From an uncultured bacterium (GTDB lineage: Bacteria > Patescibacteriota > Minisyncoccia > Moranbacterales > UBA2206), in assembly GCA_903841185.1 (NCBI GenBank), contig CAIMIV010000059.1:32442-96441 (forward strand): a stretch of 64,000 nucleotides of DNA. Reading direction: 5' to 3'. Position 1 is the stretch's first letter. Each line of letters starts with the position of its first letter. Positions 1 to 64,000 of this stretch are shown piece by piece. The translations under genes and the position numbers were made by a program. Below the pieces are notes generated by a model, which saw only the letters and a list, made by a program, of their open reading frames with translations, made no database searches and had not been told where the DNA came from.

Positions 1-436
1 GATAAGCATATATGCCGGCAATTGATCCCATATTTACAATATGGCCGAAGTTATTTTTTACCATGTGCCTAAGTGACAGCTTAGTTACATACAAAAGGCC
101 TTTTATATTCGTATCAATCATCATATCCCAATCGCTGATGTCTCCATTTTCAACATCCGATAAGCCAAGAGCTAATCCGGCGTTATTTACAAGAATATCA
201 ACATTAATTCCTCCTTCAGCAAGATCCTTAAACATAGCCTCAACAGAATCCATTTTTTGTACATCAACTTTATATATACTAATGCTAGCTGCCTTACTCT
301 CAAGTTTATTTTTTAAATTTTGCAATTTATCAATATTTCTTGAGCATAGTATCAATTGGGTTTCAGCAGAAGATAATTTTTCAGCACACGCTTTACCTAT
401 TCCACTGCTAGCGCCTGTAATTAAAATTGTTCTCAT
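1..436 (-). CDS. Short-chain dehydrogenase/reductase (SDR) family oxidoreductase. Only the N-terminal part is present; the C-terminus is cut by the window edge.
   Basis: The reverse complement of 361-436 translates to MRTILITGASSGIGKACAEKLSS.., the TGxxxGIG Rossmann motif of SDRs. The frame has no stop before position 1, which is why it is absent from the ORF track. The track ORF 12..452(+) is its antisense shadow. Confidence 0.75.
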   Translation of the reverse strand, partial: MRTILITGASSGIGKACAEKLSSAETQLILCSRNIDKLQNLKNKLESKAASISIYKVDVQKMDSVEAMFKDLAEGGINVDILVNNAGLALGLSDVENGDISDWDMMIDTNIKGLLYVTKLSLRHMVKNNFGHIVNMGSIAGIYAY

Positions 437-441
437 AATAA

Positions 442-1833
442 TTACTTTCTAATTTTAATCCCCAGTTCATTTAACTGCTCATCTTGCACTTCAGAAGGAG
501 AATCCATCATAGGGTCTCTTCCCTCACCTGTTTTTGCGAAAGCAATAACTTCCCTAATATTAGGCTCGCCCTGAAGAATCATCATTAATCGATCAAATCC
601 AAACGCTAATCCACCATGTGGAGGTGTTCCTGACGCTAGGGATTTTAGCATGTGTCCGAAATTTTTTTCTATTCTCTCTTCAGAATAGCTCATTATTTCA
701 AAAACTTTTTTTAAACATTCTGGTTTATGAGCACGAACACTGCCACCACCAATCTCATATCCATTTAACACAACATCGAATTGATCAGCAACTATTTTTT
801 CAATATTTTTTTTCTCTAGCAAATCTGAAATATATTCCTGCTTAGGTAGCGAAAATGGATTATGAGAAAAAGTCCAACTACCATCATTGCCTTTCTCAAA
901 AAACGGAAAATCAACAACCCAACAAAATGCTAGTAAATTTGGATTATTTTTATCCTTTCTTATGTCTGGCTTATCGCTTCCATATTTCTCCATAACTTCG
1001 GTATGCGAGAATCTAGGAAATGGAATTTCTTGGATTTCTTTTTCAGGATACAGAGCTTTAATCGTATCTATCAAAAGCCTTTCATTAATGCTGATAATAT
1101 CTTCTTGCGTTGCAAAGCTCATCTCCATATCAATTTGAGTAAATTCTGGCTGACGATCACCTCTAGTATCTTCATCACGAAAACATCTGGCTATTTGAAA
1201 ATATCTCTCAAAACCTGCTGACATAAGAAGTTGCTTATATTGCTGTGGTGATTGTGGAAGTGCATAAAATTTTCCTAAATCAAGTCGTGATGGGACTATA
1301 AAATCGCGTGAGCCTTCTGGAGTTGATTTTGTCATATATGGAGTTTCTATTTCAACAAAACCTTCTTTGGAATAAAAATCACGGACAAATTTAGAAACTA
1401 AATGTCTCCTTCTTATATTTTCTTGCATTCGCTCACGACGCAAATCAATATATCGATGTCGCAAGCGTATTTCCTCATTGATTTCCTTTCCATCTCCAGC
1501 AATATCAAAAGGCGACACCTCCGCCTCATTTAACACTGCGATATTGAAAATTTCCATTTCGATATCACCATTTTGCTTATCTACTTGTATAGCCCGCTCT
1601 GGCCGTTTATTTATTTTACCGCGAACTTCAACTACCCATTCTGACCTAACTTTTGAGCCAATTTCATGTGCTTCATTATTATTAGGTAAAACAACACCCT
1701 GGACTTTTCCAGACACATCACGAAAATCAAAAAAAATTAGCTTGCCTTGATCTCGACGAACATCAACCCAACCAGCTACAGTCACTTCCTTATCTACATA
1801 GTCCTTAAGGTCTTTTATGTATATCCTTTTCAT
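442..1833 (-). CDS. aspS: Aspartyl-tRNA synthetase (class II).
   Basis: 463 aa. It has an N-terminal OB fold, the class II motif 2 FQIARCFRDEDTRGDRQPEFTQIDMEMSF, and motif 3 GGLAFGFDRLMMIL. Confidence 0.9.
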   Translation of the reverse strand: MKRIYIKDLKDYVDKEVTVAGWVDVRRDQGKLIFFDFRDVSGKVQGVVLPNNNEAHEIGSKVRSEWVVEVRGKINKRPERAIQVDKQNGDIEMEIFNIAVLNEAEVSPFDIAGDGKEINEEIRLRHRYIDLRRERMQENIRRRHLVSKFVRDFYSKEGFVEIETPYMTKSTPEGSRDFIVPSRLDLGKFYALPQSPQQYKQLLMSAGFERYFQIARCFRDEDTRGDRQPEFTQIDMEMSFATQEDIISINERLLIDTIKALYPEKEIQEIPFPRFSHTEVMEKYGSDKPDIRKDKNNPNLLAFCWVVDFPFFEKGNDGSWTFSHNPFSLPKQEYISDLLEKKNIEKIVADQFDVVLNGYEIGGGSVRAHKPECLKKVFEIMSYSEERIEKNFGHMLKSLASGTPPHGGLAFGFDRLMMILQGEPNIREVIAFAKTGEGRDPMMDSPSEVQDEQLNELGIKIRK

Positions 1834-1955
1834 TAGTTATTATTTTACTCATTAATACTGCTGATTCAAGTAATTTAAGCTTATCACAAACTCTAAAAAA
1901 ACAAAAGGGCTCCTGCAATAATAGCATCGGCCCCCTTTAAAGTCTTTTCGCCTAC

Positions 1956-2990
1956 TCAAAAGCCATAGACTGCCTTTCCATTGTTGTGGAAAATATTCTC
2001 CTTAGTAATCCCCCTCTTATTTTTAGGTAGCAATTGAATCGCCTTCTTTATTGCCACAATAGACTGCCAGTGGACATGCGTTGCGCCCTTCGCAAGGTAT
2101 CCATATTTTTCATGGTCATTGACATTAAGCCAATGATACTTATGTTCCGTAACCACTCGCTGACCATGCTCAGGATTCATATACGCAATATACCTCAGCA
2201 TATTTAGCGGCTCATCAGATCCAAAGATTATTCGACTTAAACCAAATGCGTCCAAAGCCATTCCAATAACCTCGCTCGACGGATTCATTGCCGTATCCAA
2301 TACGACCTGATCGAACTTGGCAATCTGCTTGTATGCCTCACTCAGCCCAGACACAGGAATCTTGGGTAATCCAAGATGTGCTAAAACCATAACCAACCTA
2401 GGAAAATCCCTCAATACCTTGATTATGTCTTCAGTACAAGAAGTTACCATCTTTGGTAAGTGCAGAATTATTGGCAGACCTAAATCCTGAGCAACTTCTA
2501 AAATCTCTGGTGGAAAGCATTGATAAATATTGGTTGCGGTAGGATTCACATATAAATAATACATTTTGAGAGCAGCGGCTCTTTTGTGATGCATTATCCC
2601 AGATGTGTATTCAATATCCTCGGGCAGTCCAAAGACTGCAATCCGATCATGACCAGGACTATCATTTAGTAGATAGTCATTAGCCTTCCTGTGATTCATT
2701 CCGCGAAAAATATGGGGGAATCTTAGCTTTCTAACAATCTTGCCTGGGTAAAATTTCTCGTTTAGGATATTTGACTCCATAATCGATGTACTTGGAAAAG
2801 TTGACAGAATTGTACTAATAACCCTTTCCTCCATAAACTCCACATGTTCCGCCAAATTATTGTGTACATGGCAATCTATTATGGAATCAGGAAGCCACTC
2901 CATCAATCTCTTCCGCAAATCAATCTCCATTCTCTTGAAATCTAAAGCATGTGCCAAATACTCTTCATATCTTATCACAAGTGGTATCAT
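1956..2990 (-). CDS. Amidohydrolase-2 family metal-dependent hydrolase (TIM barrel).
   Basis: 344 aa. DCHVH metal-binding motif near the N-terminus, an internal HLPK motif, and a C-terminal IFGSDEPL motif typical of PF04909-like hydrolases. Confidence 0.5.
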   Translation of the reverse strand: MIPLVIRYEEYLAHALDFKRMEIDLRKRLMEWLPDSIIDCHVHNNLAEHVEFMEERVISTILSTFPSTSIMESNILNEKFYPGKIVRKLRFPHIFRGMNHRKANDYLLNDSPGHDRIAVFGLPEDIEYTSGIMHHKRAAALKMYYLYVNPTATNIYQCFPPEILEVAQDLGLPIILHLPKMVTSCTEDIIKVLRDFPRLVMVLAHLGLPKIPVSGLSEAYKQIAKFDQVVLDTAMNPSSEVIGMALDAFGLSRIIFGSDEPLNMLRYIAYMNPEHGQRVVTEHKYHWLNVNDHEKYGYLAKGATHVHWQSIVAIKKAIQLLPKNKRGITKENIFHNNGKAVYGF

Positions 2991-3239
2991 TTCATTGCCC
3001 TCCTGGCATTTTATTGTATAAAGAACATCGCATCACTACCCTACCCGCAGGAGCCAATCCGAACACCTACTTTTTTTAATCTCTTACAGCTTTAATCATA
3101 CTATATATGTGCTTTTTGTAAATTTTAAATGGCTCTATACTAAACAGTGTGGTGGGTAAATTTTAATATTTTTCCATAAAAAAGATGCTCCGAGTAGTTA
3201 AACCACAGAGCATTATTGCATTGTTGAAATGCATTTTGA

Positions 3240-3434
3240 TTAGCGTGACTTTATTTGGTCAGAATTCGTCTTCTTTCCCTGTGACCAAAAAATTTTAGCC
3301 ATAAGCAAAAGTCCTGCCAAAATAATTATCGTAAAGTATGGATGATCTTGCATGCCCGCAAGCACTTGTGCATTCATTTCAGGCGACATATTCATCCAAA
3401 AAGCTCTACTATACATTATTCCATCCATTTCCAT
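3240..3434 (-). CDS. Hypothetical small membrane protein (one TM).
   Basis: 64 aa with a single hydrophobic helix (FTIIILAGLLLMAKIF). No recognisable domain. Confidence 0.2.
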   Translation of the reverse strand: MEMDGIMYSRAFWMNMSPEMNAQVLAGMQDHPYFTIIILAGLLLMAKIFWSQGKKTNSDQIKSR

Positions 3435-3696
3435 TCCCTCCTTAATTTACTAAAGTTATCAATCATAAACATAGCCTCGCAATACCTACTGACACATTAT
3501 TTTAAAGATCTATTCCCTCTCAGTTTATTGTATCAAATAACAATAAAAAAACAAGCCCAACCAAAAAAAGCCCTCGCGGACTTTTTTAGCTGGGCTATTT
3601 TTGAAAATTAAATCATTAGAAATTCAATGTAAATTGAAAATTGATTATTGAACATTCATTTGACCTTTAACCTTTGGTTTTTGGATTTCCAACCCC

Positions 3697-5448
3697 CTAT
3701 TCCCACTTCGCCAACAACTCTTCCGATTGCACCAGCGGGATTTCGATGATGAAACGCGAACCGCGGTCTTGACCGTCGGATTCCGCCCAGATTTTGCCAC
3801 CGTTGGATTCAATCATGCTGCGGCCGACATAGAGCCCCAGGCCGGTGCCGCCGGTGTTGAGGCGCGAAGTGTCTTTGCCCCGCGAAAACTTAGCAAAGAG
3901 ATAGGGCAATTCCGTTTTCGGAATGCCAATACCGGTATCCGCCACGGTGATACGGGCAAAGTCGCCTGCTTGTTGCAAGATCAATTTCACGCCACCATGA
4001 CCCTTCAAGGTGTATTTGAGAGCATTGTCGACCATATTAGAGATCACTTCCCGCACCTTCACGCCATCAATGGTCACTTCCGGCACAGGTGTTTCCGGTG
4101 GCAGATATTCTAAATAGAGCTCATTGTTTTTAGCCCGGATGGCAAAAGTGTCCATCACCTCATGACAGATTTTATCCAAATCCCATTTATCAAAGCTAAA
4201 CTCCATCCGGCCGGATTCAATACGTGAAACATTAAGCAAGTCTTCCACCAAAGCGATCAAACGTTCGTTGCTGATATACACTTTGTTCAACACATCCAAA
4301 TGTTTCTCCGCCAGCGAACCATAGGAGCCCTCCAAAAGCAAAGACAAGAAACCTTTGATGGAAGTGAGTGGGGTGCGCAACTGATGGGAAGCGATGGAAA
4401 TAAATTCCGACTTAGCGTTGTCTAAGGAGCGCAACTGATCATTAGATGCTGACAATCGATCAGCCATCATTTGCAATTCCTCTTTCCTTCCGACCAGTTC
4501 CGCACTAGATACCTCCAAAGCCTCACGCAAGGCTATCTCTTTTTTCACTGAACGCACCAAGTTCCAACCCATGATAGCGGTCAAGAGAAGAGTAACGCCG
4601 ATTAATGTTCTATTCATCACACTCGAGGCAAATGTCAACATGGAAGCAATGAGAATAATTTGTGCCACAATCAAAGTCTGCGCTTCGAGAAGTTTGATGT
4701 GAAAGGCTTTGTATTTCACAATTATATAGACCAAGAATCCCATGAATACCGGCATTCCAAAAAGGCCATATTGAATAATTTTCCAATTATCTGGATTACT
4801 TGGATTCAATAAGGCAGCTAAGCTACCAGCAAGATTTGCACCGGAAAAAGAACTCAAAAATAAAATCACTCCCACGGAAAAATATGCCACTTTTTTCTTT
4901 TCCTCTCCCTTAGTGCTTATTATTTTTCTGACCAAATAGACTATGAGTGTTAAAAGGAAGAGTATTTCCAGAAAATAGAAATATTTCACCAAGGACCCCT
5001 GATTTGCTTCGCACATTATGGCATCAAAGCCCGTTATATTATAGACAGAAGGCAATAAAAATATATATGGTAAGAACAGCGAAGCAAATAAAACCTTTAA
5101 TTTAAATCCAATATCCTTCTTTTCAATAAAAACATAAGCAAAATACAATGTGAAGACAGTAACTAAATTTTCCACAAAATTTATCAGTGACCAAAAAAAC
5201 ATTGTCTTGCGGCTATCTGGACTGCTCCATAAAATAAGGTCAATTCCTGACCACAAAACAAATAAAAGCGTAGCTAAAAAGAATAATCTCACAGCAAGAT
5301 CTTTACGACTCTTTAAAAAAACAAAAAAACCCAATGCTAACGCCATTAGAGCTGTCGGTATGTGGGAATAGTATATAAAACCGTCTGCTAATAATGACTG
5401 CATTATAGTATTACAATAACTCGAGTTTGTAACAATATTAGGATCCAT
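3697..5448 (-). CDS. Sensor histidine kinase with an N-terminal 7TM sensor domain.
   Basis: 583 aa. About 290 aa of multi-pass membrane domain, a coiled-coil linker, the H-box SHQLRTPLTSIKGF, and an HATPase_c G-box GTGLGLYVGRSMIESNGGKIWAES. No response regulator is adjacent. Confidence 0.85.
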   Translation of the reverse strand: MDPNIVTNSSYCNTIMQSLLADGFIYYSHIPTALMALALGFFVFLKSRKDLAVRLFFLATLLFVLWSGIDLILWSSPDSRKTMFFWSLINFVENLVTVFTLYFAYVFIEKKDIGFKLKVLFASLFLPYIFLLPSVYNITGFDAIMCEANQGSLVKYFYFLEILFLLTLIVYLVRKIISTKGEEKKKVAYFSVGVILFLSSFSGANLAGSLAALLNPSNPDNWKIIQYGLFGMPVFMGFLVYIIVKYKAFHIKLLEAQTLIVAQIILIASMLTFASSVMNRTLIGVTLLLTAIMGWNLVRSVKKEIALREALEVSSAELVGRKEELQMMADRLSASNDQLRSLDNAKSEFISIASHQLRTPLTSIKGFLSLLLEGSYGSLAEKHLDVLNKVYISNERLIALVEDLLNVSRIESGRMEFSFDKWDLDKICHEVMDTFAIRAKNNELYLEYLPPETPVPEVTIDGVKVREVISNMVDNALKYTLKGHGGVKLILQQAGDFARITVADTGIGIPKTELPYLFAKFSRGKDTSRLNTGGTGLGLYVGRSMIESNGGKIWAESDGQDRGSRFIIEIPLVQSEELLAKWE

Positions 5449-5456
5449 ATTTTTTA

Positions 5457-6284
5457 TTATTTATTATTTTTTATTTCTTGAATTTTATTCTTAATCCTAT
5501 CAGGGTAATATCGCCAATATACTTCATCCTCTCTTTCTACGGGAGCCAATCTCACTATCAATGGCTTTAGCCCGAATACTTCCATAACCCTTCTGTAACT
5601 TGGTAAGAATATATCCCTAGTAAGCTCGTCATATACATCGCTCAATAAAAAACTCTCAAATAATATTCCGTTACAAATAAATAACGAGAGTATATAATCA
5701 TAATATTGCCTTGCAACAGCACCATTTCGCTCAAAATTGTCTGACATATCAAAAATATCTTTTTCGGAAACAAAAGGACTAACAAGTAAATGATGGAAAT
5801 CAACTAAGTTATCGCCATCGATAGTTTGAATATCAGAAAATTTCTTTCCATCATATTGATTGAAATCTACCACCCTTAATGCCGACAATACTGGATTCCC
5901 CCTCTTTCCCATTTCATTGAAAAAAAATAATTTTCCTAAATAGTATTTATCTTTATTCTTCGAAACAAATTTGTCTTTAATATATTCAAGACATAAAGGA
6001 CTTAATTCTGTTTTTTTTGATAATTCTAAAAAATACAGTAATTCAAAATTCGGGCTTGTGACATGTCTTGATAGTACTGCCCTTGGGGATACTTTCAATA
6101 TATCTGGGATATCTCCTTTTAAAAAATCCTCTACCCTCTTCCTCAAATCTAGATCATTCCATCTCCGCCAAATTTCTACTTTTGCCTCTTCAAGGGTGGT
6201 ATAAATATTTTCCATTTCTGCGACCAAACCAGCATTAGATTCCTCGATATTTTTTTCTTCCATATACAATGTATTTATTAACAA
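5457..6284 (-). CDS. Hypothetical protein overlapping the upstream speH by 7 nt, so probably translationally coupled.
   Basis: 275 aa with no recognisable motif. Starts inside the speH stop region. Coding-like composition. Confidence 0.5.
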   Translation of the reverse strand: MLINTLYMEEKNIEESNAGLVAEMENIYTTLEEAKVEIWRRWNDLDLRKRVEDFLKGDIPDILKVSPRAVLSRHVTSPNFELLYFLELSKKTELSPLCLEYIKDKFVSKNKDKYYLGKLFFFNEMGKRGNPVLSALRVVDFNQYDGKKFSDIQTIDGDNLVDFHHLLVSPFVSEKDIFDMSDNFERNGAVARQYYDYILSLFICNGILFESFLLSDVYDELTRDIFLPSYRRVMEVFGLKPLIVRLAPVEREDEVYWRYYPDRIKNKIQEIKNNK

Positions 6285-6673
6285 ACATTAATCGCGGGAT
6301 ATCTTGTCCCCCTCTTCACAAAATTTTCTTCGATTTCCTCTATGCCGAATATCTCGGTAAAATATTTTTTAATAAACTCACGATCAATTCCATTGGTGCA
6401 GGTATAGACATCGATGCTGATAAATTTTCGCTTCGGGAAAGTGTGTATGCTAATGTGACTTTCTGCAATCACAACTATCCCACTCCATCCTCCCGGGTCT
6501 TTAATCGCGTTATCTTCCGCCTTGAAAACATAGGGATCGCTCAATCTAGTCATGCCAAGCTGATGAGGCAATTCAACCAGGGCCAGCATTACCAAGTCCT
6601 TGTCATTAAGTTTTGCATAATCCCCCCCATAACAATCCAACATCAAATGCTCCCCAAAATTACATATCTCCAT
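6278..6673 (-). CDS. speH: S-adenosylmethionine decarboxylase proenzyme, pyruvoyl-dependent (SpeH/SpeD class).
   Basis: 131 aa. HLMLDCYG and the hallmark self-cleavage motif ESHISIHTFPE; the Ser is the pyruvoyl precursor. Confidence 0.85.
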   Translation of the reverse strand: MEICNFGEHLMLDCYGGDYAKLNDKDLVMLALVELPHQLGMTRLSDPYVFKAEDNAIKDPGGWSGIVVIAESHISIHTFPKRKFISIDVYTCTNGIDREFIKKYFTEIFGIEEIEENFVKRGTRYPAINVC

Positions 6674-6807
6674 AGTCCCACTAAATTAATTATTTAATTA
6701 TTTTAAATTGTTTTCCAATCTTCTCCTATTTAAAATTATACCAAACTTCTGTATTTAAGTAAATAGAAATGACCGTATTTTTAACAAATCATCGCTATTA
6801 CTCCTTA

Positions 6808-7752
6808 TTATAAATTAATTAGATATACTCCAAATGCCATTATTACTATGGCAACTATTTTGTGCGTGAGTCCGGATAGCTGATCATTATATATTTGCTT
6901 AGCCAAATCTTCATATTTATGTGAAAAAAACCGAAAGGCAAAAAATATCAAAGCGCTCAAAACAACAATAAAAGCTGGCTGCAAACTTTCAATCATGGAA
7001 ACCAATGAAACGGCTGGACTTGTTTCAATAGCCCGCTGCGAAGTCATGACGCCGCCCAAAACCACTAATTCACTAAAAATAAACCAACCAATATATTGCC
7101 TGCCAATATTAAACAAATTACCCGCGCCGTGCCTAAGTATTTTCAGCATATAGAAAAACAAGCCGCCCATAACACCACCTAAGGAATAGAACAGAATCAC
7201 ACTATAGAATGGTACACTTAGAGTATACAATTCTCGTGTAAATATAATATTTAATGAAAAAAATATAACTGAGCCAGACATGATTGAAGCAATCGGCCAA
7301 AATTTTTCATTTTTCATTTTTCCACCGCCCGCCAAAGTTGTCACGCCAATAAATGTGATTGCGATGCCACCATATTGCATCAGCGAAAGCTTTTCTTGGA
7401 GCAAAGCAAAGGCGAGAATCGGAACAACCACTGCAAAAGTATTTTGGATTATTTGAATAAGTGCGGCGTCACCATCTCTAAATAACGCTTTGAAATAAAA
7501 AAAATACGACACTACTAAAAAAAATCCCCCGCTCATTGCGATAAAAATAAATTCCTTAGCTGGGAAAACCAGTCCAAGGAAAGGCACCGTTAGCCAGGGC
7601 ACAATTTGCGTAAGTCCAATAACGACAGCACCATCATATTCATTATCATAGACTTCCGCAACAAAATAGATGTCAATAAGATTGACTAGTGCCCAAAAAA
7701 TCGGGGCGATAAAAGCAATTAAAAACCAATTATTCCAAAGATTTTCTAGCAT
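6808..7752 (-). CDS. DMT/EamA-like permease (10 TM).
   Basis: 314 aa polytopic membrane protein with a duplicated 5-TM architecture and an EamA-like C-terminal segment (ETSPAVSLVSMIESLQPAFIVVLSALIF). Confidence 0.5.
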   Translation of the reverse strand: MLENLWNNWFLIAFIAPIFWALVNLIDIYFVAEVYDNEYDGAVVIGLTQIVPWLTVPFLGLVFPAKEFIFIAMSGGFFLVVSYFFYFKALFRDGDAALIQIIQNTFAVVVPILAFALLQEKLSLMQYGGIAITFIGVTTLAGGGKMKNEKFWPIASIMSGSVIFFSLNIIFTRELYTLSVPFYSVILFYSLGGVMGGLFFYMLKILRHGAGNLFNIGRQYIGWFIFSELVVLGGVMTSQRAIETSPAVSLVSMIESLQPAFIVVLSALIFFAFRFFSHKYEDLAKQIYNDQLSGLTHKIVAIVIMAFGVYLINL

Positions 7753-7784
7753 TAGACTAATCTATTATTTCTTACAGCTGATTT

Positions 7785-8285
7785 CTATTCTGTCGAATCA
7801 GTTGCCGGCGCATCAGCGTTGCAACCCCCTATTCCCGGATCACACGTGACATCGTTAGCGGTGACATTATTATCCGTGGGTGGATTATCTATGCTATATT
7901 GCGCCGGGTCATTGCACGTATCGCCTTCAGGAACATTAGTTTCATCACACAATTCATAGGAGCAATACGCTTCTCCATCACCGCAAACCAAAGCGGTGCA
8001 ATTTTCATTGGCCGGATCGCAATCAGGGATATTATAGGCCATGCGACTAATATTTTTAGTAAACCAAGTGTCATCGGTCAAATTCCCCTTGCAAGCGTCT
8101 GGTCCATCCACATTTGGATCTGGGTCGCACACATGCACAAAGCAACTCTCACTATAGGGATCACAATTCGCCGCTGCCCGGATACTATAATCTCTTTTTA
8201 TCAGATACCGATAGGCCGTCAAGCCCACCGAAATGCTGACCAACAATACGACTACCCACCAAAATATTTTTGTTTTTCTGTCCAT
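7785..8285 (-). CDS. Membrane-anchored, cysteine-rich, D/P/N-rich extracytoplasmic protein.
   Basis: 166 aa. N-terminal TM anchor (IFWWVVVLLVSISVGLTAY), then 16 Cys in CDP/CDE-type spacings. GC-richer than its surroundings. Confidence 0.5.
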   Translation of the reverse strand: MDRKTKIFWWVVVLLVSISVGLTAYRYLIKRDYSIRAAANCDPYSESCFVHVCDPDPNVDGPDACKGNLTDDTWFTKNISRMAYNIPDCDPANENCTALVCGDGEAYCSYELCDETNVPEGDTCNDPAQYSIDNPPTDNNVTANDVTCDPGIGGCNADAPATDSTE

Positions 8286-8496
8286 TATTATAATTTTTAA
8301 ACAATAACTAATTACTAACTTGAATTAATTATACCACAAACATCGGATTTTATACAATAAAAATTTGTGTATTATTAAACTCCGATCCAAAGATCACGAT
8401 AAAAAAAGCTTATTCATGGCTTTTTTCATTCTTTAGAAAAACTTTTTACTAAGCCATTCCGACTAAGATTTTTTTACCAACTCCTAATTTATTGAT

Positions 8497-9381
8497 TCAC
8501 TCCTCCTCCGAACCATACATTATCAGCCATCTTTTTAGACGACAATTCCCCCAAAATATCCAGACTACCGTGACATAGAAAGCCGCTAGGATGAAGTGAA
8601 ACATGGGGGTGAGAGCCAGGAAGAACATGCCCCCGAAAATCACGGAAAGAATGGCGAAGGCAAACCATTTGCGCGGCAGGGTTTCAAAATCAAATAGATC
8701 ATATTCTATTATCGTGAACACCATCAAGGCCACGAAAAAGAGATTACCCAAAATGAAATAGGGTGAAATTTCGATGTCCCATTTTTCTGCCGCTTTGAGC
8801 ATATCCACCATCTCATAGGCGATGTTCCACAACACAAAAGATGCAATGGCAAAAACCAGCACTTTAATTTGTAATTTGGTTTTATAATAGGCTAGCGGTT
8901 GGCGAAATTTTTGCAGTAGCACCGCTACGGACCCAATGACATATCCCAAATCCAAACAAAGACTACTGACAATTACCCATCCTGATTGATAGGCACAAGT
9001 TTGCGCCTCCACGCTGCCAATGCCCTGACCGCTGGCCACCGCAAAAACCGTCACACCCAAGGGCAGTGCCAAAAGCCCTTTCTTTTGCCAGGTTAGTTTT
9101 TTGCCCGCCAGGTCATAGGAAAAAAAGAGGAAGAAGAGAAAGAAAAAATCCACCAAATTAGACAAGCGAAAAAAAAGATAGCTCGTGTGCACATCACGCG
9201 TCATCCATTGCACCAAATCTCCCATAGTCCACAAAGCGATTATCAGCAGAAAATAAAAAGCATTCCGATTGAGAGAATGTTTGGCATTTTTTCCTAGGAT
9301 GCTAAAAGCGACCATCAGGGTAATGATAATTACCGTACTATAGGAATAATATATAAATAGCGGCGTTTCAAATTGACACAT
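8497..9381 (-). CDS. Stand-alone 7TM sensor-domain membrane protein, a paralogue of the histidine-kinase N-terminal domain at 3697-5448.
   Basis: 294 aa. FIYYSYS..LWTMGDLVQW..FFLFFLFFSYDLAGKK aligns with the kinase segment FIYYSHI..LWSGIDLILW..FTLYFAYVFIEKKD. It has no kinase core. Confidence 0.55.
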   Translation of the reverse strand: MCQFETPLFIYYSYSTVIIITLMVAFSILGKNAKHSLNRNAFYFLLIIALWTMGDLVQWMTRDVHTSYLFFRLSNLVDFFFLFFLFFSYDLAGKKLTWQKKGLLALPLGVTVFAVASGQGIGSVEAQTCAYQSGWVIVSSLCLDLGYVIGSVAVLLQKFRQPLAYYKTKLQIKVLVFAIASFVLWNIAYEMVDMLKAAEKWDIEISPYFILGNLFFVALMVFTIIEYDLFDFETLPRKWFAFAILSVIFGGMFFLALTPMFHFILAAFYVTVVWIFWGNCRLKRWLIMYGSEEE

Positions 9382-9535
9382 ACACGGTCATATTAACATG
9401 TTAACTTATTAGTATTTTAACAACTTGACGCAAATAATAATTATTTTTGGAGTATTATCATCTAGTACAGCGCTCCGTGCATTCTCTTTCTCTTTCTTCC
9501 TTGCTCATTTCTAGGCAATCCCCGATTCCCAAGCA

Positions 9536-9564
9536 TTGACAAACCCTTTGCCACCTGCTATAAT
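9536..9564 (+). promoter_or_regulatory. Sigma70-type promoter for the DEAD-box helicase gene.
   Basis: TTGACA at 9536-9541, a 17-nt spacer, then TATAAT at 9559-9564. It lies about 80 nt upstream of the ATG at 9648. Confidence 0.55.
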
Positions 9565-9647
9565 TACTTTTTATGTTAACACTTTGTGAATTATTCTTCT
9601 TTTAGAAAGTTGCGACATAAATTTTTAATTATTTATGTTTCAACATA

Positions 9648-10904
9648 ATGTACAACCAAAGAACAAGCCGAGGACCATCCCGCAGTAATTCGCGCAGTGG
9701 AGCCACTTCTTTCGGTTCCGGTGCCAGGGGGGCTCGTCCAGCCGGACGCCGAACTCCGCAAGCCGGAGCCAAAAAAGGCCGCTTTACCGGAGCCTACATC
9801 GATCCTAAAATGTTTATCAACAAAGCCGTAGCTGCTCCACTAGGACTCGAAGAGAAGGTGCATGTCGTGAAAGCTCTTTTTGCTGATTTGGCCATCAATG
9901 ACCAACTGAAGCAAGCTATCATCCAAAGAGGCTATGAACATCCCACCGATATTCAAGCCAAAACCATCCCTCATATATTGGAAGGCCGTGACGTGATTGG
10001 CCTGGCCAACACCGGAACCGGCAAGACCGGCGCTTTTTTGATTCCCATGATTAACAAAATCATTGCGGATTCTAAACAAAAATTGTTGGTCGTGGTGCCC
10101 ACGCGAGAGCTGGCCATCCAAATTCAAGAAGAATTTGTAGCCCTGGTTCAAGGTTTGCGCCTGCAAGCTGTCGTAGTGGTCGGAGGAGCCAATATCCGTC
10201 CGCAAATTCAAAGACTGCGCTCCCGCCACAACGTCGTTATCGGCACCCCAGGCAGACTGAAAGATTTGATTGCACGCAAAGATTTGAAGCTGGAGACTTT
10301 CACTAATGTAGTACTGGACGAAGCTGATCGGATGCTGGACATGGGATTTATTTCCGACGTGAAATTGCTGATGTCCCTTTTAGCCAGCCCGAGACAAACC
10401 TTGCTTTTTTCCGCTACGCTTTCCAAGGAAATTGAAGCCCTCGTGGCGCAGTTTCAAACTGACCCGGTGCGCATTTCTATCAAAACCCAGGAAACATCCG
10501 CGCAAATTGATCAGGACATCGTCCGTGTCGGAAAAGACGATGACAAGATGAACATCCTGCAAAAACTGTTGGCGCAAACGACTTTTCAAAAAATTCTGAT
10601 TTTCACCCGCACCAAACGCGGTGCCGAAAAATTATCCAAACTACTGTTTCAATTAGGCTTCAAGGCCGAATCTATTCACGGCGACAAATCCCATCATCAA
10701 AGACAACGAGCGCTCCTGCAATTCAAAAATGGCCAAGTCGAAATCTTGGTAGCCACCGACGTAGCCGCGCGAGGATTGGACATTCCCAACGTCAGTCATG
10801 TCATCAATTTTGATGTGCCAGCCAGCTATGAAGACTACATCCACCGCATTGGAAGAACTGGTCGTGCCGGGAAAACAGGCGTGGCGCTGACATTCATTGA
10901 ATAA
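9648..10904 (+). CDS. DEAD-box ATP-dependent RNA helicase with an R/G-rich N-terminal tail.
   Basis: 418 aa. Motif I ANTGTGKTGAF, Ia PTRELA, II VLDEADRML, III SAT, and VI HRIGRTGRAG. Confidence 0.9.
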   Translation: MYNQRTSRGPSRSNSRSGATSFGSGARGARPAGRRTPQAGAKKGRFTGAYIDPKMFINKAVAAPLGLEEKVHVVKALFADLAINDQLKQAIIQRGYEHPTDIQAKTIPHILEGRDVIGLANTGTGKTGAFLIPMINKIIADSKQKLLVVVPTRELAIQIQEEFVALVQGLRLQAVVVVGGANIRPQIQRLRSRHNVVIGTPGRLKDLIARKDLKLETFTNVVLDEADRMLDMGFISDVKLLMSLLASPRQTLLFSATLSKEIEALVAQFQTDPVRISIKTQETSAQIDQDIVRVGKDDDKMNILQKLLAQTTFQKILIFTRTKRGAEKLSKLLFQLGFKAESIHGDKSHHQRQRALLQFKNGQVEILVATDVAARGLDIPNVSHVINFDVPASYEDYIHRIGRTGRAGKTGVALTFIE

Positions 10905-10923
10905 CCGAAGCCACTCCAGAAAT

Positions 10924-11085
10924 AGACCTATTTGCATAATAAGTTGCGTAACGAAATTTTCAGATTTTGAGGGATAATTTTTCAAACAATTTTTGCGGTT
11001 TAGCCGTAGCTAAGCCAAGAAAATTTTTGGAAAATTTGACCAAAATATGGAAATTGCAGTAGTGAATTATTATGCAATAGGTCTA
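10924..11085. repeat. Inverted repeat pair of 19-20 bp flanking about 125 bp of non-coding sequence.
   Basis: tagacctatttgcataataa at 10924-10943 is the reverse complement of ttattatgcaataggtcta at 11067-11085, with one indel. Confidence 0.4.
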
Positions 11086-11090
11086 ATATG

Positions 11091-11128
11091 AAAGCCCCTT
11101 TGCTAGTTATAGCAAAGGGGCTTTTTTT
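11091..11128 (+). terminator. Rho-independent terminator.
   Basis: aaagcccctttgc, an 8-nt loop, gcaaaggggcttt, then TTTTTT. Confidence 0.7.
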
Positions 11129-11223
11129 GGCTTCATGTGAGACATGAAAATTGTGTTGGACCAAGGACAGAGTGCTTTAATTTTTTAAAGCACTTCGTAC
11201 TTGAAATTGATTGGCGGACTATT

Positions 11224-11664
11224 TCATAGCTTAGAAACAATCAACACTTTAATTTTTTTATTTCCCCAGGCAACAGCTTTTTCACGACCAGCGTCGCCTT
11301 CTCCCATGAAGAGATCCAGTCGTCGTCCCTTGATTTTTCCACCGGTATCCTTAGCAGTACCACGTCCAAAGCCAGGGACATGAAACACCGTGCCTTCGGG
11401 AAAAATCAACTTATCAGCCGCCAGTGTACCTTCTTCGGGAACTGAACCAGAACTGGTTTTTTTTCCGGATCCGTTCATTTTGACATCCTTTTTGTAGCTG
11501 CCTTTCACATATTTTTTTTGATTTGGAAGTGGCTTATAGTAAGCCGTGACTGTCATTTTTAACTCTGGGGTTTTTATTCCCTTCGCTTCGACACCGACGG
11601 CTTTTGAAAAACTACCTCCTAACCAAAAACATATGGCCAGCACTACAATTCTGCTTAACTGCAT
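11224..11664 (-). CDS. 3D-domain protein (MltA/YuiC-like, cell-wall associated) with a signal peptide.
   Basis: 146 aa. N-terminal signal peptide. C-terminal 3D domain with its conserved Asp triad (..GRGTAKDTGGKIKGRRLDLFMG..). Confidence 0.7.
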   Translation of the reverse strand: MQLSRIVVLAICFWLGGSFSKAVGVEAKGIKTPELKMTVTAYYKPLPNQKKYVKGSYKKDVKMNGSGKKTSSGSVPEEGTLAADKLIFPEGTVFHVPGFGRGTAKDTGGKIKGRRLDLFMGEGDAGREKAVAWGNKKIKVLIVSKL

Positions 11665-11963
11665 TTTTTTCCTCCTGTATTTTTTTCATGACAATGCTAA
11701 TTGTAAAAGATCTTACTATTAGTCTATCTGAAAAAGATGAATAAACGGTATTAATACTCCAGGGCAAGCCCTGGACCAACAGGTTTCCGCGGCAAGCCGC
11801 GAAGTATTAAACCTTTTGTTGTTGTCGCTCGCTCGGAAATGAAAAACTATTTTCATTTCACTCACTTCGCTAAACAATAAAAAATGAACTAAAGAACAGT
11901 CCCTTTTGGGATGCGCAACTTGTTGCCGTTCAATTATAGCACACTCTGCAAATCCTGTCACGC
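11665..11963 (-). promoter_or_regulatory. Promoter plus a structured leader of about 260 nt for the 3D-domain gene.
   Basis: On the minus strand: GTGACA, a 17-nt spacer, then TATAAT (plus 11958-11963 and 11933-11938). The leader contains two adjacent GC hairpins with identical CAAG loops (CAGGG-CAAG-CCCTG and CGCGG-CAAG-CCGCG at 11759-11800), bracketed by an inverted ttaatact repeat. Confidence 0.4.
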
Positions 11964-11974
11964 TTTTTTCTCCT

Positions 11975-12005
11975 GCAAAGAAAAAACTGCTTAAACAAGC
12001 AGTTT
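11975..12005 (-). terminator. Bidirectional rho-independent terminator downstream of rpsI.
   Basis: aaaaaactgctt, loop aaac, aagcagtttttt. Confidence 0.6.
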
Positions 12006-12031
12006 TTTCATACCTATAATAATATTGATAA

Positions 12032-12643
12032 CTAACGTTTTGCCCACTGTGGAGACTTGCGCGCTTTCTTCTTGCCGGGTTTCTTTCGCTCTACCACTCT
12101 GGCATCTCGAGTCAAGAATCCCACGTCTTTCAAAGTTTTCTTAAGATTTGCATCAAACACCACCAAAGCCCTAGCCACACCCAAACGTGCCGCTTCGGCC
12201 TGTCCCATAATGCCACCCCCATTCACTTTCACAGAAATATCAAACTTATCGGCCATGCCAACCACTGCCAAAGGCGCCTTAATCGCCTCTACGTGCCTTT
12301 CGATGGTAAAATAGGCCTTAACATCCTTGCCATTCACCACGATCCCTTTTGGCTCTTTTTCCACGGCATAAATTCTGACTTGAGCAATTGAAGTTTTTCG
12401 CTTCCCTACGGCATAAAAATATTTTCCGGTAAATTCCCCCGCTGCCTTAACAGCTTTGGTTTCTTTCTTTACTTCCTTGGTTTCTTTTTTCACTTCTTTA
12501 GCCACTTTTATTTCCTTTACTTCCTTCTTTGTGACTTTTTTTACTTCCTTTTTTTCTTTCACTTCTTTTACAGCTTTAACCTTAGCTTCTTTTGCAGGAG
12601 CCTTTTTCTTCGTCTCTTCAGTAGTAGTTTTTTTAGTTGCCAT
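12032..12643 (-). CDS. rpsI: Ribosomal protein S9 with a Lys/Glu-rich N-terminal extension of about 70 aa.
   Basis: The C-terminal 130 aa is canonical S9 (GKYFYAVGKRKTSIAQVRIY..PQWAKR). The N-terminal KEVK repeats are mirrored by tandem DNA repeats. Confidence 0.9.
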   Translation of the reverse strand: MATKKTTTEETKKKAPAKEAKVKAVKEVKEKKEVKKVTKKEVKEIKVAKEVKKETKEVKKETKAVKAAGEFTGKYFYAVGKRKTSIAQVRIYAVEKEPKGIVVNGKDVKAYFTIERHVEAIKAPLAVVGMADKFDISVKVNGGGIMGQAEAARLGVARALVVFDANLKKTLKDVGFLTRDARVVERKKPGKKKARKSPQWAKR

Positions 12644-12770
12644 ATAGTACAGAGAATTTTTAATTTTTAATTTTGTAATTTTTTAAATAATGCACTAATT
12701 TTCGAATGTTTAAACATTAAAAATTTAGATTTATTTATAAAATTATAACATTCAAAAATTATAAAATTAT

Positions 12771-13178
12771 TTAATGGGTTACTTCGATCGTATGTTTATG
12801 TTGATCATTGGTATAAAGAAGCAGTCTGGTCATCATGCGGTCTCGCAATTTATTTTTGCAAAGCATCCCATAGACAGCCCCCTCAACTGCCTTTCGGGAA
12901 TCCTTGACAATTTGATCTTTCAACTTAATAGTAGTCATTCCACCCGGAAAACCACTGTAATGGTTATACACCTTGCCTTCCATCTTATTACCGGTCACTT
13001 GCAGGCTGTCAGTATTAATCACGACCACAAAATCACCGGCGTCAATGTTCGGAGTAAAATCCACCTTGTTTTTTCCTCGTAGAATAAGCGCTATTTCAGT
13101 AGCCATTCTCCCCAAAGCCTGATCTTTTGCATCAAACAAATGATATTTTCTTTGAATTGTTTTCTTTACTTTACTCAT
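12771..13178 (-). CDS. rplM: Ribosomal protein L13.
   Basis: 135 aa, MSKVKKTIQRKYHLFDAKDQALGRMATEIALILRGK.. Confidence 0.9.
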   Translation of the reverse strand: MSKVKKTIQRKYHLFDAKDQALGRMATEIALILRGKNKVDFTPNIDAGDFVVVINTDSLQVTGNKMEGKVYNHYSGFPGGMTTIKLKDQIVKDSRKAVEGAVYGMLCKNKLRDRMMTRLLLYTNDQHKHTIEVTH

Positions 13179-13274
13179 AAATTTTACCTACTCACCAATT
13201 CTCGCTAATTATTTTTTTGAATTGATATCAGGTCCTTATATTTTTTACGTTACTTCAATTGAATGGGAGAACTA

Positions 13275-13640
13275 TTATTTGACAAATTCGATAATGGCCA
13301 ACTTGGCAGCATCTCCTTGTCTCGGGGCTATCTTGATAATCCGAGTGTAACCGCTGTCTCGCTTGGAAAACTGCTCCAAAAATTCACCAGTAACTTTTTT
13401 CACCGCCATTAAAGGAAGTTTTATCCTCAAATCACGCTTAATAGTCACCAACTTTTCAGGATCTCTGGATAGCTTCGCTCGGTTGATAATTCTGTCAATC
13501 TTGGCTTTCATTTCCTTGGCCTTGGCTTCGGTGGTTTTGATTTTTTCTTCCATAATCAAACTACCTAACATTGTTCGGAACAAAGCTGTCCGCTGATTTC
13601 TAACTCTGCCCAATTTTCGTCCTTTTTGTAAATGCTTCAT
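13275..13640 (-). CDS. rplQ: Ribosomal protein L17.
   Basis: 121 aa, MKHLQKGRKLGRVRNQRTALFRTM.. Confidence 0.9.
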   Translation of the reverse strand: MKHLQKGRKLGRVRNQRTALFRTMLGSLIMEEKIKTTEAKAKEMKAKIDRIINRAKLSRDPEKLVTIKRDLRIKLPLMAVKKVTGEFLEQFSKRDSGYTRIIKIAPRQGDAAKLAIIEFVK

Positions 13641-13734
13641 GATTGTATAAAACCCTAACTTACACTAATTATTTTTTAATTTTTATTCGCAAATGTATCC
13701 GATATTGTGTCTTGTCCATTTGCGACGCAATTGA

Positions 13735-14715
13735 CTATTTATCTTGTCTTAGATTAACACCATAATCTCCGATAGCTTTTTTCACTTCTTTCACACCTTT
13801 CGCTCCCATTCCTTCCAAATCAGTTAGTTCCGCCTCGGTCATTTTGATAATGGCACCGATATTGCCAATCTTGTTGGCCTCCAAAACATTCAAAGTTCTG
13901 GTGGACAGATTTTTCAGCGCGGTCACCTCCACTTTCTTGGTATCATCCTTCTTCTCCACAACCACTTCTTTTTCTTTTTCCATCATCACCGGCCCTTCTT
14001 CAATCACCACCGCCTCTTTCTTAGCTTCTTTTTCCACCGAAGTGAAAACAGAGAATTGCTCCACTAGGATATCTACTGCTTTAGAAAAAGCTTCTTTAGG
14101 TTCAATGCTGCCATCAGTCATAATTTCCAAAGTAATTTTTTCGTAATCCGTCTTTTTTCCTACGCGCATGTTAGCCACATCATAATTCACTCTTTTAATC
14201 GGAGTATAGATAGCATCCACGGCAATCACGCCGATTTCTTTCTCTGTTCTGTTTTGTTGCTCCACTGGCACATAACCAATACCATTGCCAATTTCCAATT
14301 CCATTTCCAGCTCGCCTTTAGCGCCGGTAATGGTGGCAATCACAGCGTCTTTAGTAACCACTTCGATGCCAGTTGGACATTCAATCATACCTGCGGTCAC
14401 AACTTTTTCGCCTTTCACTTTCAAAGAAATCTTGGTCGGTTCTTCGTTAAAAGATCTAAATCTGACTTGTTTGAGGTTCAAAATGATTTGAATAACATCT
14501 TCCAAAACGCCAGGTACAGTAGAAAATTCGTGAGTCACGCCTTTAATTTTAACAGAAGTGATCGCTGATCCGGGAAGAGAAGAAAGAAGCACTCTGCGAA
14601 GAGCATTCCCTAAAGTCGTTCCGTATCCAGGATAACATCCTTCAATTTCAAACTTGCCTGTTTTTTCATCAAGCATAGTAAGCTTTGGTTTCTGAGGAAG
14701 TGTTATTGATTGCAT
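13735..14715 (-). CDS. rpoA: DNA-directed RNA polymerase alpha subunit.
   Basis: 326 aa. The N-terminal domain has LGNALRRVLLSSLPGSAITSVKI, and there is a C-terminal alpha-CTD. Confidence 0.9.
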   Translation of the reverse strand: MQSITLPQKPKLTMLDEKTGKFEIEGCYPGYGTTLGNALRRVLLSSLPGSAITSVKIKGVTHEFSTVPGVLEDVIQIILNLKQVRFRSFNEEPTKISLKVKGEKVVTAGMIECPTGIEVVTKDAVIATITGAKGELEMELEIGNGIGYVPVEQQNRTEKEIGVIAVDAIYTPIKRVNYDVANMRVGKKTDYEKITLEIMTDGSIEPKEAFSKAVDILVEQFSVFTSVEKEAKKEAVVIEEGPVMMEKEKEVVVEKKDDTKKVEVTALKNLSTRTLNVLEANKIGNIGAIIKMTEAELTDLEGMGAKGVKEVKKAIGDYGVNLRQDK

Positions 14716-14856
14716 AATTTTATACCGATACGAACCTACGAATGAATTCGAATCTACGAACCCCTAGCTTCATATCGTTATTCTTTTTTAAATTATTTAA
14801 ATTACTTTAATTTCGTAGATTCGTGTGTAACATTCGTAGTTTCGCATCGGTTTTTT

Positions 14857-15489
14857 TTATCTTGAGTAATATTCAACAATGATTTGGGTATCCACATTGA
14901 TACCAATTTCGTCTCTTGTAGGAGCACTGGTCACCTTGGCTTCCATCTTAGTAGTATCAAAACTAATCCAGGATGGGAAATCTTTTTTATTCTTGATTAC
15001 CGCCACCACCTCTTTAAAATAATTCTTTTCTTTTTTAGTGGCGTTGATAGCAATCATATCCCCGATTTTCACTTCGGCAGAAGGAATAGTCATTTTTTTG
15101 CCGTTGACGCTTATCAATCCGTGGTTCACAATTTGTCTGGCCTGCGCTCGAGAAACGGCAAATCCGGCTCGATATACGATGGAATCTAGTCGCATCTCCA
15201 AACGAGTCAGCAATAAATCACCGGTAATACCTTCTTTATTGGAAACTTCATCAAAATGTTTTCGAAACTGTCTCTCCATCACACCATAGATTCTTTTGAT
15301 CTTCTGCTTAGCGGAAAGCTGGGTGCCATATTCACTTTGGCCACGAGAAACTTTTTTTCCATGCACTCCCGGCGCATAAGCCCGTTTCACCATACCACAA
15401 TTTCCAGTGCTGCAACGGTCACCTTTAAGAAACAGTTTTTCACCTGCTCTTCTACATTTTCGACATTTTGCTTCGGTATCTCTAGCCAT
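14857..15489 (-). CDS. rpsD: Ribosomal protein S4. The start is trimmed to the internal MARDTEAKCRKCRR.
   Basis: The zinc-ribbon N-terminus CRKCRRAGEKLFLKGDRC and the S4 domain are present. The track ORF extends 26 aa upstream of the canonical S4 start. Confidence 0.9.
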   Translation of the reverse strand: MARDTEAKCRKCRRAGEKLFLKGDRCSTGNCGMVKRAYAPGVHGKKVSRGQSEYGTQLSAKQKIKRIYGVMERQFRKHFDEVSNKEGITGDLLLTRLEMRLDSIVYRAGFAVSRAQARQIVNHGLISVNGKKMTIPSAEVKIGDMIAINATKKEKNYFKEVVAVIKNKKDFPSWISFDTTKMEAKVTSAPTRDEIGINVDTQIIVEYYSR

Positions 15490-15532
15490 AGTATTAAAAA
15501 AATTTTGAAATTTAAAATTTAAAATTATTGAT

Positions 15533-16018
15533 TTAGATTCTTCTTGGTTTCTTTGGTCGACAACCATTATGTGGAATAGGCGTAATATCTTTAATCAATA
15601 ATAATTCAAAACCATTATTAGACAGAGCTCGAATAGAAGCTTCTCGGCCACTACCAACACCTTTCACAAACACTTCCAGCTCTTGCAAGCCATATTTTTT
15701 CACTTTTTCCGAAACGCTAGCCACAACCTGCGTAGCGGCATAGGGAGTCGCTTTTTTCGCTCCTTTGAATCCCATCATCCCGGAAGAAGCCCACCCCAAA
15801 ACACCTCCGTTGATATCCGCAATGCTCACGATAGTGTTATTGTAAGTGCATTTCACTGTCGCCCGGCCTTTGAGGATTTGTCTTTTGGCTTTTTTGACCT
15901 TTCCTGATTTAGCAGTTTCAGCAGTCTTCACCTCTGCTGCCTTGCCCTCCTCGGAAACTGCCCCTTTTTCCTCCTTAATTTCTTCAGTTGTAGCTTTTTC
16001 TTCAGTCATAATATTCAA
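15533..16018 (-). CDS. rpsK: Ribosomal protein S11 with an acidic/basic N-terminal extension of about 40 aa.
   Basis: ..RQILKGRATVKCTYNNTIVSIADINGGVLGWASSG.. is core S11. Confidence 0.9.
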   Translation of the reverse strand: MNIMTEEKATTEEIKEEKGAVSEEGKAAEVKTAETAKSGKVKKAKRQILKGRATVKCTYNNTIVSIADINGGVLGWASSGMMGFKGAKKATPYAATQVVASVSEKVKKYGLQELEVFVKGVGSGREASIRALSNNGFELLLIKDITPIPHNGCRPKKPRRI

Positions 16019-16112
16019 ATTAACTCTAATGTTTAAATAAATTTATGCAAAATTTTTATTTGATGTTGCTATTCGCATTAATTCGACTTAATTATTCGCA
16101 ACTATTAGCATC

Positions 16113-16499
16113 TTAAGTCTTCTCTGTCTTCACTCGACCGCTACCCATCGTTCTTCTGACATTGCCTCGCACTGTTCGGTTGTTAGTCTTAGTTCGTTGT
16201 CCTCGCACAGGCAAACCTTTTTGGTGTCTGGTCCCGCGATAGCAACCTACTTCTTTCAACCGCTTGATATTATTCTTAACTGCATGTTTCAATTCTCCTT
16301 CTACTCGCAAATTCTTTTCGACATACTCTCGAATCTTATTGCCTTGCTCCTCGGAAAGATCTTTTGTTCTTATTTGTTTGGATATATCCAGCGCGTCCAA
16401 CACTTTAGCCGCAAAACTCGGTCCAATGCCATAAATATAGGTAAGGGAAATTTCTATTCTTTTTTCATCAGGAATATTTACTCCAGCGATTCTTAACAT
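16113..16499 (-). CDS. rpsM: Ribosomal protein S13.
   Basis: 128 aa, MLRIAGVNIPDEKRIEISLTYIYGIGPSFAAKVL.. Confidence 0.9.
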   Translation of the reverse strand: MLRIAGVNIPDEKRIEISLTYIYGIGPSFAAKVLDALDISKQIRTKDLSEEQGNKIREYVEKNLRVEGELKHAVKNNIKRLKEVGCYRGTRHQKGLPVRGQRTKTNNRTVRGNVRRTMGSGRVKTEKT

Positions 16500-16584
16500 A
16501 TGCTAATTTTAATACTAATTATATCCGAATTGTAATTTTTTAAAGATTCGCCTTGTTTCGGACTTATCGAATCCCAATTTGTAT

Positions 16585-16698
16585 CTAGCCTTGTCTTTGT
16601 TTGTGCTTTGGCGTAATACAAATCACGAAAAGCACACCTTTTCGCTTTACTATTTTACATTTGTCACAAATCTTTTTAACTGATGCTCTTACTTTCAT
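16585..16698 (-). CDS. rpmJ: Ribosomal protein L36, missed by the ORF track because it is under 60 aa.
   Basis: The reverse complement translates to [37 protein letters not shown] (37 aa). Its start is 2 nt after the infA stop, the canonical infA-rpmJ-rpsM order. Confidence 0.8.
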
Positions 16699-16699
16699 A

Positions 16700-16921
16700 T
16701 TATTTTAATCTTTGAATTATTCTGCCTTTGGATAGGTCGTAGGGACTCATCTCAATGAGCACTCTATCGCCAGGGAGAAGCCTAATATAATTAACTCGCA
16801 TTCTGCCGGAGATATGAGCCAGGACGACATGCCCATTATCCAGCTTCACCTTAAAGGTTGTACTGGGCAAATTCTCTTCCACCACACCCTCCAGTTTAAC
16901 TAATTCTTTATTATTTTCCAT
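16700..16921 (-). CDS. infA: Translation initiation factor IF-1.
   Basis: 73 aa with an S1-like OB fold: ..[39 protein letters not shown].. Confidence 0.9.
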
Positions 16922-17095
16922 ATTTTATCTAATTTGACTGCCCGTTAATAGGCAGGAAAAGCATAACCAAAAAAATAGACGGAGATTTCCCTGGGGCAAA
17001 AAAAATTACCTCAGGAATAAAAATCGATCCTAATTCATGCATTTCATTCTCTTCCCTCTATTTTGAAATTTATATATCTTCTAACACCTTCTATT

Positions 17096-17124
17096 ATCTT
17101 AACGATATATTCAAATCTTGTCAA
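17096..17124 (-). promoter_or_regulatory. Candidate promoter for the infA-rpmJ-rpsM.. operon.
   Basis: On the minus strand: TTGACA (plus 17119-17124), a 17-nt spacer, then TAAGAT (plus 17096-17101). Confidence 0.35.
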
Positions 17125-17191
17125 CCCCACACCCCCTTTAGTCGAAATAATAATAAAATTACCAGCCCAAAAGCTTGAATTTATTTTACTC

Positions 17192-19204
17192 CTAATTCAC
17201 TACCGGGTCAAGAGAAATGGTCACGCGACTCTCATAAACGGGTATTTTGCCGGTAATAAAGGATGGCCAATACACGATTTCCACTTTTTCAATGTCGCTA
17301 GCATGTTCTTTTATATAAGGCTGAATTTCCCCTTCTGGTTTCCCTAGAAGAGCTTGTTTTATTTTCTCCAAATCAATTTCCGGCACAATGTTTCCGGTGG
17401 CATGCACCCGAATAACCAGACTTCCCTCTTTGAAATTCACGTCAGTCTTGCCAAAATCCAGATGAATAGAATTTTCCGGAATTTGAGCACCGTGTTCCCC
17501 TTTTTTGCCCAGTGCATTTGTCACAATCGCATTCAAATCACTTTCTCTAAAAACCAATGCATTAGCCGTGACCTTCACCGTAATGGAAAAATTATCTGCC
17601 ATGTCGCCCGAGGATTTAGTCAGGGTATACACAGCATCATCAATGCTCACGGCGTCATCCAAGAAAATATAGTCCGCTCCCACGGAATCCTTTAATTTTT
17701 GCGTAATGGTGGCTTTCAATTCTTGTAGAACTTTGGTTTTGGCAGTATTGATATCACTATCGGAAACAGTCTTTACCTTTTGACTACCTTGACCGCCACC
17801 GATCATCGCTGCAAATGACTTGGCATAAATTTTCTTATATTTTTCACCGCCACTACTCTCAAAACCAGGAATACTAAAAGAAGTTGGCGCTATATTATAT
17901 TCCTCACCCGATTCATCCGCCACCACATCCGCCTCAATAGCGCCTGGCTTATTCTCACTCCCGACCGTTTCCATCCCCGGAACCGTAATGGCCTTCACCA
18001 ATCTGAATGTTTTTTTATCTACGCTTTCAAATCGAGTGGTTGCCACCAATGGTTGTGGACTAGCACTAAATTCATTATAAACAGTAATCACCCCGCGCGC
18101 CTTTTGATTAGAAGAGTCTTTAGCACCTGTTGTTTCATAGCTCTTAGTCAGCTCGTCAGCAAGGGTGACTGCCTTTACAGGAATAATTTCATTTACCACG
18201 TCCATTTCACTCACCTCGCTATTGCCATCCACTTGCAACTCCACTGCTTGCATTTTATTTTTTGCGAAAACATTAATAGTTGCCTTAGGCAAGAAAAGAT
18301 AGGCCGCTGACCCCAAAATAGCCAAAACAGCCACCATAGTAAATAAAAAGAAATATTTACCCATACTGCTACCCACATTAATACTCTTGTATTCATCTTC
18401 CCGATTGCTTGATGCTTTTTTCTGCTCAAAAAATTTACCGGCTTTTTCCGCGCTATTTTCCTCTTCATGCTCTTGCATAAAAGCATTTTCTTTACTGAAA
18501 TCATCTAATCGCTCTTGTTTGAAAATTTTCTTTGAGCTACTCTTAGCCACCCTCTCCGGCACTTCATCAGTCGGAGCATTATTTTCCACAATTTCCATAT
18601 TTCTAATCATATCCATGGGGGCAAACATCCCACCCTTCGCTCGCTTGCTCTTGAAGGAGGGTTGTTGTTTGCGAAGCTCTTCACTCACGTCTATCACCAA
18701 TTCTTTGTTGATTATTCTTTCCTCGTCCTCTTCTGCTTGAAAAATTTCCTGATTTCTTTTTTCTGAATAGACTATCGGATCAGCCATAGAATCCGCGGTA
18801 CTTGATTGATAATAGCCGGCAGATCCAATCTGATTGAAATCTTTTTTATTCTTGCCAATTTTTTCATTCACACTGCTACTATCCAAGCCAATCTCCACCA
18901 AACTCTCCTCCAAATTATTCGACGCCTCCATCTCCCAGCCATCAATATCATCCAACTTTTGCTCCACCTCAATACCCGCTTTCTCAATCAGCAATTTGCC
19001 TAATTTATCTTGCGTAACGATAATAAGCTCTTTCTTAAAACTTTCAGCTTCTTTTTTCAACAATTTCAAATTGACAATGCTCTGAATCAAAATGGCTCGT
19101 TTAGGCACGACAATAACCACCTCCTTGGATTTAGATTTTCGCAATCTATCCACAATAGAAGTGATCTCCTCATCAATATCAATGTAAAATGTTTGATGTG
19201 TCAT
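17192..19204 (-). CDS. Hypothetical large bitopic membrane protein, occupying the place where secY-adk-map or ftsZ is normally found.
   Basis: 670 aa. About 290 aa of N-terminal cytoplasmic sequence with an acidic low-complexity stretch, one TM (FFLFTMVAVLAILGSAAYLFL), and about 360 aa of C-terminal extracytoplasmic domain. No tubulin GGGTGTG motif. Confidence 0.6.
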   Translation of the reverse strand: MTHQTFYIDIDEEITSIVDRLRKSKSKEVVIVVPKRAILIQSIVNLKLLKKEAESFKKELIIVTQDKLGKLLIEKAGIEVEQKLDDIDGWEMEASNNLEESLVEIGLDSSSVNEKIGKNKKDFNQIGSAGYYQSSTADSMADPIVYSEKRNQEIFQAEEDEERIINKELVIDVSEELRKQQPSFKSKRAKGGMFAPMDMIRNMEIVENNAPTDEVPERVAKSSSKKIFKQERLDDFSKENAFMQEHEEENSAEKAGKFFEQKKASSNREDEYKSINVGSSMGKYFFLFTMVAVLAILGSAAYLFLPKATINVFAKNKMQAVELQVDGNSEVSEMDVVNEIIPVKAVTLADELTKSYETTGAKDSSNQKARGVITVYNEFSASPQPLVATTRFESVDKKTFRLVKAITVPGMETVGSENKPGAIEADVVADESGEEYNIAPTSFSIPGFESSGGEKYKKIYAKSFAAMIGGGQGSQKVKTVSDSDINTAKTKVLQELKATITQKLKDSVGADYIFLDDAVSIDDAVYTLTKSSGDMADNFSITVKVTANALVFRESDLNAIVTNALGKKGEHGAQIPENSIHLDFGKTDVNFKEGSLVIRVHATGNIVPEIDLEKIKQALLGKPEGEIQPYIKEHASDIEKVEIVYWPSFITGKIPVYESRVTISLDPVVN

Positions 19205-19323
19205 ATAATTACCGATTCGAATCTACGAATTAAATGCGAATCTACAAAATTATTTTTTAAAATTTTATTCGCATGGGCGCTTTCGTAGTGCGCCTGCCTG
19301 CCGGTAGGTAGGCTTTTCGCATG

Positions 19324-20592
19324 CTATTTTTGAATCATCTTCACTGCTCGCCGCAAGATGCCAGCCATTACTTTTTCCTCTCCCGCCAAGTCTAGCGCCA
19401 AATTAGCCAGTCCCATCGGAGTGATATCTTGCGGATCCCGCAATTCTCCCGTAGCATCAATAATATTCACCACATCTTTCGGTTGCAAGAAACTAACCTG
19501 AGGCGCCTTCGCAAACGGCAAATCCTTTGTCCACTTAGAGCCGGTCAGCGCTTTTTTGATACCCGGCAAACCTGAGCCACCACCGCACAGAAAGAAGCGG
19601 GAAGGCAACACATCTGAACCGGCAAATTCCGCTAAGGACAATTCTACTCCGGAAAGCCAAACCGCGCAATCATCACTAAGCATTTTTTCAATTTTATAGG
19701 TGACGTCTCCACCCAGTCGGCCTTCGGCATATTTAATTTTCAAAACTTCTGCTTCTTCGAAAGTAATGCCCAATTCTTGCGCTAGACGTTTAGTGAAGGC
19801 GCGACCTCCCAGAGCAAACATCTTCGTTCCTTCCAAACCGCCATTTCGCACTACCGCAATATCCGTCGTACCTCCTCCGATATCAATAAAAATAGCATTA
19901 AAATCCAAAGCATCCTCAATACCCATTGATCGAGCGACAGCATAGGGCTCAGCCGCGATGCTCAAAAGCTCCAATTTCAATTCTTCCGCAATAGATTGCA
20001 AAGCACCCAAATGCACCATCGGCGCATAGGCATTGAAAACTGAAATAGAAACATCTCGTCCCTGGAAGCCCACCGGATTGGTGACGCGATAGCCGTCAAT
20101 GCGCACATCCACAATCGCTGCGTTAATCAATTTCACTTCAATTTCACTGTGCCCGGTTTCCCATGCCAGCTGTTGGCGAATGCGGTCAAAGGCTTTCCAT
20201 TGTACTTTTTGAATAATATTTTTTAGTTCCGGCAAATCAATTCTGATTTCCGGTTTTATACGTTCATAATGCACCGTAGTGGTGGTGCCTTTTACTAACT
20301 CACCCGCAATGCCCACGATGGCCTTTTTCACTTTTTTCACCCCCGCCATCAGCTTCGCCGCTTGAATAGCTTTTTTGGAATTTTCAATTACGCCGGCAAT
20401 GTCTGAAACCGCTCCACTTTGCATATCCCCCAGGCGTTGCCTGGCTCGTCCGACACCAGTCACAATGCCATTGCCAGTTTCCGCATCAATCTTAAAAACC
20501 AAAGCTTTCACCACCTCGGTTCCAATATCCAGAGAAAGCAAGTAGTCCGATGACCCACCGTGACTGCCTAAAATTTTAGAAAAAATACTCAT
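19324..20592 (-). CDS. ftsA: Cell-division actin-like ATPase, FtsA-like.
   Basis: 422 aa. Actin-fold phosphate motifs LDIGTEVVKALVF and FIDIGGGTTDIAVV, an SHS2/1C-type insert, and a C-terminal amphipathic tail (AGILRRAVKMIQK) as in FtsA. Confidence 0.75.
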   Translation of the reverse strand: MSIFSKILGSHGGSSDYLLSLDIGTEVVKALVFKIDAETGNGIVTGVGRARQRLGDMQSGAVSDIAGVIENSKKAIQAAKLMAGVKKVKKAIVGIAGELVKGTTTTVHYERIKPEIRIDLPELKNIIQKVQWKAFDRIRQQLAWETGHSEIEVKLINAAIVDVRIDGYRVTNPVGFQGRDVSISVFNAYAPMVHLGALQSIAEELKLELLSIAAEPYAVARSMGIEDALDFNAIFIDIGGGTTDIAVVRNGGLEGTKMFALGGRAFTKRLAQELGITFEEAEVLKIKYAEGRLGGDVTYKIEKMLSDDCAVWLSGVELSLAEFAGSDVLPSRFFLCGGGSGLPGIKKALTGSKWTKDLPFAKAPQVSFLQPKDVVNIIDATGELRDPQDITPMGLANLALDLAGEEKVMAGILRRAVKMIQK

Positions 20593-20828
20593 TGCTAGAT
20601 TAATTTTTATATTTTTATTTACAGACTTTTCTATGAATAATTTTTCAAGTGAAACTTTTTAATTTTGGGTTCGACGCAGTTAAAAATTTTGATGAATACC
20701 TTAGTATTCGAAAAACTTTTAACAAATCGCAGCCAAAATTTGGAAGTTTTTAACGAAAAGATTATTCTTAGATAAGTCTGCCTTCATTATAGAATAAATT
20801 AAAGATTTTGGCAAAGTCAAAATCCTAC

Positions 20829-20866
20829 CCAAAAAACAAGCCCTGTGCAAAGAATCTGCACAGGGC
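20829..20866 (-). terminator. Rho-independent terminator on the minus strand after the 82-aa gene.
   Basis: gccctgtgca, loop aagaatc, tgcacagggc, followed on the minus strand by a T-run. Confidence 0.5.
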
Positions 20867-20902
20867 CAAAAAATCATTGGAGGCAAGCTTGTTGCTAAAA
20901 AA

Positions 20903-21151
20903 TCAGCTACTCATTTTTTTCTGCGAGTCTTCAATAGACCAATCTTTGCCGACCAAAATTTCCACCGGATCAAATGAAAACTCATCCGCCTCAAGGGAAA
21001 CCAGCCTGCCATCCCCGTCAACCAGATATCTTTCCTGATCCACAATAATCACCGTTAATAATGATTTTATCGTGCCCGCTTTCAACAATTTTTCAAAATC
21101 CTGATGTCCGCGAAATGTTTTGATGACTATCTCCTTTATTAATTCGCTCAT
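20903..21151 (-). CDS. Hypothetical small protein.
   Basis: 82 aa, no motif. It has its own terminator. Confidence 0.4.
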   Translation of the reverse strand: MSELIKEIVIKTFRGHQDFEKLLKAGTIKSLLTVIIVDQERYLVDGDGRLVSLEADEFSFDPVEILVGKDWSIEDSQKKMSS

Positions 21152-21208
21152 GATCCACCTCTTGCTTGTTGAATTTTGACCCAGCTTTTCCCCGTAAAGA
21201 ACTACTAT

Positions 21209-21598
21209 TTAGGCTTTATTTTTTAATAAATCCCTAATTTCTTGCAACAACAGCACATCCTCCGGTGTCTTAATCTTTTTTGCATCTTCTTTTTTCTTGA
21301 AACGCGCCAACTGTTTCACCACAAAAAAAATGGTAAATGAGATGATGGAAAAATCGATGACGGTATTAAGAAAGATGCCATAATTCATGGTCACGGCCGG
21401 CACTTCCCCGGAAGCGCCTTTCAGGGTCACGGCCAGTTTGGAAAAATCCACCCCGCCCGTCAGCACTCCAATGGGTGGCATAATGATGTCATTCACAAAT
21501 GAAGTGACAATTTTGCCAAAAGAACCGCCCACCACCACACCGACTGCCAAATCCACTACATTACCTTTGATAGCAAATTTCTTAAATTCTTCAAACAT
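21209..21598 (-). CDS. mscL: Large-conductance mechanosensitive channel. The start is trimmed to [13 protein letters not shown].
   Basis: 129 aa. The TM1 signature [21 protein letters not shown], then TM2, then a charged C-terminal helix. Confidence 0.85.
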
Positions 21599-21617
21599 AT
21601 ATTTATTCTTTAAATAT

Positions 21618-22079
21618 TTATTTATTCCCTTGCAAATACCGCCGATAGACGTTCGTTTTTCTTTTTTCAAAACCAACTGATGCATACAGCTGATTGGCCA
21701 CTTTTTTTTGGGGCTTGCTAGTGAGATCCACAAATCGCATGCCCAGCGCTTCGCTTTTCGCAATCAACGCTTCGGTGATTTTTCTACCCAAGCCCTGGCC
21801 GCGATATTCTTCCCGCACCACCACGTCTTCAATAGTGCCACACAAAGCAAAAAGTTTATTCACAATCAGCAAGGTGCCCATCCCTATCAGTTGTCCGTTC
21901 TTATTCTTATCTCGCACGCTCATGATCACCCCACTGCGCATCACCACTTTGACTTTTTTAAGGTCAATTTTCTGCGCCTTGGGATTGAGTTGCACCAGCA
22001 GAAAATTAATATCCGCCATATCCGCTTGAGTTATATCATTTTCACCGATTGTAAAATTGTCTCCTGTTTGTTTACTCAT
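21618..22079 (-). CDS. GNAT family N-acetyltransferase. The start is trimmed to MSKQTGD.
   Basis: Acetyl-CoA motif A: [18 protein letters not shown]. Confidence 0.7.
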
Positions 22080-22208
22080 ATGAATAAAAAAAATGATTAC
22101 TTTTTTCCTATCTCGATTATACCACAAAAAAATCCGAGCTTGTAGAGCGCCAGCCCATAAAAAAAGGACGGGCGAGAATTCTCTCGTCTGTCCTTTTACT
22201 AAGGCGTT

Positions 22209-22790
22209 TTATTGCTTCACTGAAAAAGAGTGTTTGGTCGCCACCGAGTTTTTCATATCAATAGACTCTATCAGGCAGAAACCATGCTTTTGCAGGAGAT
22301 CTCTCAGGTCGGCCATGGACCGGAACAACAGTTTATGATCCCGCGTGTTCTGTCCCAGATATTTTTCTATCGGAACCACCGTGATCAACTTCCCCTTGCC
22401 ATCCTTTTTCAAAACCCGCTTGATTTCTTTGAGCAATGGCTCCGGTTCAGCAAAATGCTCCAGCACGTGGGACAATACGACGTAGTCGAAAGAACTGTCC
22501 GCAAATGGCATTTTTAGTGCATCAACCCTGCCAAACCCAACATTGCGCCCAACATTCCTTTTCCTGGCGACCCTGAAAACCAGATCACTAGTATTGGTAT
22601 CAATACCAGTCACTGTAGCACCGTTATCAGCAATCAAGCCTGTCAAATAGCCCAGATTACTGCCGATTTCCAAAACTTCTTTTGCTCCCCCATGAAGAAG
22701 GCTTAGAATTCCTCGCGTCTCCCTACGGCGCACCAAGCGTTGATTGATTTCCACCAACGCAGCTCGAAAAAAGCTACTATAATATGACAT
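22209..22790 (-). CDS. Class I SAM-dependent methyltransferase (Methyltransf_11-like). The start is trimmed to MSYYSS.
   Basis: Motif I VLEIGSNLGYLTG, motif II/III around DYVVLSHVLEH, and a GIDTN post-I motif. Confidence 0.7.
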   Translation of the reverse strand: MSYYSSFFRAALVEINQRLVRRRETRGILSLLHGGAKEVLEIGSNLGYLTGLIADNGATVTGIDTNTSDLVFRVARKRNVGRNVGFGRVDALKMPFADSSFDYVVLSHVLEHFAEPEPLLKEIKRVLKKDGKGKLITVVPIEKYLGQNTRDHKLLFRSMADLRDLLQKHGFCLIESIDMKNSVATKHSFSVKQ

Positions 22791-22975
22791 CTTGATTACC
22801 TCATGAAAAATAATTATTGTTAAACAACCCTCTCCATCCATAATTGCTTAATTTACTCCCTTCTTTCGCTTTTGTCAATCTCTCCCAACTCTCCGTAAGG
22901 AGGAAATGAAAATGTCCGAAGAAAAATTCTTCGGACACCTCTTATGCATATCTCATTCAAATTACATTTTATATT

Positions 22976-23263
22976 TTATGCTTGAAATCCGATGCTACTT
23001 TTGGGCGCCTCAGCTTCTTCAATTTTTCCGTGCATGGTTTCGTATTTTTGCAGGTTCTCCCCCATCGCTTTGATCATCCGTTTGAAATGTCCCGGAGAAA
23101 GAATGACTCGGGAATTCAAAGTGCCGGTGGGCGGAAACACGTTCAAAAAGTCCAGGACAAATTCTTCCTTGGTGTGCAGGATTTGCATCATATTGGAATA
23201 TTCCCCCTTGAGCTTTTCGTCACTGGCTTTGATTTGAATCTGTTGCGATTGTTGTTCAGTCAT
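22976..23263 (-). CDS. DUF3467-like small protein.
   Basis: 95 aa. The pattern ..YSNMMQILHTKEEFVLDF..SRVILSPGHFKRMIKAM..YETMHGKI matches my recollection of the DUF3467 family consensus. Confidence 0.4.
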   Translation of the reverse strand: MTEQQSQQIQIKASDEKLKGEYSNMMQILHTKEEFVLDFLNVFPPTGTLNSRVILSPGHFKRMIKAMGENLQKYETMHGKIEEAEAPKSSIGFQA

Positions 23264-23310
23264 AGGTATAATTTTAATTTTTTTAAATAATTTTATTAGC
23301 CGCTAAAAAA

Positions 23311-24264
23311 TTAACTTGTCATGTAAGAATTTTTTTTGCCGGCATGATCTTTCGCCGAAACCAACTCCCGTAGTAGGACGTTCACAAAATCCATCGGCGA
23401 ATCGTTCACGATGACAACATCAAAAAGACTAGTGAAAGATTCCAGCACATAGTCCATGGGTCCGTCATGCAAGACCAGCACGTCATAGGAGTTCTTGAAC
23501 TTTTCCAGATCAACCGACACACCCTCGTTCAAAAAACCAATTTTGATAATATTATCATACTCAAATCCCTCGACCATCGCCGCATCACCTTCACCATCCC
23601 CCAGTAAGATGATGTTTTTTCTTTCCCGTAACGTCCCAAAAAATTCTAGCTTCTTTACGGCTGCATAATTCTTATTAAAAGTATGTATTATCGGTTCCTG
23701 AACTCCAACGGCCTTTCCCTTTTCATCCCATTGCAAAACATTGGAAACAATATGAATATTTTCATGTAAAACATTTTTATTTTCCAGATACATTTGAATG
23801 GTTTCAAAGCCCAATCCGGCCGCCGATAGAATGACCAGCGGAATATCCTGTTGATGCAGAAAATCCATGAATTCGACTGCCCCGGGACGAAGAGCAATCT
23901 TTTTCGACTGCGCCACCCGCGCCAAATCCTGTTTGGTTAGACCAGACTTCACAAGGAGTGCATAATGCTCACTCCACCAACTATGCATCAACACTTGTTT
24001 TTTCGCTAAAGGGATTTTCGGATCAATTTCCATCGGATGATATTTGTCATACAAGGCCTGTGCTTTTTCCGGATAATCCGGCGTCAAATATTTCTCATCG
24101 CGCAAAATTGAAATCAGCGACGGGATTTTTGTGCCGTTGACAAAACACGAGGTCAGCGTCTTGTCGAAATCCGAGACCACCTGCAGCCTTTGGGCTCCGC
24201 CAAGCGCAATCCGTTTTTTTAGCTCGGAAAGTTTTTCATTATTCGTGATGATGACGTTTTGCAT
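23311..24264 (-). CDS. HAD-superfamily pyrimidine 5'-nucleotidase (eukaryotic cN-III/UMPH-1 type).
   Basis: 317 aa. HAD motif I VVSDFDKTLT. Strong collinearity with cN-III (..YHPMEIDP.., ..PLVILSAAGLGFETI.., ..IHIVSNVLQWDEKG.., ..IIHTFNKN..). Confidence 0.7.
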   Translation of the reverse strand: MQNVIITNNEKLSELKKRIALGGAQRLQVVSDFDKTLTSCFVNGTKIPSLISILRDEKYLTPDYPEKAQALYDKYHPMEIDPKIPLAKKQVLMHSWWSEHYALLVKSGLTKQDLARVAQSKKIALRPGAVEFMDFLHQQDIPLVILSAAGLGFETIQMYLENKNVLHENIHIVSNVLQWDEKGKAVGVQEPIIHTFNKNYAAVKKLEFFGTLRERKNIILLGDGEGDAAMVEGFEYDNIIKIGFLNEGVSVDLEKFKNSYDVLVLHDGPMDYVLESFTSLFDVVIVNDSPMDFVNVLLRELVSAKDHAGKKNSYMTS

Positions 24265-24375
24265 GTTTTTTATATAAAAAATTCTACATCAAGGTTAGCA
24301 CTTTTGCGCAGAAAAGCCAACTCCATGAAAAAACCGCCGGCGACCCAATGGGCTCCGGCGGCATGAACAAGAAAA

Positions 24376-24642
24376 TCATTTGATTCTTAGTGAAGTGCGC
24401 TTTTTCTTTTTCGCCTTCACTTTTTTCTCTTGAGCAGGGACGAAACACATGCAATATTTTACACTGTCCACCTTTTTGCTCCATGCTCTTACAAGTCGCA
24501 TGTTGGTGCATTTATTCCTTCTGTTGAATCCACATTTTTTCAGCGCGCACTTCATATTCCACCTCCCAGTAATATTTTTAATTTCATAATATTTACCCAT
24601 CCCTTTCAGAATTTGATAGAAAATGCCTCTATTCTTCCGCAA
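24376..24642 (-). CDS. Hypothetical small basic Cys-containing protein.
   Basis: 88 aa. A Cys cluster (MKCALKKCGF..KCTNM..YCMCF) and a K-rich tail. Overlaps an alternative 75-aa ORF in another frame, so gene status is uncertain. Confidence 0.3.
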   Translation of the reverse strand: MRKNRGIFYQILKGMGKYYEIKNITGRWNMKCALKKCGFNRRNKCTNMRLVRAWSKKVDSVKYCMCFVPAQEKKVKAKKKKRTSLRIK

Positions 24643-24880
24643 TTTTAAAACAACTATCTTCTAGGTATACTTTATTTTATCAACAATGTAAATATTGACA
24701 GCCATCCATTTTTATCCCCTGATGAAATTTATGGCGCTTATTCCAACCCTATGAAACGCATCAATAAATACCAACTATACAAATCCTACTATAAAAAATC
24801 TAGGGCATCCAAACGTATTGGGTGCCCTATTGTGTGTGATATTTTTTCAGCCGCCATACCAGTACCTCCTTTTGAGAATA

Positions 24881-25123
24881 TTATTCTGCCCTAATCCAGC
24901 TGAGACATAGATTATCAAGATCTGTTCTCAGTTGTGCAATTTCTTCCTCACGAGAATAAAACAGTCCGTCGCAGAAGGAAGCGAGTCCTAGAGACAGAGA
25001 CCACTCGGCTGCAGTAATCTTGTTTTTCATCTCAATAATTCCCCACGGGCAACAACAATCACCTAGAGGAGCTGCCAATACAGACATATCAATATATCTG
25101 TCACTATATATGCTACCGCTCAT
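24881..25123 (-). CDS. Hypothetical small protein with a CCCPWG motif.
   Basis: 80 aa. A hairpin plus T-run lies downstream on the minus strand at 24799-24830. Confidence 0.3.
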   Translation of the reverse strand: MSGSIYSDRYIDMSVLAAPLGDCCCPWGIIEMKNKITAAEWSLSLGLASFCDGLFYSREEEIAQLRTDLDNLCLSWIRAE

Positions 25124-25328
25124 TTTTCCCCCCTTCGCCTATATAGGATCTATCTAATATCTCGAGATTGAGATATTTAATTAAAGAACACTATTCTCTA
25201 TCACAACGCGCCATTGTAGCACACTTTCAGCAAAAAGTCAATAGCATCATAAAAAAGCCCTTTAGACAAGGCTTTTTTTAGGAGGCGGTAATTTTTATTA
25301 TCATATTTATGAGCAAAACGACACCGGG

Positions 25329-25889
25329 CTAGCACTTATTCAATATTCCTATTACCCTATCATAAAACGGCTTGGCCAGTTCCTTGGCTTTGGCGGAAGA
25401 AAGGCGGGCAAATTCAGCTTCGAATTTTCGGCGCAATTTTTCTTTGTCTTTTCCCTCTTTGATAAATAGTTCCGCATTATTCTCGAACAGACTGATGCTA
25501 TCGGCATCCATCATCACATCCCGCTCTTTCGTTCCTCCAAGGCTGTGTTCCGCAATTAGCGTCTTTATTTTCACTATTACATCCTCATCAGCAAAGCCGA
25601 ATTCCCGCAAAAGTTTTTCCGTGAATTCAGCCGATCTTTGTCCATGCCACGCCAGATATTCCGCATCTTTTTCATCCTCTCCGGTCTTAGGCGGTTTCGT
25701 CTCCCCCTCCCGCAATGGAAAACAGCGTTCAATGTCATGACAAATGGCGGCCACATACATCACCTCATCCGCCTCCGGAAAAATCTCGCGCAGCCAAAAA
25801 CCGGTGCGCAACATATGCTCCGCTTCCACATTTTTCTCTTTGATGAAATATTCCAATTTGCTTGTGATATTTGCAAATTCTGTGATCAT
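25329..25889 (-). CDS. HD-domain phosphohydrolase.
   Basis: 186 aa. HD motif ..EAEHMLRTGFW..AAICHDIER.. Confidence 0.6.
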   Translation of the reverse strand: MITEFANITSKLEYFIKEKNVEAEHMLRTGFWLREIFPEADEVMYVAAICHDIERCFPLREGETKPPKTGEDEKDAEYLAWHGQRSAEFTEKLLREFGFADEDVIVKIKTLIAEHSLGGTKERDVMMDADSISLFENNAELFIKEGKDKEKLRRKFEAEFARLSSAKAKELAKPFYDRVIGILNKC

Positions 25890-25893
25890 GTTT

Positions 25894-26178
25894 TTATTTA
25901 TTATATCCCATAAAATAAGAAAATACGTAAACCAACACGGCAGCAGAAATCAAAGCAATCAATGCGCCAGGCCATGAAGCTATTTTGGGACCATTGATTC
26001 CCAATGTCTTCCTGCTCTGTGTTTCAGCTATATAAACAGATGCTTCCGCTCGAAGATCTTTGTTCGTATAAATGATTATTAAACGGACAATAGGAATAAT
26101 AACCATTGTTATAATAAACAGACCTCCTTTAGCATCTGACCTCATATAACTCCATACTGCTGAAAAAATAGTTTCCAT
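25894..26178 (-). CDS. Hypothetical small membrane protein (2 TM), 4 nt upstream of the HD-domain gene.
   Basis: 94 aa with two hydrophobic helices. Confidence 0.35.
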   Translation of the reverse strand: METIFSAVWSYMRSDAKGGLFIITMVIIPIVRLIIIYTNKDLRAEASVYIAETQSRKTLGINGPKIASWPGALIALISAAVLVYVFSYFMGYNK

Positions 26179-26282
26179 AGAATATACAAAATTTATTTTT
26201 TATAATTAAAGTTCTCTTTCTTGCACCGCTTTTGCCGGCTCCAGAACTATCACGTAATTTTTAGTGTTTTTCATATTTTCAA

Positions 26283-26897
26283 TTATTTCTCAATAAATTC
26301 CACTTCCCCATTTTTCACTAAGACCGCCTGATCATTAGTCAAGATCCTGATTGGATAATTTGTTTTTTTACTCTCTGTTTCAACTGCTTCCCAATATTCA
26401 TCTTGATAGTGCACAAAAACATTAAAATCAACTAAACCCATGCCGGAAAAATCTTCTATGCCAACCATGTTAGAATCTCCGTCCGTGCCTTTCCATCCGG
26501 CAGTTTCAATCGTTGGTCCGGCGATGATGCTGCCGGCGCTGACGCCGATATAAATCACACCTTCTTCAATTAAATCTTTGACTACTTTATCAAAACCACT
26601 TTCCCGAACGCACTTCAAAAGAAAGAACGTGTTTCCACCTTGGACGTAGATAATATCTTTGTCGGCAAGTGCTTTGCGAAGTTCATGCTCATCCCTGCCT
26701 TCAATGTCAATCTCCTCAACCTGCAATCCCAACTCAGCCATAGCAGCTCTTTCATTTTCTACATACGAAATATCCTCCTCAACTTTTGAAGCGGTGATGA
26801 TGTGCGCCAATTTAATTTGCCCAGCCGGCTTGGGAAGAATTTTCAAAATTTCTTCCCTCATATTCATCCCGGCTGAAGTTAGCAGAATTGTTTTCAT
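26283..26897 (-). CDS. Peptidase S51 (dipeptidase E-like).
   Basis: 204 aa, YVQGGNTFFLLK .. GVSAGSII, with the S51 catalytic Ser in GxSAG. Confidence 0.7.
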   Translation of the reverse strand: MKTILLTSAGMNMREEILKILPKPAGQIKLAHIITASKVEEDISYVENERAAMAELGLQVEEIDIEGRDEHELRKALADKDIIYVQGGNTFFLLKCVRESGFDKVVKDLIEEGVIYIGVSAGSIIAGPTIETAGWKGTDGDSNMVGIEDFSGMGLVDFNVFVHYQDEYWEAVETESKKTNYPIRILTNDQAVLVKNGEVEFIEK

Positions 26898-27010
26898 AAA
26901 ATTTCAATTACTTTTTATCCCGCAGATTTTTCGCTTGATCAAAGACTATCTTAAAATAGTCCTTGTTGATTATGATATTTATTGGCTAGTCAAAGGCAAT
27001 CATCGACTGG

Positions 27011-27634
27011 CTAATTGGGAAATTTTTCTACATAAAAAATAATTAGATTATATGCAAAATAAATTGTGATAATAAGCAATGCAATAGCTGAAAGAATAAG
27101 TAGTGCTCCAATGACGAAAAAGTTTTTAATTCTAAATTTTATTTTAATAGCTAAAAACAAATCAAAAACTTTACTATATAAATAGTTTAACTCAATCATT
27201 ATATAAACAGAAATAGCCAATGCAAATAATACAAACTTATATGCTATATGTAGATCAATTTTTATAAGGAATAGCGTAAAATATAATGGCAAAAAATGAA
27301 ACAAACCCACTGCAATATTACCAATATGTTTTATGTCATTTTCTACAAAACTTGATTGTTCTTCTTTTTTCTTCTCCTCTGCCTCTTTTTCCTCCCTCTC
27401 TTTTTCTTTTTTTATAACCTCATCTCTTTTTGCGTTAGAAATGTTTATTTGCTTTCGAGCAAAAAGCGCGAAACCAATAACTATACTTAGCAATAAAACA
27501 AATATTCCTAAATCCTTTACTGCCGCCCCACCCCTTTCGATATAGTCCTTCGAAAAAAATACATACAGAATAAAAATAAAGCCTACCACAATTCCTATGG
27601 CACCAAATATATCTTCTAGCGATAATTTTTTCAT
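27011..27634 (-). CDS. Hypothetical polytopic membrane protein with a KE-rich loop.
   Basis: 207 aa, 5-6 TM helices, an EKEREEKEAEEKKKEE loop. Confidence 0.4.
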   Translation of the reverse strand: MKKLSLEDIFGAIGIVVGFIFILYVFFSKDYIERGGAAVKDLGIFVLLLSIVIGFALFARKQINISNAKRDEVIKKEKEREEKEAEEKKKEEQSSFVENDIKHIGNIAVGLFHFLPLYFTLFLIKIDLHIAYKFVLFALAISVYIMIELNYLYSKVFDLFLAIKIKFRIKNFFVIGALLILSAIALLIITIYFAYNLIIFYVEKFPN

Positions 27635-27784
27635 ATTTTTTTAATCAATTTTTATCACGTATCTTTTTTCTTTGACCTTATAATCTTCCCGTAGATTAAA
27701 AGTTACTTGTACTCCCATTGTACCACAAAATAAAACAGGGTGGACACTCTTATGAATGTCCACCCGTTTGCACGCCATGTCATG

Positions 27785-28534
27785 CTAAAATGACTTGCTG
27801 ATGCCAATTCTTGGAACCAGTTCGTTTTCTCTGGAATCGCTGGATTTTGCCAATGACGGAAAGTACATGCTGACACTAGCATTGGCGGTTAATGTGTCAG
27901 AGATTTTCCAAGTTAATCCTGGGGCCACCAAAATTACGAGCGCCTTTTGTGCACCGTAACCTCCGAGATCTCCTTCAAACTTCGTCATCACATTTGCCTG
28001 CCACCGCTCACTGAGCTTGGCAGAAAAATTGATCCTGGGAATGAGATAGAGTCCGGTAGTTTCTTGACTGTATGTTCCGTCAACCGGCATATTGTACTCA
28101 GCCCTAAATCCTGGTGTGACAACAATACTACCAAAGTTGAAATCTTTGCTGATGTCGCCATTCAACTGCCAGACATCATTTTTGTGAAAATCACCGTTGT
28201 CTGGGAAAATGGAAAAGTACGAGATTCCCAATGTTGCCAGTCCGTAATGATACCACGCGCACACATCAACTTCCGTGGCAGCATTATCACCAATGCTCTG
28301 AAGCCCTGCCGGCAGAGAGCCCCAAATAGACCCCCCAAAGCCGTTTTTGAACTCGTGACCGATCTCTGCTTGAAAGACCGGGTTTTCGTAGGCTTGAAAC
28401 CCGTTCCCAAAAACATACGATCCAAGCCAATCAATCTTGGCATAGGAACCCTCCGCCAAAGCTGATGAGCACACCGTCAACATTGCCAGCACCGCAATAA
28501 TACTTGTTGAAATCGCACTTTTCATCTCTCTCAC
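27785..28534 (-). CDS. Secreted beta-rich protein resembling an outer-membrane beta-barrel (MipA/OmpV-like).
   Basis: 249 aa. Signal peptide ending ..SSALA. Alternating hydrophobic beta-strand periodicity with Gly/aromatic girdles. It ends in ..IGISKSF, a C-terminal aromatic residue as in OMP sorting signals. GC is visibly higher than in flanking genes. Confidence 0.5.
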   Translation of the reverse strand: MREMKSAISTSIIAVLAMLTVCSSALAEGSYAKIDWLGSYVFGNGFQAYENPVFQAEIGHEFKNGFGGSIWGSLPAGLQSIGDNAATEVDVCAWYHYGLATLGISYFSIFPDNGDFHKNDVWQLNGDISKDFNFGSIVVTPGFRAEYNMPVDGTYSQETTGLYLIPRINFSAKLSERWQANVMTKFEGDLGGYGAQKALVILVAPGLTWKISDTLTANASVSMYFPSLAKSSDSRENELVPRIGISKSF

Positions 28535-28665
28535 CCCATTCTGAATTTGTAAAAAAACTCATTGACATAACCATTTATGACAATATACAAGTATACACTA
28601 ATTAATTATTTTTGTCAAATACAGATACCCTTCGTTGTACCGCAAAATAAAAAATAAATTGGCAT

Positions 28666-29091
28666 CTAATCCTCGCTGTACGAGATGCCCTTTCTATAAC
28701 TTTCAATGGCTTTTCTGATATATGGGATTGTGTTTTCGGGAAGATTATTGCTATCGAACCAACTCAGATCATCACATTTTTCCGGTTCCATATTTTTTAT
28801 CTCTCCGTTCCATTTTTTCGCCGTCAAAAAAATACTGATTCTACCAAGCGCAACCCTGTGCATGATATGCACCACATCGACATCTTCCAATTCTATCTCA
28901 ATCCCCGATTCTTCTTTTGCCTCTCGCACTATTGCTTCCTTGAAAGATTCACCCTCATCAACATGCCCGGCAACAAGACTATAATTTCCATCTTCATATC
29001 CGGTGTTACATCTTCGCAACATTAAAATTTTCCCGTCTTTGATAAGCATCAGGTAGACGGCTGCGATAAGTTTAAATCGATCTTTTCCCAT
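28666..29091 (-). CDS. NUDIX hydrolase.
   Basis: 141 aa. Nudix box GHVDEGESFKEAIVREAKEESGI. Confidence 0.75.
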   Translation of the reverse strand: MGKDRFKLIAAVYLMLIKDGKILMLRRCNTGYEDGNYSLVAGHVDEGESFKEAIVREAKEESGIEIELEDVDVVHIMHRVALGRISIFLTAKKWNGEIKNMEPEKCDDLSWFDSNNLPENTIPYIRKAIESYRKGISYSED

Positions 29092-29092
29092 A

Positions 29093-29707
29093 TTATTCTG
29101 CTAATTTTTTAATCGCATCCACGATTTCCGGAAAATGCTCTTGACTGAAATGTCCGCGGTCTTGGAAAATAACTTTCTTGGCTTTCGGAAAAACTTGGGC
29201 ATATCTTTCCAAGTCGGAGAAAGGAACAACTGGATCATCCGCAGAGTGGTATAAAAATATTTTTTCAACTTGCTGTTCAAACTTATCCAATGCCTCCGGC
29301 AAAGCAAAATCGCCTAGCGTATAATTGGCGTCCCTGCTCTCAGCGCTGAAAGGTGCGGCTATTAGATAAGCAGCTGATATTTTTACCGGAAATTCATTTT
29401 CCGAAAGATACTTTACTAAAAAACTTCCACCTAAAGAACTGCCGATCAAAATAACTCCATCTCGCAAGAATGGCAAGAATTTTTCAAACCAAATTTTCCA
29501 TTCCACATATTTCGCATTATGATAATTTGGCATCTGTGGATTCAACACTTCCCAGCCCTCTCCCAAGTCATCTTGCAAATTATTTTTCCATTTCTTTTTT
29601 GTTAATATCCTATTCAAATCCGCCGGATACTCTCTCAAAAAGCTTAGATAATCCTCATAGGAATTGAACACATCTCCACCATGGATTGATAAAATTTGTT
29701 TTTTCAT
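29093..29707 (-). CDS. Alpha/beta-hydrolase fold serine hydrolase (RBBP9/YdeN-like).
   Basis: 204 aa. The start IHGG.., the nucleophile elbow GSSLGG, and an acid/His pair near the C-terminus (..HSADDPVVPF..DRGHF). Confidence 0.7.
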   Translation of the reverse strand: MKKQILSIHGGDVFNSYEDYLSFLREYPADLNRILTKKKWKNNLQDDLGEGWEVLNPQMPNYHNAKYVEWKIWFEKFLPFLRDGVILIGSSLGGSFLVKYLSENEFPVKISAAYLIAAPFSAESRDANYTLGDFALPEALDKFEQQVEKIFLYHSADDPVVPFSDLERYAQVFPKAKKVIFQDRGHFSQEHFPEIVDAIKKLAE

Positions 29708-29717
29708 GAAATTTAAA

Positions 29718-30419
29718 TTAATTTTTATCCCGCAGATTTTTTCTTTGATTATACAATCTCTCCGTGAAACCGCCTTGATCTAAAAATTCTTCGCTTAATT
29801 TTTTAAGTTGGCGGTCAAGAAGATAATTCGTTTGATGGATGAGACAAATGAGAACATTGGCGGCAAGTTCTGAGTTTTTTAGATAAGTCTCATAGGTCAT
29901 ATAAGACCTATTTTGAGTATAGGCCAAATTGCGAACTGTTTTTGCCTCTTGTGATTCTTTCGCCCACATAATCAAACCACGTTGACGCAAAAAATCCTCA
30001 TAATCAATCAACAGCTCTTCCAGACTTGCCCGCGCCACGCTGGTCAATTTTATTTCCGTCTTTTTTGAAGTTCCTGCCGCCTGACTGCCCTCGGCAATGT
30101 TTTGTCGGCCACTTCTGGCGGCTTGCACCATTTGATCAGTCGTTCGACTTCGCCTATCAACAAAGGCATCACAAAATTTCACCGTCAAGTCATAGACCAA
30201 AGTTGACATCTGATATGACTGCAAATTACGATAACCGCCATGCGTAAAAAACAACCCATCTTTATTGGACGAATTGGACGCATAGGACGAATCACAATTT
30301 ACCTTATTAGTCGTATTAGCCATATCGCAATTATACCACACAATCAAAAAAGAGAGGATTTGAAACCTCGCTTTTTCTAGTAGCTTACTATTCTTTTTTA
30401 TCCTCCAATTTCTCCACAT
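29718..30419 (-). CDS. Four-helix-bundle protein (TIGR02436/Avd/23S-IVS-protein family) with a C-terminal suffix domain. The start may be the internal ATG at 30323.
   Basis: Family hallmark ..YRNLQSYQMSTLVYDLTVKFCDAF..TDQMVQAARSGRQNIAEGSQ..ARASLEELLIDYEDFL.. Confidence 0.65.
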   Translation of the reverse strand: MWRNWRIKKNSKLLEKARFQILSFLIVWYNCDMANTTNKVNCDSSYASNSSNKDGLFFTHGGYRNLQSYQMSTLVYDLTVKFCDAFVDRRSRTTDQMVQAARSGRQNIAEGSQAAGTSKKTEIKLTSVARASLEELLIDYEDFLRQRGLIMWAKESQEAKTVRNLAYTQNRSYMTYETYLKNSELAANVLICLIHQTNYLLDRQLKKLSEEFLDQGGFTERLYNQRKNLRDKN

Positions 30420-30420
30420 A

Positions 30421-30533
30421 TTTTTTTGTTTGTTCGAGTGTTGTTTTTGGATGGTTTTTGGTGGGCGTGGTGGTTGTTATGTAACTAGTTGCTGGACAAA
30501 TTCAGTCGAGGACCGTCCTCGCTAAATAGCTGC
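30421..30533. repeat. Copy A of a roughly 115-bp direct repeat (about 90% identical to copy B at 31076-31190).
   Basis: tttttttgtttgttcgagtgttgtttttggatg..gtgggcgtggtg..gtaacta..acaaatt..cgaggacc.tcctcgctaa. Read on the minus strand it is a CA-rich leader immediately 5' of the four-helix-bundle gene. Confidence 0.6.
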
Positions 30534-30539
30534 TGCTTT

Positions 30540-30576
30540 TAAAAAAGCCTGTCTCATTGAGACAGGCTTAGAGGAG
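30540..30576 (-). terminator. Rho-independent terminator for the 115-aa gene.
   Basis: Minus strand: gcctgtctc-aatg-agacaggc followed by TTTTTT. Confidence 0.55.
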
Positions 30577-30591
30577 TGGAACAAGTTGGCA

Positions 30592-30939
30592 TTATACTGG
30601 CGAATTCGCAAAGCGTTCCGCCCACGCAATCCAACCAGCGGTATCCCTCAAATCTTGCGGGCCACCCTTATCAGGATCGACTTTTATTTCAATCCTATTG
30701 AGAAGCTGTCCCCAGGCAATAAACACCTCTTCCTGAATTGCTTCGATATCAGTAGCAGGTTTTTCTGCTTGAAGGTGTTTGATTATTGGACCAAGCGCTT
30801 CACACCCCTTTGAAAAAAGCATCTTTTGAGCGTGCGATCGCCAAAATCTCGCCCGAAGAGAATGAACGTCATAAACTATATCAGATTCGAATCTCTTGAT
30901 AAGCTCGGGGAAATTCATTTCCTCAACTCTTTTTCCCAT
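30592..30939 (-). CDS. Hypothetical protein, GC-richer than its neighbours.
   Basis: 115 aa, no motif. Has its own leader (repeat copy B) and terminator. Confidence 0.45.
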   Translation of the reverse strand: MGKRVEEMNFPELIKRFESDIVYDVHSLRARFWRSHAQKMLFSKGCEALGPIIKHLQAEKPATDIEAIQEEVFIAWGQLLNRIEIKVDPDKGGPQDLRDTAGWIAWAERFANSPV

Positions 30940-31075
30940 GATGAAGCTCCTTTTTGAAAAGATTTAAAAACCAAGGAATTATGTTTAAGATACTAGTCTA
31001 AGTGAATCATAGTGCCTTGATATTGTCAATGAAAACAGGCATGTCGACATAATAACTATCAACCAGACCACACAT

Positions 31076-31190
31076 ATTTTTTTGTTTGTTCGAGTGTTGT
31101 TTTTGGATGCTTTTTAGTGGGCGTGGTGATTGCTGCGTAACTAATTACTGAACAAATTTAGCGAGGACCTTCCTCGCTAAGCAGTCTTTG
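31076..31190. repeat. Copy B of the 115-bp direct repeat.
   Basis: Aligns end to end with 30421-30533, with about 12 mismatches and one 1-bp indel. Confidence 0.6.
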
Positions 31191-31241
31191 TGGGTGTCAT
31201 GATATTTGCTGGATAGTTGAGGATAATCCTCAACTAGAATG

Positions 31242-31466
31242 TTATTCAGGACCATAAGCTCCTGGTTGATAATCAGAATCAGACTCATTATTTAATTCCT
31301 CATAATAGCAATCTTCACTTTTAGGATTAATATCACACGCAGAAGGTTTCCTTTCTTTGGTAAAATCAGAATATATAAAATATGCCGTAATTATAGCAAA
31401 AAATATTATTGCCATGGCTTCTAAAATATTATGTTTAGTTACTTTCATATTATTATGAATTTTCAA
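31242..31466 (-). CDS. Hypothetical small membrane-anchored protein.
   Basis: 74 aa, one N-terminal TM, an acidic C-terminal tail. Confidence 0.35.
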   Translation of the reverse strand: MKIHNNMKVTKHNILEAMAIIFFAIITAYFIYSDFTKERKPSACDINPKSEDCYYEELNNESDSDYQPGAYGPE

Positions 31467-31623
31467 AATATTTAAAAATAAATCTACTTTAAAACTAGCA
31501 TTTTTTAGCGCAAAAGCAAAGTTTTAGGTTAAAATAGAATCACTCTCGATAGTCACTGGTCTTATTTACATAAAAATTATATTATTATAGGTACATTATA
31601 AAAAATTATACTCAAAATATATT

Positions 31624-32328
31624 ATGGATTGTGTATTCACAGCAAATACGCCAAATAATAAAATTACGCTATTAAAAATTAAGGAAACAAAAAATTCTCA
31701 GAATAATAATTTTTCTGACCTGCTTTTAATATTTCCTGGATCTAGAAAATATTCATTTGATACTGGTTTAAAAAAACTAATGTCTGACAGTGAACTCGTA
31801 TATGAAGATTCTGCAAACCAGCATACTTCTATTCATTACAATCCAGTGGACGATAATATAGTTATCAAAAAAACTTACAAAGATGAATCTCAGCAAACAG
31901 AAAATATATTTCAATTACACAAAAATTCTGGAATGAAAAGAGATAAATTATTTGTGCCAATTTTATTTAGAAGTTACGGAAATACTCACACAGATAAATT
32001 TAAATATGTAGAAAAAGCTAACTACAAAGAAGTGCTGTTGGATTTTTTATACAATCCCGATTGTGATACATTGCAAATTATGTTAGTTGTTTCCTTAATT
32101 GAAAAAGATTATTTTTCTGACATAGAATTTCCAGCCAACTCTATTTCGTATGATTTTAAAAATTTTAAAGTGACTTTAATTTATAAATTTTTCAACAGGC
32201 CATCACTGCCCCAAAGTATAAATTTTACTCCTATGATAAAGACTGGTCTGGATTGGTGGGAAGTAAATAATCTAGTCACGGATATAACACTTTTATACAG
32301 CGAATATTACTTCAAAAAATATAAATAA
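31624..32328 (+). CDS. Hypothetical protein. Very AT-rich and the only plus-strand gene in a 20-kb minus-strand run.
   Basis: 234 aa, N/K/Y-rich composition. Followed by a strong terminator. Confidence 0.45.
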   Translation: MDCVFTANTPNNKITLLKIKETKNSQNNNFSDLLLIFPGSRKYSFDTGLKKLMSDSELVYEDSANQHTSIHYNPVDDNIVIKKTYKDESQQTENIFQLHKNSGMKRDKLFVPILFRSYGNTHTDKFKYVEKANYKEVLLDFLYNPDCDTLQIMLVVSLIEKDYFSDIEFPANSISYDFKNFKVTLIYKFFNRPSLPQSINFTPMIKTGLDWWEVNNLVTDITLLYSEYYFKKYK

Positions 32329-32335
32329 CATGAGA

Positions 32336-32373
32336 TAAAAAAAAGAGCGAGGCAAACGCCTCGCTCTTTTTAA
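32336..32373. terminator. Bidirectional rho-independent terminator, serving both the plus-strand gene and dnaK.
   Basis: A-run, agagcgaggc-aaac-gcctcgctct, T-run. Confidence 0.7.
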
Positions 32374-32379
32374 AGTTTG

Positions 32380-34305
32380 TTATTCTTTTTTCTCTGCTCC
32401 GTCATCCGCGGATGACTTAGGCTCTTCAGGCTTCTCTGTTTCAGCTTCCTTCGCCTCGCCCGTAGCTTCAGCGGAGGCGGGTCCGGCTGCATCTGGAGTT
32501 GGCTGGGATGCCTTGTAGAGTTCTTCCCCGATCTTTTGCGCTTCGGTGGAAAGCTCTTCAGTGGCTTTCTTGATGGCTTCAAAATCTTCGCCATCCTTCA
32601 CCTTCTTCAAGGCTTCCACTTTCTCTTCGACTGGTTTCTTTTTGTCAGCCGAAACTTTGTCTCCGGCGTCCTTCAAAGCTTTTTCGGTGGTGAAGATGAG
32701 AGTGTCGGCCATATTTTTGATTTCCACATTTTCCTTTTTCTTTTTGTCCTCGTCCGCATGCGCTTCCGCGTCTTTCTTCATTCTTTCGATTTCTTCTTTG
32801 GAAAGTCCGGTAGAAGCTTCGATGCGGATGGATTGTTCTTTGCTCGTGGCCTTGTCCTTGGCTTTCACGCTCAGGACACCATTCGCATCAATGTCGAAGG
32901 TCACTTCGATTTGCGGGATGCCTCGAGGAGACGGTGGAATGCCGTCCAAAATAAATCTACCGAGTGATTTGTTGTCTGCAGCCATTTCTCGCTCCCCTTG
33001 CAACACATGGATTTCAACAGATGGTTGATTGTCAGCTGCTGTGGAGAAGGTTTGTGATTTAGCGGCCGGGATAGTCGTATTCCTGTCGATAAGTGGAGTT
33101 CGAATTCCGCCCATGGTTTCAATCCCAAGTGTGAGTGGTGTCACGTCCAGAAGCAGCACATCTTTCACATCTCCTTGTAGCACGCCACCTTGGATGGCAG
33201 CTCCAAGAGCCACCACTTCGTCCGGGTTCACAGAAATATTCGGTTTCTTGCCAAAGAATTTTTCAACTACTTGCAAAACTAATGGCATTCTGGTCATTCC
33301 TCCAACCAAGATCACTTCGTTGATGTCAGCTACAGTCAGTTTCGCATCAGCCAAAGCTTTCTTAGTGGGCTCCAAAGTCTTTTGGACCAGGTCGCCAACG
33401 AGGTCTTCCAATTTGGCGCGAGTCAGTTTCATCACGAGATGCTTTGGACCGTTGGCATCCGCAGTGATGAAAGGTTGATTGATTTCAGTTTCCATAGCAG
33501 TGGAAAGTTCAATTTTCGCTTTCTCCGCTGATTCCTTGATTCTCTGCAGTGCCAAAGGATCTTTTGACAGGTCAACACCTTCTTGTTTTTTGAATTCATC
33601 AATAATCCAGTGGATGAGCACTTGGTCAAAGTCGTCGCCACCTAGATGAGTGTCGCCGTTAGTGGATTTCACTTCCACGGTGTCTTCGGAAACTTCCAAA
33701 ATGGAAATATCAAAAGTTCCACCTCCGAGATCATAGACCGCAATTTTCTCATCTTTCTTTTTATTGAAACCATAGGCCAGAGCGGCTGCGGTCGGTTCGT
33801 TGATGATGCGCAAAACTTTCAGTCCGGCAATTTCTCCCGCTTCGATGGTGGCTTTTCTTTGGGAGTCGTCAAAGTAGGCCGGCACGGTGATGACCGCTTC
33901 GGTGATGGGTTGCCCCAATTTTTCTTCGGCATCGGCTTTCATTTTTGACAAAATCATGGCGGAAATTTCTTGTGGCGTATATTCTTTGCCACCCATCAAA
34001 ATTTTCACCCCTTCGCCGGATTTTACAATCTTATACGGCATAGTTTTCATATCCCGCGCCACTTCGGCGTCATCAAAATGTCTTCCGATCAAACGCTTGA
34101 TAGAAAACAAGGTGTTCTCTGGATTAGTCACCGCCTGGCGTTTTGCCAAAAGCCCGACCAATCTTTCATTAGTTTTTGACATTGCGATCATTGAAGGAGT
34201 GGTTCGCACACCCTCTTTGTTTTCCACAATGACTGGACTGCCCCCCTCCACGATTGCCATCGCAGAGTTGGTCGTACCGAGATCGATACCTAATACTTTT
34301 CCCAT
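32380..34305 (-). CDS. dnaK: Molecular chaperone DnaK (Hsp70).
   Basis: 641 aa. [16 protein letters not shown], and an EEVD-less acidic C-terminus. Confidence 0.95.
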
Positions 34306-34597
34306 ATTTTTTTATCCAGTTGCCGTGTGATTCAATATCACACCAATCAACTATGATTTATTAATTTATTATTTATCCCGTCAAATTTTCGTAAGAAAAT
34401 ATTTGACTGGGACTTATATTATTTACCCAGTTAAATTTCCACTGAGTGGAACCTATTTAACGGGGTCAATTTCAATTTCCAAATCGATTTAGAAACTGAA
34501 AGGATAATATAATAGACCTGTTGACAAAAACCTTATTTTCTGCTAAATTCAAGATAGTTTTTTAACCTATCACCCTCTATATGCAAGGAGACGCACT

Positions 34598-34747
34598 ATG
34601 ATTATCACAGTAGCAGAGTACATCACCATTGTTGCAGAAAGGTTGCATGAGGCAGAAGAAAGAGTAGAGCTTGCCATGATATGTTTTGGCAGAAATTTCA
34701 AAGCTATTCAAAATTTTCTTCTCCAGAACCGCGGGTGTTGCTTATAA
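34598..34747 (+). CDS. Candidate 49-aa small ORF, antisense-oriented, in the grpE-dnaK spacer.
   Basis: AAGGAGA RBS 7 nt upstream of the ATG. Downstream hairpin ccctcaa..ttgaggg plus CTTTTTTTATTTT at about 34772-34820. No homology recognised. Confidence 0.25.
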   Translation: MIITVAEYITIVAERLHEAEERVELAMICFGRNFKAIQNFLLQNRGCCL

Positions 34748-34878
34748 TAACCCATCACGCGGTTTAACCCCTGCCCCTCAATCGAGATTATCATTTCTCA
34801 GTTGAGGGCTTTTTTTATTTTCAATGAACTTTCTGGACTCTAGAATATCTATAGAAAATCATTTATCTTTTTAGAATG

Positions 34879-34934
34879 TTGGACACTGGGTGTCTCCAAC
34901 CTTCATGTCCTATTGGACACCCAGTGTCCAAGTG
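34879..34934. promoter_or_regulatory. Pair of palindromes TTGGACAC-N3-GTGTCCAA immediately downstream of grpE and upstream of dnaK.
   Basis: ttggacactgggtgtctccaa at 34879-34899 and ttggacacccagtgtccaa at 34913-34931. The two copies are in mutually inverted orientation. Confidence 0.4.
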
Positions 34935-34940
34935 TCAGCC

Positions 34941-35531
34941 TTATTCTACTATCACTCGTGAGGCTCGAATAATCTTATCGCCTATCATATAACCACGCGT
35001 CACCACCTGTTTTATCTTATTGTTAAATTTGTAATCTTTCGTTTTGCAACCCTTGCATTCCATATCTGCTACCGCTTCGTGCATCGCTGGGTCAAAATTG
35101 TCACCCACTTTCACCGCCATTTCTGTTACGCCGTTGTCCGTCAAAACTTGCTCGAGTTGTTTTTGAATATACATGATGCCTGTCACCCACGGATTGTTTT
35201 TCTGGTCTTCGGGAATGTGCGCGGTGGAAGCTTGAAAATTATCAATCACCGGCAAGATTTGCAAAACGATGCTCTGAGTGCTGTAGCGCAACAAATCTTT
35301 TTGAGATTCCGCCTGCCGCTTTTTGAAATTTTCAAAATCCGCCTGACACCGCTTCCAACCGTCCAGATATTGCACTACCAAATCCTCCGTATCCACCCTT
35401 GATTCTTCTGTATTAACCTCCTCTTGCTCCGCCGTTGATTCATTGGAAATTTGCGACTCCTCCACCACATCCTCTTCGATTATCTTATCTTCTTCTCTAT
35501 TTTTTTCCTCTTCCACGTTTTTATTTTTCAT
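34941..35531 (-). CDS. grpE: Nucleotide exchange factor GrpE.
   Basis: 196 aa. Acidic N-terminus, coiled coil, and the C-terminal ..VTRGYMIGDKIIRASRVIV. Confidence 0.85.
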   Translation of the reverse strand: MKNKNVEEEKNREEDKIIEEDVVEESQISNESTAEQEEVNTEESRVDTEDLVVQYLDGWKRCQADFENFKKRQAESQKDLLRYSTQSIVLQILPVIDNFQASTAHIPEDQKNNPWVTGIMYIQKQLEQVLTDNGVTEMAVKVGDNFDPAMHEAVADMECKGCKTKDYKFNNKIKQVVTRGYMIGDKIIRASRVIVE

Positions 35532-35548
35532 ATGATTATAAATCTTTT

Positions 35549-36310
35549 TTATCTTGTTAATATGTTAACATGTTGGAATGCTGGTATGACAATTATTATT
35601 ACACTCGAGACACTCAACATCTTTCGTACATAATCCAGCAAAGACTTGTTTTCCGCATATTTCATCCGTTTGGGCCCGATGATGGCCAGCACCCCTTTTT
35701 CACCGGACTTGGTGGTGTAGGGCGAGACTACCATGGAGCAATTGGAGATGCCTTTGATGGGATTGTCCTTGCCGATGAAAATCTTGGTTTCATTGGTCTT
35801 CACCGAAGCCAGAATCATATCCACATTCTCATCAATGAAATCCAGAGCCTCCACTACTTTGCAAAATTCATCCACTTCGCGAAACTCCGGCTTTTCCAGC
35901 AGTTCCCGAATACCGAATTCTGAAAAATCTTTTTCCATCGAGCTGATAGCCAGATTGCCACTCATGCCGGAAAGCAACTTGGCAGTCGTGCGGGAAAGGC
36001 GCTGGTGTTGCGCGCGTAATTTCAACAATTCCGTTTGCAATTTTTTCTGATCAGCCAGAGACATTTCTTGGTCGCCCATAATCTCCTCCACGAAATAGCG
36101 GTAGCCTTTGTCGGTGGGAATGCGCCCGGCGCTGATATGCGGCTGGTGCAAAAAGCCCTCCGCTTCCAGTTTCACCATATTGTTGCGGATAGTGGCCGGA
36201 CTGAGGTCAAATTTATATTTTTCCACCAAAATCTTCGACCCCACCGGGATGGCTGATTCGGTGTATTCTTCAATCACCGCCGCTAAAATTTCTTCTTGTC
36301 TTTTATTCAT
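35549..36310 (-). CDS. hrcA: Heat-inducible transcription repressor HrcA (short form).
   Basis: 253 aa. Winged-helix N-terminus ILAAVIEEYTESAIPVGSKIL..LSPATIRNNMVKLEAEGFL. Confidence 0.85.
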   Translation of the reverse strand: MNKRQEEILAAVIEEYTESAIPVGSKILVEKYKFDLSPATIRNNMVKLEAEGFLHQPHISAGRIPTDKGYRYFVEEIMGDQEMSLADQKKLQTELLKLRAQHQRLSRTTAKLLSGMSGNLAISSMEKDFSEFGIRELLEKPEFREVDEFCKVVEALDFIDENVDMILASVKTNETKIFIGKDNPIKGISNCSMVVSPYTTKSGEKGVLAIIGPKRMKYAENKSLLDYVRKMLSVSSVIIIVIPAFQHVNILTR

Positions 36311-36398
36311 GTTTCTACGAATTACGAATCAAATACAAATATACTAATATACGAAATTTTATATGTATTTTATCTTACATTCGTATTATAATTCCTCG

Positions 36399-36425
36399 TT
36401 AGCACTCTGTCAAGTCGAGTGCTAA
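36399..36425. promoter_or_regulatory. CIRCE operator (HrcA binding site).
   Basis: TTAGCACTC-tgtcaagtc-GAGTGCTAA, a perfect 9-N9-9 inverted repeat 89 nt upstream of the hrcA start. Confidence 0.85.
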
Positions 36426-36486
36426 TTTGTTATTTTACCTTGTAAAATAGGGCTTTAGCGGTGCGTAACTGGCTTTCAGAAAATTT

Positions 36487-36519
36487 TAAAGGCTTGATGA
36501 ACATTATTCATCAAGCCTT
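36487..36519 (-). terminator. Strong hairpin (14-bp stem) downstream of the 127-aa gene.
   Basis: aaaggcttgatgaa-catta-ttcatcaagccttt. The T-run is weak. Confidence 0.4.
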
Positions 36520-36592
36520 TATCGCTAAGAAGCGGATTGGAGTTGATAATATATATCACTCACCTATCTAATTCTGTAGACGTGGGTCTTTA

Positions 36593-36976
36593 TCAGCAGA
36601 TCTCAATGGCAGCTGCCCGGTCAATATCAAAAGCAAATCTTTTTAATCCAGCATTGGATTGGATGGTTTTTATTTCATCTGGCTTAAAAGAAAAACCTTC
36701 TTTAACCCTTCTCCTCATGAGCTTACTCGGCATACAATGCTCCTTCGTGACACATTGCATTGATTTTTGTGTGCATTTGAATCTGCAATCTTCACATACG
36801 GGGTCTTCCTCACTATAAAGATTCTCCCGAACATACAATGTTATCCCGAGACCATGCTCATTGATAGCCAAATTATCCGTATGCAAACATAAAACAACTG
36901 GATGATAGTACGCATTCACACTATCGGATAAAGACATCTCCTTTCTTTCAAAACCAGACTTTCCACCATTTGCCAT
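36593..36976 (-). CDS. Hypothetical Cys-rich protein.
   Basis: 127 aa. CEDCRFKCTQKSMQCVTKEHC cluster, no match recalled. Confidence 0.35.
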   Translation of the reverse strand: MANGGKSGFERKEMSLSDSVNAYYHPVVLCLHTDNLAINEHGLGITLYVRENLYSEEDPVCEDCRFKCTQKSMQCVTKEHCMPSKLMRRRVKEGFSFKPDEIKTIQSNAGLKRFAFDIDRAAAIEIC

Positions 36977-37098
36977 TTGTGAACTCCTAAGGTTAAGGTT
37001 GAAAAAATACTGCTTTTTGATGTTTATGGAGAACGATTCCCCACAGCACCGAATACTGCCTTTTGCTACAAATAAAAAGAGCTATTTCTATATATAAA

Positions 37099-37347
37099 CT
37101 ATTTTTTCAATTTTTTCGGCACAGGATCATAACCGCCTTCGTTCCAGGGGTGACACCGTGAAATCCGCTTGGAACCCATCCAAATGCCTTTAAAAATCCC
37201 ATATTTCTCAATCGCCTGGTAGGTATATTCGCTGCAGGTCGGATGAAAACGGCACCCCATCTGATGCGGAAACTTGCTCAAGATGCCATGGTCAAAGGAC
37301 AAAGTTTTCTGATAGATGCGAATAAGAGCTAGGATGATTTTTTTCAT
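37099..37347 (-). CDS. yidD: Membrane protein insertion efficiency factor YidD. The start is trimmed to MKKIILAL.
   Basis: ..[36 protein letters not shown]. Confidence 0.8.
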
Positions 37348-37469
37348 ACTCCTCATTCTAGCGCAATGGCTTCTTTTGTCAATCATTTTTTTCTGATATA
37401 ATAAAATAAACACCTTAACATATTAGCATGTCAACATCTTAACAATATAACCATTTACAATATACCCTT

Positions 37470-38378
37470 ATGGAACAAATAACTTCCACCAAATTCACCT
37501 GGATTGATATCCGCGAACCTAATGCGGATGACATCTTGAAAGTGCAAAAAGAGTTCAATCTTCATCCCCTAATCATCGAGGAGTTTTCCACCCCCACCTT
37601 GCGACCCAAAGCGGTGGAATATGGCAATGCGCTTTTTCTCACTATTCATGTCCCTCTTTTTGACGTCAAGCTGAAAAAAACCTATCCGGGAGAACTGGAT
37701 ATCGTGGTGACGGAAAACGCTCTTATCACAGCGCATGACGAAGACATTTGGCAGTTGACTGAATTCTTCAAGGAAATCGCCGGAGACAAAGACAAGCAAG
37801 CAGAATTTATGTCAGACTCCCCCGCCACTCTGCTGCGCATCGTGCTAGAGGTCATTTTGGAATCTTGCTTTCCCAAGTTGGATCACATCTCCCACAAACT
37901 AGATCACATTGAAACAGAAATTTTTGCCGAGCACGAAAAAGAAATGGTATTGGAACTATCTGTTGTCAAAAGAGACATCCTAAATTTTCGTAGAACCATG
38001 AAACCGCAACGATCCGTCCTGGAATCCCTGCTACAAGGAAACTATACGCTGATTACCAAGGAGATGAAGCCCTATTACCAGGACTTAATCGGTACCAATA
38101 TCCGTGTGTGGAATGCCCTGGAAAGCGCCAAGGAAACCATTGAATCCTTGGAAGAAACGAACAATTCCCTTCTGTCCAACAAGCTAGATATGACGATGAA
38201 AGTTTTGACTCTTTTTTCAGCTATTCTCCTGCCCCTAACTGTCTATTCCAATATCATGTCGATGAGCACGGACATTCCCTTTCACACTAGTCCCAGCGCT
38301 TTTTGGTTCCATGTTGGCATTATGACAGCCATCGCCATTTTCACTATTGTGCTTTTTAAAATGCGCAAATGGCTATAA
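37470..38378 (+). CDS. CorA-family divalent cation transporter with a non-canonical pore motif.
   Basis: 302 aa. Cytoplasmic alpha/beta domain plus two C-terminal TM helices. At the position of the GMN signature it reads ..TVYSNIMSMSTDIPF.. Confidence 0.7.
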   Translation: MEQITSTKFTWIDIREPNADDILKVQKEFNLHPLIIEEFSTPTLRPKAVEYGNALFLTIHVPLFDVKLKKTYPGELDIVVTENALITAHDEDIWQLTEFFKEIAGDKDKQAEFMSDSPATLLRIVLEVILESCFPKLDHISHKLDHIETEIFAEHEKEMVLELSVVKRDILNFRRTMKPQRSVLESLLQGNYTLITKEMKPYYQDLIGTNIRVWNALESAKETIESLEETNNSLLSNKLDMTMKVLTLFSAILLPLTVYSNIMSMSTDIPFHTSPSAFWFHVGIMTAIAIFTIVLFKMRKWL

Positions 38379-38526
38379 GCAATCAATTTTCAATGACCAA
38401 TTTTCAATTTTGAATCAAATTCCAATGTCTGAATTTTTTAATTTTAAAAAATTTAACAATTCAAAATTCTTGCCTACCGGCAGGCAGGGATTCCAAATTC
38501 ATAATTCAACCTTCAAAATTAATCCC

Positions 38527-39945
38527 ATGTTAAATATCTACAATACCCTCAGTCGCAAAAAAGAAACTTTCAAACCTATCAACCCCGGCAAAGTCGGGAT
38601 GTATGTGTGCGGACCGACAGTGTATGATCATTGCCATTTGGGGCATGGTCGAGGCTACGTCTCTATGGATGTTATTCGCAAATACCTGGAATATTCCGGC
38701 TATGAAGTGCGCTACATCATGAACTACACTGATGTGGGACATTTAGTCAATGATGCGGAGGTGGGTGAAGACAAGATTGAAAGAAAGGCTAAGACTGAAA
38801 AAATTGACCCGATTGCAATTGCTGATTATTATATCCAGTCTTGCAAAGAAGATTTTGCCGCCCTCAACATCAAGCCGGCCACTTTCAATCCTCGCCCCAC
38901 CAAGTATGTTGATCAAATGATCAAATTCACTCAAGGCTTGATTGAAAAAGGCTTTGCCTATGAATCCAACGGTTCGGTCTATTTTTCCGTCGAGAAGTTT
39001 CCTGAATACGGAAAACTTTCCGGCAGAAAAACAGAGGAGTTGCTGGCCGGAGCCCGCGTGGAAATTGATCCCAATAAAAGAAGTCCCTTGGATTTTGCCC
39101 TGTGGATAAAAGCGGATACTGATCATATTTTGCAATGGAAAAGCCCGTGGAGCGTTGGCTACCCCGGTTGGCACATTGAATGCAGTGTGATGAGTTGCGA
39201 TCTGTTGGGAGAAAACACCTTCGATATCCATGGCGGGGGCAACGAAAACGCCTTTCCGCATAACGAAAATGAAATTGCCCAAAGCGAAGCCTACACCGGG
39301 CAGAAAATGGCCAACTACTGGATGCTGTGGAATATGGTAAACGTGGACGGGGTCAAAGCCAGCAAATCCTTGGGCAATGCCCTCTCCATCAAAGATGCCC
39401 TGGAAAAATATGCCGCGGCTGTCATCCGACTCTGGATAATCAGCTCCCACTATCGTAGCGTGATGAACTATACTGAAGAATCTTTGGACCAAGCCAAGAC
39501 AAACCTGCAAAAAATCAACGATTTTGTTTTGAATATGGAAGCGCTTTCCACCGCCGGAACCCCGCCATCGGACTTCGATATTGAGCCCTATCGCGAGAAA
39601 TTTGAAGCGGCGATGGATGACGACCTGAACACCCCCCTAGCTCTCAGCGGGCTCTATGAGCTCATAACCGAGACAAATAAATTGCTTGTGGAATCCTCTC
39701 TGGGCGCCCCGGACGCGAAAAAAATTCTCGCTTTCTGGAAAAGAATCAATGCCGTTTTTGGCCTGGAATTGATTGGCCAAGTGGAGATTCCCCAAGAAAT
39801 TCTGGAACTGGTGAAAAAGCGAGAAGAAGCTCGTCAAAACAAAGATTTCCCGACCTCAGACCAATTGCGTGACGAAATTGAAAAATTAGGGTATATTATT
39901 GAGGACACCAAGGATAATAATTTCATAATCAAGCCGGCTAAATAA
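38527..39945 (+). CDS. cysS: Cysteinyl-tRNA synthetase. The start is trimmed to [13 protein letters not shown].
   Basis: HIGH-type motif [14 protein letters not shown]-type motif KASKSLGN, and a DALR-like C-terminus. The track ORF begins 60 codons upstream, in the intergenic GC palindrome. Confidence 0.9.
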
Positions 39946-39986
39946 TATTTATTTTTTATAAATAGCAATGCGGGCACAAAAAAAAT

Positions 39987-40316
39987 ATGACATCATGCGG
40001 ACCATGCGGATGTGATCACGATCACGAAGAAGAAGAAGTAGAAAAAGAGGCAGAAGAACATAGTTGTTGCGGTGGCGGCCACTGTCACGATGACCAAGCA
40101 GAAGGCGCTGACGAAGAACATGTCTGTTGCGGCGGTGAGCATTGCCACACTGAAAAAGAGGAAGATGACGAAGACGCCTGCGGTTGCGGTCACGACCACG
40201 GACACGGACACGCTCTTTCTCAGGAAGACCTGGAAAAACTCAAAGCGGCCATTACCGAAGCCGGCTACAAATTCGAAGAAACCGCTGAGGGAGAAATCAG
40301 AATCATTGAGAAATAA
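39987..40316 (+). CDS. Cys/His-rich acidic metal-binding protein (SlyD-tail-like motifs).
   Basis: 109 aa. Repeats EEHSCCGGGHCHD, EEHVCCGGEHCHT, and CGCGHDHGHGH, then a small alpha/beta-like C-terminal domain. Confidence 0.6.
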   Translation: MTSCGPCGCDHDHEEEEVEKEAEEHSCCGGGHCHDDQAEGADEEHVCCGGEHCHTEKEEDDEDACGCGHDHGHGHALSQEDLEKLKAAITEAGYKFEETAEGEIRIIEK

Positions 40317-40399
40317 CAGTACCCCTTTTCCAATAATAAAAGTCTGCAAGAAATTTTCCTTGCAGACTTTTTTATTGTGGGACACTGTCCCGCTTTTCA

Positions 40400-41470
40400 C
40401 TACTTCGGCACAGTGAACATGAAGTTGGAGTGGCCATTCCATGTGGCTTTATACCAAAGTTCACCACCATACTCTCGGATGAGATTTCGACAAAATGATA
40501 ACCCAATGCCCGTACTACCAGTTCCACTTACAAACTCTTCAAAAATTTGTTCTTCCATGCCATCAGGGACTGAATCGCCGTTATCATAAACATTCAAGAG
40601 ATAGTCGTTAGCTCTCTCTTCAGCGCCAAATGCAATTATGCCCCCCTTAATTGTGCCTTTTTTACTGGCATTTTTAATTGCATTTTCAATAAGATTATAA
40701 AAGACAATACCGAGTCTCTTATTGGCCTTTATCATAATCTTATTACCAGGAATACTACCCAATTTGTTATCAATTGTGATACCGTACCTCTTCATATCTG
40801 GAATAAGTCTTTCCAATGCCGGATCAATGATATCTTGGCGCAAATCCATAATTTCTTTTTCACCAACGCTAGCACCAAGTATTGATGAGATGGAAAGATA
40901 GTCTGTTATCACTCTTTCCAATCGTAGCAATCTCTGAGAAACATCCTCTAATGTTTCCTTGACACTCTCATCGATTGATCCATAACGCCCTCGACTAACA
41001 AGCTTAACCGTTGCATCAATTGAAGCAATTGGTGAGCGCATATCATGCGTAGCAATATTCAACATGCGCAAAATATCATCTTGCATCGCTTTGCGCTTTG
41101 TAATATCACGCGATATTCCAATCACGCCAATAATCTCACCATCAACATCCATCCATGGAAATTTAGAAACGGAAACCCAGGTTTTTTTTCCATTAGACCG
41201 AGTTAATTCTTCCTCTTGATCGATTATCGACTCACCACTCTCCATAATGGCAATCTCGCACTCTCGACATTTTTCTGCTTCATTATGCGGCAAGAAATCA
41301 AAATCCCTCTTCCCAATCATCTCTTCCCAAGGAACACCTGATCTTGCTGCTTTCGCCTCGCTAACCATAACAAAGCGCCCATCCATATCCTTAAAAAATA
41401 TAGAGTCTTCGCTATAGCGCAAAAGAGCCATCATTTCTGGACATCTATTCCTCAATTTATTACCAGCCAT
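40400..41470 (-). CDS. Cytoplasmic PAS-domain sensor histidine kinase.
   Basis: 356 aa. PAS fold, H-box ATHDMRSPIASIDA, and G-box GTGIGLSFCRNLIREYGGELW. Confidence 0.8.
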   Translation of the reverse strand: MAGNKLRNRCPEMMALLRYSEDSIFFKDMDGRFVMVSEAKAARSGVPWEEMIGKRDFDFLPHNEAEKCRECEIAIMESGESIIDQEEELTRSNGKKTWVSVSKFPWMDVDGEIIGVIGISRDITKRKAMQDDILRMLNIATHDMRSPIASIDATVKLVSRGRYGSIDESVKETLEDVSQRLLRLERVITDYLSISSILGASVGEKEIMDLRQDIIDPALERLIPDMKRYGITIDNKLGSIPGNKIMIKANKRLGIVFYNLIENAIKNASKKGTIKGGIIAFGAEERANDYLLNVYDNGDSVPDGMEEQIFEEFVSGTGSTGIGLSFCRNLIREYGGELWYKATWNGHSNFMFTVPK

Positions 41471-41570
41471 AGCACCCCCTCCTCTCCGTTGAATTCTATT
41501 AGTTTATGTTAAAAAACAGTCTCTTTCTCACGACTATCTATTCTACATCAAAATGAGTATTTTGTCAACA

Positions 41571-41616
41571 AAAAAAACTCATCCTCCCGTCAAGCGGGAT
41601 AGATGAGTCTTTTTTT
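41571..41616 (-). terminator. Bidirectional rho-independent terminator after rplL.
   Basis: A8, then actcatc-c-tcccg-tcaag-cggga-ta-gatgagt, then T7. Confidence 0.65.
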
Positions 41617-41635
41617 GTCTTCTATTGAATCGGGT

Positions 41636-42040
41636 TTATTTCAAAGTTACAGTTGCACCAGCTTCTTCCAATTTCTTCTTCATGGCTTCAGCATCAGTCT
41701 TGGATACTTTTTCTTTGATTACTTTTGGAGCAGCATCTACCAAGTCTTTAGCTTCTTTTAGTCCCAAACCAGTCACTTCTCTAACTGCCTTGATAACATT
41801 GATCTTTGAAGCACCACAAGCGGTCACTTCCACATCAAATTCACTCTTCTCTTCCACAGCAGCCGCTTCAGCAGCTGGGGCAGCTCCCATCATCATTGGA
41901 GCAGCAGCGCTAACACCAAACTTCTCTTCTAGCACTTTCACCAACTCGCTTAGATCTAACACACTCATAGTTTCAATTTCAGCCACCAGTTTTTCAAATT
42001 TTGCTGGCACTACTACGGCTTCCTTTTTTTCTTCTGTCAT
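41636..42040 (-). CDS. rplL: Ribosomal protein L7/L12.
   Basis: 134 aa. Ala/Glu hinge and the C-terminal ..[23 protein letters not shown]. Confidence 0.9.
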
Positions 42041-42133
42041 ACTATTGATTTGTGGCTATCAGCTTGTAGCATATACATACTACCGACTTCTAACCTAAAT
42101 TTATTTATTAAAATTAAAAATTTATTAGCTTCT

Positions 42134-42652
42134 TTATTTCTTGTCTGCAATCGCTTGCAAAGCCGTCATCAATCCGCGCAAATTGCCGGCCAGCACATTG
42201 ACAAAGCCTGAAACCGGAGCATTGAGAGTGCCGACCAATTTGGCCAACAATTCTTCCTTGCTTGGCAACTTCGCCAGTGCATTTACTTCGTCCGCAGTCA
42301 ATTCTTTGACTCCCAGGATTCCACCCACTATTTTCAAATTCTGATTCACTTTAGCCAACTTGGCAATAATCTTAGCAGCGGCCACTTCATCCTTCTCCGA
42401 TACCGCGATAGCAATTTGTCCTTCCAAGGCGCTGATATCCATTTCAATTCCGGCATCTTTCAAGGCAATGTTGATCAAAGTCTTTTTCACCACACTCAAA
42501 TCCACTCCCTCCGCGCGCAATTCTCTTCGCAAGATGGTCATATCCTTCACCTTTAGACCTTTGTAATCAGAGAACACTACCGCTTTGGAGTTTTTCAATT
42601 TTTCTGCCAAATCCTTGACAATAACTTCTTTTTGTTGTTTGGTTTGTCCCAT
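42134..42652 (-). CDS. rplJ: Ribosomal protein L10. The start is trimmed to MGQTKQQKE.
   Basis: ..KAVVFSDYKGLKVKDMTILRRELRAEGVDLSVVKKTL.. Confidence 0.9.
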   Translation of the reverse strand: MGQTKQQKEVIVKDLAEKLKNSKAVVFSDYKGLKVKDMTILRRELRAEGVDLSVVKKTLINIALKDAGIEMDISALEGQIAIAVSEKDEVAAAKIIAKLAKVNQNLKIVGGILGVKELTADEVNALAKLPSKEELLAKLVGTLNAPVSGFVNVLAGNLRGLMTALQAIADKK

Positions 42653-42659
42653 ATTGGTA

Positions 42660-42689
42660 AATCTATTAGAAATTAAAAAATCCGCGTCA
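42660..42689 (-). promoter_or_regulatory. Leader hairpin plus U-run immediately 5' of rplJ (candidate L10-leader attenuator).
   Basis: Minus strand: aaucugcg-guuga-cgcggauu (8 bp with one G-U) followed by UUUUUAAUU, about 35 nt upstream of the rplJ ATG. Confidence 0.35.
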
Positions 42690-42799
42690 ACCGCAGATTC
42701 AAAAAGCAAACATTGCTCCTCAGTAGGATTTATGAACACCTACTATCTACGGAATATCTATTATTGTATATTGTCTATTGAAAAACGCTTTTTTGTCAA

Positions 42800-43132
42800 C
42801 TATTCAGCCTTAGGCGCTTCTGCTGCCACTTCTGTTTTAGGAGCTTCCACCACCGCTTCCACTTTTTTAGCCGGAACCTTCACATTGCGCTTTTTTCCCT
42901 CAATTACTCCCTTTCTCACGAAAAGATTATACGCCGTATCAGACATTTGCGCTCCCTGTGAGATCCAGTGCGTGATTCTTTCATTTTTCAAAACAGCTTC
43001 CTTGGAATGCGGATCATAGCTGCCCAGAATTTCAATATGGCGCCCACCTGGTGCAATCGTGTTTTCCTGCAACATTATCTTGAATTGAGCTTTGTTTCTC
43101 TTACCAACGCGAGCAAATCTTATAGTTAACAT
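42800..43132 (-). CDS. rpsP: Ribosomal protein S16.
   Basis: 110 aa, MLTIRFARVGKRNKAQFKIMLQEN..ILGSYDP.. Confidence 0.85.
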   Translation of the reverse strand: MLTIRFARVGKRNKAQFKIMLQENTIAPGGRHIEILGSYDPHSKEAVLKNERITHWISQGAQMSDTAYNLFVRKGVIEGKKRNVKVPAKKVEAVVEAPKTEVAAEAPKAE

Positions 43133-43167
43133 ATTCTATACTTAAACCTTATTTTAGTTACTTGGCT

Positions 43168-43196
43168 ATTTTACACCATGAGTTAAAAATTGTCAA
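43168..43196 (-). promoter_or_regulatory. Sigma70-type promoter for rpsP.
   Basis: Minus strand: TTGACA, a 17-nt spacer, then TAAAAT. Confidence 0.45.
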
Positions 43197-43325
43197 CAAA
43201 AACCTCAGCATCTATTTAGAGAACTTTGCAAGTATGCCCTAAAAATCCCATCCTTCCCCTGCCAGCCCCTTTTTTCGCTTTTTATTTCTAACCCTTTCTG
43301 TTAATCCAACTCTTCATTTTAGGCG

Positions 43326-43949
43326 CTATTTTTTTAGCTTATGCATGATAATCTTTATTACTGCCGGCAAAACGGAGACGGCAATCACCAGCATAATCAC
43401 GGCGGAAAAATTGTCTCGTACCAGCGGAATGTTACCAAAAAAATACCCGGCCAAAACAAAAATAGAAATCCAACTCAAGCCCCCGATAAAACTAAACAGC
43501 ACAAAGTCTCTGTATTTCATCTTGCCGATGCCCGCCACAAAAGGCGCAAATGTCCTGATAATGGGCATAAATCTAGCCAAAATCATGGTCTGCTTGCCAT
43601 GTTCTTGAAAAAAAGTTTGCGTTTTGTCAATGTGGCTTTGTTTGATAGGAATGCGGTGATTATCGACTATTTTTTGCCCAAAAAAATGACCAATCCAATA
43701 ATTGGAGTTGTCACCCAAAAAGGAAGCCGCCCAAAGCAGGAAGAACAACACCCCTATATTCAGGGATCCCAAGGCCGCAAACATGCCGGCCGCAAACAAC
43801 AAGGAATCTCCCGGCAAAAAGGGCGTGACCACAAAGCCGGTTTCGGCAAAAATAACAAAAAACAAGATGCCATAGGTCAGGATGCCATATTCCACAATAA
43901 TCTTGCCCAGATGCACATCTACATGCAAGATAAAATCAATAATTCCCAT
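43326..43949 (-). CDS. DedA/SNARE-associated family membrane protein.
   Basis: 207 aa. ..GFVVTPFLPGDSLLFAAG.. and ..ARFMPIIRTFAPFVAGIGKM.. Confidence 0.8.
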   Translation of the reverse strand: MGIIDFILHVDVHLGKIIVEYGILTYGILFFVIFAETGFVVTPFLPGDSLLFAAGMFAALGSLNIGVLFFLLWAASFLGDNSNYWIGHFFGQKIVDNHRIPIKQSHIDKTQTFFQEHGKQTMILARFMPIIRTFAPFVAGIGKMKYRDFVLFSFIGGLSWISIFVLAGYFFGNIPLVRDNFSAVIMLVIAVSVLPAVIKIIMHKLKK

Positions 43950-44097
43950 AATTCTAAAAAAATAATTAAAAAAATAAAGGCGATCAGCTTTGTCGTGCTA
44001 CAATATTCAAGGTAACTCCAGTATACCATACAAAATACCAGCTCGACAACAAAAAAAACACACCCATCCCTGGGTGCGTCTTTGGCTTTTTTAGTCG

Positions 44098-44499
44098 TTA
44101 TTCAGTTGTCTGGCCGTCAAATTCCGGACTATCTACCTCAGCCTCCCCTTTTGTCGCCCGTTCAATGCCGTCCAGGTGGTGCGCCGGAGCATAGATAGTG
44201 TAGAGCTTGAGATCCTCCGTGGCGGAGGTGTTGATCACGTTATGCTGCGCGCCGGTAGGAACAATCACAGCGTCCCCGTCGCCGACCACGTATTCCGTTT
44301 CATCGATAATGACCCTACCCTCACCGGACTCAAAACGGAAGAATTGGTCATTGCCGGTGTGCACCTCTGAACCGATGTCCTCGCCGGGCTTAAGCGACAT
44401 CAACACCAGCTGGCAATGCGGAGCGGTGTAGAGCACCTTGCGGAAAGACGCATTGGCCAACGTCAGCTTTTCGATATTGTCCTTGTAACCTTTTTTCAT
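44098..44499 (-). CDS. Cupin-domain protein.
   Basis: 133 aa. Cupin motifs G(X)5HxH..E (..GEDIGSEVHTGNDQFFRFESG.. and ..PTGAQHNVIN..). Confidence 0.6.
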   Translation of the reverse strand: MKKGYKDNIEKLTLANASFRKVLYTAPHCQLVLMSLKPGEDIGSEVHTGNDQFFRFESGEGRVIIDETEYVVGDGDAVIVPTGAQHNVINTSATEDLKLYTIYAPAHHLDGIERATKGEAEVDSPEFDGQTTE

Positions 44500-44638
44500 A
44501 TCCTTATTTTTTTAATTTATTACAGAGACTAATACACTTCAACGGAAATCTTCTTTCAATGGCATTGCCGAACTAGATTATGACATTCAAAAAAACCGCC
44601 ATTGCTGGCGGTCTTAAGTCTGTTGTAAAGAATCCCTC

Positions 44639-45304
44639 TTATTTTCTGAAAAGTTTCACCGCCCAACCGAACAGACTGAATTGACTCTCATTCTGAGTGA
44701 TAAAGTTGTTGATGCTTGCCTGCTCATGCTCCAAGGTTTGGATTTGAGCTTGCAGTTCAACTTTGTCTCCTTCGTTCTCCGCCCGATCGGCCAATCGCTT
44801 CAGCTGATCGATTTGATTTCGCGTTTGCACCATTTGGCTGCGCAATTCTCCCAGGTTTTTATAACTCGTACCGATGAAAAATGTCTTCACCTTGCTTCTG
44901 CTTCCAACCGCGTTCACCAGGTCAGCGGTCCTGTCCTTGGTGTCATTTTGCTGATTGGCGATGACTCGCACCTCCTGTCCGATGCCGCCCTCCCGGTCAG
45001 CCACAGCCAGCAGACTCTGCACGAAAGTCGCCACTGCGTTTCGGTGCGACTCCGCATTGAATTTTCCGTTTTTTTCTTTCTTTTCTTTCTTCACTGTTTC
45101 CTGAGTTGCAGTTGCAGTAGTAGTTTGGGTTGCATCATTAGTCACAGCTGCAGCTGAATCCTTACCTGAATTGCCCTTATTCGCTTGTGCCTCCATAACT
45201 TTGTCCGATTTCGCTACGACAGCGCCTTGAGCTGAGACGGAAGAAACTAAGGCGATGGCAAATACTACTGCCAAAATTAGAGCCCGGCTTGTTTTATTTT
45301 TCAT
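44639..45304 (-). CDS. Secreted hypothetical protein with a coiled-coil C-terminus.
   Basis: 221 aa. Signal peptide, a T/A-rich linker, and a heptad-rich C-terminus. Confidence 0.5.
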   Translation of the reverse strand: MKNKTSRALILAVVFAIALVSSVSAQGAVVAKSDKVMEAQANKGNSGKDSAAAVTNDATQTTTATATQETVKKEKKEKNGKFNAESHRNAVATFVQSLLAVADREGGIGQEVRVIANQQNDTKDRTADLVNAVGSRSKVKTFFIGTSYKNLGELRSQMVQTRNQIDQLKRLADRAENEGDKVELQAQIQTLEHEQASINNFITQNESQFSLFGWAVKLFRK

Positions 45305-45359
45305 AATTTATTGCTTACTTATTAATTGGTTTTATTATACTACCGAAAGAACATAAACG

Positions 45360-45860
45360 CTATCCCCGATCAGCTATTCCTTGTAGCCTCGTTGCGTCTT
45401 TAATAATTTTCACGCTATCAATTGAATTATAAAATTTTATCTTAGCCATATTATCCAAATCAATCCACTCTGGCATGCTGGCATATTTTTTTTCATTTTC
45501 ATCGAAATTGTCCATGGTCAGCCTGCCGCCAATATTTTCACACAAAAAATACATCAAAATTGAATGGACATGCTCGCCCGCAAAAGTCAACTTGAAAAAT
45601 GAATTTTCGCAGGCGACCACTTGGCCCATCGCAATTTCAACTCCCGTCTCTTCCATGACCTCTCTTTTCAAGGCTTCTTCGATAGTTTCTCCGAGCTCCA
45701 TTCCCCCTCCCGGAAAATCATAGCCGTCCCATTGTTTCGAAAGTAGGATTTTTCCATTTTCGATAATCACCGCATAAACGGAAGGCCGAAATGATAATTC
45801 ACTTACTGGCACTTTAAACTTGTGTCCTTCGATATCACTGCAAATAATTTCCTTTTCCAT
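45360..45860 (-). CDS. NUDIX hydrolase.
   Basis: 166 aa. Nudix box GGGMELGETIEEALKREVMEETGVEI. Confidence 0.75.
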   Translation of the reverse strand: MEKEIICSDIEGHKFKVPVSELSFRPSVYAVIIENGKILLSKQWDGYDFPGGGMELGETIEEALKREVMEETGVEIAMGQVVACENSFFKLTFAGEHVHSILMYFLCENIGGRLTMDNFDENEKKYASMPEWIDLDNMAKIKFYNSIDSVKIIKDATRLQGIADRG

Positions 45861-45930
45861 ATTTTATAATTATATAAAATCAATACTGCTGTCCAAACTG
45901 TTTTTAGGCAAAAAAGAGCATTTGCATATA

Positions 45931-47532
45931 TTACAATATTTCTTTTAGTCTATCTTCTGCATCTTCAATTTTTATACGACTCACGCGATGCATCCTATTG
46001 AACTTTTTCCAGAAATTTTCTCCCAGCAAAGCCGTTATGCTATCCAAAAAAACTTTATACTCATTGCTTTTATTTTTCACCTCTTGCATTACACTAATTT
46101 CATCCGGAGTGAAATATCTTTCAATTGTTCCATCTATCGCCCCCACCCTATGAAATTCATTTAGTGATTTTTGTATTTCGCTGATCGCTGTTTCTCTGGC
46201 ACGATAATCATCCGGCGTATCAACCAGCAAGCCACCCTCATCATCAATCAAATTTCCCTCCCCATATTGAAATGCCCGATACATATTCCACAATCCTCTC
46301 GTATAGCTTCCGCCCTCTGTCCGAGGAATCTCAATTCTTCCAATTGCAGCCGCCAGCATCTTATTATTGCCCATTATTCTTCCGCTTTCAGAAATCGTTT
46401 GCGCATTCGCAATATCCTCTCCACCCGTCTTCACATTCATTCCACCAATATGTGCATACATGCCGGCTGTTTGAGTTGCAACACCATGTGCCTCCTTTTT
46501 GATATCGCGACCCTCAATCACGGCCTTATCATTTATGGCAATTTTCAGTTTATGGTAATATTTATATCTCCTTGTCTCAAAATCTATGATTCTAGCAAGC
46601 TCTTCTTCCGTCAAAATATGCAATCCATTTTCATCTTCGACACGATTATCAATTCTTGCTCGTTCCTGCCGCCCCCTAATCGCATCCACATCTCCCATAG
46701 CATATCCGTCGAAACATTCCTTGACCCAGTGAGCATCAAAAATCGTATCAGCCCCATAATAACCGATTATTTGCGGGTTATTTCGTTGACGCATCAAAGC
46801 AATGTCCATTCCCAATTTGCTCGCAATGCCCACTCCTGCCAAATTTTCCTTTTCCCCTTTTTTATTTATATGGATTCTCAGAAAGTCCTGTTCTATTTTT
46901 AAAATTTTTATCTTCGATCTTTTACTGAATTCATCTACCAATTGCATAGTCCTGTCCGGATGCTCTCCAAGTCTAGCTCCATTTTCATCATAATCGTTTA
47001 TATTTGGTCTTTCACCTGTCGGATAATTCACAACCACAATAACTTCAAATTCACTCGGCTCTATTCCTGTTTGTTTCTCAAGCGACTCCAGTGTTTCAAT
47101 AATAACTTTCTCTTCCCTATATGCAGGTAGCACCAGTGACAATCTGCAATTTTCATCAATCGGATTTTTCTCAAGTGTCTCAAACTGTTTTTGTAATATC
47201 ACCCCGTATTCCGCTCTATATAACTCTGGCACCTTGTCCAACACATGATTTTCAATATACGGCTCAACTTCCGAAGCATAGCGCTTGGTATTTTCTCGAT
47301 AACTCACTTCCCCGTTTTCCTGCGTAATAAATTTCCTACGGATTACCTCTATTTTTTCACTATCTGCAACTCCCTGACTCTCCCTATCCATTTCCAATAA
47401 TCGCTCTGCTTTTTTGTAGTCCTCACTACTTGGCTCATCGTCCTCCCCTCTTTTCAATTTCAATTCCAAGGCCCTATCCCTGATATCATAGGCCTCGTCT
47501 TGCGCTTGTACTAAATTATATTTCTCAACCAT
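45931..47532 (-). CDS. Putative GT-A fold (GT2-like) glycosyltransferase with an N-terminal charged extension.
   Basis: 533 aa. A GT2-like motif LSLVLPAYREEKVIIETLESL about 110 aa in. Acidic clusters (NDYDENG, GGEDIA). Confidence 0.4.
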   Translation of the reverse strand: MVEKYNLVQAQDEAYDIRDRALELKLKRGEDDEPSSEDYKKAERLLEMDRESQGVADSEKIEVIRRKFITQENGEVSYRENTKRYASEVEPYIENHVLDKVPELYRAEYGVILQKQFETLEKNPIDENCRLSLVLPAYREEKVIIETLESLEKQTGIEPSEFEVIVVVNYPTGERPNINDYDENGARLGEHPDRTMQLVDEFSKRSKIKILKIEQDFLRIHINKKGEKENLAGVGIASKLGMDIALMRQRNNPQIIGYYGADTIFDAHWVKECFDGYAMGDVDAIRGRQERARIDNRVEDENGLHILTEEELARIIDFETRRYKYYHKLKIAINDKAVIEGRDIKKEAHGVATQTAGMYAHIGGMNVKTGGEDIANAQTISESGRIMGNNKMLAAAIGRIEIPRTEGGSYTRGLWNMYRAFQYGEGNLIDDEGGLLVDTPDDYRARETAISEIQKSLNEFHRVGAIDGTIERYFTPDEISVMQEVKNKSNEYKVFLDSITALLGENFWKKFNRMHRVSRIKIEDAEDRLKEIL

Positions 47533-47733
47533 AAAAATCTTTAAATTAACTTATACCCATTTTACCACGAAAAGCTCCACTCGCCTACTGTCCTATGAAA
47601 AAAAGAGGCTGCCCAAAGCCTCTTTTTATGTCCACACGGGCTAAAACTATTTTAATGCATGTATTTAAAATAAAAGGGCTACGCATAGCGTAACCCTTTG
47701 GGAATAAATTATTTTTTAGTTCCCACTTGTTTG

Positions 47734-48570
47734 TTAGAATCTTGGATAGGAACCCAGGTTCCTAAAAAATGCCGTCTTGTTTTCGGCTATTACCGCCAAA
47801 GCCTCTTTGACATTTCCGTCACGATGGTGCCCTTCGATATCCACCCAAAAGATATAATCATTGAGTTTATTCTTGGATGGACGGGACTCTATTTTTACCA
47901 TGTTAATATCCAGTGCATCGAAAACATTCAACACCTTCAGAAGAGCCCCCGGGTGATCCAGTATGGAAAAGATGATAGAAGTTTTATACTTCTTACTCTG
48001 ATTTCTCCTGCTTTCTGACCGTCCCAGAATGATAAAGTGCGTAGCGTTATCCGACACGTCCTGTATATTTTTTTCCAGGATCATCCGGCCATAAAGCTTT
48101 GCTCCGAAAGCAGAGCCTACGGCTACAGCCCCTTCGCTCATTTTTTCCAGATCTCTGATAGCGACTGCGCTACTACCCACATACTCAATAGAAGCATTTG
48201 GCATATTTGTCGCTATCCATCCCGTGCACTGACCAATAGCTTCACCGATAGAAACTACTTTAGTAACTTGATCCAAGGGCATTATCCGTGTGGCAATTAG
48301 GTTCAAGTTGATTTTTAAAACCATCTCCCCTCTGATTTTTAGTTGTCCACCGGTAGCAATAATTGCGTCGATACATTGACCGACTCCGCCAAAAAGCAGA
48401 TTCTCTACCGGCAATATCACTTCTTCAACATCCCCCGCTGCTAATCTATCAACTAGCATCTTAAACGATGTCATGCCAACCAGACTAACACCCTTGCCAC
48501 CCCACTCAGCCGCTGCTTCATGACTAAATGTTCCTTCAGGACCTAAATAGCCTAACCTTTTCATTTTCAT
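47734..48570 (-). CDS. pheA: Prephenate dehydratase (PDT plus ACT domains).
   Basis: 278 aa. LGPEGTFSHEAA .. ESRP motif, and a C-terminal ACT domain (..SIIFSILDHPGALLKVLNVF..IESRPS..). Confidence 0.85.
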   Translation of the reverse strand: MKMKRLGYLGPEGTFSHEAAAEWGGKGVSLVGMTSFKMLVDRLAAGDVEEVILPVENLLFGGVGQCIDAIIATGGQLKIRGEMVLKINLNLIATRIMPLDQVTKVVSIGEAIGQCTGWIATNMPNASIEYVGSSAVAIRDLEKMSEGAVAVGSAFGAKLYGRMILEKNIQDVSDNATHFIILGRSESRRNQSKKYKTSIIFSILDHPGALLKVLNVFDALDINMVKIESRPSKNKLNDYIFWVDIEGHHRDGNVKEALAVIAENKTAFFRNLGSYPRF

Positions 48571-48956
48571 TGTTTTCTCCTTTGTCTAATTTTTAAAAAA
48601 CTAAGAGTCTGTTTATGATCTCTCTTTCGTCGCGAGAGATTTAAATTTCGAGCGAAAATTGTGAAAAATGAGGAGGAATATCTGGATATTTCGACGAGTT
48701 TTGTCCGCCAGCTGGCGGAGCAGCCGGAATTTCAATTTCGCAGCAGAATACGGAGATTATGAACAGGCTCTAGACCAACAAAAAACCGATCAGGAGATCG
48801 GCTCGTTTCTCATCACTATTTAGCTTAGTAGCTAAAAACCAGCCGACATCCATAATCGATTAAAGAAGAAGAAACTATTTTGGCTAGTGATTTTATTCAT
48901 ACCCACATCTTAGCAAGAATATATTTATTGTCAAGTTCAAAATCCTTCGAGAGAAT

Positions 48957-49028
48957 ATGCTGGAAAATTGGGATAGGATTGAGATTAGATTGGAGCGTGC
49001 GATGGCTTTGATACAATATATTTGCTAG
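48957..49028 (+). repeat. C-element copy 1, which is also a 24-codon ORF MLENWDRIEIRLERAMALIQYIC.
   Basis: Core aaaattgggataggattgag-att-agattggagcgtgcgatggc.. shared with 49682-49741, 61015-61075 and 62108-62170. Confidence 0.55.
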
Positions 49029-49147
49029 ATTCCATAAACATTGACACTAATTAATTCACCTGCTATAAATAAAATCAATACGTCACAAAAAACCCCGGCT
49101 CTTTTCTAATCAACTGTCACAATCAACATTCAGCGAGGAGGCATCAC

Positions 49148-49552
49148 ATGATTTCAACAGCTCATATCACAATTGGTCCAAATCTGGCATTATTTACCGG
49201 TAACAGCGTTAACTCGGGAAAATTCGAAGATCGACATCCAGCGTTTTATGAGGCTATTTCTCTACCAAGTCAATTGCAGGTATTTGGTGTATTTCCTGAA
49301 TATACGGCGAAGAGATGGCCAGAAAAATCATCTTTAATTCCGTCATTTTTAAGCACTCCGCTTAAAAACGGGAAAACAATGCATGATCTGCTGGCGATAC
49401 ACGACAACACAATGGACTCGATTATCGATCTTGGCACCTCCGATATAGAGGTGACTATCCGAATACACGACAAAACAAGCACCTTGCTTTGTTCAATCCG
49501 GATTGCTATCAGTCTTTACGATGCAAGTATTAAGACAATCCAGGAAATTTAA
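49148..49552 (+). CDS. Hypothetical protein.
   Basis: 134 aa. Strong SD GAGGAGG 7 nt upstream. Flanked by C-element copies 1 and 2 and followed by a terminator. Confidence 0.5.
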   Translation: MISTAHITIGPNLALFTGNSVNSGKFEDRHPAFYEAISLPSQLQVFGVFPEYTAKRWPEKSSLIPSFLSTPLKNGKTMHDLLAIHDNTMDSIIDLGTSDIEVTIRIHDKTSTLLCSIRIAISLYDASIKTIQEI

Positions 49553-49583
49553 CTGCATTGATCAAATCAATGCCACATAAAAT

Positions 49584-49615
49584 CCCGGGGAGTATACACT
49601 CTTCGGGATTTTTTA
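49584..49615 (+). terminator. Rho-independent terminator.
   Basis: cccggggagt-atac-actcttcggg (10 bp including two G-U pairs) followed by TTTTTT. Confidence 0.6.
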
Positions 49616-49639
49616 TATACAACCTCACTATCCGCCTCC

Positions 49640-49741
49640 GGATGGGATGCGACTAGGCCTGCCCGCCGACGAAGTGGGAATAATTGGGACAGCATTGAGA
49701 TGAGATTGGAGCGTGCAAACGCATCATTGAGACAAGCTTAG
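49640..49741 (+). repeat. C-element copy 2.
   Basis: ..tccgcctccggatgggat..actagg...aattgggacagcattgagatgagattggagcgtgcaaacgca...tag. The conserved frame reads ..NNWDSIEMRLERANASLRQA*. Confidence 0.55.
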
Positions 49742-49857
49742 AGATTTAGCGCTTATCCCTTGAATAATAAGTATTGGAAGAAGGATGAATCCAATAACAA
49801 TTCCGAAGGATACGTACCCCACAATACTGCTCGCTATAAACATACTACGTTAATATT

Positions 49858-52800
49858 TCAAAAACGTTCTTTCTCATCGATAAATGTCATATACAGCGTT
49901 GGGATTATAAAGAGTGTGAAGAATGATGAAATAGAAAGTCCAAAAATTACGGCTGACCCAAGTGCCGTCCATGTGGCATTGGAAAGTGTGATTGGGATGA
50001 TGCCCGCTATGGTCACAATTGAAGTGATAAAGATTGCCTCCAGTCTGGATTTCCCGGCATCAATAATCGCATCATGGAAAGGAATCCCCGTTTTTATATT
50101 GAGATTGATTTTATCAATCAAAATGATGGCATTTTTAACTACAATTCCGAAGAGTGCCAGAATTCCAATGAGACCGGGAAAGCTCAAGGAAACTCCCAAA
50201 AGTGCCATACCGATAAACACGCCGATGAGAGCCAATGGGAGTGTTACTAGCACTATGATGGCTTTTCTGAATGAATTGAACTGAATAACGAGAGTTGAAA
50301 CGATCAAGACCACCGCAATCGCCATCGCGCGAATAATTGAAAGCACGGACTCGGTATTCTGCTGGCTTTCACCTCCATAACTTATGACATATCCTTCTGG
50401 CAACGAATAATCTTTGGCCAGCTTATCTTGGAATGCTTTAACTATTTGCGTGGAATTTGTGCTACTGCTAGCGTCAGCCGTAAGCAAGACTGTTCTTTTT
50501 TGGTCAATGCGCGAAATAGAATCAATGGATGGCGTGAGATTAACAACCGCTACATCTTTAATGAATACGGGTAGCTTTTTGGCGTTTAGGATTTGCAAAT
50601 TCTGAATTGTTTCCAAAGTAGGAATTTTATCCTTACCAAATCTTGCCAACACATCGATATCCTTATTATCGCGAATTACTGTCGTCACTGTCGTGCCTGA
50701 AATGGCATTGCGCAGAGCTGACCCAACTACCGTGGCATTCAAATCATACAGCTCCATCTTGGCTGGATCAAGTGCAAAGGTATATTCCGCCGGAGCATCT
50801 TTGATGGATATATCTGAATTGATGGTGCCAGGAATGGAATCCAGCATAGGTTTAAGATCGTTGGCAATTTTATCTAAGGTTTGCAAATTCTCTCCACTTA
50901 TTTGAGCTTGAAAAGCACTGCCTGATGGCGGTCCGCCACTTGGACTAGAAACTGTAATTTTTGTATCTTGAATATCAGAAAGATTGGCACGAATTTTTTG
51001 GGCAATATCGTACGCTTTAATGTTGCGGTTTTCCTGCGGAGTGAGCTTGATTGTAATTGAAGAAGTGTTTGATGTGTTTGTTCCTCCTCCACTCATACTG
51101 CTGCCATTTGATCCGGGACTGCCTACTATTGTAGAAAAATTAACAATATCAGGAGTGGATAATAATCTTTTTTCCACTTCTTGGGTTATCCGATCGGTTT
51201 GTTCGAGATTGAGTCCGGCCGGTCCGCGCATACTGATGTATAGGACATCACCATCTGATACTGGAAAAAATTCTGATTTCACTATGCCGGTAATCGGCAA
51301 TGCTATTGCAAATAGAAACAGCGCCAGCGTTAAGAGCAACGTCGTGATTCTGCGCTTGCGCGAGCCGGTTGCCATTCTTAGATATTTTTCATAAGTAGGC
51401 AGGACACGATCAAAATGAATAACGCCATGAATTAATCTACCAGCCAAAGTGGCATTTTCGCGGTCACCTTGAGAAAGCAATTTTTGTTTTATGAGATCGT
51501 CACTGCCCCATTCTTTTTCCATTAGTATGAAGTTAGCTTCCAGAGTTTCTTTTCCACCCTTAAAATACCAGGAGATCATCCAAACAATAATTCCAAATGA
51601 AAGTGTCGCAAACCCGTAGCCAAGAACCGAATGTTGCATAGCAAGTGCCAGACCTGATCCTAATATTGATATCAAGATGAGCCAAAAGAATTTTTTTGTC
51701 AGCCTTATTCTTTCCAGAACTGCCGCTAACGGATGATTGATCATGAGCGCAATCAAAAGCGAGGCTATCAATGTCACCGAAACGGTGATTGGGATTGATT
51801 TGATAAATTGTCCAATCATGCCAGAAGCCATAAGCAGTGGCAGGAATGCCCACACTGTTGCCAGCGTGGTGGAAACAAGCACCACTTTGAAATCATGCAG
51901 CACTAAAAGCACCGCTTCTTCGGGTGTGTATTTGCCAGTCTTCATATATTGCTTAGTGGCGCTAACAACCACAATGGCATCATCCACCAAAAGTCCCAAA
52001 GAAAGCAAAAGGGCAAAAATGGACAAGAAATTAAGGGATGTTCCGGTTGCTTGCATCACTCCGAAAGTCACAAAGAAAACCAGGGGAATGGCGATGCCGG
52101 CCACAAATGCTTCCTTCAAGCCCACTATGAGAAATAAAATTCCCACCACTAAAATCAAGGTTAACAAAAAGTCATGCGTAAGTTGATCAAAATCCTTTCT
52201 GATTCTATCTGCTTGATTGACCGTGTCATCAAGACTGATTCCGGAAGGAAAAGTTTTCAGCATTGCCTGAATAGTAACGTGGGCGCTGTCAACGGTATTG
52301 ATGATTGAGCCACCGGTTCTTTTGACAACTTGCAGAGTAATCGCATTTTGTGGAGCTTTTCCGCTTTGAGAAAAGCGCGAATATACTGTTTTTTCAATGG
52401 CCTTTTCTTGGACATTGGCAATGTCTTTGAGAAATACGATGGCGCCTTGTGCAGTGTGCAGAATCGGAATATCTCCCAGACTCTTGGCATCATAAAATCG
52501 GCCGTCAGAGCGAACCGGATAATTAAACTCCGCACCTTCAAAATTGCCCGCAGGAATGGCGCGATTCGTGGCTGCAATCACCTGATTGGATTGCTCAGCG
52601 GTAATATTATAGAGAGCTAGTTTTTGTGGGTCGTATGCCACTTCGAATTCACTTTGATCTCCGCCAGAAATATTCACTTCGCGAATCCCAGGATTTTTCT
52701 CCAATTCGCTTTGAATTTTTTCGGCATAAGTTCGCAGAGTGAACCCATCGTATGGACCAATAAGCGCAAAGGTCACAATTGGAGTGTCGTCCAATGAAAT

Positions 52801-53271
52801 TTCTTTAACCTGCGGATCTGTTGCATCAGCCGGAAGGTCTTTTTTTATAGTGGGAAGCTTGTCGCGCAATTTTCGCACCGAATCATCAACATTCTGATTG
52901 GCATCAAATTCAACTACTACCGTTGCGAATGAATTGGAAGAAGTGGAAGTGATTTTTTTGATCCCACTTATGCCTGAAATATCCGTTTCAATTTTTTTCG
53001 TCACCAGCTCTTCCATATCCGAAGGAGCTGCGCCGGGATAGCCCGCGCTGATAATGGCTGTAGCTATTTTTACTTCCGGATTTGATTCTCGTGGCAGTTG
53101 CGTAAAAGAATATATTCCCCAGCCAGATATCAAAATAATCAGCAAAATAACCACTCGAAAATTTGTGACAAAAAAATTAAGCCAAGTTTTTCTCTTGTCA
53201 GGTGTGAATTCCAGCTTATCCAGATAAGCACTGTCTGTTGATTGAGAATTATTGTTTTCGAAATTTTTCAT
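49858..53271 (-). CDS. RND-family efflux transporter (AcrB/HAE-like, 12 TM with two large loops).
   Basis: 1137 aa. The internally duplicated 6-TM plus large-loop architecture typical of RND pumps. Confidence 0.85.
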   Translation of the reverse strand: MKNFENNNSQSTDSAYLDKLEFTPDKRKTWLNFFVTNFRVVILLIILISGWGIYSFTQLPRESNPEVKIATAIISAGYPGAAPSDMEELVTKKIETDISGISGIKKITSTSSNSFATVVVEFDANQNVDDSVRKLRDKLPTIKKDLPADATDPQVKEISLDDTPIVTFALIGPYDGFTLRTYAEKIQSELEKNPGIREVNISGGDQSEFEVAYDPQKLALYNITAEQSNQVIAATNRAIPAGNFEGAEFNYPVRSDGRFYDAKSLGDIPILHTAQGAIVFLKDIANVQEKAIEKTVYSRFSQSGKAPQNAITLQVVKRTGGSIINTVDSAHVTIQAMLKTFPSGISLDDTVNQADRIRKDFDQLTHDFLLTLILVVGILFLIVGLKEAFVAGIAIPLVFFVTFGVMQATGTSLNFLSIFALLLSLGLLVDDAIVVVSATKQYMKTGKYTPEEAVLLVLHDFKVVLVSTTLATVWAFLPLLMASGMIGQFIKSIPITVSVTLIASLLIALMINHPLAAVLERIRLTKKFFWLILISILGSGLALAMQHSVLGYGFATLSFGIIVWMISWYFKGGKETLEANFILMEKEWGSDDLIKQKLLSQGDRENATLAGRLIHGVIHFDRVLPTYEKYLRMATGSRKRRITTLLLTLALFLFAIALPITGIVKSEFFPVSDGDVLYISMRGPAGLNLEQTDRITQEVEKRLLSTPDIVNFSTIVGSPGSNGSSMSGGGTNTSNTSSITIKLTPQENRNIKAYDIAQKIRANLSDIQDTKITVSSPSGGPPSGSAFQAQISGENLQTLDKIANDLKPMLDSIPGTINSDISIKDAPAEYTFALDPAKMELYDLNATVVGSALRNAISGTTVTTVIRDNKDIDVLARFGKDKIPTLETIQNLQILNAKKLPVFIKDVAVVNLTPSIDSISRIDQKRTVLLTADASSSTNSTQIVKAFQDKLAKDYSLPEGYVISYGGESQQNTESVLSIIRAMAIAVVLIVSTLVIQFNSFRKAIIVLVTLPLALIGVFIGMALLGVSLSFPGLIGILALFGIVVKNAIILIDKINLNIKTGIPFHDAIIDAGKSRLEAIFITSIVTIAGIIPITLSNATWTALGSAVIFGLSISSFFTLFIIPTLYMTFIDEKERF

Positions 53272-53329
53272 AAAGATCTTTGATTTATACGCGATTGAGT
53301 TATTGAAAAGAAAATATAAACAATGTTAA

Positions 53330-54433
53330 TTAATTTTGCAAGGCGATAGCCGCTCCATCACGCACAAGTTTGCTGCCGTCAGTGATGATTAAAGTTTCTG
53401 GTGAAATCTGGGAAGATATTTCTGCAGTTTCCCCATTCACACTAACAATAGTTACTGGGATTTTTTTTGCAACATTGTTGTCAGCTGCAAAAATATAACT
53501 TTCATTTTGACCAACACTGATTGCAGACAATGGTAAAATCAAGTCCATGCCAATTTTCGGCTTAATACTCGTTTCAATCGAAACGGTCGTGATTGTTCCT
53601 CCAAGCAATGCCAGGTTTTGTTTTTTTGGATAAGCTTCGATTAAAAAACGTTTCGTTGTCGGTTCTGCCGAGATGGCAATGTTTTGAATCGTCAAAGGTG
53701 ATGAATTTCCGTCGCCGTCAATTGCAAAAATTTCTTGTCCGCGAGTCAAAGCAGCTCGCTGATCTTGATCGACATAAAATTGAATCTTAACGTTAGTTGT
53801 TTTGCTGACAGTTGCAATCAATTGTCCCATAGCAACCGAATCGCCAACGGAAACTGCCTTGTTGGTTATGATTCCTGAAATTGGACTGGTTATCGAATGA
53901 TTATCAATTGACCCATTGAGTCCCAGTGTGGCATTTTCATATTGCAATTTTGCGATGTCTCTTTGAGTTTTTGCGCTATCTTTTTGTGCGCTTGTTGCAC
54001 TGCTATCTTTTTTCAAATTATTATAATTATCCTTTGCCAGATTATAGGATTTTTTTGCCTGCTCAACTGAAATTTGCGCTTGTTGAACCTGCAAACTTCG
54101 TAGTCCATTATCTCCAATGTCCAATGTGCCGGTATCATCTATTTTAGCCAGCAATGATCCCGCTCCAATCGCGCTGCCTATGTTACGTGGAGCCACCATA
54201 ATAGTGCCTGCGGACTTTGCGGTAATTTTGACTTCTTGATCGCCAACCACGCTGGCGGGAAATTGATTTTTTTCTACAAGGGTTTTGCTGTCCGCAGCAA
54301 GCTTTGCAGACACTTTGATTGGCTGACTCGGCACATCTTGGACTGCCACTGGTTTTTTATTAGGAAAGCGCACCGCCACGATAAAAAGCACAACAACGAC
54401 AACTACAGCTGCGATAATTTTTTTCTTATTCAT
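53330..54433 (-). CDS. Efflux RND periplasmic adaptor (membrane fusion protein).
   Basis: 367 aa. N-terminal TM anchor, coiled coil, a lipoyl-like motif ITSPISGIIT, and a beta-barrel region. Confidence 0.75.
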   Translation of the reverse strand: MNKKKIIAAVVVVVVLFIVAVRFPNKKPVAVQDVPSQPIKVSAKLAADSKTLVEKNQFPASVVGDQEVKITAKSAGTIMVAPRNIGSAIGAGSLLAKIDDTGTLDIGDNGLRSLQVQQAQISVEQAKKSYNLAKDNYNNLKKDSSATSAQKDSAKTQRDIAKLQYENATLGLNGSIDNHSITSPISGIITNKAVSVGDSVAMGQLIATVSKTTNVKIQFYVDQDQRAALTRGQEIFAIDGDGNSSPLTIQNIAISAEPTTKRFLIEAYPKKQNLALLGGTITTVSIETSIKPKIGMDLILPLSAISVGQNESYIFAADNNVAKKIPVTIVSVNGETAEISSQISPETLIITDGSKLVRDGAAIALQN

Positions 54434-54442
54434 AGAATTTCT

Positions 54443-54913
54443 TTAAATTTTAAATATCTTTTCCAATTCACTTTCTTCACTATCGAGAATAGCACTCAGC
54501 TTCTTGAAAAAGGCTTTATGCTGAGCAAGCTCTTTTTCAGTGAACTTTTTTTCAAAGGAAATTTTCGCTTTCTTGAATCTCTTTTCCAAATCAGCAATTT
54601 TTTCTTTACCAGCTGGCGTAAGCCTAATGGATATCTTGCGCTTATCCTTACTGTCACTCGCATAAGTCTTAGTCAGATATCCTTCTTTCTCCAAAAAGCT
54701 CAAGCGTTGGCTCATATTCGATTTTGTAGCCCCCGTCATTTCAATCAACGCACTGGCTGTCATGGAACTATTTTCTTGCAGCAGCTTGAGAATTTTTACG
54801 CTAATAGCGGAAAGGTTCATCGGCTGAAAAACATATTTATTGACGATTGATTCAAATCTATGCGCCAAACAAACAATCGGCTCAACCGGTGAGGACGAAT
54901 CATTTATCTTCAT
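54443..54913 (-). CDS. MarR-family transcriptional regulator. The start is trimmed to MKINDSS.
   Basis: Winged HTH ..LIEMTGATKSNMSQRLSFLEKEGYLTK.. It is co-directional with and directly upstream of the adaptor-pump pair. Confidence 0.75.
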   Translation of the reverse strand: MKINDSSSPVEPIVCLAHRFESIVNKYVFQPMNLSAISVKILKLLQENSSMTASALIEMTGATKSNMSQRLSFLEKEGYLTKTYASDSKDKRKISIRLTPAGKEKIADLEKRFKKAKISFEKKFTEKELAQHKAFFKKLSAILDSEESELEKIFKI

Positions 54914-55017
54914 AGGAGAAACTATTAAAAGGTTAATGTATGAATAGTTTATCAATGAACTATTCTTTTGTCAAGCCACAAAAATAAAACAGCCTCCCAC
55001 AAAGATTATGCTTATCG

Positions 55018-55221
55018 CTATTTATTTTGAAGTATCGAAAACAATTCCGGGTCAGCCAGTCCATCAAGCTTGAAAAGACTGATGCCATTGAAATGATATT
55101 TTTTGGCAAGCTCAATTTTTTGCCTGACCGCTTCCGCATCGGAAAAAGTAATAATGTTTTCTCCTTTAGAAGATTTGTAGTTAAAAGAAAGTTCTCCTCC
55201 ATTGTCTCGCTCCTGCGACAA
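55018..55221 (-). pseudogene. Possible remnant of a GH18-like glycosyl hydrolase C-terminus.
   Basis: The 67-aa ORF ends ..KYHFNGISLFKLDGLADPEL, which resembles the GH18 C-terminal ..DGIsiWeLgqD. segment. No upstream domain is present. A second overlapping 102-aa ORF in another frame looks spurious. Confidence 0.2.
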
Positions 55222-55294
55222 CGATTATAAACACAACGACGAGTGAACATTTTTTTAACATATATCATAGCGCAAGATATCGCGCAAAGATTAT

Positions 55295-56182
55295 TTATTT
55301 TTTGCCGTGTTCAATACCAATTTTCCAAACACCTTTTTCCCTAAAGGCCGGAATGTTTTGCCTGCGTGCGGCATTAAGAATAGCGGGCGCTGACTTAGTT
55401 TGTTGCTTCACATATTCAGACAATTTTATAATTGTTTCACCTTTCAAATATGCGATTCTTTTGTGCAGTGATTCCATCAGCGCAAGGACGAGAACCTTTT
55501 CCATAAGTTTAGTGCTTTGGCTATGCCGATAGTCAGGAAAGGCTTGATAATATTTTTGTTTTTCTTTGTCGCGAATTATAATCATCGGGAAGCCGGCTCG
55601 CAACAATTGATAGTTCATCAGCACACGCCCAATCCGACCATTGCCATCACAAAATGGATGAATAGTTTCGAAATCCAAATGAAACTTAGTAATCTTGTCT
55701 CCGAAATATTTCTCTACATCACCTTTGTATTCATCAAGGGTTGTATTAATCATCGACTCAACTTTTTCTGGCGCTGGAGCAATATGTGTTCCGACTCTGA
55801 CATATTCACCAGGCTTTCTGAACCGCCCAGCAAATTCATCATTGATTCCGCCAATAAGCATCTGGTGCAAAAGCAAAATTAATTCTTTATCGATTTCTTT
55901 TTCTTTGGATTTATCTCGGATATAGTTTATCACTCTGAACAAATTTTTCGCTTCAAAAACTTCTCGCACACTCACGTCACGCGAAACCTCCATTTCCAAA
56001 AGAATCTTTTCTGTTTCCTTGAGCGTCAGCGTGGAGTTCTCAATTGCATTGGAGTTATAGACACTTTCCGGAATTTCCGCCTCATCAATCAAAACCAACA
56101 ACGACTCTTTGCTCTTGCGCAATTTATCATATTCATTTTTTAAGGCCTGGATGCGCTTTTTAATAGGCTTTGTTATCGGCAT
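55295..56182 (-). CDS. Fic/Fido-domain protein (class II, auto-inhibited AMPylator type).
   Basis: 295 aa. Fic motif HPFCDGNGRIGR. N-terminal inhibitory helix motif SNAIEN, matching (S/T)xxxE(G/N). Confidence 0.85.
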   Translation of the reverse strand: MPITKPIKKRIQALKNEYDKLRKSKESLLVLIDEAEIPESVYNSNAIENSTLTLKETEKILLEMEVSRDVSVREVFEAKNLFRVINYIRDKSKEKEIDKELILLLHQMLIGGINDEFAGRFRKPGEYVRVGTHIAPAPEKVESMINTTLDEYKGDVEKYFGDKITKFHLDFETIHPFCDGNGRIGRVLMNYQLLRAGFPMIIIRDKEKQKYYQAFPDYRHSQSTKLMEKVLVLALMESLHKRIAYLKGETIIKLSEYVKQQTKSAPAILNAARRQNIPAFREKGVWKIGIEHGKK

Positions 56183-56403
56183 AAAATATTTTTTAGTGAA
56201 TTTATACTATAATTGTATATTATTCACGCTTCTTTGTCAATATTTAGTGAATTTATAGCTATTCATGCCAATATTAACACCTTTTTAGCAGTATAACCGT
56301 GAAAATATAGCTTTTTTCCTACCTTTTCACGGTTTTGGTTTAATTAAATCAGGACTGGACAGACCAACATCAACGCTGTGACGCCGAAACAGAGAATCAA
56401 TTA

Positions 56404-56441
56404 TAAAAAAACAGCTCGAAACTATATAAGCTTCGAGCTGT
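56404..56441 (-). terminator. Rho-independent terminator after the HAD gene.
   Basis: Minus strand: acagctcgaa-gcttatatagt-ttcgagctgt followed by TTTTTTT. Confidence 0.6.
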
Positions 56442-56460
56442 CATGGTATAAATGTGCATT

Positions 56461-57084
56461 TCAAAGAGAAAGAAGATCTTCAGGAGAGTGAAAAACAAAA
56501 TCCGGCTCGAGTTCGGCCAGATGAATTCCGATTCGCCTGATTCCCCAATCGACTGCACCAGTTTGAATTCCAGCATTCTTTCCGGCTATGATGTCAGGTT
56601 CCGCGTCACCGATGATCAGCGTTTCTTGACGACTCGCTTGATGCAATCCCATTAGATAATGGATTCCTTCCGGATGCGGTTTTATCTTTCGCACATCATC
56701 TGATCCGACAAATGTCGCAACATAGGGTACACAGCAAGCCAGGGACAATCTGACGCTCTTTGATGTACTGGAAGACAATACTGTCAACGTATGCCGGGTT
56801 GCCAATTCACGAAAAACACTTTCCACCCATGGAAAAGTTTGAATCAGCGGATCGTGTATCTCATGGAAAATACGAGTTACCTCAGGATAATGTTTTTTGT
56901 TTAATCCGATGTTGCGCATGTTAGCATGCCAATCATAATCAAACCATTGATGGAAACTTTTCATATCAGTGAAAAGCTTGTTTGGATTACGGCCAGCAAA
57001 TCTGCATATAGCCTGATAGGATAAGAAAATTCCTTGCCAAGAAAATGAACGCAACACACCATCGCAATCAAAAATTATCAACAT
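56461..57084 (-). CDS. HAD-IA family hydrolase. The start is trimmed to MLIIFDCDGVL, with a strong GGGAGGAGGG SD.
   Basis: Motif I DCDGVL, motif II SSSTS, and motif IV IGDAEPDIIAGKNAG. Confidence 0.75.
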   Translation of the reverse strand: MLIIFDCDGVLRSFSWQGIFLSYQAICRFAGRNPNKLFTDMKSFHQWFDYDWHANMRNIGLNKKHYPEVTRIFHEIHDPLIQTFPWVESVFRELATRHTLTVLSSSTSKSVRLSLACCVPYVATFVGSDDVRKIKPHPEGIHYLMGLHQASRQETLIIGDAEPDIIAGKNAGIQTGAVDWGIRRIGIHLAELEPDFVFHSPEDLLSL

Positions 57085-57356
57085 GACTTGTTTCCCTCCT
57101 CCCGGGTGTTTTTTAAATTTTGGTTTAGCTATATTAAGAACAATTATAAACGCATGGTCACTACAATCTATCAATAAGCCAGATTAGCATCTTTCCTAGC
57201 GCATGTCAAAACCAGTCCTGAGTCTTATTTTTATTTTTTACACAGGGTCGTGCCTGCCTGCTCGCCGTCCTAAAGCTCTGCGAAGCGGGTCGGTAGGCGG
57301 GTTAGAACTATTTTTATGAAAAATAATAAATATATTCCCATTTCCAATCTAAAATA

Positions 57357-59732
57357 TCAGCCTTGCACTACACCCCCTTTATTCATTTTGACATTCATGC
57401 TGCTTTCCAAGCTATTATTAAAATTCCTATCATGACTAATAGAGATAAACGTAACTTCGGGATTTTTTTTCTTTTCCATATTTATAATCTCCGCGATTTT
57501 AATAGCTGTCTCTTCATCAACTGACGCCGTCGGTTCATCTAGAAAAACTATCCTTGATTGATTCTTTCTCATTTTCAAAATTGCCCTAGCTAATCCTATT
57601 CGAGATGTTTCACCGCCAGAAGTTGTTCCTGCATCTCCTCTGCCACCCTTCAATTTCTCATTAAGATTTTTAAATCTCTCATCAAGGCCAACCTCACCCA
57701 AGATATCCTTAATCTCCCTATCATCAACTTCGCCTGAAATTCCAAAAATTAAGTTTTTCCTGATACTGTCTTCTAGAATATATGGGAATTGAGATAGATA
57801 CGCAATCTTACTATAAAGAGAATCCTCTCCACTCTTTTTAACTTTTCCCATATCAACTCCGCCTATCTCCACTGAACCAGAGGTTGGCTTATAATAGCCA
57901 GCTAAAACCTTTATCAATGTAGTCTTCCCTGCCCCAGAAAGTCCCTGAAGAGAAACTAATGATCCGCCTGGAATTTCTAAATTAATATCATTTAATATCT
58001 TTTTATTGTCGAATTCTATACCCACACCATTAAGCATAATATCATTTCCCTCTATTTCACCCATGCCTATTCTTTCTTTTTCATTCTCTTTTTCCTCCTG
58101 GGCATATCCATTAAACATTAAATCCATCTGCATCATATCCCTATATGCGCTAAGAAGTTTTTGTTTTGCTCTTAGAAAAGTGCTTATGCCATCCCTAAAA
58201 TTTCCGGAGTAGATTATAGCGGCTATGAATTTATCAGAAGATCCTCCAGAAAGATAGGTTATCATACCTGCTATCACAAAATTTAGAGATCCGAAAGAAT
58301 GATTTATTTTTTCCCTAATCACACCAAAAAATGTCCTGTCTGACATGGCGATCCTTTCCTTGGACAACATATCATCCATTTCTTGAGAAAATTTTTCCTT
58401 TTCACCAGAAAGAACAATTTCCATATGAGCACTGAGAAGTTCTTCCATTTTCTGCAACATTTTTTCCGCTTCCTTTTCCGCCCCTCTCTCTTTTCCCCAA
58501 AATCCACCTTTTTTACGGACATAGCTATCAATCACCATCATCAACCCCGCTCCAGCCGCCGTTCCCCCTGCTAACATCGGACTCTTGTCATAAAGCATTG
58601 CGGCGCTAGTCATCAATGTGACCAAGGCTGGCGCTATATCGAAACTAATCATCCTTAGAACCTCTTCATAACTATGCTTAGCATTGGCTATTCTTCTTTT
58701 TATAGTTTCCATTCCAAATTTTCCCACCTCCTCTCCTGGAAATTCAGAAGTGCTTTCGGAAATATAATCTGAAAATCCTCCTTCCTTTTGGAAATTTACG
58801 TCTAGAAAATCTTTGAAATATTTGTTTATCAGAACTGAGCCTCCAGCTGAGGCTACGGAAAGGAGGGCGTAAAGCCCCACCTGGGTCAATTGCTCCTCAT
58901 CCATCTTTCCATCTTTAAAAGCATTCGCTAAAAACATTGGCGCGTAGCCATCAATAAAAGCGGGCACCATCAAGGCGGCAGATAAACCGACGTATTTAGC
59001 TTTGTCACCCTTCATGAACCTAGAAAAAATATCTATCGTTTTCTGTATTATTTTTATATCATGAATTTCTATACTGTCTAATTTTTCTAGATTACAGGTA
59101 CTAATCAGTTCTTTTATTTCCTTTTTTTCAAATCCAGCTTGCTCATATTTCTCATGCACCTTCTCAATCAAAACTTCATTTTTTTCATTCTTAGAATAAA
59201 AATTCAACCGCCTTGATTCATTTTCTTGCAACATAGAATCTTGGGTCTCTCTGACATTTTTTCTAAATTTTGCAGCATTGCCGGCCAATTTATATGATTC
59301 AAAATAGCTCTCTAACGATTCGAGCAATTCTAATTCTGACGTCTCCAGCCCTCTCGAAGTTCCATCTCTAAAATTTACCTGCAACACTGCCTCTTCATTT
59401 TTTGAAATACCGTCAACACCATCAATGTCGCCACCATAATGAGCAATCTTCAACATCAATAATCTTATGCTTTCATTTGTAGAATCATCAATAGCATCAA
59501 TATATTCCTCCGTATCGATTTTGTTCTTTATTTCCCTTCTCACTCGAAGCATTTCTTCCACAAGCTCTTTTGGCAATTCTTCTGTCCCAAAAATCTCTTT
59601 CACAGACTCTCTGATTTCAACCAAGCGCTCCTTCTTAGCCTCCATCAAATCAATCTGATCTGTTTTTAATTCTTGTTTGGGAGTACTTTCTAAATTCTTA
59701 TCAATTGTATAGATAGGAAATTTCTCACCCAT
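57357..59732 (-). CDS. ABC-exporter-like protein: a long N-terminal cytoplasmic extension, a TM region, and a C-terminal ABC ATPase.
   Basis: 791 aa. Walker A GLSGAGKTTL, signature TSGGETSRIGLARA, and Walker B RIVFLDEPTASVDEE. At least four hydrophobic helices lie upstream of the NBD. About 230 aa of coiled, charged N-terminus. Confidence 0.7.
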   Translation of the reverse strand: MGEKFPIYTIDKNLESTPKQELKTDQIDLMEAKKERLVEIRESVKEIFGTEELPKELVEEMLRVRREIKNKIDTEEYIDAIDDSTNESIRLLMLKIAHYGGDIDGVDGISKNEEAVLQVNFRDGTSRGLETSELELLESLESYFESYKLAGNAAKFRKNVRETQDSMLQENESRRLNFYSKNEKNEVLIEKVHEKYEQAGFEKKEIKELISTCNLEKLDSIEIHDIKIIQKTIDIFSRFMKGDKAKYVGLSAALMVPAFIDGYAPMFLANAFKDGKMDEEQLTQVGLYALLSVASAGGSVLINKYFKDFLDVNFQKEGGFSDYISESTSEFPGEEVGKFGMETIKRRIANAKHSYEEVLRMISFDIAPALVTLMTSAAMLYDKSPMLAGGTAAGAGLMMVIDSYVRKKGGFWGKERGAEKEAEKMLQKMEELLSAHMEIVLSGEKEKFSQEMDDMLSKERIAMSDRTFFGVIREKINHSFGSLNFVIAGMITYLSGGSSDKFIAAIIYSGNFRDGISTFLRAKQKLLSAYRDMMQMDLMFNGYAQEEKENEKERIGMGEIEGNDIMLNGVGIEFDNKKILNDINLEIPGGSLVSLQGLSGAGKTTLIKVLAGYYKPTSGSVEIGGVDMGKVKKSGEDSLYSKIAYLSQFPYILEDSIRKNLIFGISGEVDDREIKDILGEVGLDERFKNLNEKLKGGRGDAGTTSGGETSRIGLARAILKMRKNQSRIVFLDEPTASVDEETAIKIAEIINMEKKKNPEVTFISISHDRNFNNSLESSMNVKMNKGGVVQG

Positions 59733-59820
59733 AAGTATTTATTTCACTAGTTAACAAGTACATTATAACACTAATAATTCTAATTTTATATTTTACATAA
59801 AAAAATGTAAGAGTTGAAAC

Positions 59821-59851
59821 AAAAAAGAGGCTCTAAATAGCCTCTTTTTTG
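59821..59851. terminator. Bidirectional hairpin terminator. It is homologous to the one next to tRNA-Trp at 63219-63250.
   Basis: A6, gaggct-ctaaat-agcctc, T7. Confidence 0.6.
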
Positions 59852-59870
59852 TTAATTTTCAGAGTACGGG

Positions 59871-60008
59871 ATGCAGGAATTTCGTCCTCACTCCGATTCG
59901 CGGTACGGGGTGGCGATAGATCCTCTCCGCCAGCTGGCGGATCGAATCTGCGCCCGCCTTGGCGGGATAGTCTCACTGCCACCCGTTCGATTCCTGCTGC
60001 ATCCACAT
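59871..60008. other. GC-rich structured tRNA-like element of about 140 nt, unclassified.
   Basis: Perfect 8-bp terminal pairing GGATGCAG/CTGCATCC. A canonical T-loop-like GTTCGATTCC without a matching T-stem. The internal palindrome CCGCCAGCTGGCGG and a CAAG-type capped hairpin. On the minus strand its 3' end continues into an approximately 20-nt copy of the tRNA-Trp 3' end plus trailer. Confidence 0.3.
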
Positions 60009-60133
60009 AAAAAAACGGCGAGTCCAACATGTGAACCAACCGTTTTTAGTACTTTACGCTATGCAACTATCCATAGTCGCGGTTTATTTTTGAATACAAG
60101 AATATCATCTAACAATAACATAATCTCTTGCGC

Positions 60134-60805
60134 TTATGCAGTTATCCTCGCCAGACAAACATCAATTCCCCTTAAGAGAATCCCCTGAACCTGCTCATTA
60201 TCGACAAACACATTCGGCCGACCAATTGGCGGAATCTCACCATCCATGATGATGCAACCGCTCCAAGCGTCAAGCAGAATCTCAAAAACCACCTTGCCAT
60301 CGAAGATGAATGAGAACTTGACTCCTGGGAGTTCCTTCATCGTCACATCGAGTGTGGCATTAATCGCTATTCCCCATTCTTCGGCCGCTTTGATGATATC
60401 TTTAGTCAAACACCCCCGCATTAATTTTTCAGACACCTCAAGCTGTATTTTTTGACGACGTGTCATGAGCGCGTTAAGATGATTTTTGTTCACAAGATTG
60501 ATTGACTCCAGCCCGACAGATGAAAGCATGTCCAGAGAAAATTCATCCCTGAGCGCGATGCCCAAAGGAAACCGCGCTTCAATATGACGATTTTGATCTG
60601 TTTCCCATTGACCCGAAACAATCACAGCATCGACGATTTCAGGGTGCAGGAAAACGATACTAATCTTGTTGCCATCAATCAGCCCCTTAAGATATGCCAG
60701 AGATGCAATTCCGTTCACGCCCTTTTCCCACGTCATAATGACCGTCGGCCCTATTTGTGGGTATCTTTTCCCCATTTCAGAAAGAATATGCTTGCTTTTC
60801 ATCAA
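60134..60805 (-). CDS. Hypothetical protein.
   Basis: 223 aa, no motif recognised. Confidence 0.45.
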   Translation of the reverse strand: MMKSKHILSEMGKRYPQIGPTVIMTWEKGVNGIASLAYLKGLIDGNKISIVFLHPEIVDAVIVSGQWETDQNRHIEARFPLGIALRDEFSLDMLSSVGLESINLVNKNHLNALMTRRQKIQLEVSEKLMRGCLTKDIIKAAEEWGIAINATLDVTMKELPGVKFSFIFDGKVVFEILLDAWSGCIIMDGEIPPIGRPNVFVDNEQVQGILLRGIDVCLARITA

Positions 60806-60988
60806 TCCCCCCCCTCAGTTATTGGTTGTTTTGGCAACATGCCATTTGTTATATATTCTTACAACATTAAAATTATTCAAGAACAATAGATAATATTAAC
60901 AACAAATATCAATTTTGTCAACCATTCACATCCTTCAAACACAAAAAACACTTGCTTAAAGCATTTTTTACATATTTTGCGCGGGGTT

Positions 60989-61075
60989 ATGGACAGGACT
61001 AGGAGTAATATTTTGAAAAATTGGGATCGGATTGAGGTAAGATTAGAGCGCGCAATGGTTTTGATGAGCAAATAA
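60989..61075 (+). repeat. C-element copy 3, which is also a 28-codon ORF MDRTRSNILKNWDRIEVRLERAMVLMSK.
   Basis: Shares ..acatattttgcgcgg.. and aaaattgggatcggattgaggtaagattagagcgcgcaatgg with copy 4. Confidence 0.55.
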
Positions 61076-61087
61076 TGTGTCGTTTTT

Positions 61088-61540
61088 TTATAATTCTTCC
61101 TTTATTTTAGAACTTTTAGGATGATGGCATACCAACTTAGAGGAATAATATCCACCCACAAATGCAAGCGTATGGATAGTCCCAAAAGCAAAGCCGGTGC
61201 CGAAGAGCCCCATTCCTAAAAAAGTTAGACCTCGCAGAGAAATTCCAAAGGGATAATAATCAAGCAATAATGGGAACACATTATAATACATTCCCCAAAG
61301 CGATGCGACGACAACTCCCCCAACCGCCACTTTGATAAATTCATTTTTCTCTAGATTAAAACCAGACAAAAATATAATCGAAAATATAAAATAGACAATC
61401 GCTTTTGCAAAGAAATATGGCACTGTCTCCATTGGATTTGAAAATAAAAAGTGAGAAAAATAATCAATGCCAAAAACGCCAACAATGGATATAATCAGAG
61501 AGCTAATCGCTATTTTTATATATTTTTTTTCCATAATCAT
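61088..61540 (-). CDS. Hypothetical polytopic membrane protein.
   Basis: 150 aa, 4-5 TM, Gly-rich helices. Confidence 0.45.
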   Translation of the reverse strand: MIMEKKYIKIAISSLIISIVGVFGIDYFSHFLFSNPMETVPYFFAKAIVYFIFSIIFLSGFNLEKNEFIKVAVGGVVVASLWGMYYNVFPLLLDYYPFGISLRGLTFLGMGLFGTGFAFGTIHTLAFVGGYYSSKLVCHHPKSSKIKEEL

Positions 61541-61543
61541 AAT

Positions 61544-61903
61544 CTATTCAACGATTATTTTCCCAAGCATTGAAGGATGAATGGCACAAGAATAATCAAA
61601 AGTTCCAGCATCACTAAAGGTGAAAGAAAAACTTTGACCTTTGCTTAGTTGGCCTGAATTGAAAGTGGCAGACTTGATTTGATGTTGAGCTGGATCATTA
61701 TTAGTCCAAGTTACGGTCGTGCCTTTTTTGACAGTCAACGTTCCAGGATTAAAAGTAAAATTTTGGATATTAACCATATTAGATCCTTGAGTTGGTACTG
61801 CTATAGGAGTGGACGTATTATTGGAGGTTCCTCCATATAAGCTACACCCACCAAGAATAAACGCACCAAACAATATTAGAGACAACGCGATGTTTTTTTT
61901 CAT
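61544..61903 (-). CDS. Cupredoxin (amicyanin/plastocyanin-like blue copper protein) lipoprotein. The start is trimmed to MKKNIALS.
   Basis: Lipobox ILGGC. Type-1 copper ligands H (..PAQHQIK..) and C-x2-H-x2-M in ..DYSCAIHPSMLGKIIV. Confidence 0.7.
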   Translation of the reverse strand: MKKNIALSLILFGAFILGGCSLYGGTSNNTSTPIAVPTQGSNMVNIQNFTFNPGTLTVKKGTTVTWTNNDPAQHQIKSATFNSGQLSKGQSFSFTFSDAGTFDYSCAIHPSMLGKIIVE

Positions 61904-62014
61904 ATTTTTAAGTTTAATAATTAATCTAAAAAGTATCACATATTAATTATACACCTAAAGACCTCAATATACATCAACTAATCCAACCTATCCGGAGATC
62001 ACTCATCTTCACAC

Positions 62015-62043
62015 AAAAAAATGCTTAATTAAAGCATTTTTTA
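62015..62043. terminator. Perfectly palindromic bidirectional terminator.
   Basis: A7, atgctt-aatta-aagcat, T6. Confidence 0.5.
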
Positions 62044-62170
62044 CATATTTTGCACGGAGCCATGCCTGTCCGCCTCTGGAGGAGATATAACTAGGAACAC
62101 TATTTTGGAAAATTGGGATAGGATTGAGGTGAGATTGGAGCGTGCGATGGCGCTAATGAAAGCTTTGTAG
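62041..62170 (+). repeat. C-element copy 4.
   Basis: ..acatattttgcacgg..tccgcctctggaggagat..actagg..ttggaaaattgggataggattgaggtgagattggagcgtgcgatggcgctaatgaaagctttgtag. The conserved frame (TTG)ENWDRIEVRLERAMALMKAL* has no ATG. Confidence 0.55.
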
Positions 62171-62174
62171 CTTT

Positions 62175-63119
62175 TTATTTCCGTATTCTTTCACGACTAT
62201 CCATATATCTTTTGAGCGCATCCTTGGATGTAAGCCAATTACGACCTTCTTTGTGTGCTTCAAGTTTTCCACTGCGCGCTAAAAGATTAAGATATTTTTC
62301 TGTGAATTTTGAATCTTTAGCCAAGTCGGCAAGAAAAATAAATTTTTCTTGGCTTTTTTTGCTTGGCATCAATATTTTCAAATAGATATCCAGCGTTCTC
62401 TCCACTGCTCGAGCAATAAAGTTCACAAAATCAGCATATTCACCTTTATCAGCGGATGACAAAGTTTTATAGTATTTTTTGCGATCATTTTTCAGCACAA
62501 TCACCAATGGAAAACCTACTTGCATCAGAATAATGTTCATGGCCAAGCGTGAGGTTCTGCCATTACCATCAAAAAATGGATGGATGTATACCAATTTATG
62601 ATGCAAAATACTAGCCAGCTCAACCGGATGCATCTTTTTCTTATTATCCCCCACCCAATCAATCAGATTCCGCATAAGCTTCGGGATTTCTAATGCTTCC
62701 GGCGGCCTATGATCTGCACCGCTAATAATCACTCCACTGTTTCTGTATTTACCCGCCCATTCCTTATCAATGTTCTGTTGCACTATCTGATTAAGTGATC
62801 GAATCAAGTTTTCCGAAAAAGTATTTTTTTTATCCTTCTCTATCAAATCATACAGATACTCCAAAGCTTCTTGATGATTTTTAGCCTCCAAATGATCTTT
62901 AAGTGGTTTACCCTTAATAGTCAGCCCCTCATTTATTACTAAATAAGTTTCTTTAAGCGTCAAGCTATTACCCTCAATTGCATTGGAGTTGTAGGTCATT
63001 TCTATTTCAAATTGCTCTTTGAGTTTGGCAACTGCCGACACTGGTAATGGACGAAATGAATTGAGCAAAGCCAATTTATCATCGATTCTTTTTTGAATTT
63101 TTTTGTCTAAATATTGCAT
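62175..63119 (-). CDS. Fic/Fido-domain protein (class II), a paralogue of 55295-56182.
   Basis: 314 aa. Fic motif HPFFDGNGRTSR. Inhibitory motif SNAIEG in the N-terminal helix. Confidence 0.85.
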   Translation of the reverse strand: MQYLDKKIQKRIDDKLALLNSFRPLPVSAVAKLKEQFEIEMTYNSNAIEGNSLTLKETYLVINEGLTIKGKPLKDHLEAKNHQEALEYLYDLIEKDKKNTFSENLIRSLNQIVQQNIDKEWAGKYRNSGVIISGADHRPPEALEIPKLMRNLIDWVGDNKKKMHPVELASILHHKLVYIHPFFDGNGRTSRLAMNIILMQVGFPLVIVLKNDRKKYYKTLSSADKGEYADFVNFIARAVERTLDIYLKILMPSKKSQEKFIFLADLAKDSKFTEKYLNLLARSGKLEAHKEGRNWLTSKDALKRYMDSRERIRK

Positions 63120-63218
63120 ATATTCTTAATATGGTTTAGCTCTTTATTGACAGTATACCATATTAAGGAAAATAGTCAATATCGCTCAAATAAAGCTCCA
63201 ACTTTCTACTGCCCATAT

Positions 63219-63250
63219 CAAAAAAGAGGCTATTTAAAGCCTCCTTTCTT
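63219..63250 (-). terminator. Terminator for tRNA-Trp.
   Basis: Minus strand: gaggct-ttaaat-agcctc followed by TTTTTT. Confidence 0.55.
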
Positions 63251-63266
63251 GGTTAATTTTCAGAGC

Positions 63267-63337
63267 ACGGGTGGAAGGAGTTGAACCCTCGCCAGAGCTT
63301 TTGGAGAGCCCCGTTCTACCGTTAAACTACACCCGCA
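63267..63337 (-). tRNA. trnW: tRNA-Trp (anticodon CCA).
   Basis: Manual fold of the reverse complement: acceptor GCGGGTG/CACCCGT, D-arm GTTT-AACGGTA-GAAC, anticodon stem GGGCT/AGCTC with loop CT-CCA-AA, a 4-nt variable loop, T-arm GAGGG-TTCAACT-CCTTC, and discriminator G. CCA is not encoded. Confidence 0.7.
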
Positions 63338-63343
63338 TATTCA

Positions 63344-63991
63344 TTATTTCGAAATTTCTTTAATCAAAAACATTATCTCCTGCCTTATTTGTCTTCCATA
63401 ATATCTAACGCTAACACAGCCCTGATAATCTTCCTTTTTTCTCTTTCCAGTATTTGGCTTATTATATGGTTTTGTAAATTGCAATCTCGGTATCTTTGTA
63501 ATCTCAGACCAAAATGATATCTGTTCGTTAGCATCATGATAATCATGCAAATGAATCAACGCCCTGAATTTACTTTCATCAACATCAAACGCTTTTCGGA
63601 AAGTATCAATAAAATACTTTACAAGCTTCGGATCGGAGTTTATAAAAGTCAGCTGTGATTTTTCCGTTTTTCCACCTTCACACCAATACAGTAATGCACA
63701 CACGATCTTTAAATCTTTCTTTAAAAAATTACATTGATTGATATTCTTTTTGGCATTTGCCGATATTTTTCCATCCTCTATTGTTATTCTATTTTTGACT
63801 GAATTATTTCCCCTAATTCGACCGATTACTCCCAATTTATGAATTCTTTCTTTAGCAATTTCTGATAATTCAATATTCCTCAACCACAAACTCGCAGTGC
63901 TTTTTGATATTTCAAGCTTTTCACTTATTTCCCTAAATGAAAAACCATTCTTTCTCAATTTTTCTGCTTCATTTTTCAGACCTGTCTTCAT
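63344..63991 (-). CDS. HTH-domain protein, hypothetical, with a possible LAGLIDADG-like segment.
   Basis: 215 aa. N-terminal HTH (..GFSFREISEKLEISKSTASLWLRN..). ..LLYWCEGGKT.. is reminiscent of a dodecapeptide motif but unproven. Confidence 0.45.
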   Translation of the reverse strand: MKTGLKNEAEKLRKNGFSFREISEKLEISKSTASLWLRNIELSEIAKERIHKLGVIGRIRGNNSVKNRITIEDGKISANAKKNINQCNFLKKDLKIVCALLYWCEGGKTEKSQLTFINSDPKLVKYFIDTFRKAFDVDESKFRALIHLHDYHDANEQISFWSEITKIPRLQFTKPYNKPNTGKRKKEDYQGCVSVRYYGRQIRQEIMFLIKEISK

Positions 63992-64000
63992 AAAAAATTA

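Follow-up and report, generated by a model that had tools for sequence, protein, structure and literature searches.

Downstream of dnaK in a Moranbacteria-like genome, two similar sequences of about 110 nucleotides lie among small genes, one of which encodes a four-helix-bundle (4HB) protein from the superfamily that also includes Avd, the accessory protein of diversity-generating retroelements (DGRs). The locus raises the question whether these repeats are leaders of the genes that follow them, as the original prediction favored, the template and variable repeats of a DGR, or elements of a different kind. To address this question, we analyzed the window, that is, the entire 64-kb stretch of DNA, along with the corresponding loci of related genomes. 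The intergenic direct-repeat family that contains the two copies, RA and RB, is denoted R below. It was found in five closely related Moranbacteria-like genomes, most of them represented by short contigs: the genome of the window, L006 (identical to L010), L007, L008 and L009. The abundance of short contigs hints at breaks in assembly at this locus.

The repeat pair and the adjacent genes

RA and RB (Table 1) are direct repeats on the minus strand that are identical in 99 of the 111 aligned columns (~89%), close to the 90% originally estimated from coordinates that were off by a few bases. They differ by 11 substitutions (nine transitions and two transversions) and one indel, and have the same 3'-terminal 39 nt, a 39-mer that occurs twice in the window vs none in 100 shuffled sequences. 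The window contains only these two copies, both at the dnaK-4HB locus. In both, a TTAGCGAGGA-nnn-TCCTCG(A)CTAA hairpin (P1) is predicted to form, with the remaining ~85 nt unpaired on the element strand; P1 of RA scored as terminator-like on both strands. The last 62 nt of RB consist of 32 A, 21 C, 5 T and 4 G, and this tract is the sole entry on the minus (transcribed) strand among the 15 most C-over-G-skewed 60-nt segments of the 64 kb. Thus, the conserved hairpin followed by a CA/C-rich tract that had been described before is borne out by the predicted fold and the base counts. The ATG reported to follow the tract is present in the two window copies, both of which terminate in A7-T-ATG, but is not kept across the R family. 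Searched against Rfam 15 at gathering and at permissive thresholds (E <= 10 or E <= 1), the repeat gave no match to any family, either as it occurs in the window or as it occurs in L007. Coding capacity of the repeat was rejected given that it has no start codon, that the indel shifts the frame between the copies and that most of the changes would be non-synonymous. The TTAGC...GCTAA palindrome was also considered as a CIRCE element, the HrcA operator, and rejected: the spacing of the arms is different, and a perfect CIRCE is located upstream of hrcA, as expected.

Table 1. Features of the dnaK-4HB region in the order of transcription of the minus strand (coordinates of the window)
Feature	Coordinates	Strand	Description
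dnaK and functional terminator	32340..34305	-	dnaK 32380-34305, terminator 32340-32371; conserved anchor that precedes the variable region
AT-rich segment	31242..32328		Missing from relatives
234-aa ORF in AT-rich segment	31624-32328	+	
Promoter module in AT-rich segment	31481-31509		GCTAAAAAATGCTAGTTTTAAAGTAGATT; common to L007 and L009
74-aa membrane-like ORF in AT-rich segment	31242-31466	-	
Repeat copy RA	31071..31180	-	110 nt; hairpin, conserved block AAATTTGTTCAGTAATTAGTTAC, A/C-rich tract, end ...AAAAAAATATGTG; nhmmer E = 1e-40
Hairpin P1 of RA	31158..31180	-	Palindromic TTAGCGAGGAaggTCCTCGCTAA, 10-bp stem; from fold
A/C-rich, G-poor tract of RA	31071..31132	-	From sequence, alignment and fold
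22-codon small ORF	31007..31075	-	MCGLVDSYYVDMPVFIDNIKAL, then stop; opened by the ATG at the RA 3' end; conserved in L008
115-aa gene	30592..30939	-	Shine-Dalgarno aaaggag; uncharacterized all-helical protein family
Intrinsic terminator of 115-aa gene	30541..30569	-	Canonical; AAGCCTGTCTCaatGAGACAGGCTT then T run; conserved in L008
Repeat copy RB	30415..30525	-	111 nt; nhmmer E = 3e-39
Hairpin P1 of RB	30502..30525	-	Palindromic TTAGCGAGGAcggTCCTCGaCTGAA, bulged A; from fold
A/C-rich, G-poor tract of RB	30415..30476	-	62 nt; tandem CCA(C/T)CAAAAAC motif; unpaired in fold
Relic of second dnaK 3' end	30388..30414	-	27 nt, ...EKLEDKKE, then stop; fused directly to the RB 3' end; from alignment with relatives
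Relic of dnaK terminator	30345..30371	-	GCGAGGtttcaaatCCTCTC then T run; one stem pair lost
Putative extended -10 promoter of 4HB	30330..30338	-	TGgTATAAT (TGnTATAAT); conserved in L006, L007, L009
4HB gene	29718..30323	-	201 aa; C-terminal 4helix_suffix domain; start as in homologs P0001 and L006

The 4HB protein scores 76 bits with TIGR04258 (cut-off 40) and 34.5 bits with TIGR02436 (cut-off 24), the family to which it had been assigned initially, and 32.8 bits, slightly below the cut-off of 33.8, with PF05635. It has more than 8,000 homologs, the nearest named one being a 'four helix bundle suffix domain-containing protein'. Judging by the curated cut-offs of TIGR04258 and TIGR02436, this is a four-helix-bundle suffix protein. 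The conserved start of the gene (30323) lies 91 nt beyond the end of RB, and the intervening DNA contains the 27-nt dnaK relic, the relic terminator and the promoter motif of the 4HB gene itself. The ATG at 30419, inside RB, was discarded as the start of the gene: it opens an over-extended ORF of 233 aa that reads through the dnaK relic, and the extension is an artefact. The relic terminator is homologous to the terminator located right after dnaK in L006, L007 and L009, and blastn aligns positions 30418-29712 of the window with positions 574-1278 of L006, the match beginning inside dnaK. In the relatives, the 4HB gene directly follows the dnaK terminator and has its own TGnTATAAT motif that ends 6 nt before the ATG. 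Given this short distance, the 4HB mRNA is probably leaderless, provided that the motif functions as a promoter. Furthermore, in four relatives, R is located downstream rather than upstream of the 4HB gene. With a promoter motif and a relic terminator in between, and with R following 4HB in these relatives, RB does not appear to be the leader of the 4HB gene that it had been taken for.

RA ends 131 nt before the ATG of the 115-aa gene (30939), so that neither copy is located immediately 5' of a gene as had been thought. A promoter-like site and the Shine-Dalgarno sequence of this gene are found 40-130 nt downstream of RA. The adjacency of RA and the 115-aa gene is conserved in L008, where the copy that likewise precedes this gene is 94% identical to RA: positions 31189-30519 of the window match positions 1419-2079 of L008 with 93% identity, whereas the genes upstream differ, and RA, the 115-aa gene and its terminator recur as a unit in two distinct contexts. 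RB lies between this terminator, the presence of which had been correctly noted, and the relic of the dnaK 3' end. The gene is neither GC-rich nor an orphan, contrary to the original prediction: its GC content (0.43-0.47) does not exceed that of core genes (0.46-0.50 for dnaK), the compositional anomaly being the AT-rich stretch at 31250-32300 (0.22-0.29), and its product has homologs with 96% and 55% identity and 125 cluster representatives at E <= 1e-3. The protein was modeled by AF2 with a pLDDT of 94, and no match was detected in Pfam, PDB sequences or PDB folds. Between the window and L008, the 22-codon ORF shows one non-synonymous and two synonymous changes, too few to judge whether it is coding.

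Distribution and conservation of the repeat family

Searches with nhmmer and blastn identified 11 copies and 2 half copies of R in the five genomes, all on the gene strand and no more than ~5.5 kb downstream of dnaK. All 11 copies are intergenic, located past stop codons or between terminators. The 5' edge of R is sharp, coincides with a 25-bp palindrome and usually lies 0-16 nt past the stop codon of the preceding gene (7 of the 11 copies begin there); the palindrome leads into a conserved block and a 60-nt A/C-rich, G-poor tract, and the 3' end is variable, with the long forms reaching the start codon of the next gene, and the length ranges from ~110 to 195 nt. Orthologous copies are 84-95% identical and paralogous copies 80-92%, suggesting that the copies are old and have not been transposed recently. 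Across the family, 83% of the pair cells of the P1 stem are paired and 17% are unpaired, the stem is degraded in some copies, and a search for covariation yielded no compensatory change. The search for additional copies upstream of other genes, which the original prediction had called for, thus extended the pair to a family, but detected none outside the dnaK-downstream locus, either in the 64-kb window or in the scan of species genomes. In that scan, a degenerate 29-nt core pattern matched 2 of the 185,579 genomes (L009 and L010), solely at the dnaK locus; the same pattern had no matches in metagenome or viral contigs. Neither the set of species genomes nor the metagenome contigs of JGI yielded a match to the exact 22-mer of the shared core, which is explained by the deposition of the source metagenome in ENA and by the divergence of the relatives within the 22-mer. 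Matches of a 20-mer of the A/C tract in three viral contigs were dismissed as chance occurrences lacking wider similarity. No copy of R was found in more distantly related genomes in which 4HB likewise adjoins dnaK (L011-L014, L015-L016). When the 3' flanks of 4HB in such relatives were searched for an ancestral R, the local alignments of L011, L013 and L015 were no better than those of shuffled sequences, and those of L012 and L016 were only marginally above. A survey of the literature for PF05635, the four-helix-bundle suffix domain and repeats of Parcubacteria gave no specific leads.

Breaks of synteny coincide with the 5' edge of R. The homology between the window and L007 stops at the stop codon of a DUF4202 gene, where L007 carries R, and the homology with L006, L007, L008 and L009 stops at the stop codon of 4HB, where R is present in those genomes. 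At two junctions where relatives carry R, it is absent from the window and hence is dispensable. The region downstream of 4HB is variable also in the relatives without R (L011-L016), so R is not required for this variability. In L006 and L007, R is apparently split around a block of ~950 bp, and the locus contains various relics, namely those of the dnaK 3' end and of a LigT 5' end, as well as truncated 4HB genes. In general, the region that follows hrcA-grpE-dnaK-4HB in Moranbacteria-like genomes of the Candidate Phyla Radiation (CPR) is a recombination hot spot of small, housecleaning-type gene cassettes that, in one subclade, are set apart by the conserved boundary repeat R.

Possible origins and roles of the repeats

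We propose, with about an even chance of being right, that R is a lineage- and locus-restricted family of intergenic direct repeats that separate cassettes after hrcA-grpE-dnaK-4HB in a narrow subclade of Moranbacteria (Parcubacteria, CPR), are spread by recombination and may function in termination or insulation. The arrangement in the window would then result from recombination, with one crossover inside dnaK and one illegitimate junction where the end of RB and the 3' end of the resident dnaK share a GGAG microhomology. Through such an event, the locus would have acquired RA, the 115-aa gene and RB together with the AT-rich segment, and the place of RB in front of 4HB would be an accident. 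At gene boundaries, R could act as a termination or insulation module, in which the GC hairpin without a U-run would serve as a weak terminator or a stem that protects the 3' end, and the tract, unstructured, rich in C and poor in G, is reminiscent of the rut sites at which Rho loads; the repeated copies, in turn, could supply homology for cassette exchange. The combination of a weak hairpin with downstream Rho-dependent termination, the hairpin shielding the 3' end, has been described previously (bioRxiv 10.1101/2022.07.21.500918). Rho-dependent terminators are marked by a C-rich, G-poor, unstructured tract of ~60-80 nt past the stop codon; the tract of R, with 21 C and 4 G in 62 unpaired nt, agrees with this description and, in 7 of the 11 copies, is separated from the stop codon by 0-16 nt plus the hairpin. 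A terminator or insulator role is a conjecture from these sequence features. No rho gene was found in the 64-kb window. Several observations count against a terminator: the hairpin lacks a U-run, shows no compensatory substitutions and has 17% of its pair cells unpaired, and RB comes directly behind a canonical terminator, so that another one would be redundant.

A possible, if somewhat unlikely, alternative is that R has no function and is intergenic DNA, originally the 3' flank of 4HB, that was copied along with its neighbors in a rearrangement hot spot and is slowly decaying. The uncompensated decay of the hairpin, the preponderance of transitions, the missing R at orthologous junctions of the window, the variable region without R in L011-L016 and the other relics at the locus are all compatible with this possibility. 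However, orthologous copies of R are as well conserved as the neighboring coding DNA or better (84-95% vs 83-84% identity), which is unexpected for a neutral spacer, and the sharp 5' edge that repeatedly falls at stop codons and the extreme base composition are not readily accounted for either. We consider it improbable that R is a duplicated 5' leader, with the CA-rich tract acting as an unstructured translation enhancer (cf. the TMV omega sequence and CA-repeat enhancers) in front of downstream genes. R does move with the downstream gene in several cases, such as RA with the 115-aa gene in the window and L008, the long forms reach the ATG of LigT, RibD_C and S51 genes, all of which lack a Shine-Dalgarno sequence, and RA and RB end in an A-run and ATG; the originally proposed duplicated module is real as non-coding DNA that travels with genes. 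The leader role, in contrast, is not supported for 4HB, with its promoter motif next to the ATG and the relic terminator behind it, and the 115-aa gene has a promoter-like site of its own downstream of RA; in L006 and L007, a terminator and a TTGACT-17-TACAAT promoter separate the tract of copy 2 from the next gene. In none of these cases does R lie between the predicted transcription start and the start codon, no promoter is evident inside or upstream of R, and the terminal ATG is inconstant in the family.

Those readings that treat R as a site or product of a dedicated mobility system are less compatible with the data. Only with low probability would R be the target of a site-specific recombinase whose gene lies elsewhere in the genome, the locus being either a cassette array of the integron type or a series of small integrative elements accreted in tandem at a single attachment site: the co-orientation of the repeats at one locus anchored beside a conserved gene, the difference in cassette content among strains, the sharp block boundaries at the palindrome and the apparent splitting of R in L006 and L007 are as expected of such a system, but the 3' boundaries are ragged, the junction of RB and the dnaK relic appears illegitimate rather than site-specific, and no integrase or recombinase is encoded in the 64-kb window or the related loci, except for an unrelated IS-type rve gene in L008. 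In particular, no integrase or recombinase family of the kind expected for intI with attI and Pc was found in the window or in L006, L007 and L009, and R lacks the end-to-end fold of attC, a single long imperfect hairpin in which R''-L'' pairs with L'-R'; only its 5' 23-25 nt fold. A more elaborate version, in which the dnaK-4HB locus would be a gene-capture platform and R the recombination site of an integron-like system without a linked integrase, served in trans or by the 4HB protein, which would bind the palindrome as well as the A/C-rich tract in single-stranded form, with insertion, excision and shuffling of cassettes of one to three housecleaning-enzyme genes taking place at R, is highly unlikely. 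That R inserts into intergenic DNA as a non-autonomous mobile element of the MITE, REP or Correia type is extremely improbable. Its multiple copies of ~110-195 nt, terminal palindrome and presence/absence polymorphism at orthologous junctions would fit, but the aligned ends show neither terminal inverted repeats nor target-site duplications, copies of the same genome are only 80-87% identical, and, instead of being dispersed, every copy is found at one locus in one orientation, with the matches in the species set limited to the dnaK locus of two genomes. The chance that RA and RB are the template and variable repeats of a DGR, active or decayed, with the 4HB protein as Avd, is vanishingly small. 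The 4HB protein does belong to the PF05635/TIGR02436 superfamily that includes Avd (PMC10053308), a superfamily with many members unrelated to DGRs, and relatives have the ~110-bp repeat directly after 4HB, as the template repeat follows avd. However, as anticipated in the original prediction, which already doubted a DGR on these grounds, there is no reverse transcriptase (no RVT family in the Pfam annotation of ~63.3 of the 64 kb, nor in the L006-L009 loci), neither window copy nor any other member of the family is located within a gene's 3' end, and the mismatches are not adenine-specific: the adenine rule fits at most 5 of the 11 substitutions in the best of four strand and template assignments, and 9 of the 11 are transitions. 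Moreover, the locus is constant across five metagenome samples, with four contigs 100% identical and one differing by 1 mismatch in 2,578 nt. Together, these findings refute an active DGR, and for a decayed one, the probability of which is next to nil, the sole positive evidence is the Avd-like fold of the neighboring gene. Thus, at this locus, the combination of an Avd-like gene with an adjacent pair of repeats does not amount to a DGR, and the annotated 233-aa ORF is an over-extension through a dnaK relic.

Returning to the boundary repeat that we favor, if R proves to terminate transcription, to insulate genes or to serve as a site of recombination, it would rank among the few cis-elements defined in CPR bacteria, the transcription signals and gene exchange of which are, to our knowledge, almost entirely uncharacterized.

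Relationship to known systems

Several well-characterized systems share traits with R. Integron arrays with conserved attC sites, such as the repeats of the Vibrio cholerae superintegron, similarly comprise co-oriented genes with a repeat of ~110-130 bp at or just past the stop codon, at one locus beside a conserved anchor and with strain-variable gene content; the R locus differs in having no integrase or attI, no R''-L''...L'-R' dyad symmetry, ragged 3' ends and at least one illegitimate junction. Like the ERIC, REP/BIME, BOX, RUP and Correia elements, R is short, non-coding, partly palindromic and located between genes, co-transcribed or beside terminators, but those elements occur chromosome-wide in tens to hundreds of copies, whereas all copies of R lie within a few kb of dnaK and have a single orientation. 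The likeness to DGRs consists of an Avd-superfamily 4HB gene beside a ~110-bp non-coding repeat, with a second, ~90% identical copy nearby; unlike in DGRs, there is no reverse transcriptase and no copy at a coding 3' end, the changes are ordinary transitions, 11 copies take the place of a template/variable pair, and no variation is seen in the population. With CA-rich and omega-type enhancers, R shares a G-poor, CAA/CCA-rich unstructured tract and, in the window copies, a terminal A-run with ATG, but the real start codons are set off from the tract by promoters, by terminators or by other sequence of 90-130 nt, and the ATG varies across the family. Rho-dependent terminators normally do not form a conserved sequence family, unlike R, and any role of Rho here is putative; nevertheless, the order of parts in R, a stop codon, a GC hairpin without a good U-run and then ~60 nt of unstructured, C-rich, G-poor RNA, resembles that of Rho-dependent terminators with an upstream protecting hairpin or of weak intrinsic terminators combined with Rho.

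A hairpin-bearing intergenic repeat and its relatives

The direct repeat with a hairpin and an A/C-rich tract that was originally predicted in the window is real, as judged by alignment, fold prediction, a shuffle test and composition. Its two copies, RA and RB, differ over 111 aligned columns by 11 substitutions and a single 1-nt indel, and are identical over their 3'-terminal 39 nt; this 39-mer is present twice in the window and in none of 100 shuffles. The 5' end of both copies is a palindromic hairpin, TTAGCGAGGA-nnn-TCCTCG(A)CTAA, the sole portion predicted to fold, followed by a conserved block, AAATTTGTYCAGYAAYTAGTTAC, and then by a 62-nt tract (A 32, C 21, T 5, G 4), the only minus-strand member of the 15 most C-over-G-skewed 60-nt windows in the 64 kb. 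Other parts of the prediction have to be corrected: neither copy directly abuts the gene that it was said to immediately precede, and the 115-aa gene, described as GC-rich, is not so relative to core genes such as dnaK, the odd composition of the locus residing in the AT-rich stretch at 31250-32300.

A blastn search combined with a profile built from the copies detected this repeat family (R) in four related loci, with single copies in L006 (identical to L010) and L008, three in L007 and four in L009 (Moranbacteria UBA2282); L006 and L007 each have one half copy in addition. Every copy lies on the gene strand, at most about 5.5 kb downstream of dnaK. The first copy in each of these loci is located directly 3' of the stop codon of 4HB, the gene for a four-helix-bundle protein with a C-terminal 4helix_suffix domain, that is, on the side opposite to that in the window. 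In 7 of the 11 copies, the palindrome starts 0-16 nt past the preceding gene's stop codon, and in one copy the stop codon forms part of it. Long forms (about 160-200 nt) include a second hairpin as well as the 16-bp palindrome TTAATTCATGAATTAA and reach the ATG of LigT, RibD_C or peptidase-S51 genes. Downstream of the A/C tract, the L006 copy and L007 copy 2 instead have a terminator and a TTGACT-17-TACAAT promoter, and a ~950-bp block separates the tract from a 3' half copy. The block, which carries a 96-aa gene and, on the opposite strand, a 60-aa gene, has the CCACCAAAAAC motif on both sides; such apparently split copies could result from insertion into the tract or from recombination between its internal repeats.

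Identity is 80-87% within one genome and 84-95% between orthologous copies; thus, the copies are old rather than recently transposed. R was not found in more distant relatives that retain the dnaK-4HB pair. A degenerate 29-nt core pattern matched just two of 185,579 species genomes, solely at this locus, and matched no viral contig; R itself matched no Rfam family.

Features of the locus and of related loci (window coordinates unless a related locus is named)
Feature	Position	Strand	Remarks
LigT (2'-5' RNA ligase) 5'-end relic	26217-26284		22 codons, then stop; homologous to L007 9364-9430
4HB gene	29718-30323	minus	201 aa
Terminator and TGnTATAAT string	30323-30380
dnaK 3'-end relic	30388-30414		27 nt (…EKLEDKKE-stop)
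RB	30415-30525	minus	direct copy of ~110-nt element
115-aa gene	30592-30939	minus
Small ORF	31007-31075		22 codons
RA	31071-31180	minus	direct copy of ~110-nt element
AT-rich segment	31242-32328		GC 0.22-0.29; 234-aa ORF (opposite strand) and 74-aa membrane-like ORF
Promoter-like module	31481-31509; L007 9901-9935; L009 about 2986-3028		GCTAAAAA(A/G)TGCTAGTTTTAAA(G/T)TAGATT
CIRCE operator, perfect	36399-36425		TTAGCACTC-N9-GAGTGCTAA; upstream of hrcA
Apparently split R, L006	1298-1384 with 2338-2403		5' part and 3' half copy
Apparently split R, L007	8203-8302 with 9256-9318		5' part and 3' half copy
Truncated 4HB, L008	431-1421		beside rve-family transposase
4HB with internal deletion, L009	3181-3352
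Coiled-coil gene, L009	297-740		147 aa

Gene order, 4HB and the 115-aa protein family

The locus was found in five ENA metagenome assemblies, four contigs being identical and one differing by 1 mismatch in 2,578 nt; among named sequences, its proteins are closest to those of Parcubacteria and Candidatus Moranbacteria MAGs. The minus-strand order is hrcA, grpE, dnaK, a terminator, the AT-rich segment, RA, the 115-aa gene and its terminator, RB, 4HB, a Ser-hydrolase gene, NUDIX and further genes. Given the perfect CIRCE upstream of hrcA, the heat-shock operon retains canonical HrcA control in this candidate phyla radiation (CPR) genome. The AT-rich segment, which is missing in all relatives and whose two ORFs have no family match, is probably foreign DNA. 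A second shared intergenic module, promoter-like in appearance, lies upstream of an unrelated gene in each of three genomes. The LigT relic lies between a peptidase-S51 gene and a 94-aa gene. The small ORF opens at the ATG ending RA and overlaps the promoter predicted for the 115-aa gene; it is kept in L008, where 1 difference is non-synonymous and 2 are synonymous.

The 4HB protein matches TIGR04258 (4helix_suffix) and TIGR02436, falls slightly below the Pfam PF05635 cut-off, and has very numerous homologs in a protein search. Its gene is directly 3' of dnaK in all eight related loci whose retrieved sequence covers the upstream flank (L006, L007, L009, L011, L013-L016), a slot often occupied by dnaJ. 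The dnaK-4HB gap in L006, L007 and L009 is a few dozen nucleotides consisting of the terminator of dnaK and a TGnTATAAT element, the end of which lies 6 nt ahead of the 4HB ATG, suggesting that the mRNA is leaderless. The window contains this string too; just upstream of it, alignment revealed a relic of a second dnaK 3' end, fused without a gap to the 3' end of RB. This relic is of the L006/L009 type, whereas the functional dnaK of the window has an L007-type C-terminus, and it is continuous, but frame-shifted, with the annotated 233-aa ORF. The relic and the conserved string together place the true 4HB start at 30323 and make the 233-aa ORF, which begins at an ATG within the repeat, an artefact. 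The suggested role of the repeat as the 4HB leader is therefore not borne out: the fusion of the relic to RB indicates that RB was placed ahead of 4HB by recombination, likely through one crossover in dnaK and one illegitimate junction at GGAG microhomology. 4HB is dispensable in some strains, being truncated in L008 and internally deleted in L009.

The 115-aa gene is no orphan, as 125 cluster representatives at E <= 1e-3 emerged from an exhaustive profile search; these homologs have invariant Trp and Ser positions in common. There was no Pfam match and no PDB sequence match. The AF2 model (41-sequence alignment) is confidently all-helical, with a pLDDT of 94, and Foldseek detected no significant match to PDB folds. 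The protein defines an uncharacterised family of about 110-aa proteins with a predicted all-helical structure.

Synteny breakpoints and the likely role of the repeat

Homology between the window and L007 covers the 94-aa and DUF4202/HD genes and then ends at a stop codon, past which L007 has R and the window has an unrelated spacer. Similarly, homology with L006-L009 through 4HB ends at the 4HB stop codon, followed by R in these loci and by the Ser-hydrolase gene in the window. L008 shares, at 93% identity, a 672-nt block comprising RA, the 115-aa gene and the terminator of this gene; what precedes the block is the truncated 4HB in L008 and the 74-aa ORF in the window. The genes between R copies differ in every genome and include LigT, MazG, IMPase, S51, NUDIX, RibD_C, DUF4202/HD and small unknown genes. 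One such cassette, flanked by two R copies, is the L009 coiled-coil gene, whose product weakly resembles XhlA and contains VEDRLVN/VEGRLIN heptad-like repeats in tandem.

The original prediction had weighed a diversity-generating retroelement (DGR) against a duplicated leader, and its doubt about the former was justified. The defining DGR parts are a reverse transcriptase, TR, VR and Avd (PMC10053308); of these, only a distant Avd relative occurs at the locus. No reverse transcriptase is present in the Pfam annotation of the window (to about 63.3 of 64 kb), no R copy lies inside a gene, 9 of the 11 RA/RB substitutions are transitions, at most 5 of 11 obey the adenine rule under any assignment, and the locus is essentially invariant across the five samples; we therefore reject this reading. 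An integron or a MITE is unlikely as well: the same annotation contains no integrase, R lacks end-to-end dyad symmetry, terminal inverted repeats and target duplications, and neither the profile search of the loci nor the species-genome scan showed dispersal around the genome.

The main rival is a functionless, decaying duplicated spacer, because the hairpin shows no covariation, some copies are decaying, RB comes after a canonical terminator, R is lacking from junctions that have it in relatives, and the region is variable also in relatives without R. All these observations count against a terminator or insulator. R is a real, if initially misread, feature, neither a retroelement nor a 4HB leader: it is a boundary repeat, new and of narrow distribution, within a recombination hot spot beside dnaK-4HB. 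It would matter more as a recombination site or as a defined CPR termination signal. The order of its parts, a stop codon, a GC hairpin without a good U-run and an unstructured C-rich, G-poor tract, fits a weak intrinsic terminator, or a stem protecting the 3' end, with a Rho-loading site as backup, and this would be the most likely function of R. R would thereby insulate adjacent cassettes and, being repeated, would supply homology for their exchange; a hairpin or terminator with a Rho backup of this kind has been described in other bacteria (bioRxiv 10.1101/2022.07.21.500918).

What the first reader, a model, noticed from the sequence alone, without database searches (positions are those of the whole stretch)
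48957..62170. Four-copy repeat family with coding-type conservation (..NWDRIEVRLERAMAL..) flanking small cassettes
Four elements share a 50-60 nt core, aaaattgggatRgSattgag-NtN-agattRgagcgYgcRatgg. They sit at 48957-49028, 49640-49741, 60989-61075 and 62041-62170.

Copies 3 and 4 share a further 5' block: a palindromic terminator, then acatattttgcRcgg. Copies 2 and 4 share tccgcctcYgga.g.gat...actagg.

In one fixed frame the substitutions between copies are mostly synonymous (gat/gac, agg/cgg, att/gtg/gta, ttg/tta, cgt/cgc, gcg/gca, gct/gcg/gca), and every copy ends at a stop codon. That is the signature of purifying selection on a peptide, read as WD(R/S)IE(V/I/M)RLERA(M/N)A... However, the frames lack a normal gene body: ATG-initiated ORFs are only 24 and 28 codons in copies 1 and 3, and copies 2 and 4 have no ATG at all.

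The copies pairwise bracket cassettes. Copies 1 and 2 bracket a 134-aa gene with its own SD and terminator. Copies 3 and 4 bracket a membrane-protein plus cupredoxin pair. Copies 2, 3 and 4 each lie 10-120 bp 3' of a minus-strand operon end.

The elements could be a family of very small proteins or leader peptides. They could be 3' remnants of a gene repeatedly used as an insertion target. Or they could be cassette-boundary recombination sites of an unknown mobile system.
Basis: seen in the sequence. Interest (0 to 1): 0.7.

Follow-up and report, generated by a model that had tools for sequence, protein, structure and literature searches.

The report
Cassette junction repeats beside tRNA-Trp
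The four repeats are boundary modules between small accessory-gene cassettes stacked downstream of a tRNA-Trp gene in a candidate-phyla-radiation bacterium; each has a terminator hairpin, a diverged copy of the tRNA's 3' half and a conserved 31-33-codon reading frame, a combination I could not find described.

Summary
Four same-strand copies exist, with none expected by chance.

The family is much larger. I found 59 copies in 28 non-redundant contigs of Parcubacteria/Moranbacteria-type genomes. Within any contig all copies share one strand, with up to 7 copies in 8 kb.

Each copy has the same layout:
- an A-run/hairpin/T-run;
- a box, (A/T)TGCACGG;
- a 31-33-codon frame (M/L)HGAMDTTRNNILENWDRIEVRLERAxALMxQx. 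It ends a median 16 nt from the stop of a convergent cargo gene.

The + frame shows purifying selection (pN/pS 0.27, no stops in 48 copies). There is no RNA structure, no known protein family and no longer protein carrying the peptide.

Ten independent contigs, including the window, have tRNA-Trp 0.5-2.5 kb beyond the last copy. The first 39 nt of the element are collinear with the 3' half of tRNA-Trp. GCACGGG matches the tRNA 3' end and TTTTGGA matches the anticodon loop. TTTTGGA lies in a block that is invariant even at synonymous sites.

The same cargo genes (Fic and others) recur in different arrays with different neighbours.

Best reading: these are att-type junctions of integrase-less cassettes accreted at tRNA-Trp, spanned by a conserved microprotein frame. 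No recombinase was found. The exchange mechanism and the peptide's role are inferred.

The parts
48937..49028 (+). Copy 1: a 5'-truncated junction module. It has no hairpin and no TGCACGG box. The ORF is 48957-49028 (MLENWDRIEIRLERAMALIQYIC). A minus-strand promoter, TTGACA-16-TAAGAT at 48934-48907, abuts its left end.
49580..49741 (+). Copy 2: the most degenerate copy. Hairpin at 49580-49615, which is also the terminator of the 134-aa gene. No tRNA-end box. Two GC-rich blocks at 49631-49646 and 49658-49675. Core NWDSIEMRLERANASLRQA, stop at 49739-49741. No start codon in frame.
60943..61075 (+). Copy 3: canonical module. Weak A-run/hairpin/T-run at 60943-60969. Box TTGCGCGG at 60977-60984. 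32-codon ORF at 60977-61075 (M/L RGVMDRTRSNILKNWDRIEVRLERAMVLMSK). The anticodon-loop-like heptamer carries one change (TTTTGAA, 61011-61017).
62014..62170 (+). Copy 4: strong A-run/hairpin/T-run at 62014-62045. Box TTGCACGG at 62050-62057. A 20-nt GC-rich block at 62064-62083 puts the box out of frame. TTTTGGA at 62103-62109 lies inside the invariant block. Coding core runs to the stop at 62168-62170 (..LSASGGDITRNTILENWDRIEVRLERAMALMKAL).
63265..63336 (-). tRNA-Trp (CCA), the anchor of the array. Read on the + strand, its 3' end is GCACGGGTGG. Its anticodon loop reads TTTTGGA.
63218..63264 (.). A-run/hairpin/T-run plus spacer just downstream of tRNA-Trp. This is the same layout as the left arm of each junction module.
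62175..63179 (-). Cassette A: a Fic-domain gene (314 aa, 62175-63119) with its own minus-strand promoter (TTGACT at 63179-63174, TATACT at 63157-63152). The same gene, at 79-83% nucleotide identity, lies inside arrays of L003, L011 and L014.
61088..61939 (-). Cassette B: a 150-aa membrane protein plus a cupredoxin lipoprotein, lying between copies 3 and 4.
49858..60921 (-). Cassette block C, about 11 kb and probably composite. It holds an RND pump, a HlyD-type adaptor, an ArsR/MarR regulator, a 102-aa gene, Fic (295 aa), a HAD hydrolase, an ABC ATPase and a 223-aa gene. The promoter TTGACA-17-TAATAT is at 60921-60893. The Fic-295 segment recurs next to elements in L007, L011, L013, L021 and L032/33.
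49148..49552 (+). Cassette D: a 134-aa gene of unknown function between copies 1 and 2. It is the rare case of cargo on the same strand as the element.

Best explanation
The repeats are junction modules of a stack of small accessory-gene cassettes that accumulated one after another on the 3' side of tRNA-Trp in a Parcubacteria/Moranbacteria-type (CPR) genome.

Read on the + strand, each module consists of:
(i) a bidirectional terminator-like hairpin;
(ii) a diverged copy of the tRNA-Trp 3' half. It starts with the tRNA's last seven bases (GCACGGG) and ends with its anticodon-loop heptamer (TTTTGGA);
(iii) about 55 bp more, ending within a few bases of the stop codon of the convergent cargo gene.

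From the tRNA-end box to that point the module is one open 31-33-codon frame. It encodes a single amphipathic helix and is kept under purifying selection.

On the cargo strand a cassette therefore reads: promoter (often a consensus TTGACA), cargo gene(s), stop, junction module, terminator.

Shown here: the anatomy; the coding-type selection; the arrays; the constant link to, and orientation relative to, tRNA-Trp; the tRNA-derived head; the sharing of cargo between arrays of different genomes; and the fact that copies in one array are not each other's closest relatives.

Inferred: the modules descend from, and probably still act as, attachment (att) sites of a tRNA-targeting tyrosine-type recombinase supplied in trans. 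The block AATATTTTGGAAAATTGGGA, invariant even at synonymous sites, would be the crossover and core-binding region: a 7-bp overlap equal to the anticodon loop, flanked by inverted CAAT/ATTG. Recombination there would join the N-terminal half of the frame from one cassette to the C-terminal half from the next, regenerating an intact hybrid ORF at every junction.

The role of the peptide is unknown. My guess is an accessory or directionality factor, or a regulator of the cassette.
For: Copies and arrays: four window copies with 0 expected. 59 copies in 28 non-redundant sequences, always one strand per contig, median spacing 1186 nt.

Relation to cargo: the right neighbour is on the opposite strand in 49 of 55 cases, with a median stop-to-stop gap of 16 nt.

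Hairpin: an A-run/T-run hairpin ends 3-12 nt before the box in most copies, with different stem sequences.

Coding: + frame pN/pS is 0.27 for the core and 0.51 for the N-part, with 0 stops. Leu and Arg six-fold codon switches occur. The mirror antisense frame has stops, and has a start codon in only 13 of 48 copies. A frame-blind DNA profile finds the same set of copies.

tRNA link: tRNA-Trp lies on the opposite strand 0.5-2.5 kb beyond the last copy in the window and in L002/8, L004, L007, L012, L016, L019, L027, L028 and L032/33. The tRNA 3' end reads GCACGGG, preceded by the same hairpin-and-spacer layout. The two collinear 7-mers, GCACGGG and TTTTGGA, occur together in only 87 of 300,000 shuffles.

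Invariant block: GGAAAATTGGGA has entropy about 0 at synonymous positions, whereas other third positions have 1-1.9 bits.

Cargo sharing: the same cargo occurs in different arrays at 75-92% identity, with homology ending at or inside the element. Pairs homologous on the left flank share the hairpin and N-part but not the C-part; pairs homologous on the right flank show the reverse tendency.

Independent histories: window copies are 85-91% identical to copies in other contigs but only 74-82% to each other.

Promoters: TGTCAA, which is the minus-strand -35 box, is enriched five-fold left of the hairpin.
Against: No recombinase. None was found in the window ORFs tested, among the 25 commonest Pfam families of 142 flanking or cargo ORFs, or in ten further ORFs of integrase-like size.

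tRNA similarity is limited. Between the two 7-mers the match to the tRNA is not significant (9 of 23 positions, p about 0.09). The tRNA-like head could not supply a functional tRNA 3' half, so present-day insertion would have to use an existing module, not the tRNA itself.

Breakpoints are not at one fixed position. Several shared-cargo pairs break at the stop codon or at the TGTCAA box rather than in the invariant block. The linkage test rests on only 4 and 6 pairs.

No polymorphism seen. All contigs of the window's own population carry the identical array.

Four contigs with 6-10 kb of right flank show no tRNA-Trp within reach: L003, L005, L021 and L034.

Copies 2 and 4 lack an intact canonical ORF.

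Expression of the peptide is untested and no + strand promoter was identified.
Confidence: 0.5

Rival explanations
1. The array is a 'flexible genomic island' maintained only by homologous recombination. The module is a conserved small gene with a terminator. It supplies short tracts of homology, so that incoming DNA (for example taken up by competence) replaces or adds cargo between two copies. No dedicated recombinase and no att function are involved.
For: No recombinase was found in about 360 kb of arrays and flanks. Homology breakpoints of shared cargo are spread over the TGTCAA box, the hairpin, the inside of the ORF and the stop codon. Copies are mosaic between N- and C-terminal variants.
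Against: It does not explain the tRNA-Trp-derived head, the constant orientation relative to the tRNA, or a 12-20-nt block invariant at synonymous sites. The identical tracts are short (about 20 nt) for RecA-type exchange. In several pairs the cargo is 83% identical while the adjoining element half is only 61-64% identical, so the break lies at the edge of the homology rather than inside it.
Confidence: 0.25
2. The copies are simply paralogues of a small-protein gene whose product works with the neighbouring gene, for example as an antitoxin, inhibitor or regulator of the convergent cargo (notably Fic). Their position at cassette borders is incidental.
For: Purifying selection acts on the + frame. 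The predicted structure is a confident single helix (pLDDT 90). Fic genes are the commonest convergent neighbour.
Against: The convergent neighbours are unrelated to one another: RND pump, membrane protein, NUDIX, radical SAM, APH kinase, metallo-beta-lactamase fold and others. The window's Fic-314 carries an N-terminal SNAIEGN sequence. From my own knowledge of Fic classes this fits the internal inhibitory-helix motif (S/T)xxxE(G/N), so it should not need a separate antitoxin; I did not test this. The peptide matches no antitoxin or other family. This reading leaves the tRNA-derived head and the synonymous-site invariance unexplained.
Confidence: 0.12
3. The functional product is on the other strand. 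The module is a conserved 3'-UTR or terminator element (or an sRNA derived from a 3' UTR) of the cargo mRNAs, and the apparent ORF is a by-product.
For: The module lies between the cargo stop codon and a terminator hairpin that works in that direction. The mirror antisense frame also looks fairly conserved (pN/pS 0.35).
Against: No consensus RNA structure was found (-0.09 kcal/mol, 0 covarying pairs). Single copies do not fold better than shuffles. There is no Rfam match. Variation has strict 3-nt periodicity with six-fold codon switches. In one subfamily a second terminator sits between the cargo gene and the module, so the cargo transcript would end before reaching it.
Confidence: 0.06
4. 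The copies are leftover 3' ends of a longer protein-coding gene, for instance an integrase or another gene that spanned the attachment site. The gene would have been split or displaced at each insertion.
For: Conservation is strongest toward a fixed stop codon. Copies 2 and 4 have no proper start. From memory, the motif ENWDRIEVR resembles the C-terminal EWDKIEIK of lambda integrase.
Against: The exhaustive profile search returns only 29-104-aa ORFs. The two longest are upstream over-extensions of the same MHG... frame. The PDB search does not recover any integrase. In 26 of 26 canonically spaced copies the frame starts at the box with ATG, TTG or CTG, directly after a hairpin. No + strand gene precedes any copy.
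Confidence: 0.04

Closest known systems
tRNA-targeted genomic islands with tandem accretion, e.g. tycheposons of Prochlorococcus (bioRxiv 10.1101/2020.12.28.424599). The classification of att sites within tRNA genes is from my own knowledge of Williams 2002.
   Same: The island sits on the 3' side of a tRNA gene. Successive insertions push older ones outward. Units are separated by same-orientation repeats derived from the tRNA's 3' part. Cargo is accessory: toxins, metal resistance and the like. The anticodon-loop heptamer as a candidate crossover matches the common 'anticodon-loop' class of sites.
   Different: No integrase or replication module was found in any unit. Units are very small (median spacing about 1.2 kb) and are single expression cassettes with their own promoter and terminator. 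The repeat is not a plain partial tRNA: only the two ends of the tRNA half are kept, and the repeat extends about 55 bp further. The whole repeat is an ORF under purifying selection.
Integron cassette arrays, including integrase-less attC clusters (CALINs)
   Same: These are arrays of short, mostly single-gene cassettes in one orientation. A recombination-site-like repeat lies immediately 3' of each cargo ORF. The same cassettes occur in different arrays. Arrays can be seen without a nearby integrase.
   Different: No attC-type imperfect palindrome or conserved fold is present. Conservation here is of sequence with codon periodicity, not of structure. Cassettes carry their own promoters. The array is anchored at a tRNA gene rather than at intI/attI. 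No IntI was seen.
Attachment sites that lie inside a gene, so that recombination splits or regenerates an ORF (e.g. SSV-type archaeal integrases; from my own knowledge)
   Same: A reading frame runs across a tRNA-derived attachment sequence. Both recombination products keep coding sequence.
   Different: Here the frame is only 31-33 codons and begins at the tRNA-end box. It is complete at every junction. It is not part of an integrase.
Bacterial small-protein (sORF) families
   Same: A 29-45-aa product. The family is recognisable only by comparative codon-level conservation. The predicted structure is a single helix.
   Different: It is multi-copy within one locus and tied to cassette borders. 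Its 5' third is derived from a tRNA gene. It carries a DNA-level invariant block on top of the coding constraint.

Membership tests
tRNA-targeted integrative element / genomic island | Located at the 3' side of a tRNA gene, in a fixed orientation relative to it | tested here: met
   tRNA-Trp lies on the opposite strand 0.5-2.5 kb beyond the last copy in the window and in 9 other independent contigs. Four contigs with long right flanks show none within reach.
tRNA-targeted integrative element / genomic island | Units flanked by direct repeats that copy the 3' part of the tRNA | tested here: inconclusive
   GCACGGG (the tRNA 3' end) and TTTTGGA (the anticodon loop) are collinear with the tRNA. 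Both together occur in 87 of 300,000 shuffles. The 25 nt between them are not significantly tRNA-like.
tRNA-targeted integrative element / genomic island | Encodes its own integrase (tyrosine or serine recombinase) | tested here: not met
   No recombinase family appears among the 25 commonest Pfam families of 142 flanking or cargo ORFs, in 10 further ORFs of integrase-like size, or in 26 window ORFs. One serine recombinase lies 9 kb away in L005 only. Singleton families among the 142 ORFs were not all listed.
tRNA-targeted integrative element / genomic island | Excision and integration demonstrated: circles, empty sites or presence/absence polymorphism | not testable with these tools
   Contigs of the same population are identical over the array. 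No empty site was retrieved.
Integron / attC cassette array | attC site: an imperfect palindrome (R''-L''...L'-R') that folds as a hairpin; conserved in structure rather than in sequence | tested here: not met
   Single copies do not fold better than shuffles (z from -1.3 to +1.9). The consensus fold is -0.09 kcal/mol with 0 covarying pairs. Conservation is at the sequence and codon level.
Integron / attC cassette array | intI integrase with attI and promoter Pc at the head of the array; promoterless cassettes | tested here: not met
   The head of the array is tRNA-Trp, with no integrase. Consensus minus-strand promoters precede the cargo; 13 of 56 copies have a full -35/-10 beside the hairpin.
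Small protein-coding gene | Open frame with codon-level purifying selection across homologues | tested here: met
   pN/pS is 0.27 for the core and 0.51 for the N-part, with 0 stops in 48 copies. All other frames are worse or interrupted. The result holds for the 15 copies that were not selected by the database pattern.
Small protein-coding gene | Start codon, translation signals and evidence of expression | tested here: inconclusive
   Start codons are ATG in 16, TTG in 9 and CTG in 1 of 26 canonical copies, but the TG is fixed by the box. There is no SD motif, yet SD motifs are rare genome-wide (5 of 56 long ORFs). No + strand promoter was identified. Expression cannot be tested here.
Structured non-coding RNA (Rfam families) | Match to a curated covariance model, or conserved secondary structure with covariation | tested here: not met
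   The only Rfam gathering-threshold hit in the window is the tRNA. No covariation was found.
Diversity-generating retroelement repeats (TR/VR) | Repeat pairs that differ at adenines of the template; a reverse transcriptase nearby; VR at the 3' end of a target gene | tested here: not met
   Differences lie at codon third positions and involve all four bases. The copies are not the 3' ends of genes. No RT was seen in the region annotated.

The most novel reading that the evidence does not exclude
CPR bacteria of the Parcubacteria/Moranbacteria group may possess a previously undescribed gene-capture platform that works like an integron but is built differently. It would consist of self-expressed, integrase-less cassettes captured at a site derived from tRNA-Trp. 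Its recombination site would double as the gene for a junction-spanning 31-33-aa helical microprotein. Every recombination event would rebuild that gene, and its product might itself take part in or control cassette movement.
Probability: 0.3. Interest if true: 0.85.

Novelty: new variant of a known kind. Interest (0 to 1): 0.66.

Why it matters
CPR/Patescibacteria have tiny genomes, and little is known about how they acquire accessory genes. This locus looks like a dedicated landing pad where toxin (Fic), metal-resistance, efflux and other genes are swapped between lineages as compact units that each carry a promoter, a gene and a terminator.

If the junction module is a working recombination site, it defines a new site and an as-yet-unidentified recombinase. 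It would also be a rare case of a DNA site and a microprotein gene superimposed on each other.

In practice, the module is a sequence tag for finding flexible islands and recent gene transfer in CPR metagenomes. The peptide family adds a conserved microprotein that gene callers mostly miss. Only 14 members of the peptide family turned up in the two protein searches, of 5.8 billion clustered sequences and 1.84 billion representatives, whereas 59 copies were found at the DNA level here.

Tried and rejected
RNA and viral searches
- Rfam scan of the window: only the tRNA.
- RNA folding of each copy and RNAalifold on 23 copies: no structure.
- Viral contig scan with the peptide profile: no confirmed hit.

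Protein comparisons
- Pfam and NCBIfam with the peptides: nothing.
- PDB profile search: only a non-significant match (E 0.79) to the C-terminal ILENWDK of a VapC toxin. I judged this a chance match.
- Lambda integrase's C-terminal tail EWDKIEIK resembles ENWDRIEVR. This was recalled from memory and not recovered by any search, so I dropped it.

Alternative roles
- Fic antitoxin idea: the cargo is too diverse.
- Leader-peptide idea: the neighbours are convergent.
- Antisense coding frame: interrupted, and it lacks starts.
- DGR and integron attC: defining features not met.

tRNA similarity
- Extended similarity beyond the two 7-mers is not significant. The divergent L034 copy shows GGAAGG..AGTTGA, p about 0.18.

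Other checks
- GC-rich block of copies 2 and 4 as an independent mobile mini-insert: rejected. The pattern occurs only inside elements.
- The 215-aa HTH protein next to the tRNA as a candidate recombinase: no family or PDB match beyond weak HTH hits.
- Literature searches for a CPR integron, cassette array or tRNA island: nothing relevant.
- Ascertainment bias from protein-based copy finding: a DNA profile returns the same copies.
Full report
**1.
The degenerate core matches exactly four times in the window, all on the + strand, at 48966, 49682, 61019 and 62111. No shuffle gave a match, and no further significant copy exists in the 64 kb. So are the short ORFs and the in-frame stops. The bracketed genes are a 134-aa protein with no family match and a membrane protein plus cupredoxin pair. 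The wider region also holds an RND/HlyD efflux pair, an ArsR/MarR regulator, two Fic genes, a HAD hydrolase and an ABC ATPase. Prephenate dehydratase lies on the left, and tRNA-Trp (63265-63336, minus strand) on the right.

**2. The family is large and specific to CPR genomes.**
A codon-degenerate DNA pattern found four MAG contigs, labelled Parcubacteria, Candidatus Moraniibacteriota (two) and an unclassified 'Bacterium BMS3Abin15'. A peptide profile found 12 small predicted proteins of 29-104 aa among 5.8 billion. A metagenome scan gave 26 more loci. A six-frame profile search of all fetched DNA finds 59 distinct copies in 28 non-redundant sequences. A frame-blind nhmmer DNA profile returns the same set plus one more intact copy, all on one strand per contig. 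Arrays reach 7 copies in 8 kb (L008), with a median spacing of 1186 nt. The viral contig scan found nothing.

**3. The repeat is coding, not a structured RNA.**
- On 48 ungapped copies, entropy by codon position is 0.64 / 0.41 / 1.05.
The mirror antisense frame, whose third positions coincide with it, gives 0.35 with 7 stops. The other four frames give 0.9-2.8.
- The 15 copies that do not contain the database search pattern give 0.34 with 0 stops.
- The mirror frame has a start codon ahead of the conserved block in only 13 of 48 copies.
- Leu (TTR/CTN) and Arg (AGR/CGN) codons switch between families while the amino acid is kept.
- The coding signal continues upstream to a conserved box. In 26 copies with canonical spacing the frame is (A/T/C)TG CAC GGN..., 15 codons before the Trp codon, with pN/pS 0.51 and 0 stops.
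- The consensus product is (M/L)HGAMDTTRNNILENWDRIEVRLERAxALMxQx, 31-33 aa. AlphaFold predicts one helix over residues 2-32, with pLDDT 90.
- RNAalifold finds no consensus structure (-0.09 kcal/mol, no covarying pair). Single copies fold no better than shuffles. Rfam has no match.
- No Pfam, NCBIfam or PDB family matches.
- An exhaustive HMMER search of 1.84 billion representative proteins returns only 11 hits, all 29-104 aa. The '3' end of a longer gene' reading is therefore not supported.
- Shine-Dalgarno motifs are rare in this genome (5 of 56 long ORFs), so their absence here is not informative.

**4. Anatomy of the module.**
Read on the + strand, each module has:
- an A-run, a GC-containing stem-loop whose stem sequence differs between copies, and a T-run, ending 3-12 nt before the box;
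- the box (A/T)TGCACGG;
- a variable N-terminal coding part in three main forms: GAMDTTRNN, GLGYALREN, and a form with a GC-rich 20-nt block that occurs only inside elements;
- a block AATATTTTGGAAAATTGGGA that is essentially invariant, even at the synonymous positions of the Glu and Asn codons, while other third positions carry 1-1.9 bits;
- the C-terminal coding part, in two main forms (EVRLERAMALMK and DVRLQRASALLKQI);
- the stop codon, after which similarity ends abruptly.

In one subfamily a second, variable terminator follows the stop.

The window copies differ in completeness:
- Copy 3 is canonical.
- Copy 4 carries the GC-rich block, which shifts the box out of frame.
- Copy 2 is the most degenerate and has no box.
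- Copy 1 is truncated on its 5' side by a minus-strand promoter.

**5. Context.**
The right neighbour is on the opposite strand in 49 of 55 cases. Its stop codon lies a median 16 nt from the element's stop, and the two sometimes overlap. The left neighbour is on the opposite strand in 48 of 52 cases. Just left of the hairpin, TGTCAA (a TTGACA -35 box on the cargo strand) is five-fold enriched, and 13 of 56 copies have a full -35/-10 pair there. On the cargo strand each unit therefore reads promoter, gene(s), stop, module, terminator.

Cargo is diverse: Fic proteins most often, then efflux, cupredoxin, NUDIX, radical SAM, kinase, methyltransferases and RM components.

**6. The anchor is tRNA-Trp, and the head of the module derives from it.**
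In the window and in nine other independent contigs, a tRNA-Trp (CCA) gene lies on the opposite strand 0.5-2.5 kb beyond the last copy. Contigs of the window's own population show rpmG just beyond it, and rplJ/rplL lie left of the array. The array therefore sits in the usual rpmG-tRNA-Trp-...-rplJL neighbourhood.

Read on the element strand, the tRNA's 3' end is GCACGGG(T/C)GG. It is preceded by an A-run hairpin, a T-run and an 8-20-nt spacer, which is the same layout as the module's left arm. The module consensus shares two exact 7-mers with the tRNA, in near-collinear register: GCACGGG at offset 0 in both, and TTTTGGA (the anticodon loop UCCAAAA) at offset 32 versus 34. Only 87 of 300,000 shuffles give two such matches. 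The bases in between are not significantly tRNA-like.

TTTTGGA lies inside the invariant block and is flanked by inverted CAAT/ATTG. From general knowledge of tRNA-targeting tyrosine recombinases, this is the layout of a core site whose 7-bp overlap is the anticodon loop.

**7. Cassettes are shared between arrays.**
- Fic-314 occurs next to the tRNA in the window but inside arrays in L003, L011 and L014, at 79-83% nucleotide identity.
- Fic-295 recurs in L007, L011, L013, L021 and L032/33.
- A NUDIX-like gene that is a bracketed cassette in L008 and L013 lies outside the array in the window.
- Copy 4 is 91.6% identical to the L030 copy although both flanks are unrelated.
- Each window copy is closer to copies elsewhere (85-91%) than to its siblings in the window (74-82%), so there is no concerted evolution.
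- Homology of shared cargo ends at or within the module, but not at one fixed point. It ends at the stop codon, at the box, inside the ORF, or at the TGTCAA box.
- In the few informative pairs, homology on the left flank goes with the hairpin and N-part, and homology on the right flank goes with the C-part (n = 4 and 6).

**8. What is missing.**
No recombinase was found in the window ORFs tested, or among the commonest families of 142 flanking or cargo ORFs. No empty site, circle or presence/absence polymorphism was available: contigs of the same population are identical over the array. I found no description of such arrays in the searchable literature.

**9. Interpretation.**
I think the repeats are att-type junction modules of integrase-less cassettes that accreted in tandem at tRNA-Trp, with a conserved microprotein frame spanning each junction.

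Shown: the anatomy, the selection, the arrays, the tRNA link, cargo sharing and the independent histories of the copies.

Inferred: site-specific exchange by a trans-acting recombinase at the invariant block, and any function of the peptide.

The main rival is exchange purely by homologous recombination between these conserved modules. It fits the missing recombinase and the scattered breakpoints. It does not explain the tRNA-derived head, the fixed orientation or the synonymous-site invariance. The two may both apply: origin by site-specific integration, then later shuffling by homologous recombination.

**10. Comparison with known systems.**
The locus works like tRNA-anchored islands built by tandem integration (such as tycheposons) and like integron cassette arrays. 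It fails the membership tests for both: no element-borne integrase, and no attC structure, intI or attI. Its repeat is a coding sequence. I therefore rate it a new variant of a known kind, with a moderate chance of being a distinct CPR gene-capture platform.

Noticed in passing
window 48660-48830: Possible fifth, very degenerate copy left of copy 1. ORF 48668-48823 reads ..VLSASWRSSRNF.. (compare LSASG.D.TR in copies 2 and 4). It contains the GC palindrome CCGCCAGCTGGCGG (48704-48717), which also interrupts element copies in L011 and L032. A hairpin follows at 48783-48804. The alignment is weak and the profile searches did not detect it.
   Followed up: partly
window 49631-49675 and 62064-62083; L011 6260, L019 2062, L030 1370: A GC-rich block of about 20 nt (CCTGYCCGCCnnnGGnGG) in an otherwise AT-rich genome occurs only inside element copies, at two alternative positions. 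In copy 4 and in L030 it shifts the start box out of frame. Ser codons switch between TCY and AGC across versions.
   Followed up: partly
window 55295-56182 and 62175-63119; many loci: Two Fic-domain genes lie in the window's array. Fic genes (295, 314/329, 342, 350 and 376 aa) are the commonest cargo directly convergent with the element in other contigs. They may act as addiction-type stabilisers of the island.
   Followed up: partly
window 63344-63991 (minus strand): A 215-aa protein lies between rpmG and tRNA-Trp. It has a weak N-terminal HTH (HTH_23/HTH_38) and no other family or PDB match. It is conserved next to the tRNA in L007. Its function is unknown, and it was not shown to be a recombinase.
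   Followed up: partly
L038 1-1174 versus window 48604: A 2.2-kb contig from another sample is 99.5% identical to window 48604-49641. To the left it continues into an ftsA-like gene instead of the prephenate dehydratase gene. This is either a rearranged strain or an assembly chimera.
   Followed up: partly
whole window: Shine-Dalgarno-like motifs precede only 5 of 56 long ORFs (using a crude choice of start codon). Translation initiation in this organism seems largely SD-independent.
   Followed up: no
window about 41.6-42.7 kb, and beyond the right end (L039/L040): rplL and rplJ lie about 6 kb left of the array. rpmG, a GIY-YIG gene, tsf and rpsB lie just right of the window end. The array, and perhaps the pheA-to-VTT genes too, therefore interrupts the usual rpmG-tRNA-Trp-secE-nusG-rplKAJL neighbourhood. 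secE and nusG were not located.
   Followed up: no
L034 9990-10123: A divergent Moranbacteria copy (MREGQLIGGNMFPRLVTGILENWDRIEVKVERMETLMKGC) keeps more tRNA-like sequence (GGGAAGGAcaGTTGA and TTTTGGAGA). It sits beside a type III restriction-modification cargo. No tRNA-Trp lies within 10 kb.
   Followed up: partly

Follow-up and report, generated by a model that had tools for sequence, protein, structure and literature searches.

A candidate structured element ending in a tRNA-Trp-like arm closes a 3.3-kb gene cassette in an uncultured Moranbacterales genome

Prochlorococcus tycheposons are genomic islands targeted to tRNA genes, in which the T-loop and the anticodon-loop are said to be the standard crossover sites, and integrase lineages are normally specific for a single tRNA. 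An integron cassette consists of an ORF plus an attC site and is recombined as folded single-stranded DNA by an enzyme that need not lie inside it, and RNA-guided mobile elements include IS110 with its bridge RNA and IS200/IS605 TnpB or IscB with omega-RNA; to our knowledge, IS110 and TnpB/IscB elements make no long target duplications. The ssrA islands of Dehalococcoides are reported to be tRNA/tmRNA-targeted genomic islands with tandem accretion (PMC3146451), and theta (HDV-like) ribozymes are reported beside phage tRNAs (PMC10879173; bioRxiv 10.1101/2023.06.13.544163). In the window (the whole 64,000-nucleotide stretch of DNA that was analysed), genes downstream of a tRNA-Trp lie between two direct copies of its 3' end and terminator, with the following features (strand in brackets):

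47571-47662 (-): outer type-2 remnant, with arm CATTAAAATAGTTTTAG, CCCGTG, a GAGGCT terminator and a GGACAGTAGGCGAGTGGAGC box
57301-57339 (-): type-2 att-like remnant arm GGGAATATATTTATTATTTTTCATAAAAATAGTTCTAAC, just past an ABC gene (BLAST to the R1/R2 arms of the distant relative L018, 84% over 37 nt, E=3.7e-6)
59820-59870 (-): distal repeat copy, CCCGTA plus an identical 14-nt trailer (59851-59864) plus a terminator hairpin, GAGGCT-ATTTAG-AGCCTC with T-run (59820-59853)
59865-60009 (-): predicted structured RNA-type element ('tRNA-end-capped element'), ~145 nt, GC-rich (fold, profile HMM and family covariation)
59990-60009 with 59865-59880 (-): helix P1 of the element, 5' arm and tRNA-like 3' arm ATTCCTGCATCCCGTA
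59978-59984 with 59908-59914 (-): helix P2
59953-59966 (-): hairpin Pa
59918-59949 (-): hairpin P3
60134-60805 (-): orphan protein, 223 aa, GC ~0.45 vs 0.30-0.38 in the flanks
60933-61080 (no strand): C-element copy 3 (repeat search)
61088-61540 (-): hydrophobic membrane protein, 150 aa, no family match
61544-61939 (-): cupredoxin (plastocyanin/azurin-like) protein (Pfam Copper-bind 1e-10; NCBIfam amicyanin-like, below cut-off)
62007-62170 (no strand): C-element copy 4, intergenic repeat (repeat search)
62175-63119 (-): Fic-domain protein, 314 aa, SoFic-like defence protein (Pfam Fic 3e-23; PADLOC SoFic 8.7e-38)
63195-63214 (-): 'GGGCAG box' GGGCAGTAGAAAGTTGGAGC, behind the native terminator
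63219-63271 (-): proximal repeat copy, tRNA end CCCGTG plus 14-nt trailer CTCTGAAAATTAAC plus terminator GAGGCT-TTAAAT-AGCCTC with T-run
63265-63336 (-): tRNA-Trp(CCA), native allele (ARAGORN; Rfam tRNA 63266-63336, 61 bits)

The first-pass annotation had placed the tRNA-Trp at 63267-63337, and ARAGORN upheld the gene and its strand while moving the coordinates by 1-2 nt. The gene reads GCGGGTG... at its 5' end and ...CTCCTTCCACCCGTG at its 3' end, has the unusual T-loop TTCAACT and is found as the same allele in the close relatives L008, L010, L012 and L014. With the gene's 3' end, its trailer and the terminator as query, BLAST on the window aligned 63271-63219 with 59870-59820 at 83% over 53 nt (E=4.3e-10), which bears out the direct repeat but not its description as near-identical; when the alignment is carried on into the tRNA-like part, identity is 79.7% over 64 nt (E=1.4e-9). 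A repeat search of the window divides the pair into two collinear blocks of 37 nt (59845-59881 vs 63246-63282, 81%) and 29 nt (59820-59848 vs 63219-63247, 83%), whose spacings of 3401 and 3399 indicate a 2-nt indel between the copies. The exact core is 14 nt (GTTAATTTTCAGAG), occurring within the window only at the two copies, and within tRNA-Trp proper exact sharing is limited to CCCGT, the duplicated tRNA end being its last 5-6 nt. One copy has the terminator loop in inverted form relative to the other (hairpin identity 91% as inverted repeat vs 83% as direct). The GAGGCT/AGCCTC stem recurs at 47601-47626 and behind tRNA-Trp in relatives, with the native terminator type kept there in L008, L012, L014 and L017, so that a lineage-typical terminator accounts for part of the repeat similarity. 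The GGGCAG box is missing behind the distal copy and present behind the 47.6-kb remnant. The tRNA, terminator and box of the proximal copy recur in relatives: this copy is the native, vertically inherited tRNA-Trp with what follows it, not an element-borne attL; from the attL/attR footprint proposed at first, insertion at a tRNA 3' end survives, but the element-borne attL and the far copy as a bare att scar do not. All contigs of the window's population share the identical arrangement, and no empty-site or circular variant was seen among them.

At the far end, the distal repeat forms the 3' end of a predicted structured element, which is the islet's real distal boundary. What had been taken for ~25 nt of degenerate T-arm similarity is instead one strand (3') of the helix that closes this conserved ~145-nt element, and the suggested tRNA search of 59.8-60.1 kb detected neither a tRNA nor a tRNA pseudogene (ARAGORN, Rfam). 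The element folds at -64 kcal/mol (z=-4.1) with P1, P2, Pa and P3 reproduced, and a profile HMM made from 57 other members, the window copy left out, has a single match in the 64 kb (59998-59864, minus strand, E=5.7e-11). The window copy is atypical in lying 3.27 kb from the tRNA, in an arm that mismatches that tRNA and in its score (37 bits vs 80-100 in other members); it nonetheless looks intact, and family members are generally without a nearby recombinase, contrary to the earlier idea of a decayed islet. Of the 16 positions in its distal arm, 14 agree with the L018-type tRNA-Trp end and 11 with the end of the window's own tRNA-Trp, and its 5' arm is complementary to the L018-type allele over 11 nt and to the window's own T-loop over 4 nt, all of which points to a different tRNA-Trp allele, of L018/L020 type. 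Two pairs between the distal arm and the 5' acceptor strand are mismatched, and the T-stem is mismatched too, so this arm could never have belonged to a functional tRNA-Trp at this locus.

The element closes a 3.3-kb cassette of the Fic gene, the cupredoxin and membrane protein genes and the 223-aa orphan; this gene content, C-elements 3 and 4 included, had been listed correctly, and the C-element copies flank the cupredoxin/membrane gene pair. The window Fic (Fic2) is 89% identical to a protein of L018 (tblastn), whereas the core protein PSP1 reaches only 61%. The orphan has no match in Pfam, NCBIfam or PADLOC, and its homologues form only 3 clusters in 5.8e9 proteins, unlinked to tRNAs or to the element. 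The recommended comparison with relatives found the enclosed genes missing downstream of tRNA-Trp in close relatives, and no integrase or other recombinase, transposase or reverse transcriptase turned up among the window ORFs tested; for the islet, the lack of an integrase had been stated already. The cassette sits within a multi-segment accretion zone of 15.6 kb (47.6-63.3 kb). Accretion at one tRNA was therefore rightly proposed, but with other block limits: no copy of the tRNA-Trp repeat lies at 55.3 kb, and in place of a block at 55.3-59.7 kb there are type-2 remnants at 57.30-57.34 and 47.57-47.66 kb, which begin within the anticodon stem and carry an arm that is palindromic (GGAATATA..TATATTCC). 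The outer remnant can be aligned with the tRNA end of the window, with R1 and R2 of L018 and with R of L020, and BLAST gives it a match of 75% over 57 nt (E=4e-4); it is probably where the variable zone as a whole has its outer limit. A GC-rich stretch of 58 nt directly follows the 57301-57339 arm.

Relatives of the element are numerous. A metagenome pattern search fixing GGAWTCGAAYGGG..G.AGYGA returned at least 120 loci, so that the constancy of the 5' motif, with its CGAAC (the complement of tRNA nt 53-57), is in part a product of the search itself; among the loci listed, 99 carry 113 HMM matches, 93 of them near full length, which are minimum counts for the family; further copies occur in the Moranbacteria relatives L015, L022 (two) and L019 (partial). 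Among the matches listed, 105 copies could be evaluated, and 70 of them have a tRNA or tmRNA upstream on their own strand (ARAGORN), at a median of 47 nt from the gene's end (interquartile range 41-53), while no tRNA was called within 110 nt of the other 35, part of which are second copies in arrays or lie beside tRNAs that ARAGORN missed. The adjoining genes represent at least 14 isoacceptor types, plus a tmRNA, and copies end with the 3' end of whichever gene they adjoin, from T-loop nt 58: the exact direct repeats, 13-76 nt long, open with AWTCC, and more than 50 independent members carry such a tRNA-end duplication. A unit runs from a tRNA 3'-end copy beginning at nt 58, which keeps the tRNA intact, through a conserved A-run/hairpin/T-run and optional, co-oriented cargo to the core and a second copy, most units being cargo-free with ~135-250 nt between repeat copies. 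Complementarity of the core's 5' arm (GGAWUCGAAC...) to the tRNA covers nt 53-62 and beyond, and this arm pairs with the second tRNA-end copy as P1, an acceptor/T-stem-like closing helix seen at full length in L118, L036, L103, L119 and the window. Among the matches listed, nt 59 of the adjoining tRNA is matched by the element's 5' W in 69 of 71 pairs, and contiguous complementarity between 5' arm and tRNA spans 10-20 nt (24 of the 71 reach 13 nt or more).

The family alignment supports a conserved multi-helix core of ~130-180 nt with long invariant single-stranded joints. Alignment A2 admitted only sequences in which the inner 5 bp of P1 and the whole of P2 are present, so unbiased tests are confined to P3, the outer P1 pairs and nt 59; in this alignment 95.7% of cells are paired (35-46% with slid partners), compensatory cells number 244 (15-65 in slid controls; the observed value was reached in 0 of 500 shuffles), and P3, which was not used in selection, covaries at 9 of 9 pairs. 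G-U pairs (~27) outnumber A-C (~7), placing the structure on the tRNA-sense strand. No Rfam release 15 family matches the element, and we found no published description of the family in the literature. Whalefall-1 RNA (RF01762) was considered and rejected: the window copy scores only 19.4 bits (E=0.015) against a gathering score of 37, the match falls in a family-variable region, and a canonical member has none, so it looks like chance.

How does the family compare with the described systems? Like the ssrA islands (PMC3146451) and the tycheposons, units insert towards the 3' end of a tRNA or tmRNA gene and keep the gene whole by supplying a 3' end, carry cargo, some of it defence-type genes, between direct repeats and stack segments at one gene. 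Unlike those islands, family units have no integrase in or near them and did not turn up in phages or plasmids, their distal limit is a structured core of ~130-180 nt spread across at least 14 tRNA species, and most units are cargo-free. Theta ribozymes (PMC10879173) are likewise small structured RNAs beside tRNA genes, but they are phage-borne, far smaller and abut the tRNA, whereas the family is missing from viral collections and lies behind a hairpin and T-run with a copy of the tRNA end. As in integron cassettes, a structured, covarying element stands behind cargo of a single orientation, units can be empty or in tandem, one chromosomal site accumulates arrays and no enzyme is required inside; in contrast to integrons, neither IntI nor attI was seen, the core is multi-helix with invariant joints instead of a simple attC hairpin, and the target is a tRNA 3' end at which a repeat of 17-76 nt is generated. 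The family also resembles bridge RNA and omega-RNA in being a ~150-nt structured RNA with variable ends matching target DNA, the analogue of the guide ends being a 5' arm complementary to the tRNA's sense strand (nt 53-62 and beyond) and a 3' tail identical to nt 58-76, but no IS110, TnpB or IscB gene adjoins it and no Rfam match appears even at E<=10.

The strong purifying selection on structure, the tight tRNA spacing with its conserved upstream A-run/hairpin/T-run, the mimicry of an acceptor/T-stem minihelix by the closing helix and the lack of any mobilising gene found would also suit a stationary functional ncRNA gene, for example a tRNA decoy or processing partner, whose shared end arose by local duplication and gene conversion, with no insertion and 3.3 kb of ordinary genes. 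We consider this unlikely, as presence of the element and the tRNA it occupies vary among close relatives: in L015 an insertion of 195 nt separates tRNA-Tyr from tRNA-Thr, whereas in L012, L014 and L017 the two genes lie 5-9 nt apart, a clean empty site. Flanking repeats that are perfect over 17-76 nt and tandem and truncated copies (L078, L124, L103, L031, L127 and others) also speak against it, as do cargo genes bracketed by copies, with cargo co-oriented with the element in L044, L134 and L107, and the foreign tRNA-Trp allele in the window arm.

Accessory genes flanked by a directly repeated tRNA 3' end, standard crossover positions in the T-loop and anticodon-loop and a second repeat family at the same locus that resembles ordinary att remnants would be expected of a classical tyrosine-integrase island that has lost its integrase, the copies being attL/attR and the element cargo or arm-region sequence by attR. 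That history seems improbable to us given one conserved core at 14 tRNA species plus a tmRNA (among the matches listed), a native proximal copy and a distal arm unfit for a working tRNA-Trp here; no recurrent recombinase, transposase or reverse transcriptase was found among 285 ORFs within 3 kb of the element at the alignment loci, nor an integrase there or among the window ORFs tested, and collections of viral (2.9 million contigs), phage and plasmid sequences yielded no copies. Chance resemblance of two AT-rich intrinsic terminators with no common history, to which the recurring stem and a 14-mer test allowing 2 mismatches (non-significant alone, 28 of 100 shuffles giving at least 2 matches) might lend colour, is ruled out for practical purposes by the 53-nt BLAST alignment within the window (E=4e-10), the exact 14-nt trailer outside the hairpin and the family-wide tRNA-end duplications.

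On balance, we favour the view that the distal element is a structured tRNA-3'-end insertion module closing a non-autonomous cassette, which would insert at the T-loop/3' end of tRNA genes by means of an enzyme encoded elsewhere; as no mobilising enzyme was identified, mobility is read solely from comparative patterns. The folded core with P1, as RNA or single-stranded DNA, may be the recognition structure, as attC is in integron cassettes. The window islet would have arisen at an L018-type tRNA-Trp with a full repeat from nt 58 and then reached the window lineage via homologous recombination whose left crossover fell at the tRNA 3' end, so that the exact repeat now starts at CCCGT and the distal arm carries a foreign allele; this extra recombination step is assumed because the native box lies behind the proximal and not the distal copy, the reverse of a simple target-site duplication. 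The matches form a large family in candidate-phyla-radiation (CPR) bacteria, whose members we read, with the same qualified preference, as tRNA-3'-end-associated insertion modules.

The terminal part of tRNA-Trp(CCA) occurs twice in the window, in direct orientation and about 3.4 kb apart, and only one copy is attached to a tRNA gene:

63265-63336, minus strand: tRNA-Trp(CCA), called by ARAGORN and by the Rfam tRNA model

Read in the tRNA direction, the copy at the gene (proximal copy) runs ...CTCCTTCCACCCGTG, then CTCTGAAAATTAAC, then CAAGAAAGGAGGCT-TTAAAT-AGCCTCTTTTTTG, and the distal copy, at 59870-59820 on the same strand, runs ...CATCCCGTA, then CTCTGAAAATTAAC, then AAAAAAGAGGCT-ATTTAG-AGCCTCTTTTTTG. 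A repeat search of the window returned the pair as two collinear direct blocks with 81-83% identity and a 2-nt offset, and BLAST within the window aligned them at 83% over 53 nt (E=4.3e-10), including a 14-nt trailer that is exact in both copies and found at no other window site. The first-pass annotation, which described a duplicated tRNA-Trp 3' end and terminator, is thereby borne out, as is its list of enclosed genes, none of which encodes a recombinase. The islet accordingly shows the configuration of an attL/attR island, with a direct repeat of a tRNA 3' segment at both ends and an intact tRNA at one of them. Within the tRNA proper the exact repeat comprises CCCGT only, the remainder being trailer and terminator. 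The terminator hairpins match better as an inverted repeat (91%) than as a direct repeat (83%), their 6-nt loop being flipped between 59827-59848 and 63226-63243 (ATTTAG versus TTAAAT on the tRNA strand) in a manner that resembles hairpin-loop flip inversions, and terminators of the GAGGCT type are also present at 47.6 kb and, in relatives, behind tRNA-Trp. At the distal repeat, ARAGORN and the Rfam tRNA model, the latter even at E<=10, detected neither tRNA nor cloverleaf, excluding a tRNA pseudogene or a tRNA with an intron at 59.8-60.0 kb.

On the tRNA strand, the GC content just before the distal repeat rises to 0.46 from a background of 0.32-0.38, and this stretch harbours an RNA-like element of about 145 nt (59865-60009, minus strand) with a predicted fold of -64 kcal/mol (z=-4.1 versus shuffled sequence). 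Its ends pair with each other (UAUG-U-GGAUGCA-GCA-GGAAU with AUUCC-UGCAUCC-CGUA) in a closing helix, P1, of 16 bp. Because the two ends pair, the roughly 25 nt of degenerate similarity beyond the repeat that had been taken for a T-arm must be reinterpreted as the 3' strand of this helix. Public gene calls place a 65-aa ORF across the element (59833-60039, minus strand, in the window; 6703-6900 in metagenome locus L145), which is almost certainly spurious.

The element belongs to a family. Homologues recovered by nhmmer in relatives always lie inside a tRNA cluster, with two copies in L022 (one after tRNA-Trp, one after tRNA-Tyr), one after tRNA-Tyr in L015 and a partial copy in L019. A metagenome scan with a degenerate pattern of 22 nt, derived from the element's 5' end, yielded at least 120 loci, and among those listed an HMM gave 113 matches in 99 loci, 93 of them near full length; in the metagenome loci listed the median element GC is 0.59, compared to a locus median of 0.41. 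Since the 5' motif served to collect the metagenome set, its invariance is not independent evidence. An HMM made without the window copy matched the 64 kb once, at 59998-59864 (minus strand; E=5.7e-11). The 22-nt pattern had no match in 2.9 million viral contigs (two scans) and BLAST of a canonical member returned none in phage or plasmid collections, arguing against an origin from a phage or plasmid attP. We aligned 58 sequences (alignment A2). Only sequences with a complete P2 and the five inner pairs of P1 were admitted, and these positions are therefore paired by construction.

Consensus features of the family in alignment A2
P1: 5' strand GGGAWU, paired with 3' strand AWUCCC
Joint after the P1 5' strand: CGAAC
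P2: GGGYRG, paired with CYRCCC
Pa: variable hairpin
P3: long hairpin
Joint: AGGRCAAsGA
Pc: variable hairpin
Joint leading into the P1 3' strand: GAgGCGgAA

Under this structure 95.7% of cells are paired, versus 35-46% with slid partners, and compensatory cells number 244, versus 15-65 in the slid controls; the observed value was attained by none of 500 shuffles. All nine pairs of P3, a helix outside the selection criteria, covary. The excess of G-U pairs (about 27) over A-C pairs (about 7) places the structure on the tRNA-sense strand.

The family is associated with tRNA genes. With tRNA calls for the family loci taken from ARAGORN only, a same-strand tRNA or tmRNA ends within 110 nt upstream in 70 of the 105 copies with enough flank among the loci listed. 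The tRNAs next to the element span Glu, Gln, Trp, Gly, Tyr, Ser, Asn, Leu, Lys, Arg, Met, Pro, Asp and Thr types, and the distance to the element has a median of 47 nt (interquartile range 41-53), with a constant succession of an A-rich stretch, a hairpin, a T-rich stretch and a few purines. Downstream of the core follows an exact copy of the tRNA 3' end, 13-76 nt long, that starts from AWTCC (T-loop nt 58) and sometimes takes in trailer, terminator and spacer up to the core. The core adjoins a second copy of nt 58-76, with which the element pairs. The W of the 5' motif complements nt 59 of the adjoining tRNA in 69 of 71 pairs, a test that is unbiased in that the search pattern permitted either base at W, and contiguous complementarity to the tRNA from nt 53 onward extends over 10-20 nt (at least 13 nt in 24/71). 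Complementarity of the 5' arm covers the entire T-stem and acceptor 3' strand in L118, L036, L103, L119 and the window, so that in these copies the closing helix mimics an acceptor/T-stem minihelix.

Known RNA families do not account for the element. The window copy had no match at gathering threshold in Rfam 15 (including tmRNA, HEARO/omega-RNA-type, small-ribozyme and Whalefall-1 models), 14 typical loci gave only tRNA and tmRNA matches, and a canonical member yielded nothing relevant even at E<=10. Whalefall-1 RNA reached 19 bits where the gathering score is 37, its match falls in a part of the element that varies, and the canonical member had no such match; HDV-like (theta) and other small ribozymes lack an Rfam match and have the wrong topology. 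The motifs GGAUUCGAAC-GGG and ...GGAC are reminiscent of tmRNA motifs, but a tmRNA tRNA-like domain is rejected by the missing 5' acceptor strand, T-arm and Rfam tmRNA match, and is further disfavoured by a normal tmRNA directly upstream of the L102 copy. An IS200/IS605 omega-RNA or PATE is likewise rejected, there being no TnpB nearby, because such elements do not duplicate 17-76 nt and because the copy at the left end agrees with the local tRNA in every case, unlike the expected outcome of peel-and-paste. Neighbour-ORF clusters, with Pfam on the recurrent ones, contained no adjacent DEDD recombinase, TnpB or IscB of the IS110 or IS200/IS605 kind. A promoter upstream of the core is not supported, as no -10 hexamer recurs there at a constant spacing. 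A full-text literature search, the motif itself included, found no description of the family.

Comparison of loci points to movement. Between tRNA-Tyr and tRNA-Thr, L015 carries a 195-nt insertion consisting of hairpin, core and a 19-nt repeat, where L012, L014 and L017 have an empty site of 5-9 nt; more generally, relatives vary in the presence of the element and in which tRNA bears it. Tandem units are present in L078, L124 and L103, doubled ends in L138, and truncated cores in L031, L038, L053, L127 and L142. Some units enclose genes in the element's own orientation.

Genes enclosed in family units
L044: between tRNA-Trp and the core; radical-SAM enzyme and Cys-rich peptide
L134: between two near-identical hairpin-plus-core units; pilin-like protein
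L107: between two copies; 305-aa membrane protein

The window copy has the 5' motif GGAWUCGAAY-GGG and P1, P2 and P3 in family register, as judged by HMM, alignment and fold, and its 3' arm, ATTCCTGCATCCCGTA, is a tRNA 3' segment from T-loop nt 58 that pairs with the 5' arm. It departs from the family layout in lying on the same strand as the tRNA but 3.27 kb away, instead of the usual 40-60 nt or so, in having an exact repeat that begins only at CCCGT, and in a 5' arm complementary to the window's own T-loop (TTCAACT) over 4 nt only; it resembles the cargo-carrying members L044, L134 and L107.

These departures bear on the history of the locus. The whole tRNA-Trp of the window is the allele common to the close relatives L008, L010, L012 and L014, and the GAGGCT terminator and the GGGCAG box that follows it are conserved in relatives as well; as judged from sequence, the proximal copy is native and vertically inherited. 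The distal arm reads as a foreign tRNA-Trp allele, since ATTCCTGCATCCCGTA agrees at 14 of 16 positions with the end of tRNA-Trp in a different clade of Moranbacteria (L011 and L017-L020, ATTCCTACATCCCGTG) compared to 11 of 16 with the window's own, and the 5' arm complements the L018-type allele over 11 nt; the arm could not have served in the window tRNA-Trp because the 5' acceptor strand is mismatched. In an attL/attR island the proximal copy would be element-borne and the distal copy the displaced native end, which is not the arrangement in the window. The 14-nt trailer is absent from all sampled relatives. Fic2, the Fic protein inside the cassette, is 89% identical to its L018 homologue, compared to 61% for the core protein PSP1, and the gene for that homologue follows the same terminator and box. 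The enclosed genes are not downstream of tRNA-Trp in L008-L014; the distance from the NUDIX gene to tRNA-Trp is 2.3 kb in L012 versus 17.4 kb in the window, and the region is different in every relative. A simple in situ target-site duplication is at odds with the position of the native box, which comes after the proximal copy and not after the distal one. Polymorphism in the source population is also disfavoured: contigs with the 215-aa helix-turn-helix (HTH) protein or the ABC protein all share one gene order, the fetched loci are sequence-identical to the window, and the contigs examined include no excision or empty-site variant of the islet. The simplest account we infer is that the cassette arose in a donor whose tRNA-Trp was of the L018 type, its repeat being a normal one from nt 58 up to and including the terminator. 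Homologous recombination would then have brought it into the window lineage, the left crossover falling at the conserved end of the tRNA; the native tRNA would have been kept, and only CCCGT, trailer and terminator would still be shared.

The islet is part of a wider variable zone, in which a second family of att-like tRNA-Trp repeats (type 2) is present. These comprise an arm (GGGAATATA..CATAAAAATAGTTCTAAC) and, after it, the decayed 3' half of a tRNA-Trp, beginning within the anticodon stem; the arm is palindromic (GGAATATA..TATATTCC...CATAAAAATAGTTCTAAC), and in some copies terminator and GGGCAG box follow.

Type-2 repeats in the window and in relatives
57301-57339, minus strand: type-2 arm, directly after the ABC gene
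47571-47662, minus strand: type-2 remnant with CCCGTG, GAGGCT terminator and box
L018:16935-17075 and 19515-19655: type-2 copies
L020:16355-16480: type-2 copy

With the remnants at 57.3 and 47.6 kb, the variable zone extends over 47.6-63.3 kb and has at least three segments. This supports tandem accretion at this tRNA, as first proposed, with boundaries other than those first drawn. Among the cargo are Fic proteins similar to the defence-system models SoFic and PDC-S04, a cupredoxin, an ABC exporter-like protein, a HAD hydrolase and a MarR/HlyD/AcrB efflux set. No integrase is encoded in the L018 or L020 islets. A GC-rich 58-nt sequence (CCGCCTACCGACCCGCTTCGCAGAGCTTTAGGACGGCGAGCAGGCAGGCACGACCCTGTG; 57243-57300, minus strand) after the type-2 arm has no match to the element HMM. 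The zone also contains C-elements (60933-61080, 62007-62170, 48954-49012 and 49677-49716), which are direct repeats on either side of the cupredoxin/membrane gene pair; downstream of tRNA-Trp in relatives (six copies in L012 at 12965-20324, two each in L017 and L008) they form arrays in which the copies are 0.7-2 kb apart. In appearance they are cassette boundaries, or else another non-coding element of the hypervariable region. Between rpmG and tRNA-Trp lies the gene for the 215-aa HTH protein (63344-63991, minus strand), and its homologues in other tRNA-cluster gaps (L011:3890-4222, L020:11904-12275, L008:8479-8856) suggest a mobile, homing-endonuclease-like gene.

A partner enzyme was sought within and around the loci. 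In agreement with the earlier description of an islet without integrase, Pfam found no tyrosine or serine recombinase among the window ORFs scanned (42-64 kb, and the larger ORFs of 0-30 kb), and the gene table lists none past the window end. Clustering of 285 ORFs within 3 kb of the element in the A2 loci revealed no recurrent recombinase, transposase or reverse transcriptase. Large serine recombinases occur in three surveyed loci only, with no clean link: in L037, where the tRNA-like end of the element does not match the adjoining tRNA-Lys, the gene (971-2521) occupies the 2 kb between tRNA-Lys (2480-2556) and the element (361-523) and overlaps the tRNA with its 3' end, and L047 and L137 likewise have such a gene no more than 3 kb from the element. 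Small GIY-YIG nucleases (83-104 aa; L001:9194-9508, L014:12241-12489, L016:12005-12250, L023:11874-12116, L024:8293-8535, L044:495-746, L034:510-761) end within about 12 nt of a tRNA 5' end, the L044 ORF overlapping it, and are rejected as partners because they are equally frequent beside tRNAs without the element; being found with and without it, they constitute a class of tRNA-associated selfish ORF in their own right. With a PD-(D/E)XK endonuclease ORF between tRNA-Thr and tRNA-Tyr in L022 (about 11575-11979) and a small ORF whose Cys/His motif looks HNH-like by eye, directly upstream of a tRNA-like region in L107 (4858-5166), the tRNA clusters of these genomes look nuclease-rich. A 313-aa reverse transcriptase about 10 kb past the high end of the window (L002:27-968) has the motif PLGNLTSQ, typical of diversity-generating retroelements, and as an enzyme of this type (GNLTSQ) without link to the element it was discarded. 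The 223-aa protein of the islet (60134-60805, minus strand), encoded by a compositionally distinct gene (GC about 0.45), belongs to a tiny family, with three clusters among 5.8 billion proteins, whose homologues are unlinked to tRNAs or the element, and is likewise rejected as a partner.

The anatomy of these loci requires insertion targeted to the T-loop/3' end of tRNA genes that leaves the tRNA intact, and we lean, with restrained confidence in the whole and less in the details, towards a unit that is a mobile tRNA-end cassette. Such a unit would be non-autonomous and moved by an enzyme encoded elsewhere, and the folded core with P1 may serve as the recognition structure, as attC does for integron cassettes, a likeness by analogy only; IntI is not among the scanned ORFs. 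That the element is instead a stationary functional RNA beside tRNA genes, never inserted, would account for the tight spacing and the strong purifying selection but leaves the empty site, the arrays, the cargo and the foreign arm unexplained, and we regard it as improbable. A further and equally doubtful possibility is a new kind of programmable insertion system of CPR bacteria that targets tRNA genes and in which the element provides the RNA. That RNA would pick the site by itself, through pairing of its 5' arm with the sense strand of T-loop and T-stem (nt 53-62 and beyond) and of its tRNA-like 3' tail with the other strand; target-primed reverse transcription or a putative RNA-guided recombinase would carry out the insertion. 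Same-orientation cargo would be carried along, making this an RNA-defined gene-cassette system at tRNA genes. This would jointly explain the fixed left (nt 58) and variable right (17-76 nt) repeat boundaries, and also the 69/71 match at nt 59 and the cargo orientation in the window, L044, L134 and L107, but such an RNA-guided or RNA-templated variant has no candidate enzyme.

For annotation, gene callers mistake the element for a protein-coding ORF, and island finders that use tRNA-end repeats will encounter many units of 135-250 nt. On the mobile-cassette reading, since both ends of the element match the target, an RNA- or ssDNA-guided mechanism is directly testable, and a tRNA-targeted, sequence-programmable insertion module would be relevant to mobile-element biology and genome engineering. 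If the mobile-cassette interpretation is correct, candidate-phyla bacteria harbour an abundant family of structured RNAs or mobile elements, absent from Rfam 15 and with more than 100 copies among the matches listed, that would explain the integrase-less islets at tRNA genes of these small genomes and how cassettes with defence-type Fic, radical-SAM/peptide, pilin-like and membrane proteins reach tRNA 3' ends without damage to the tRNA.
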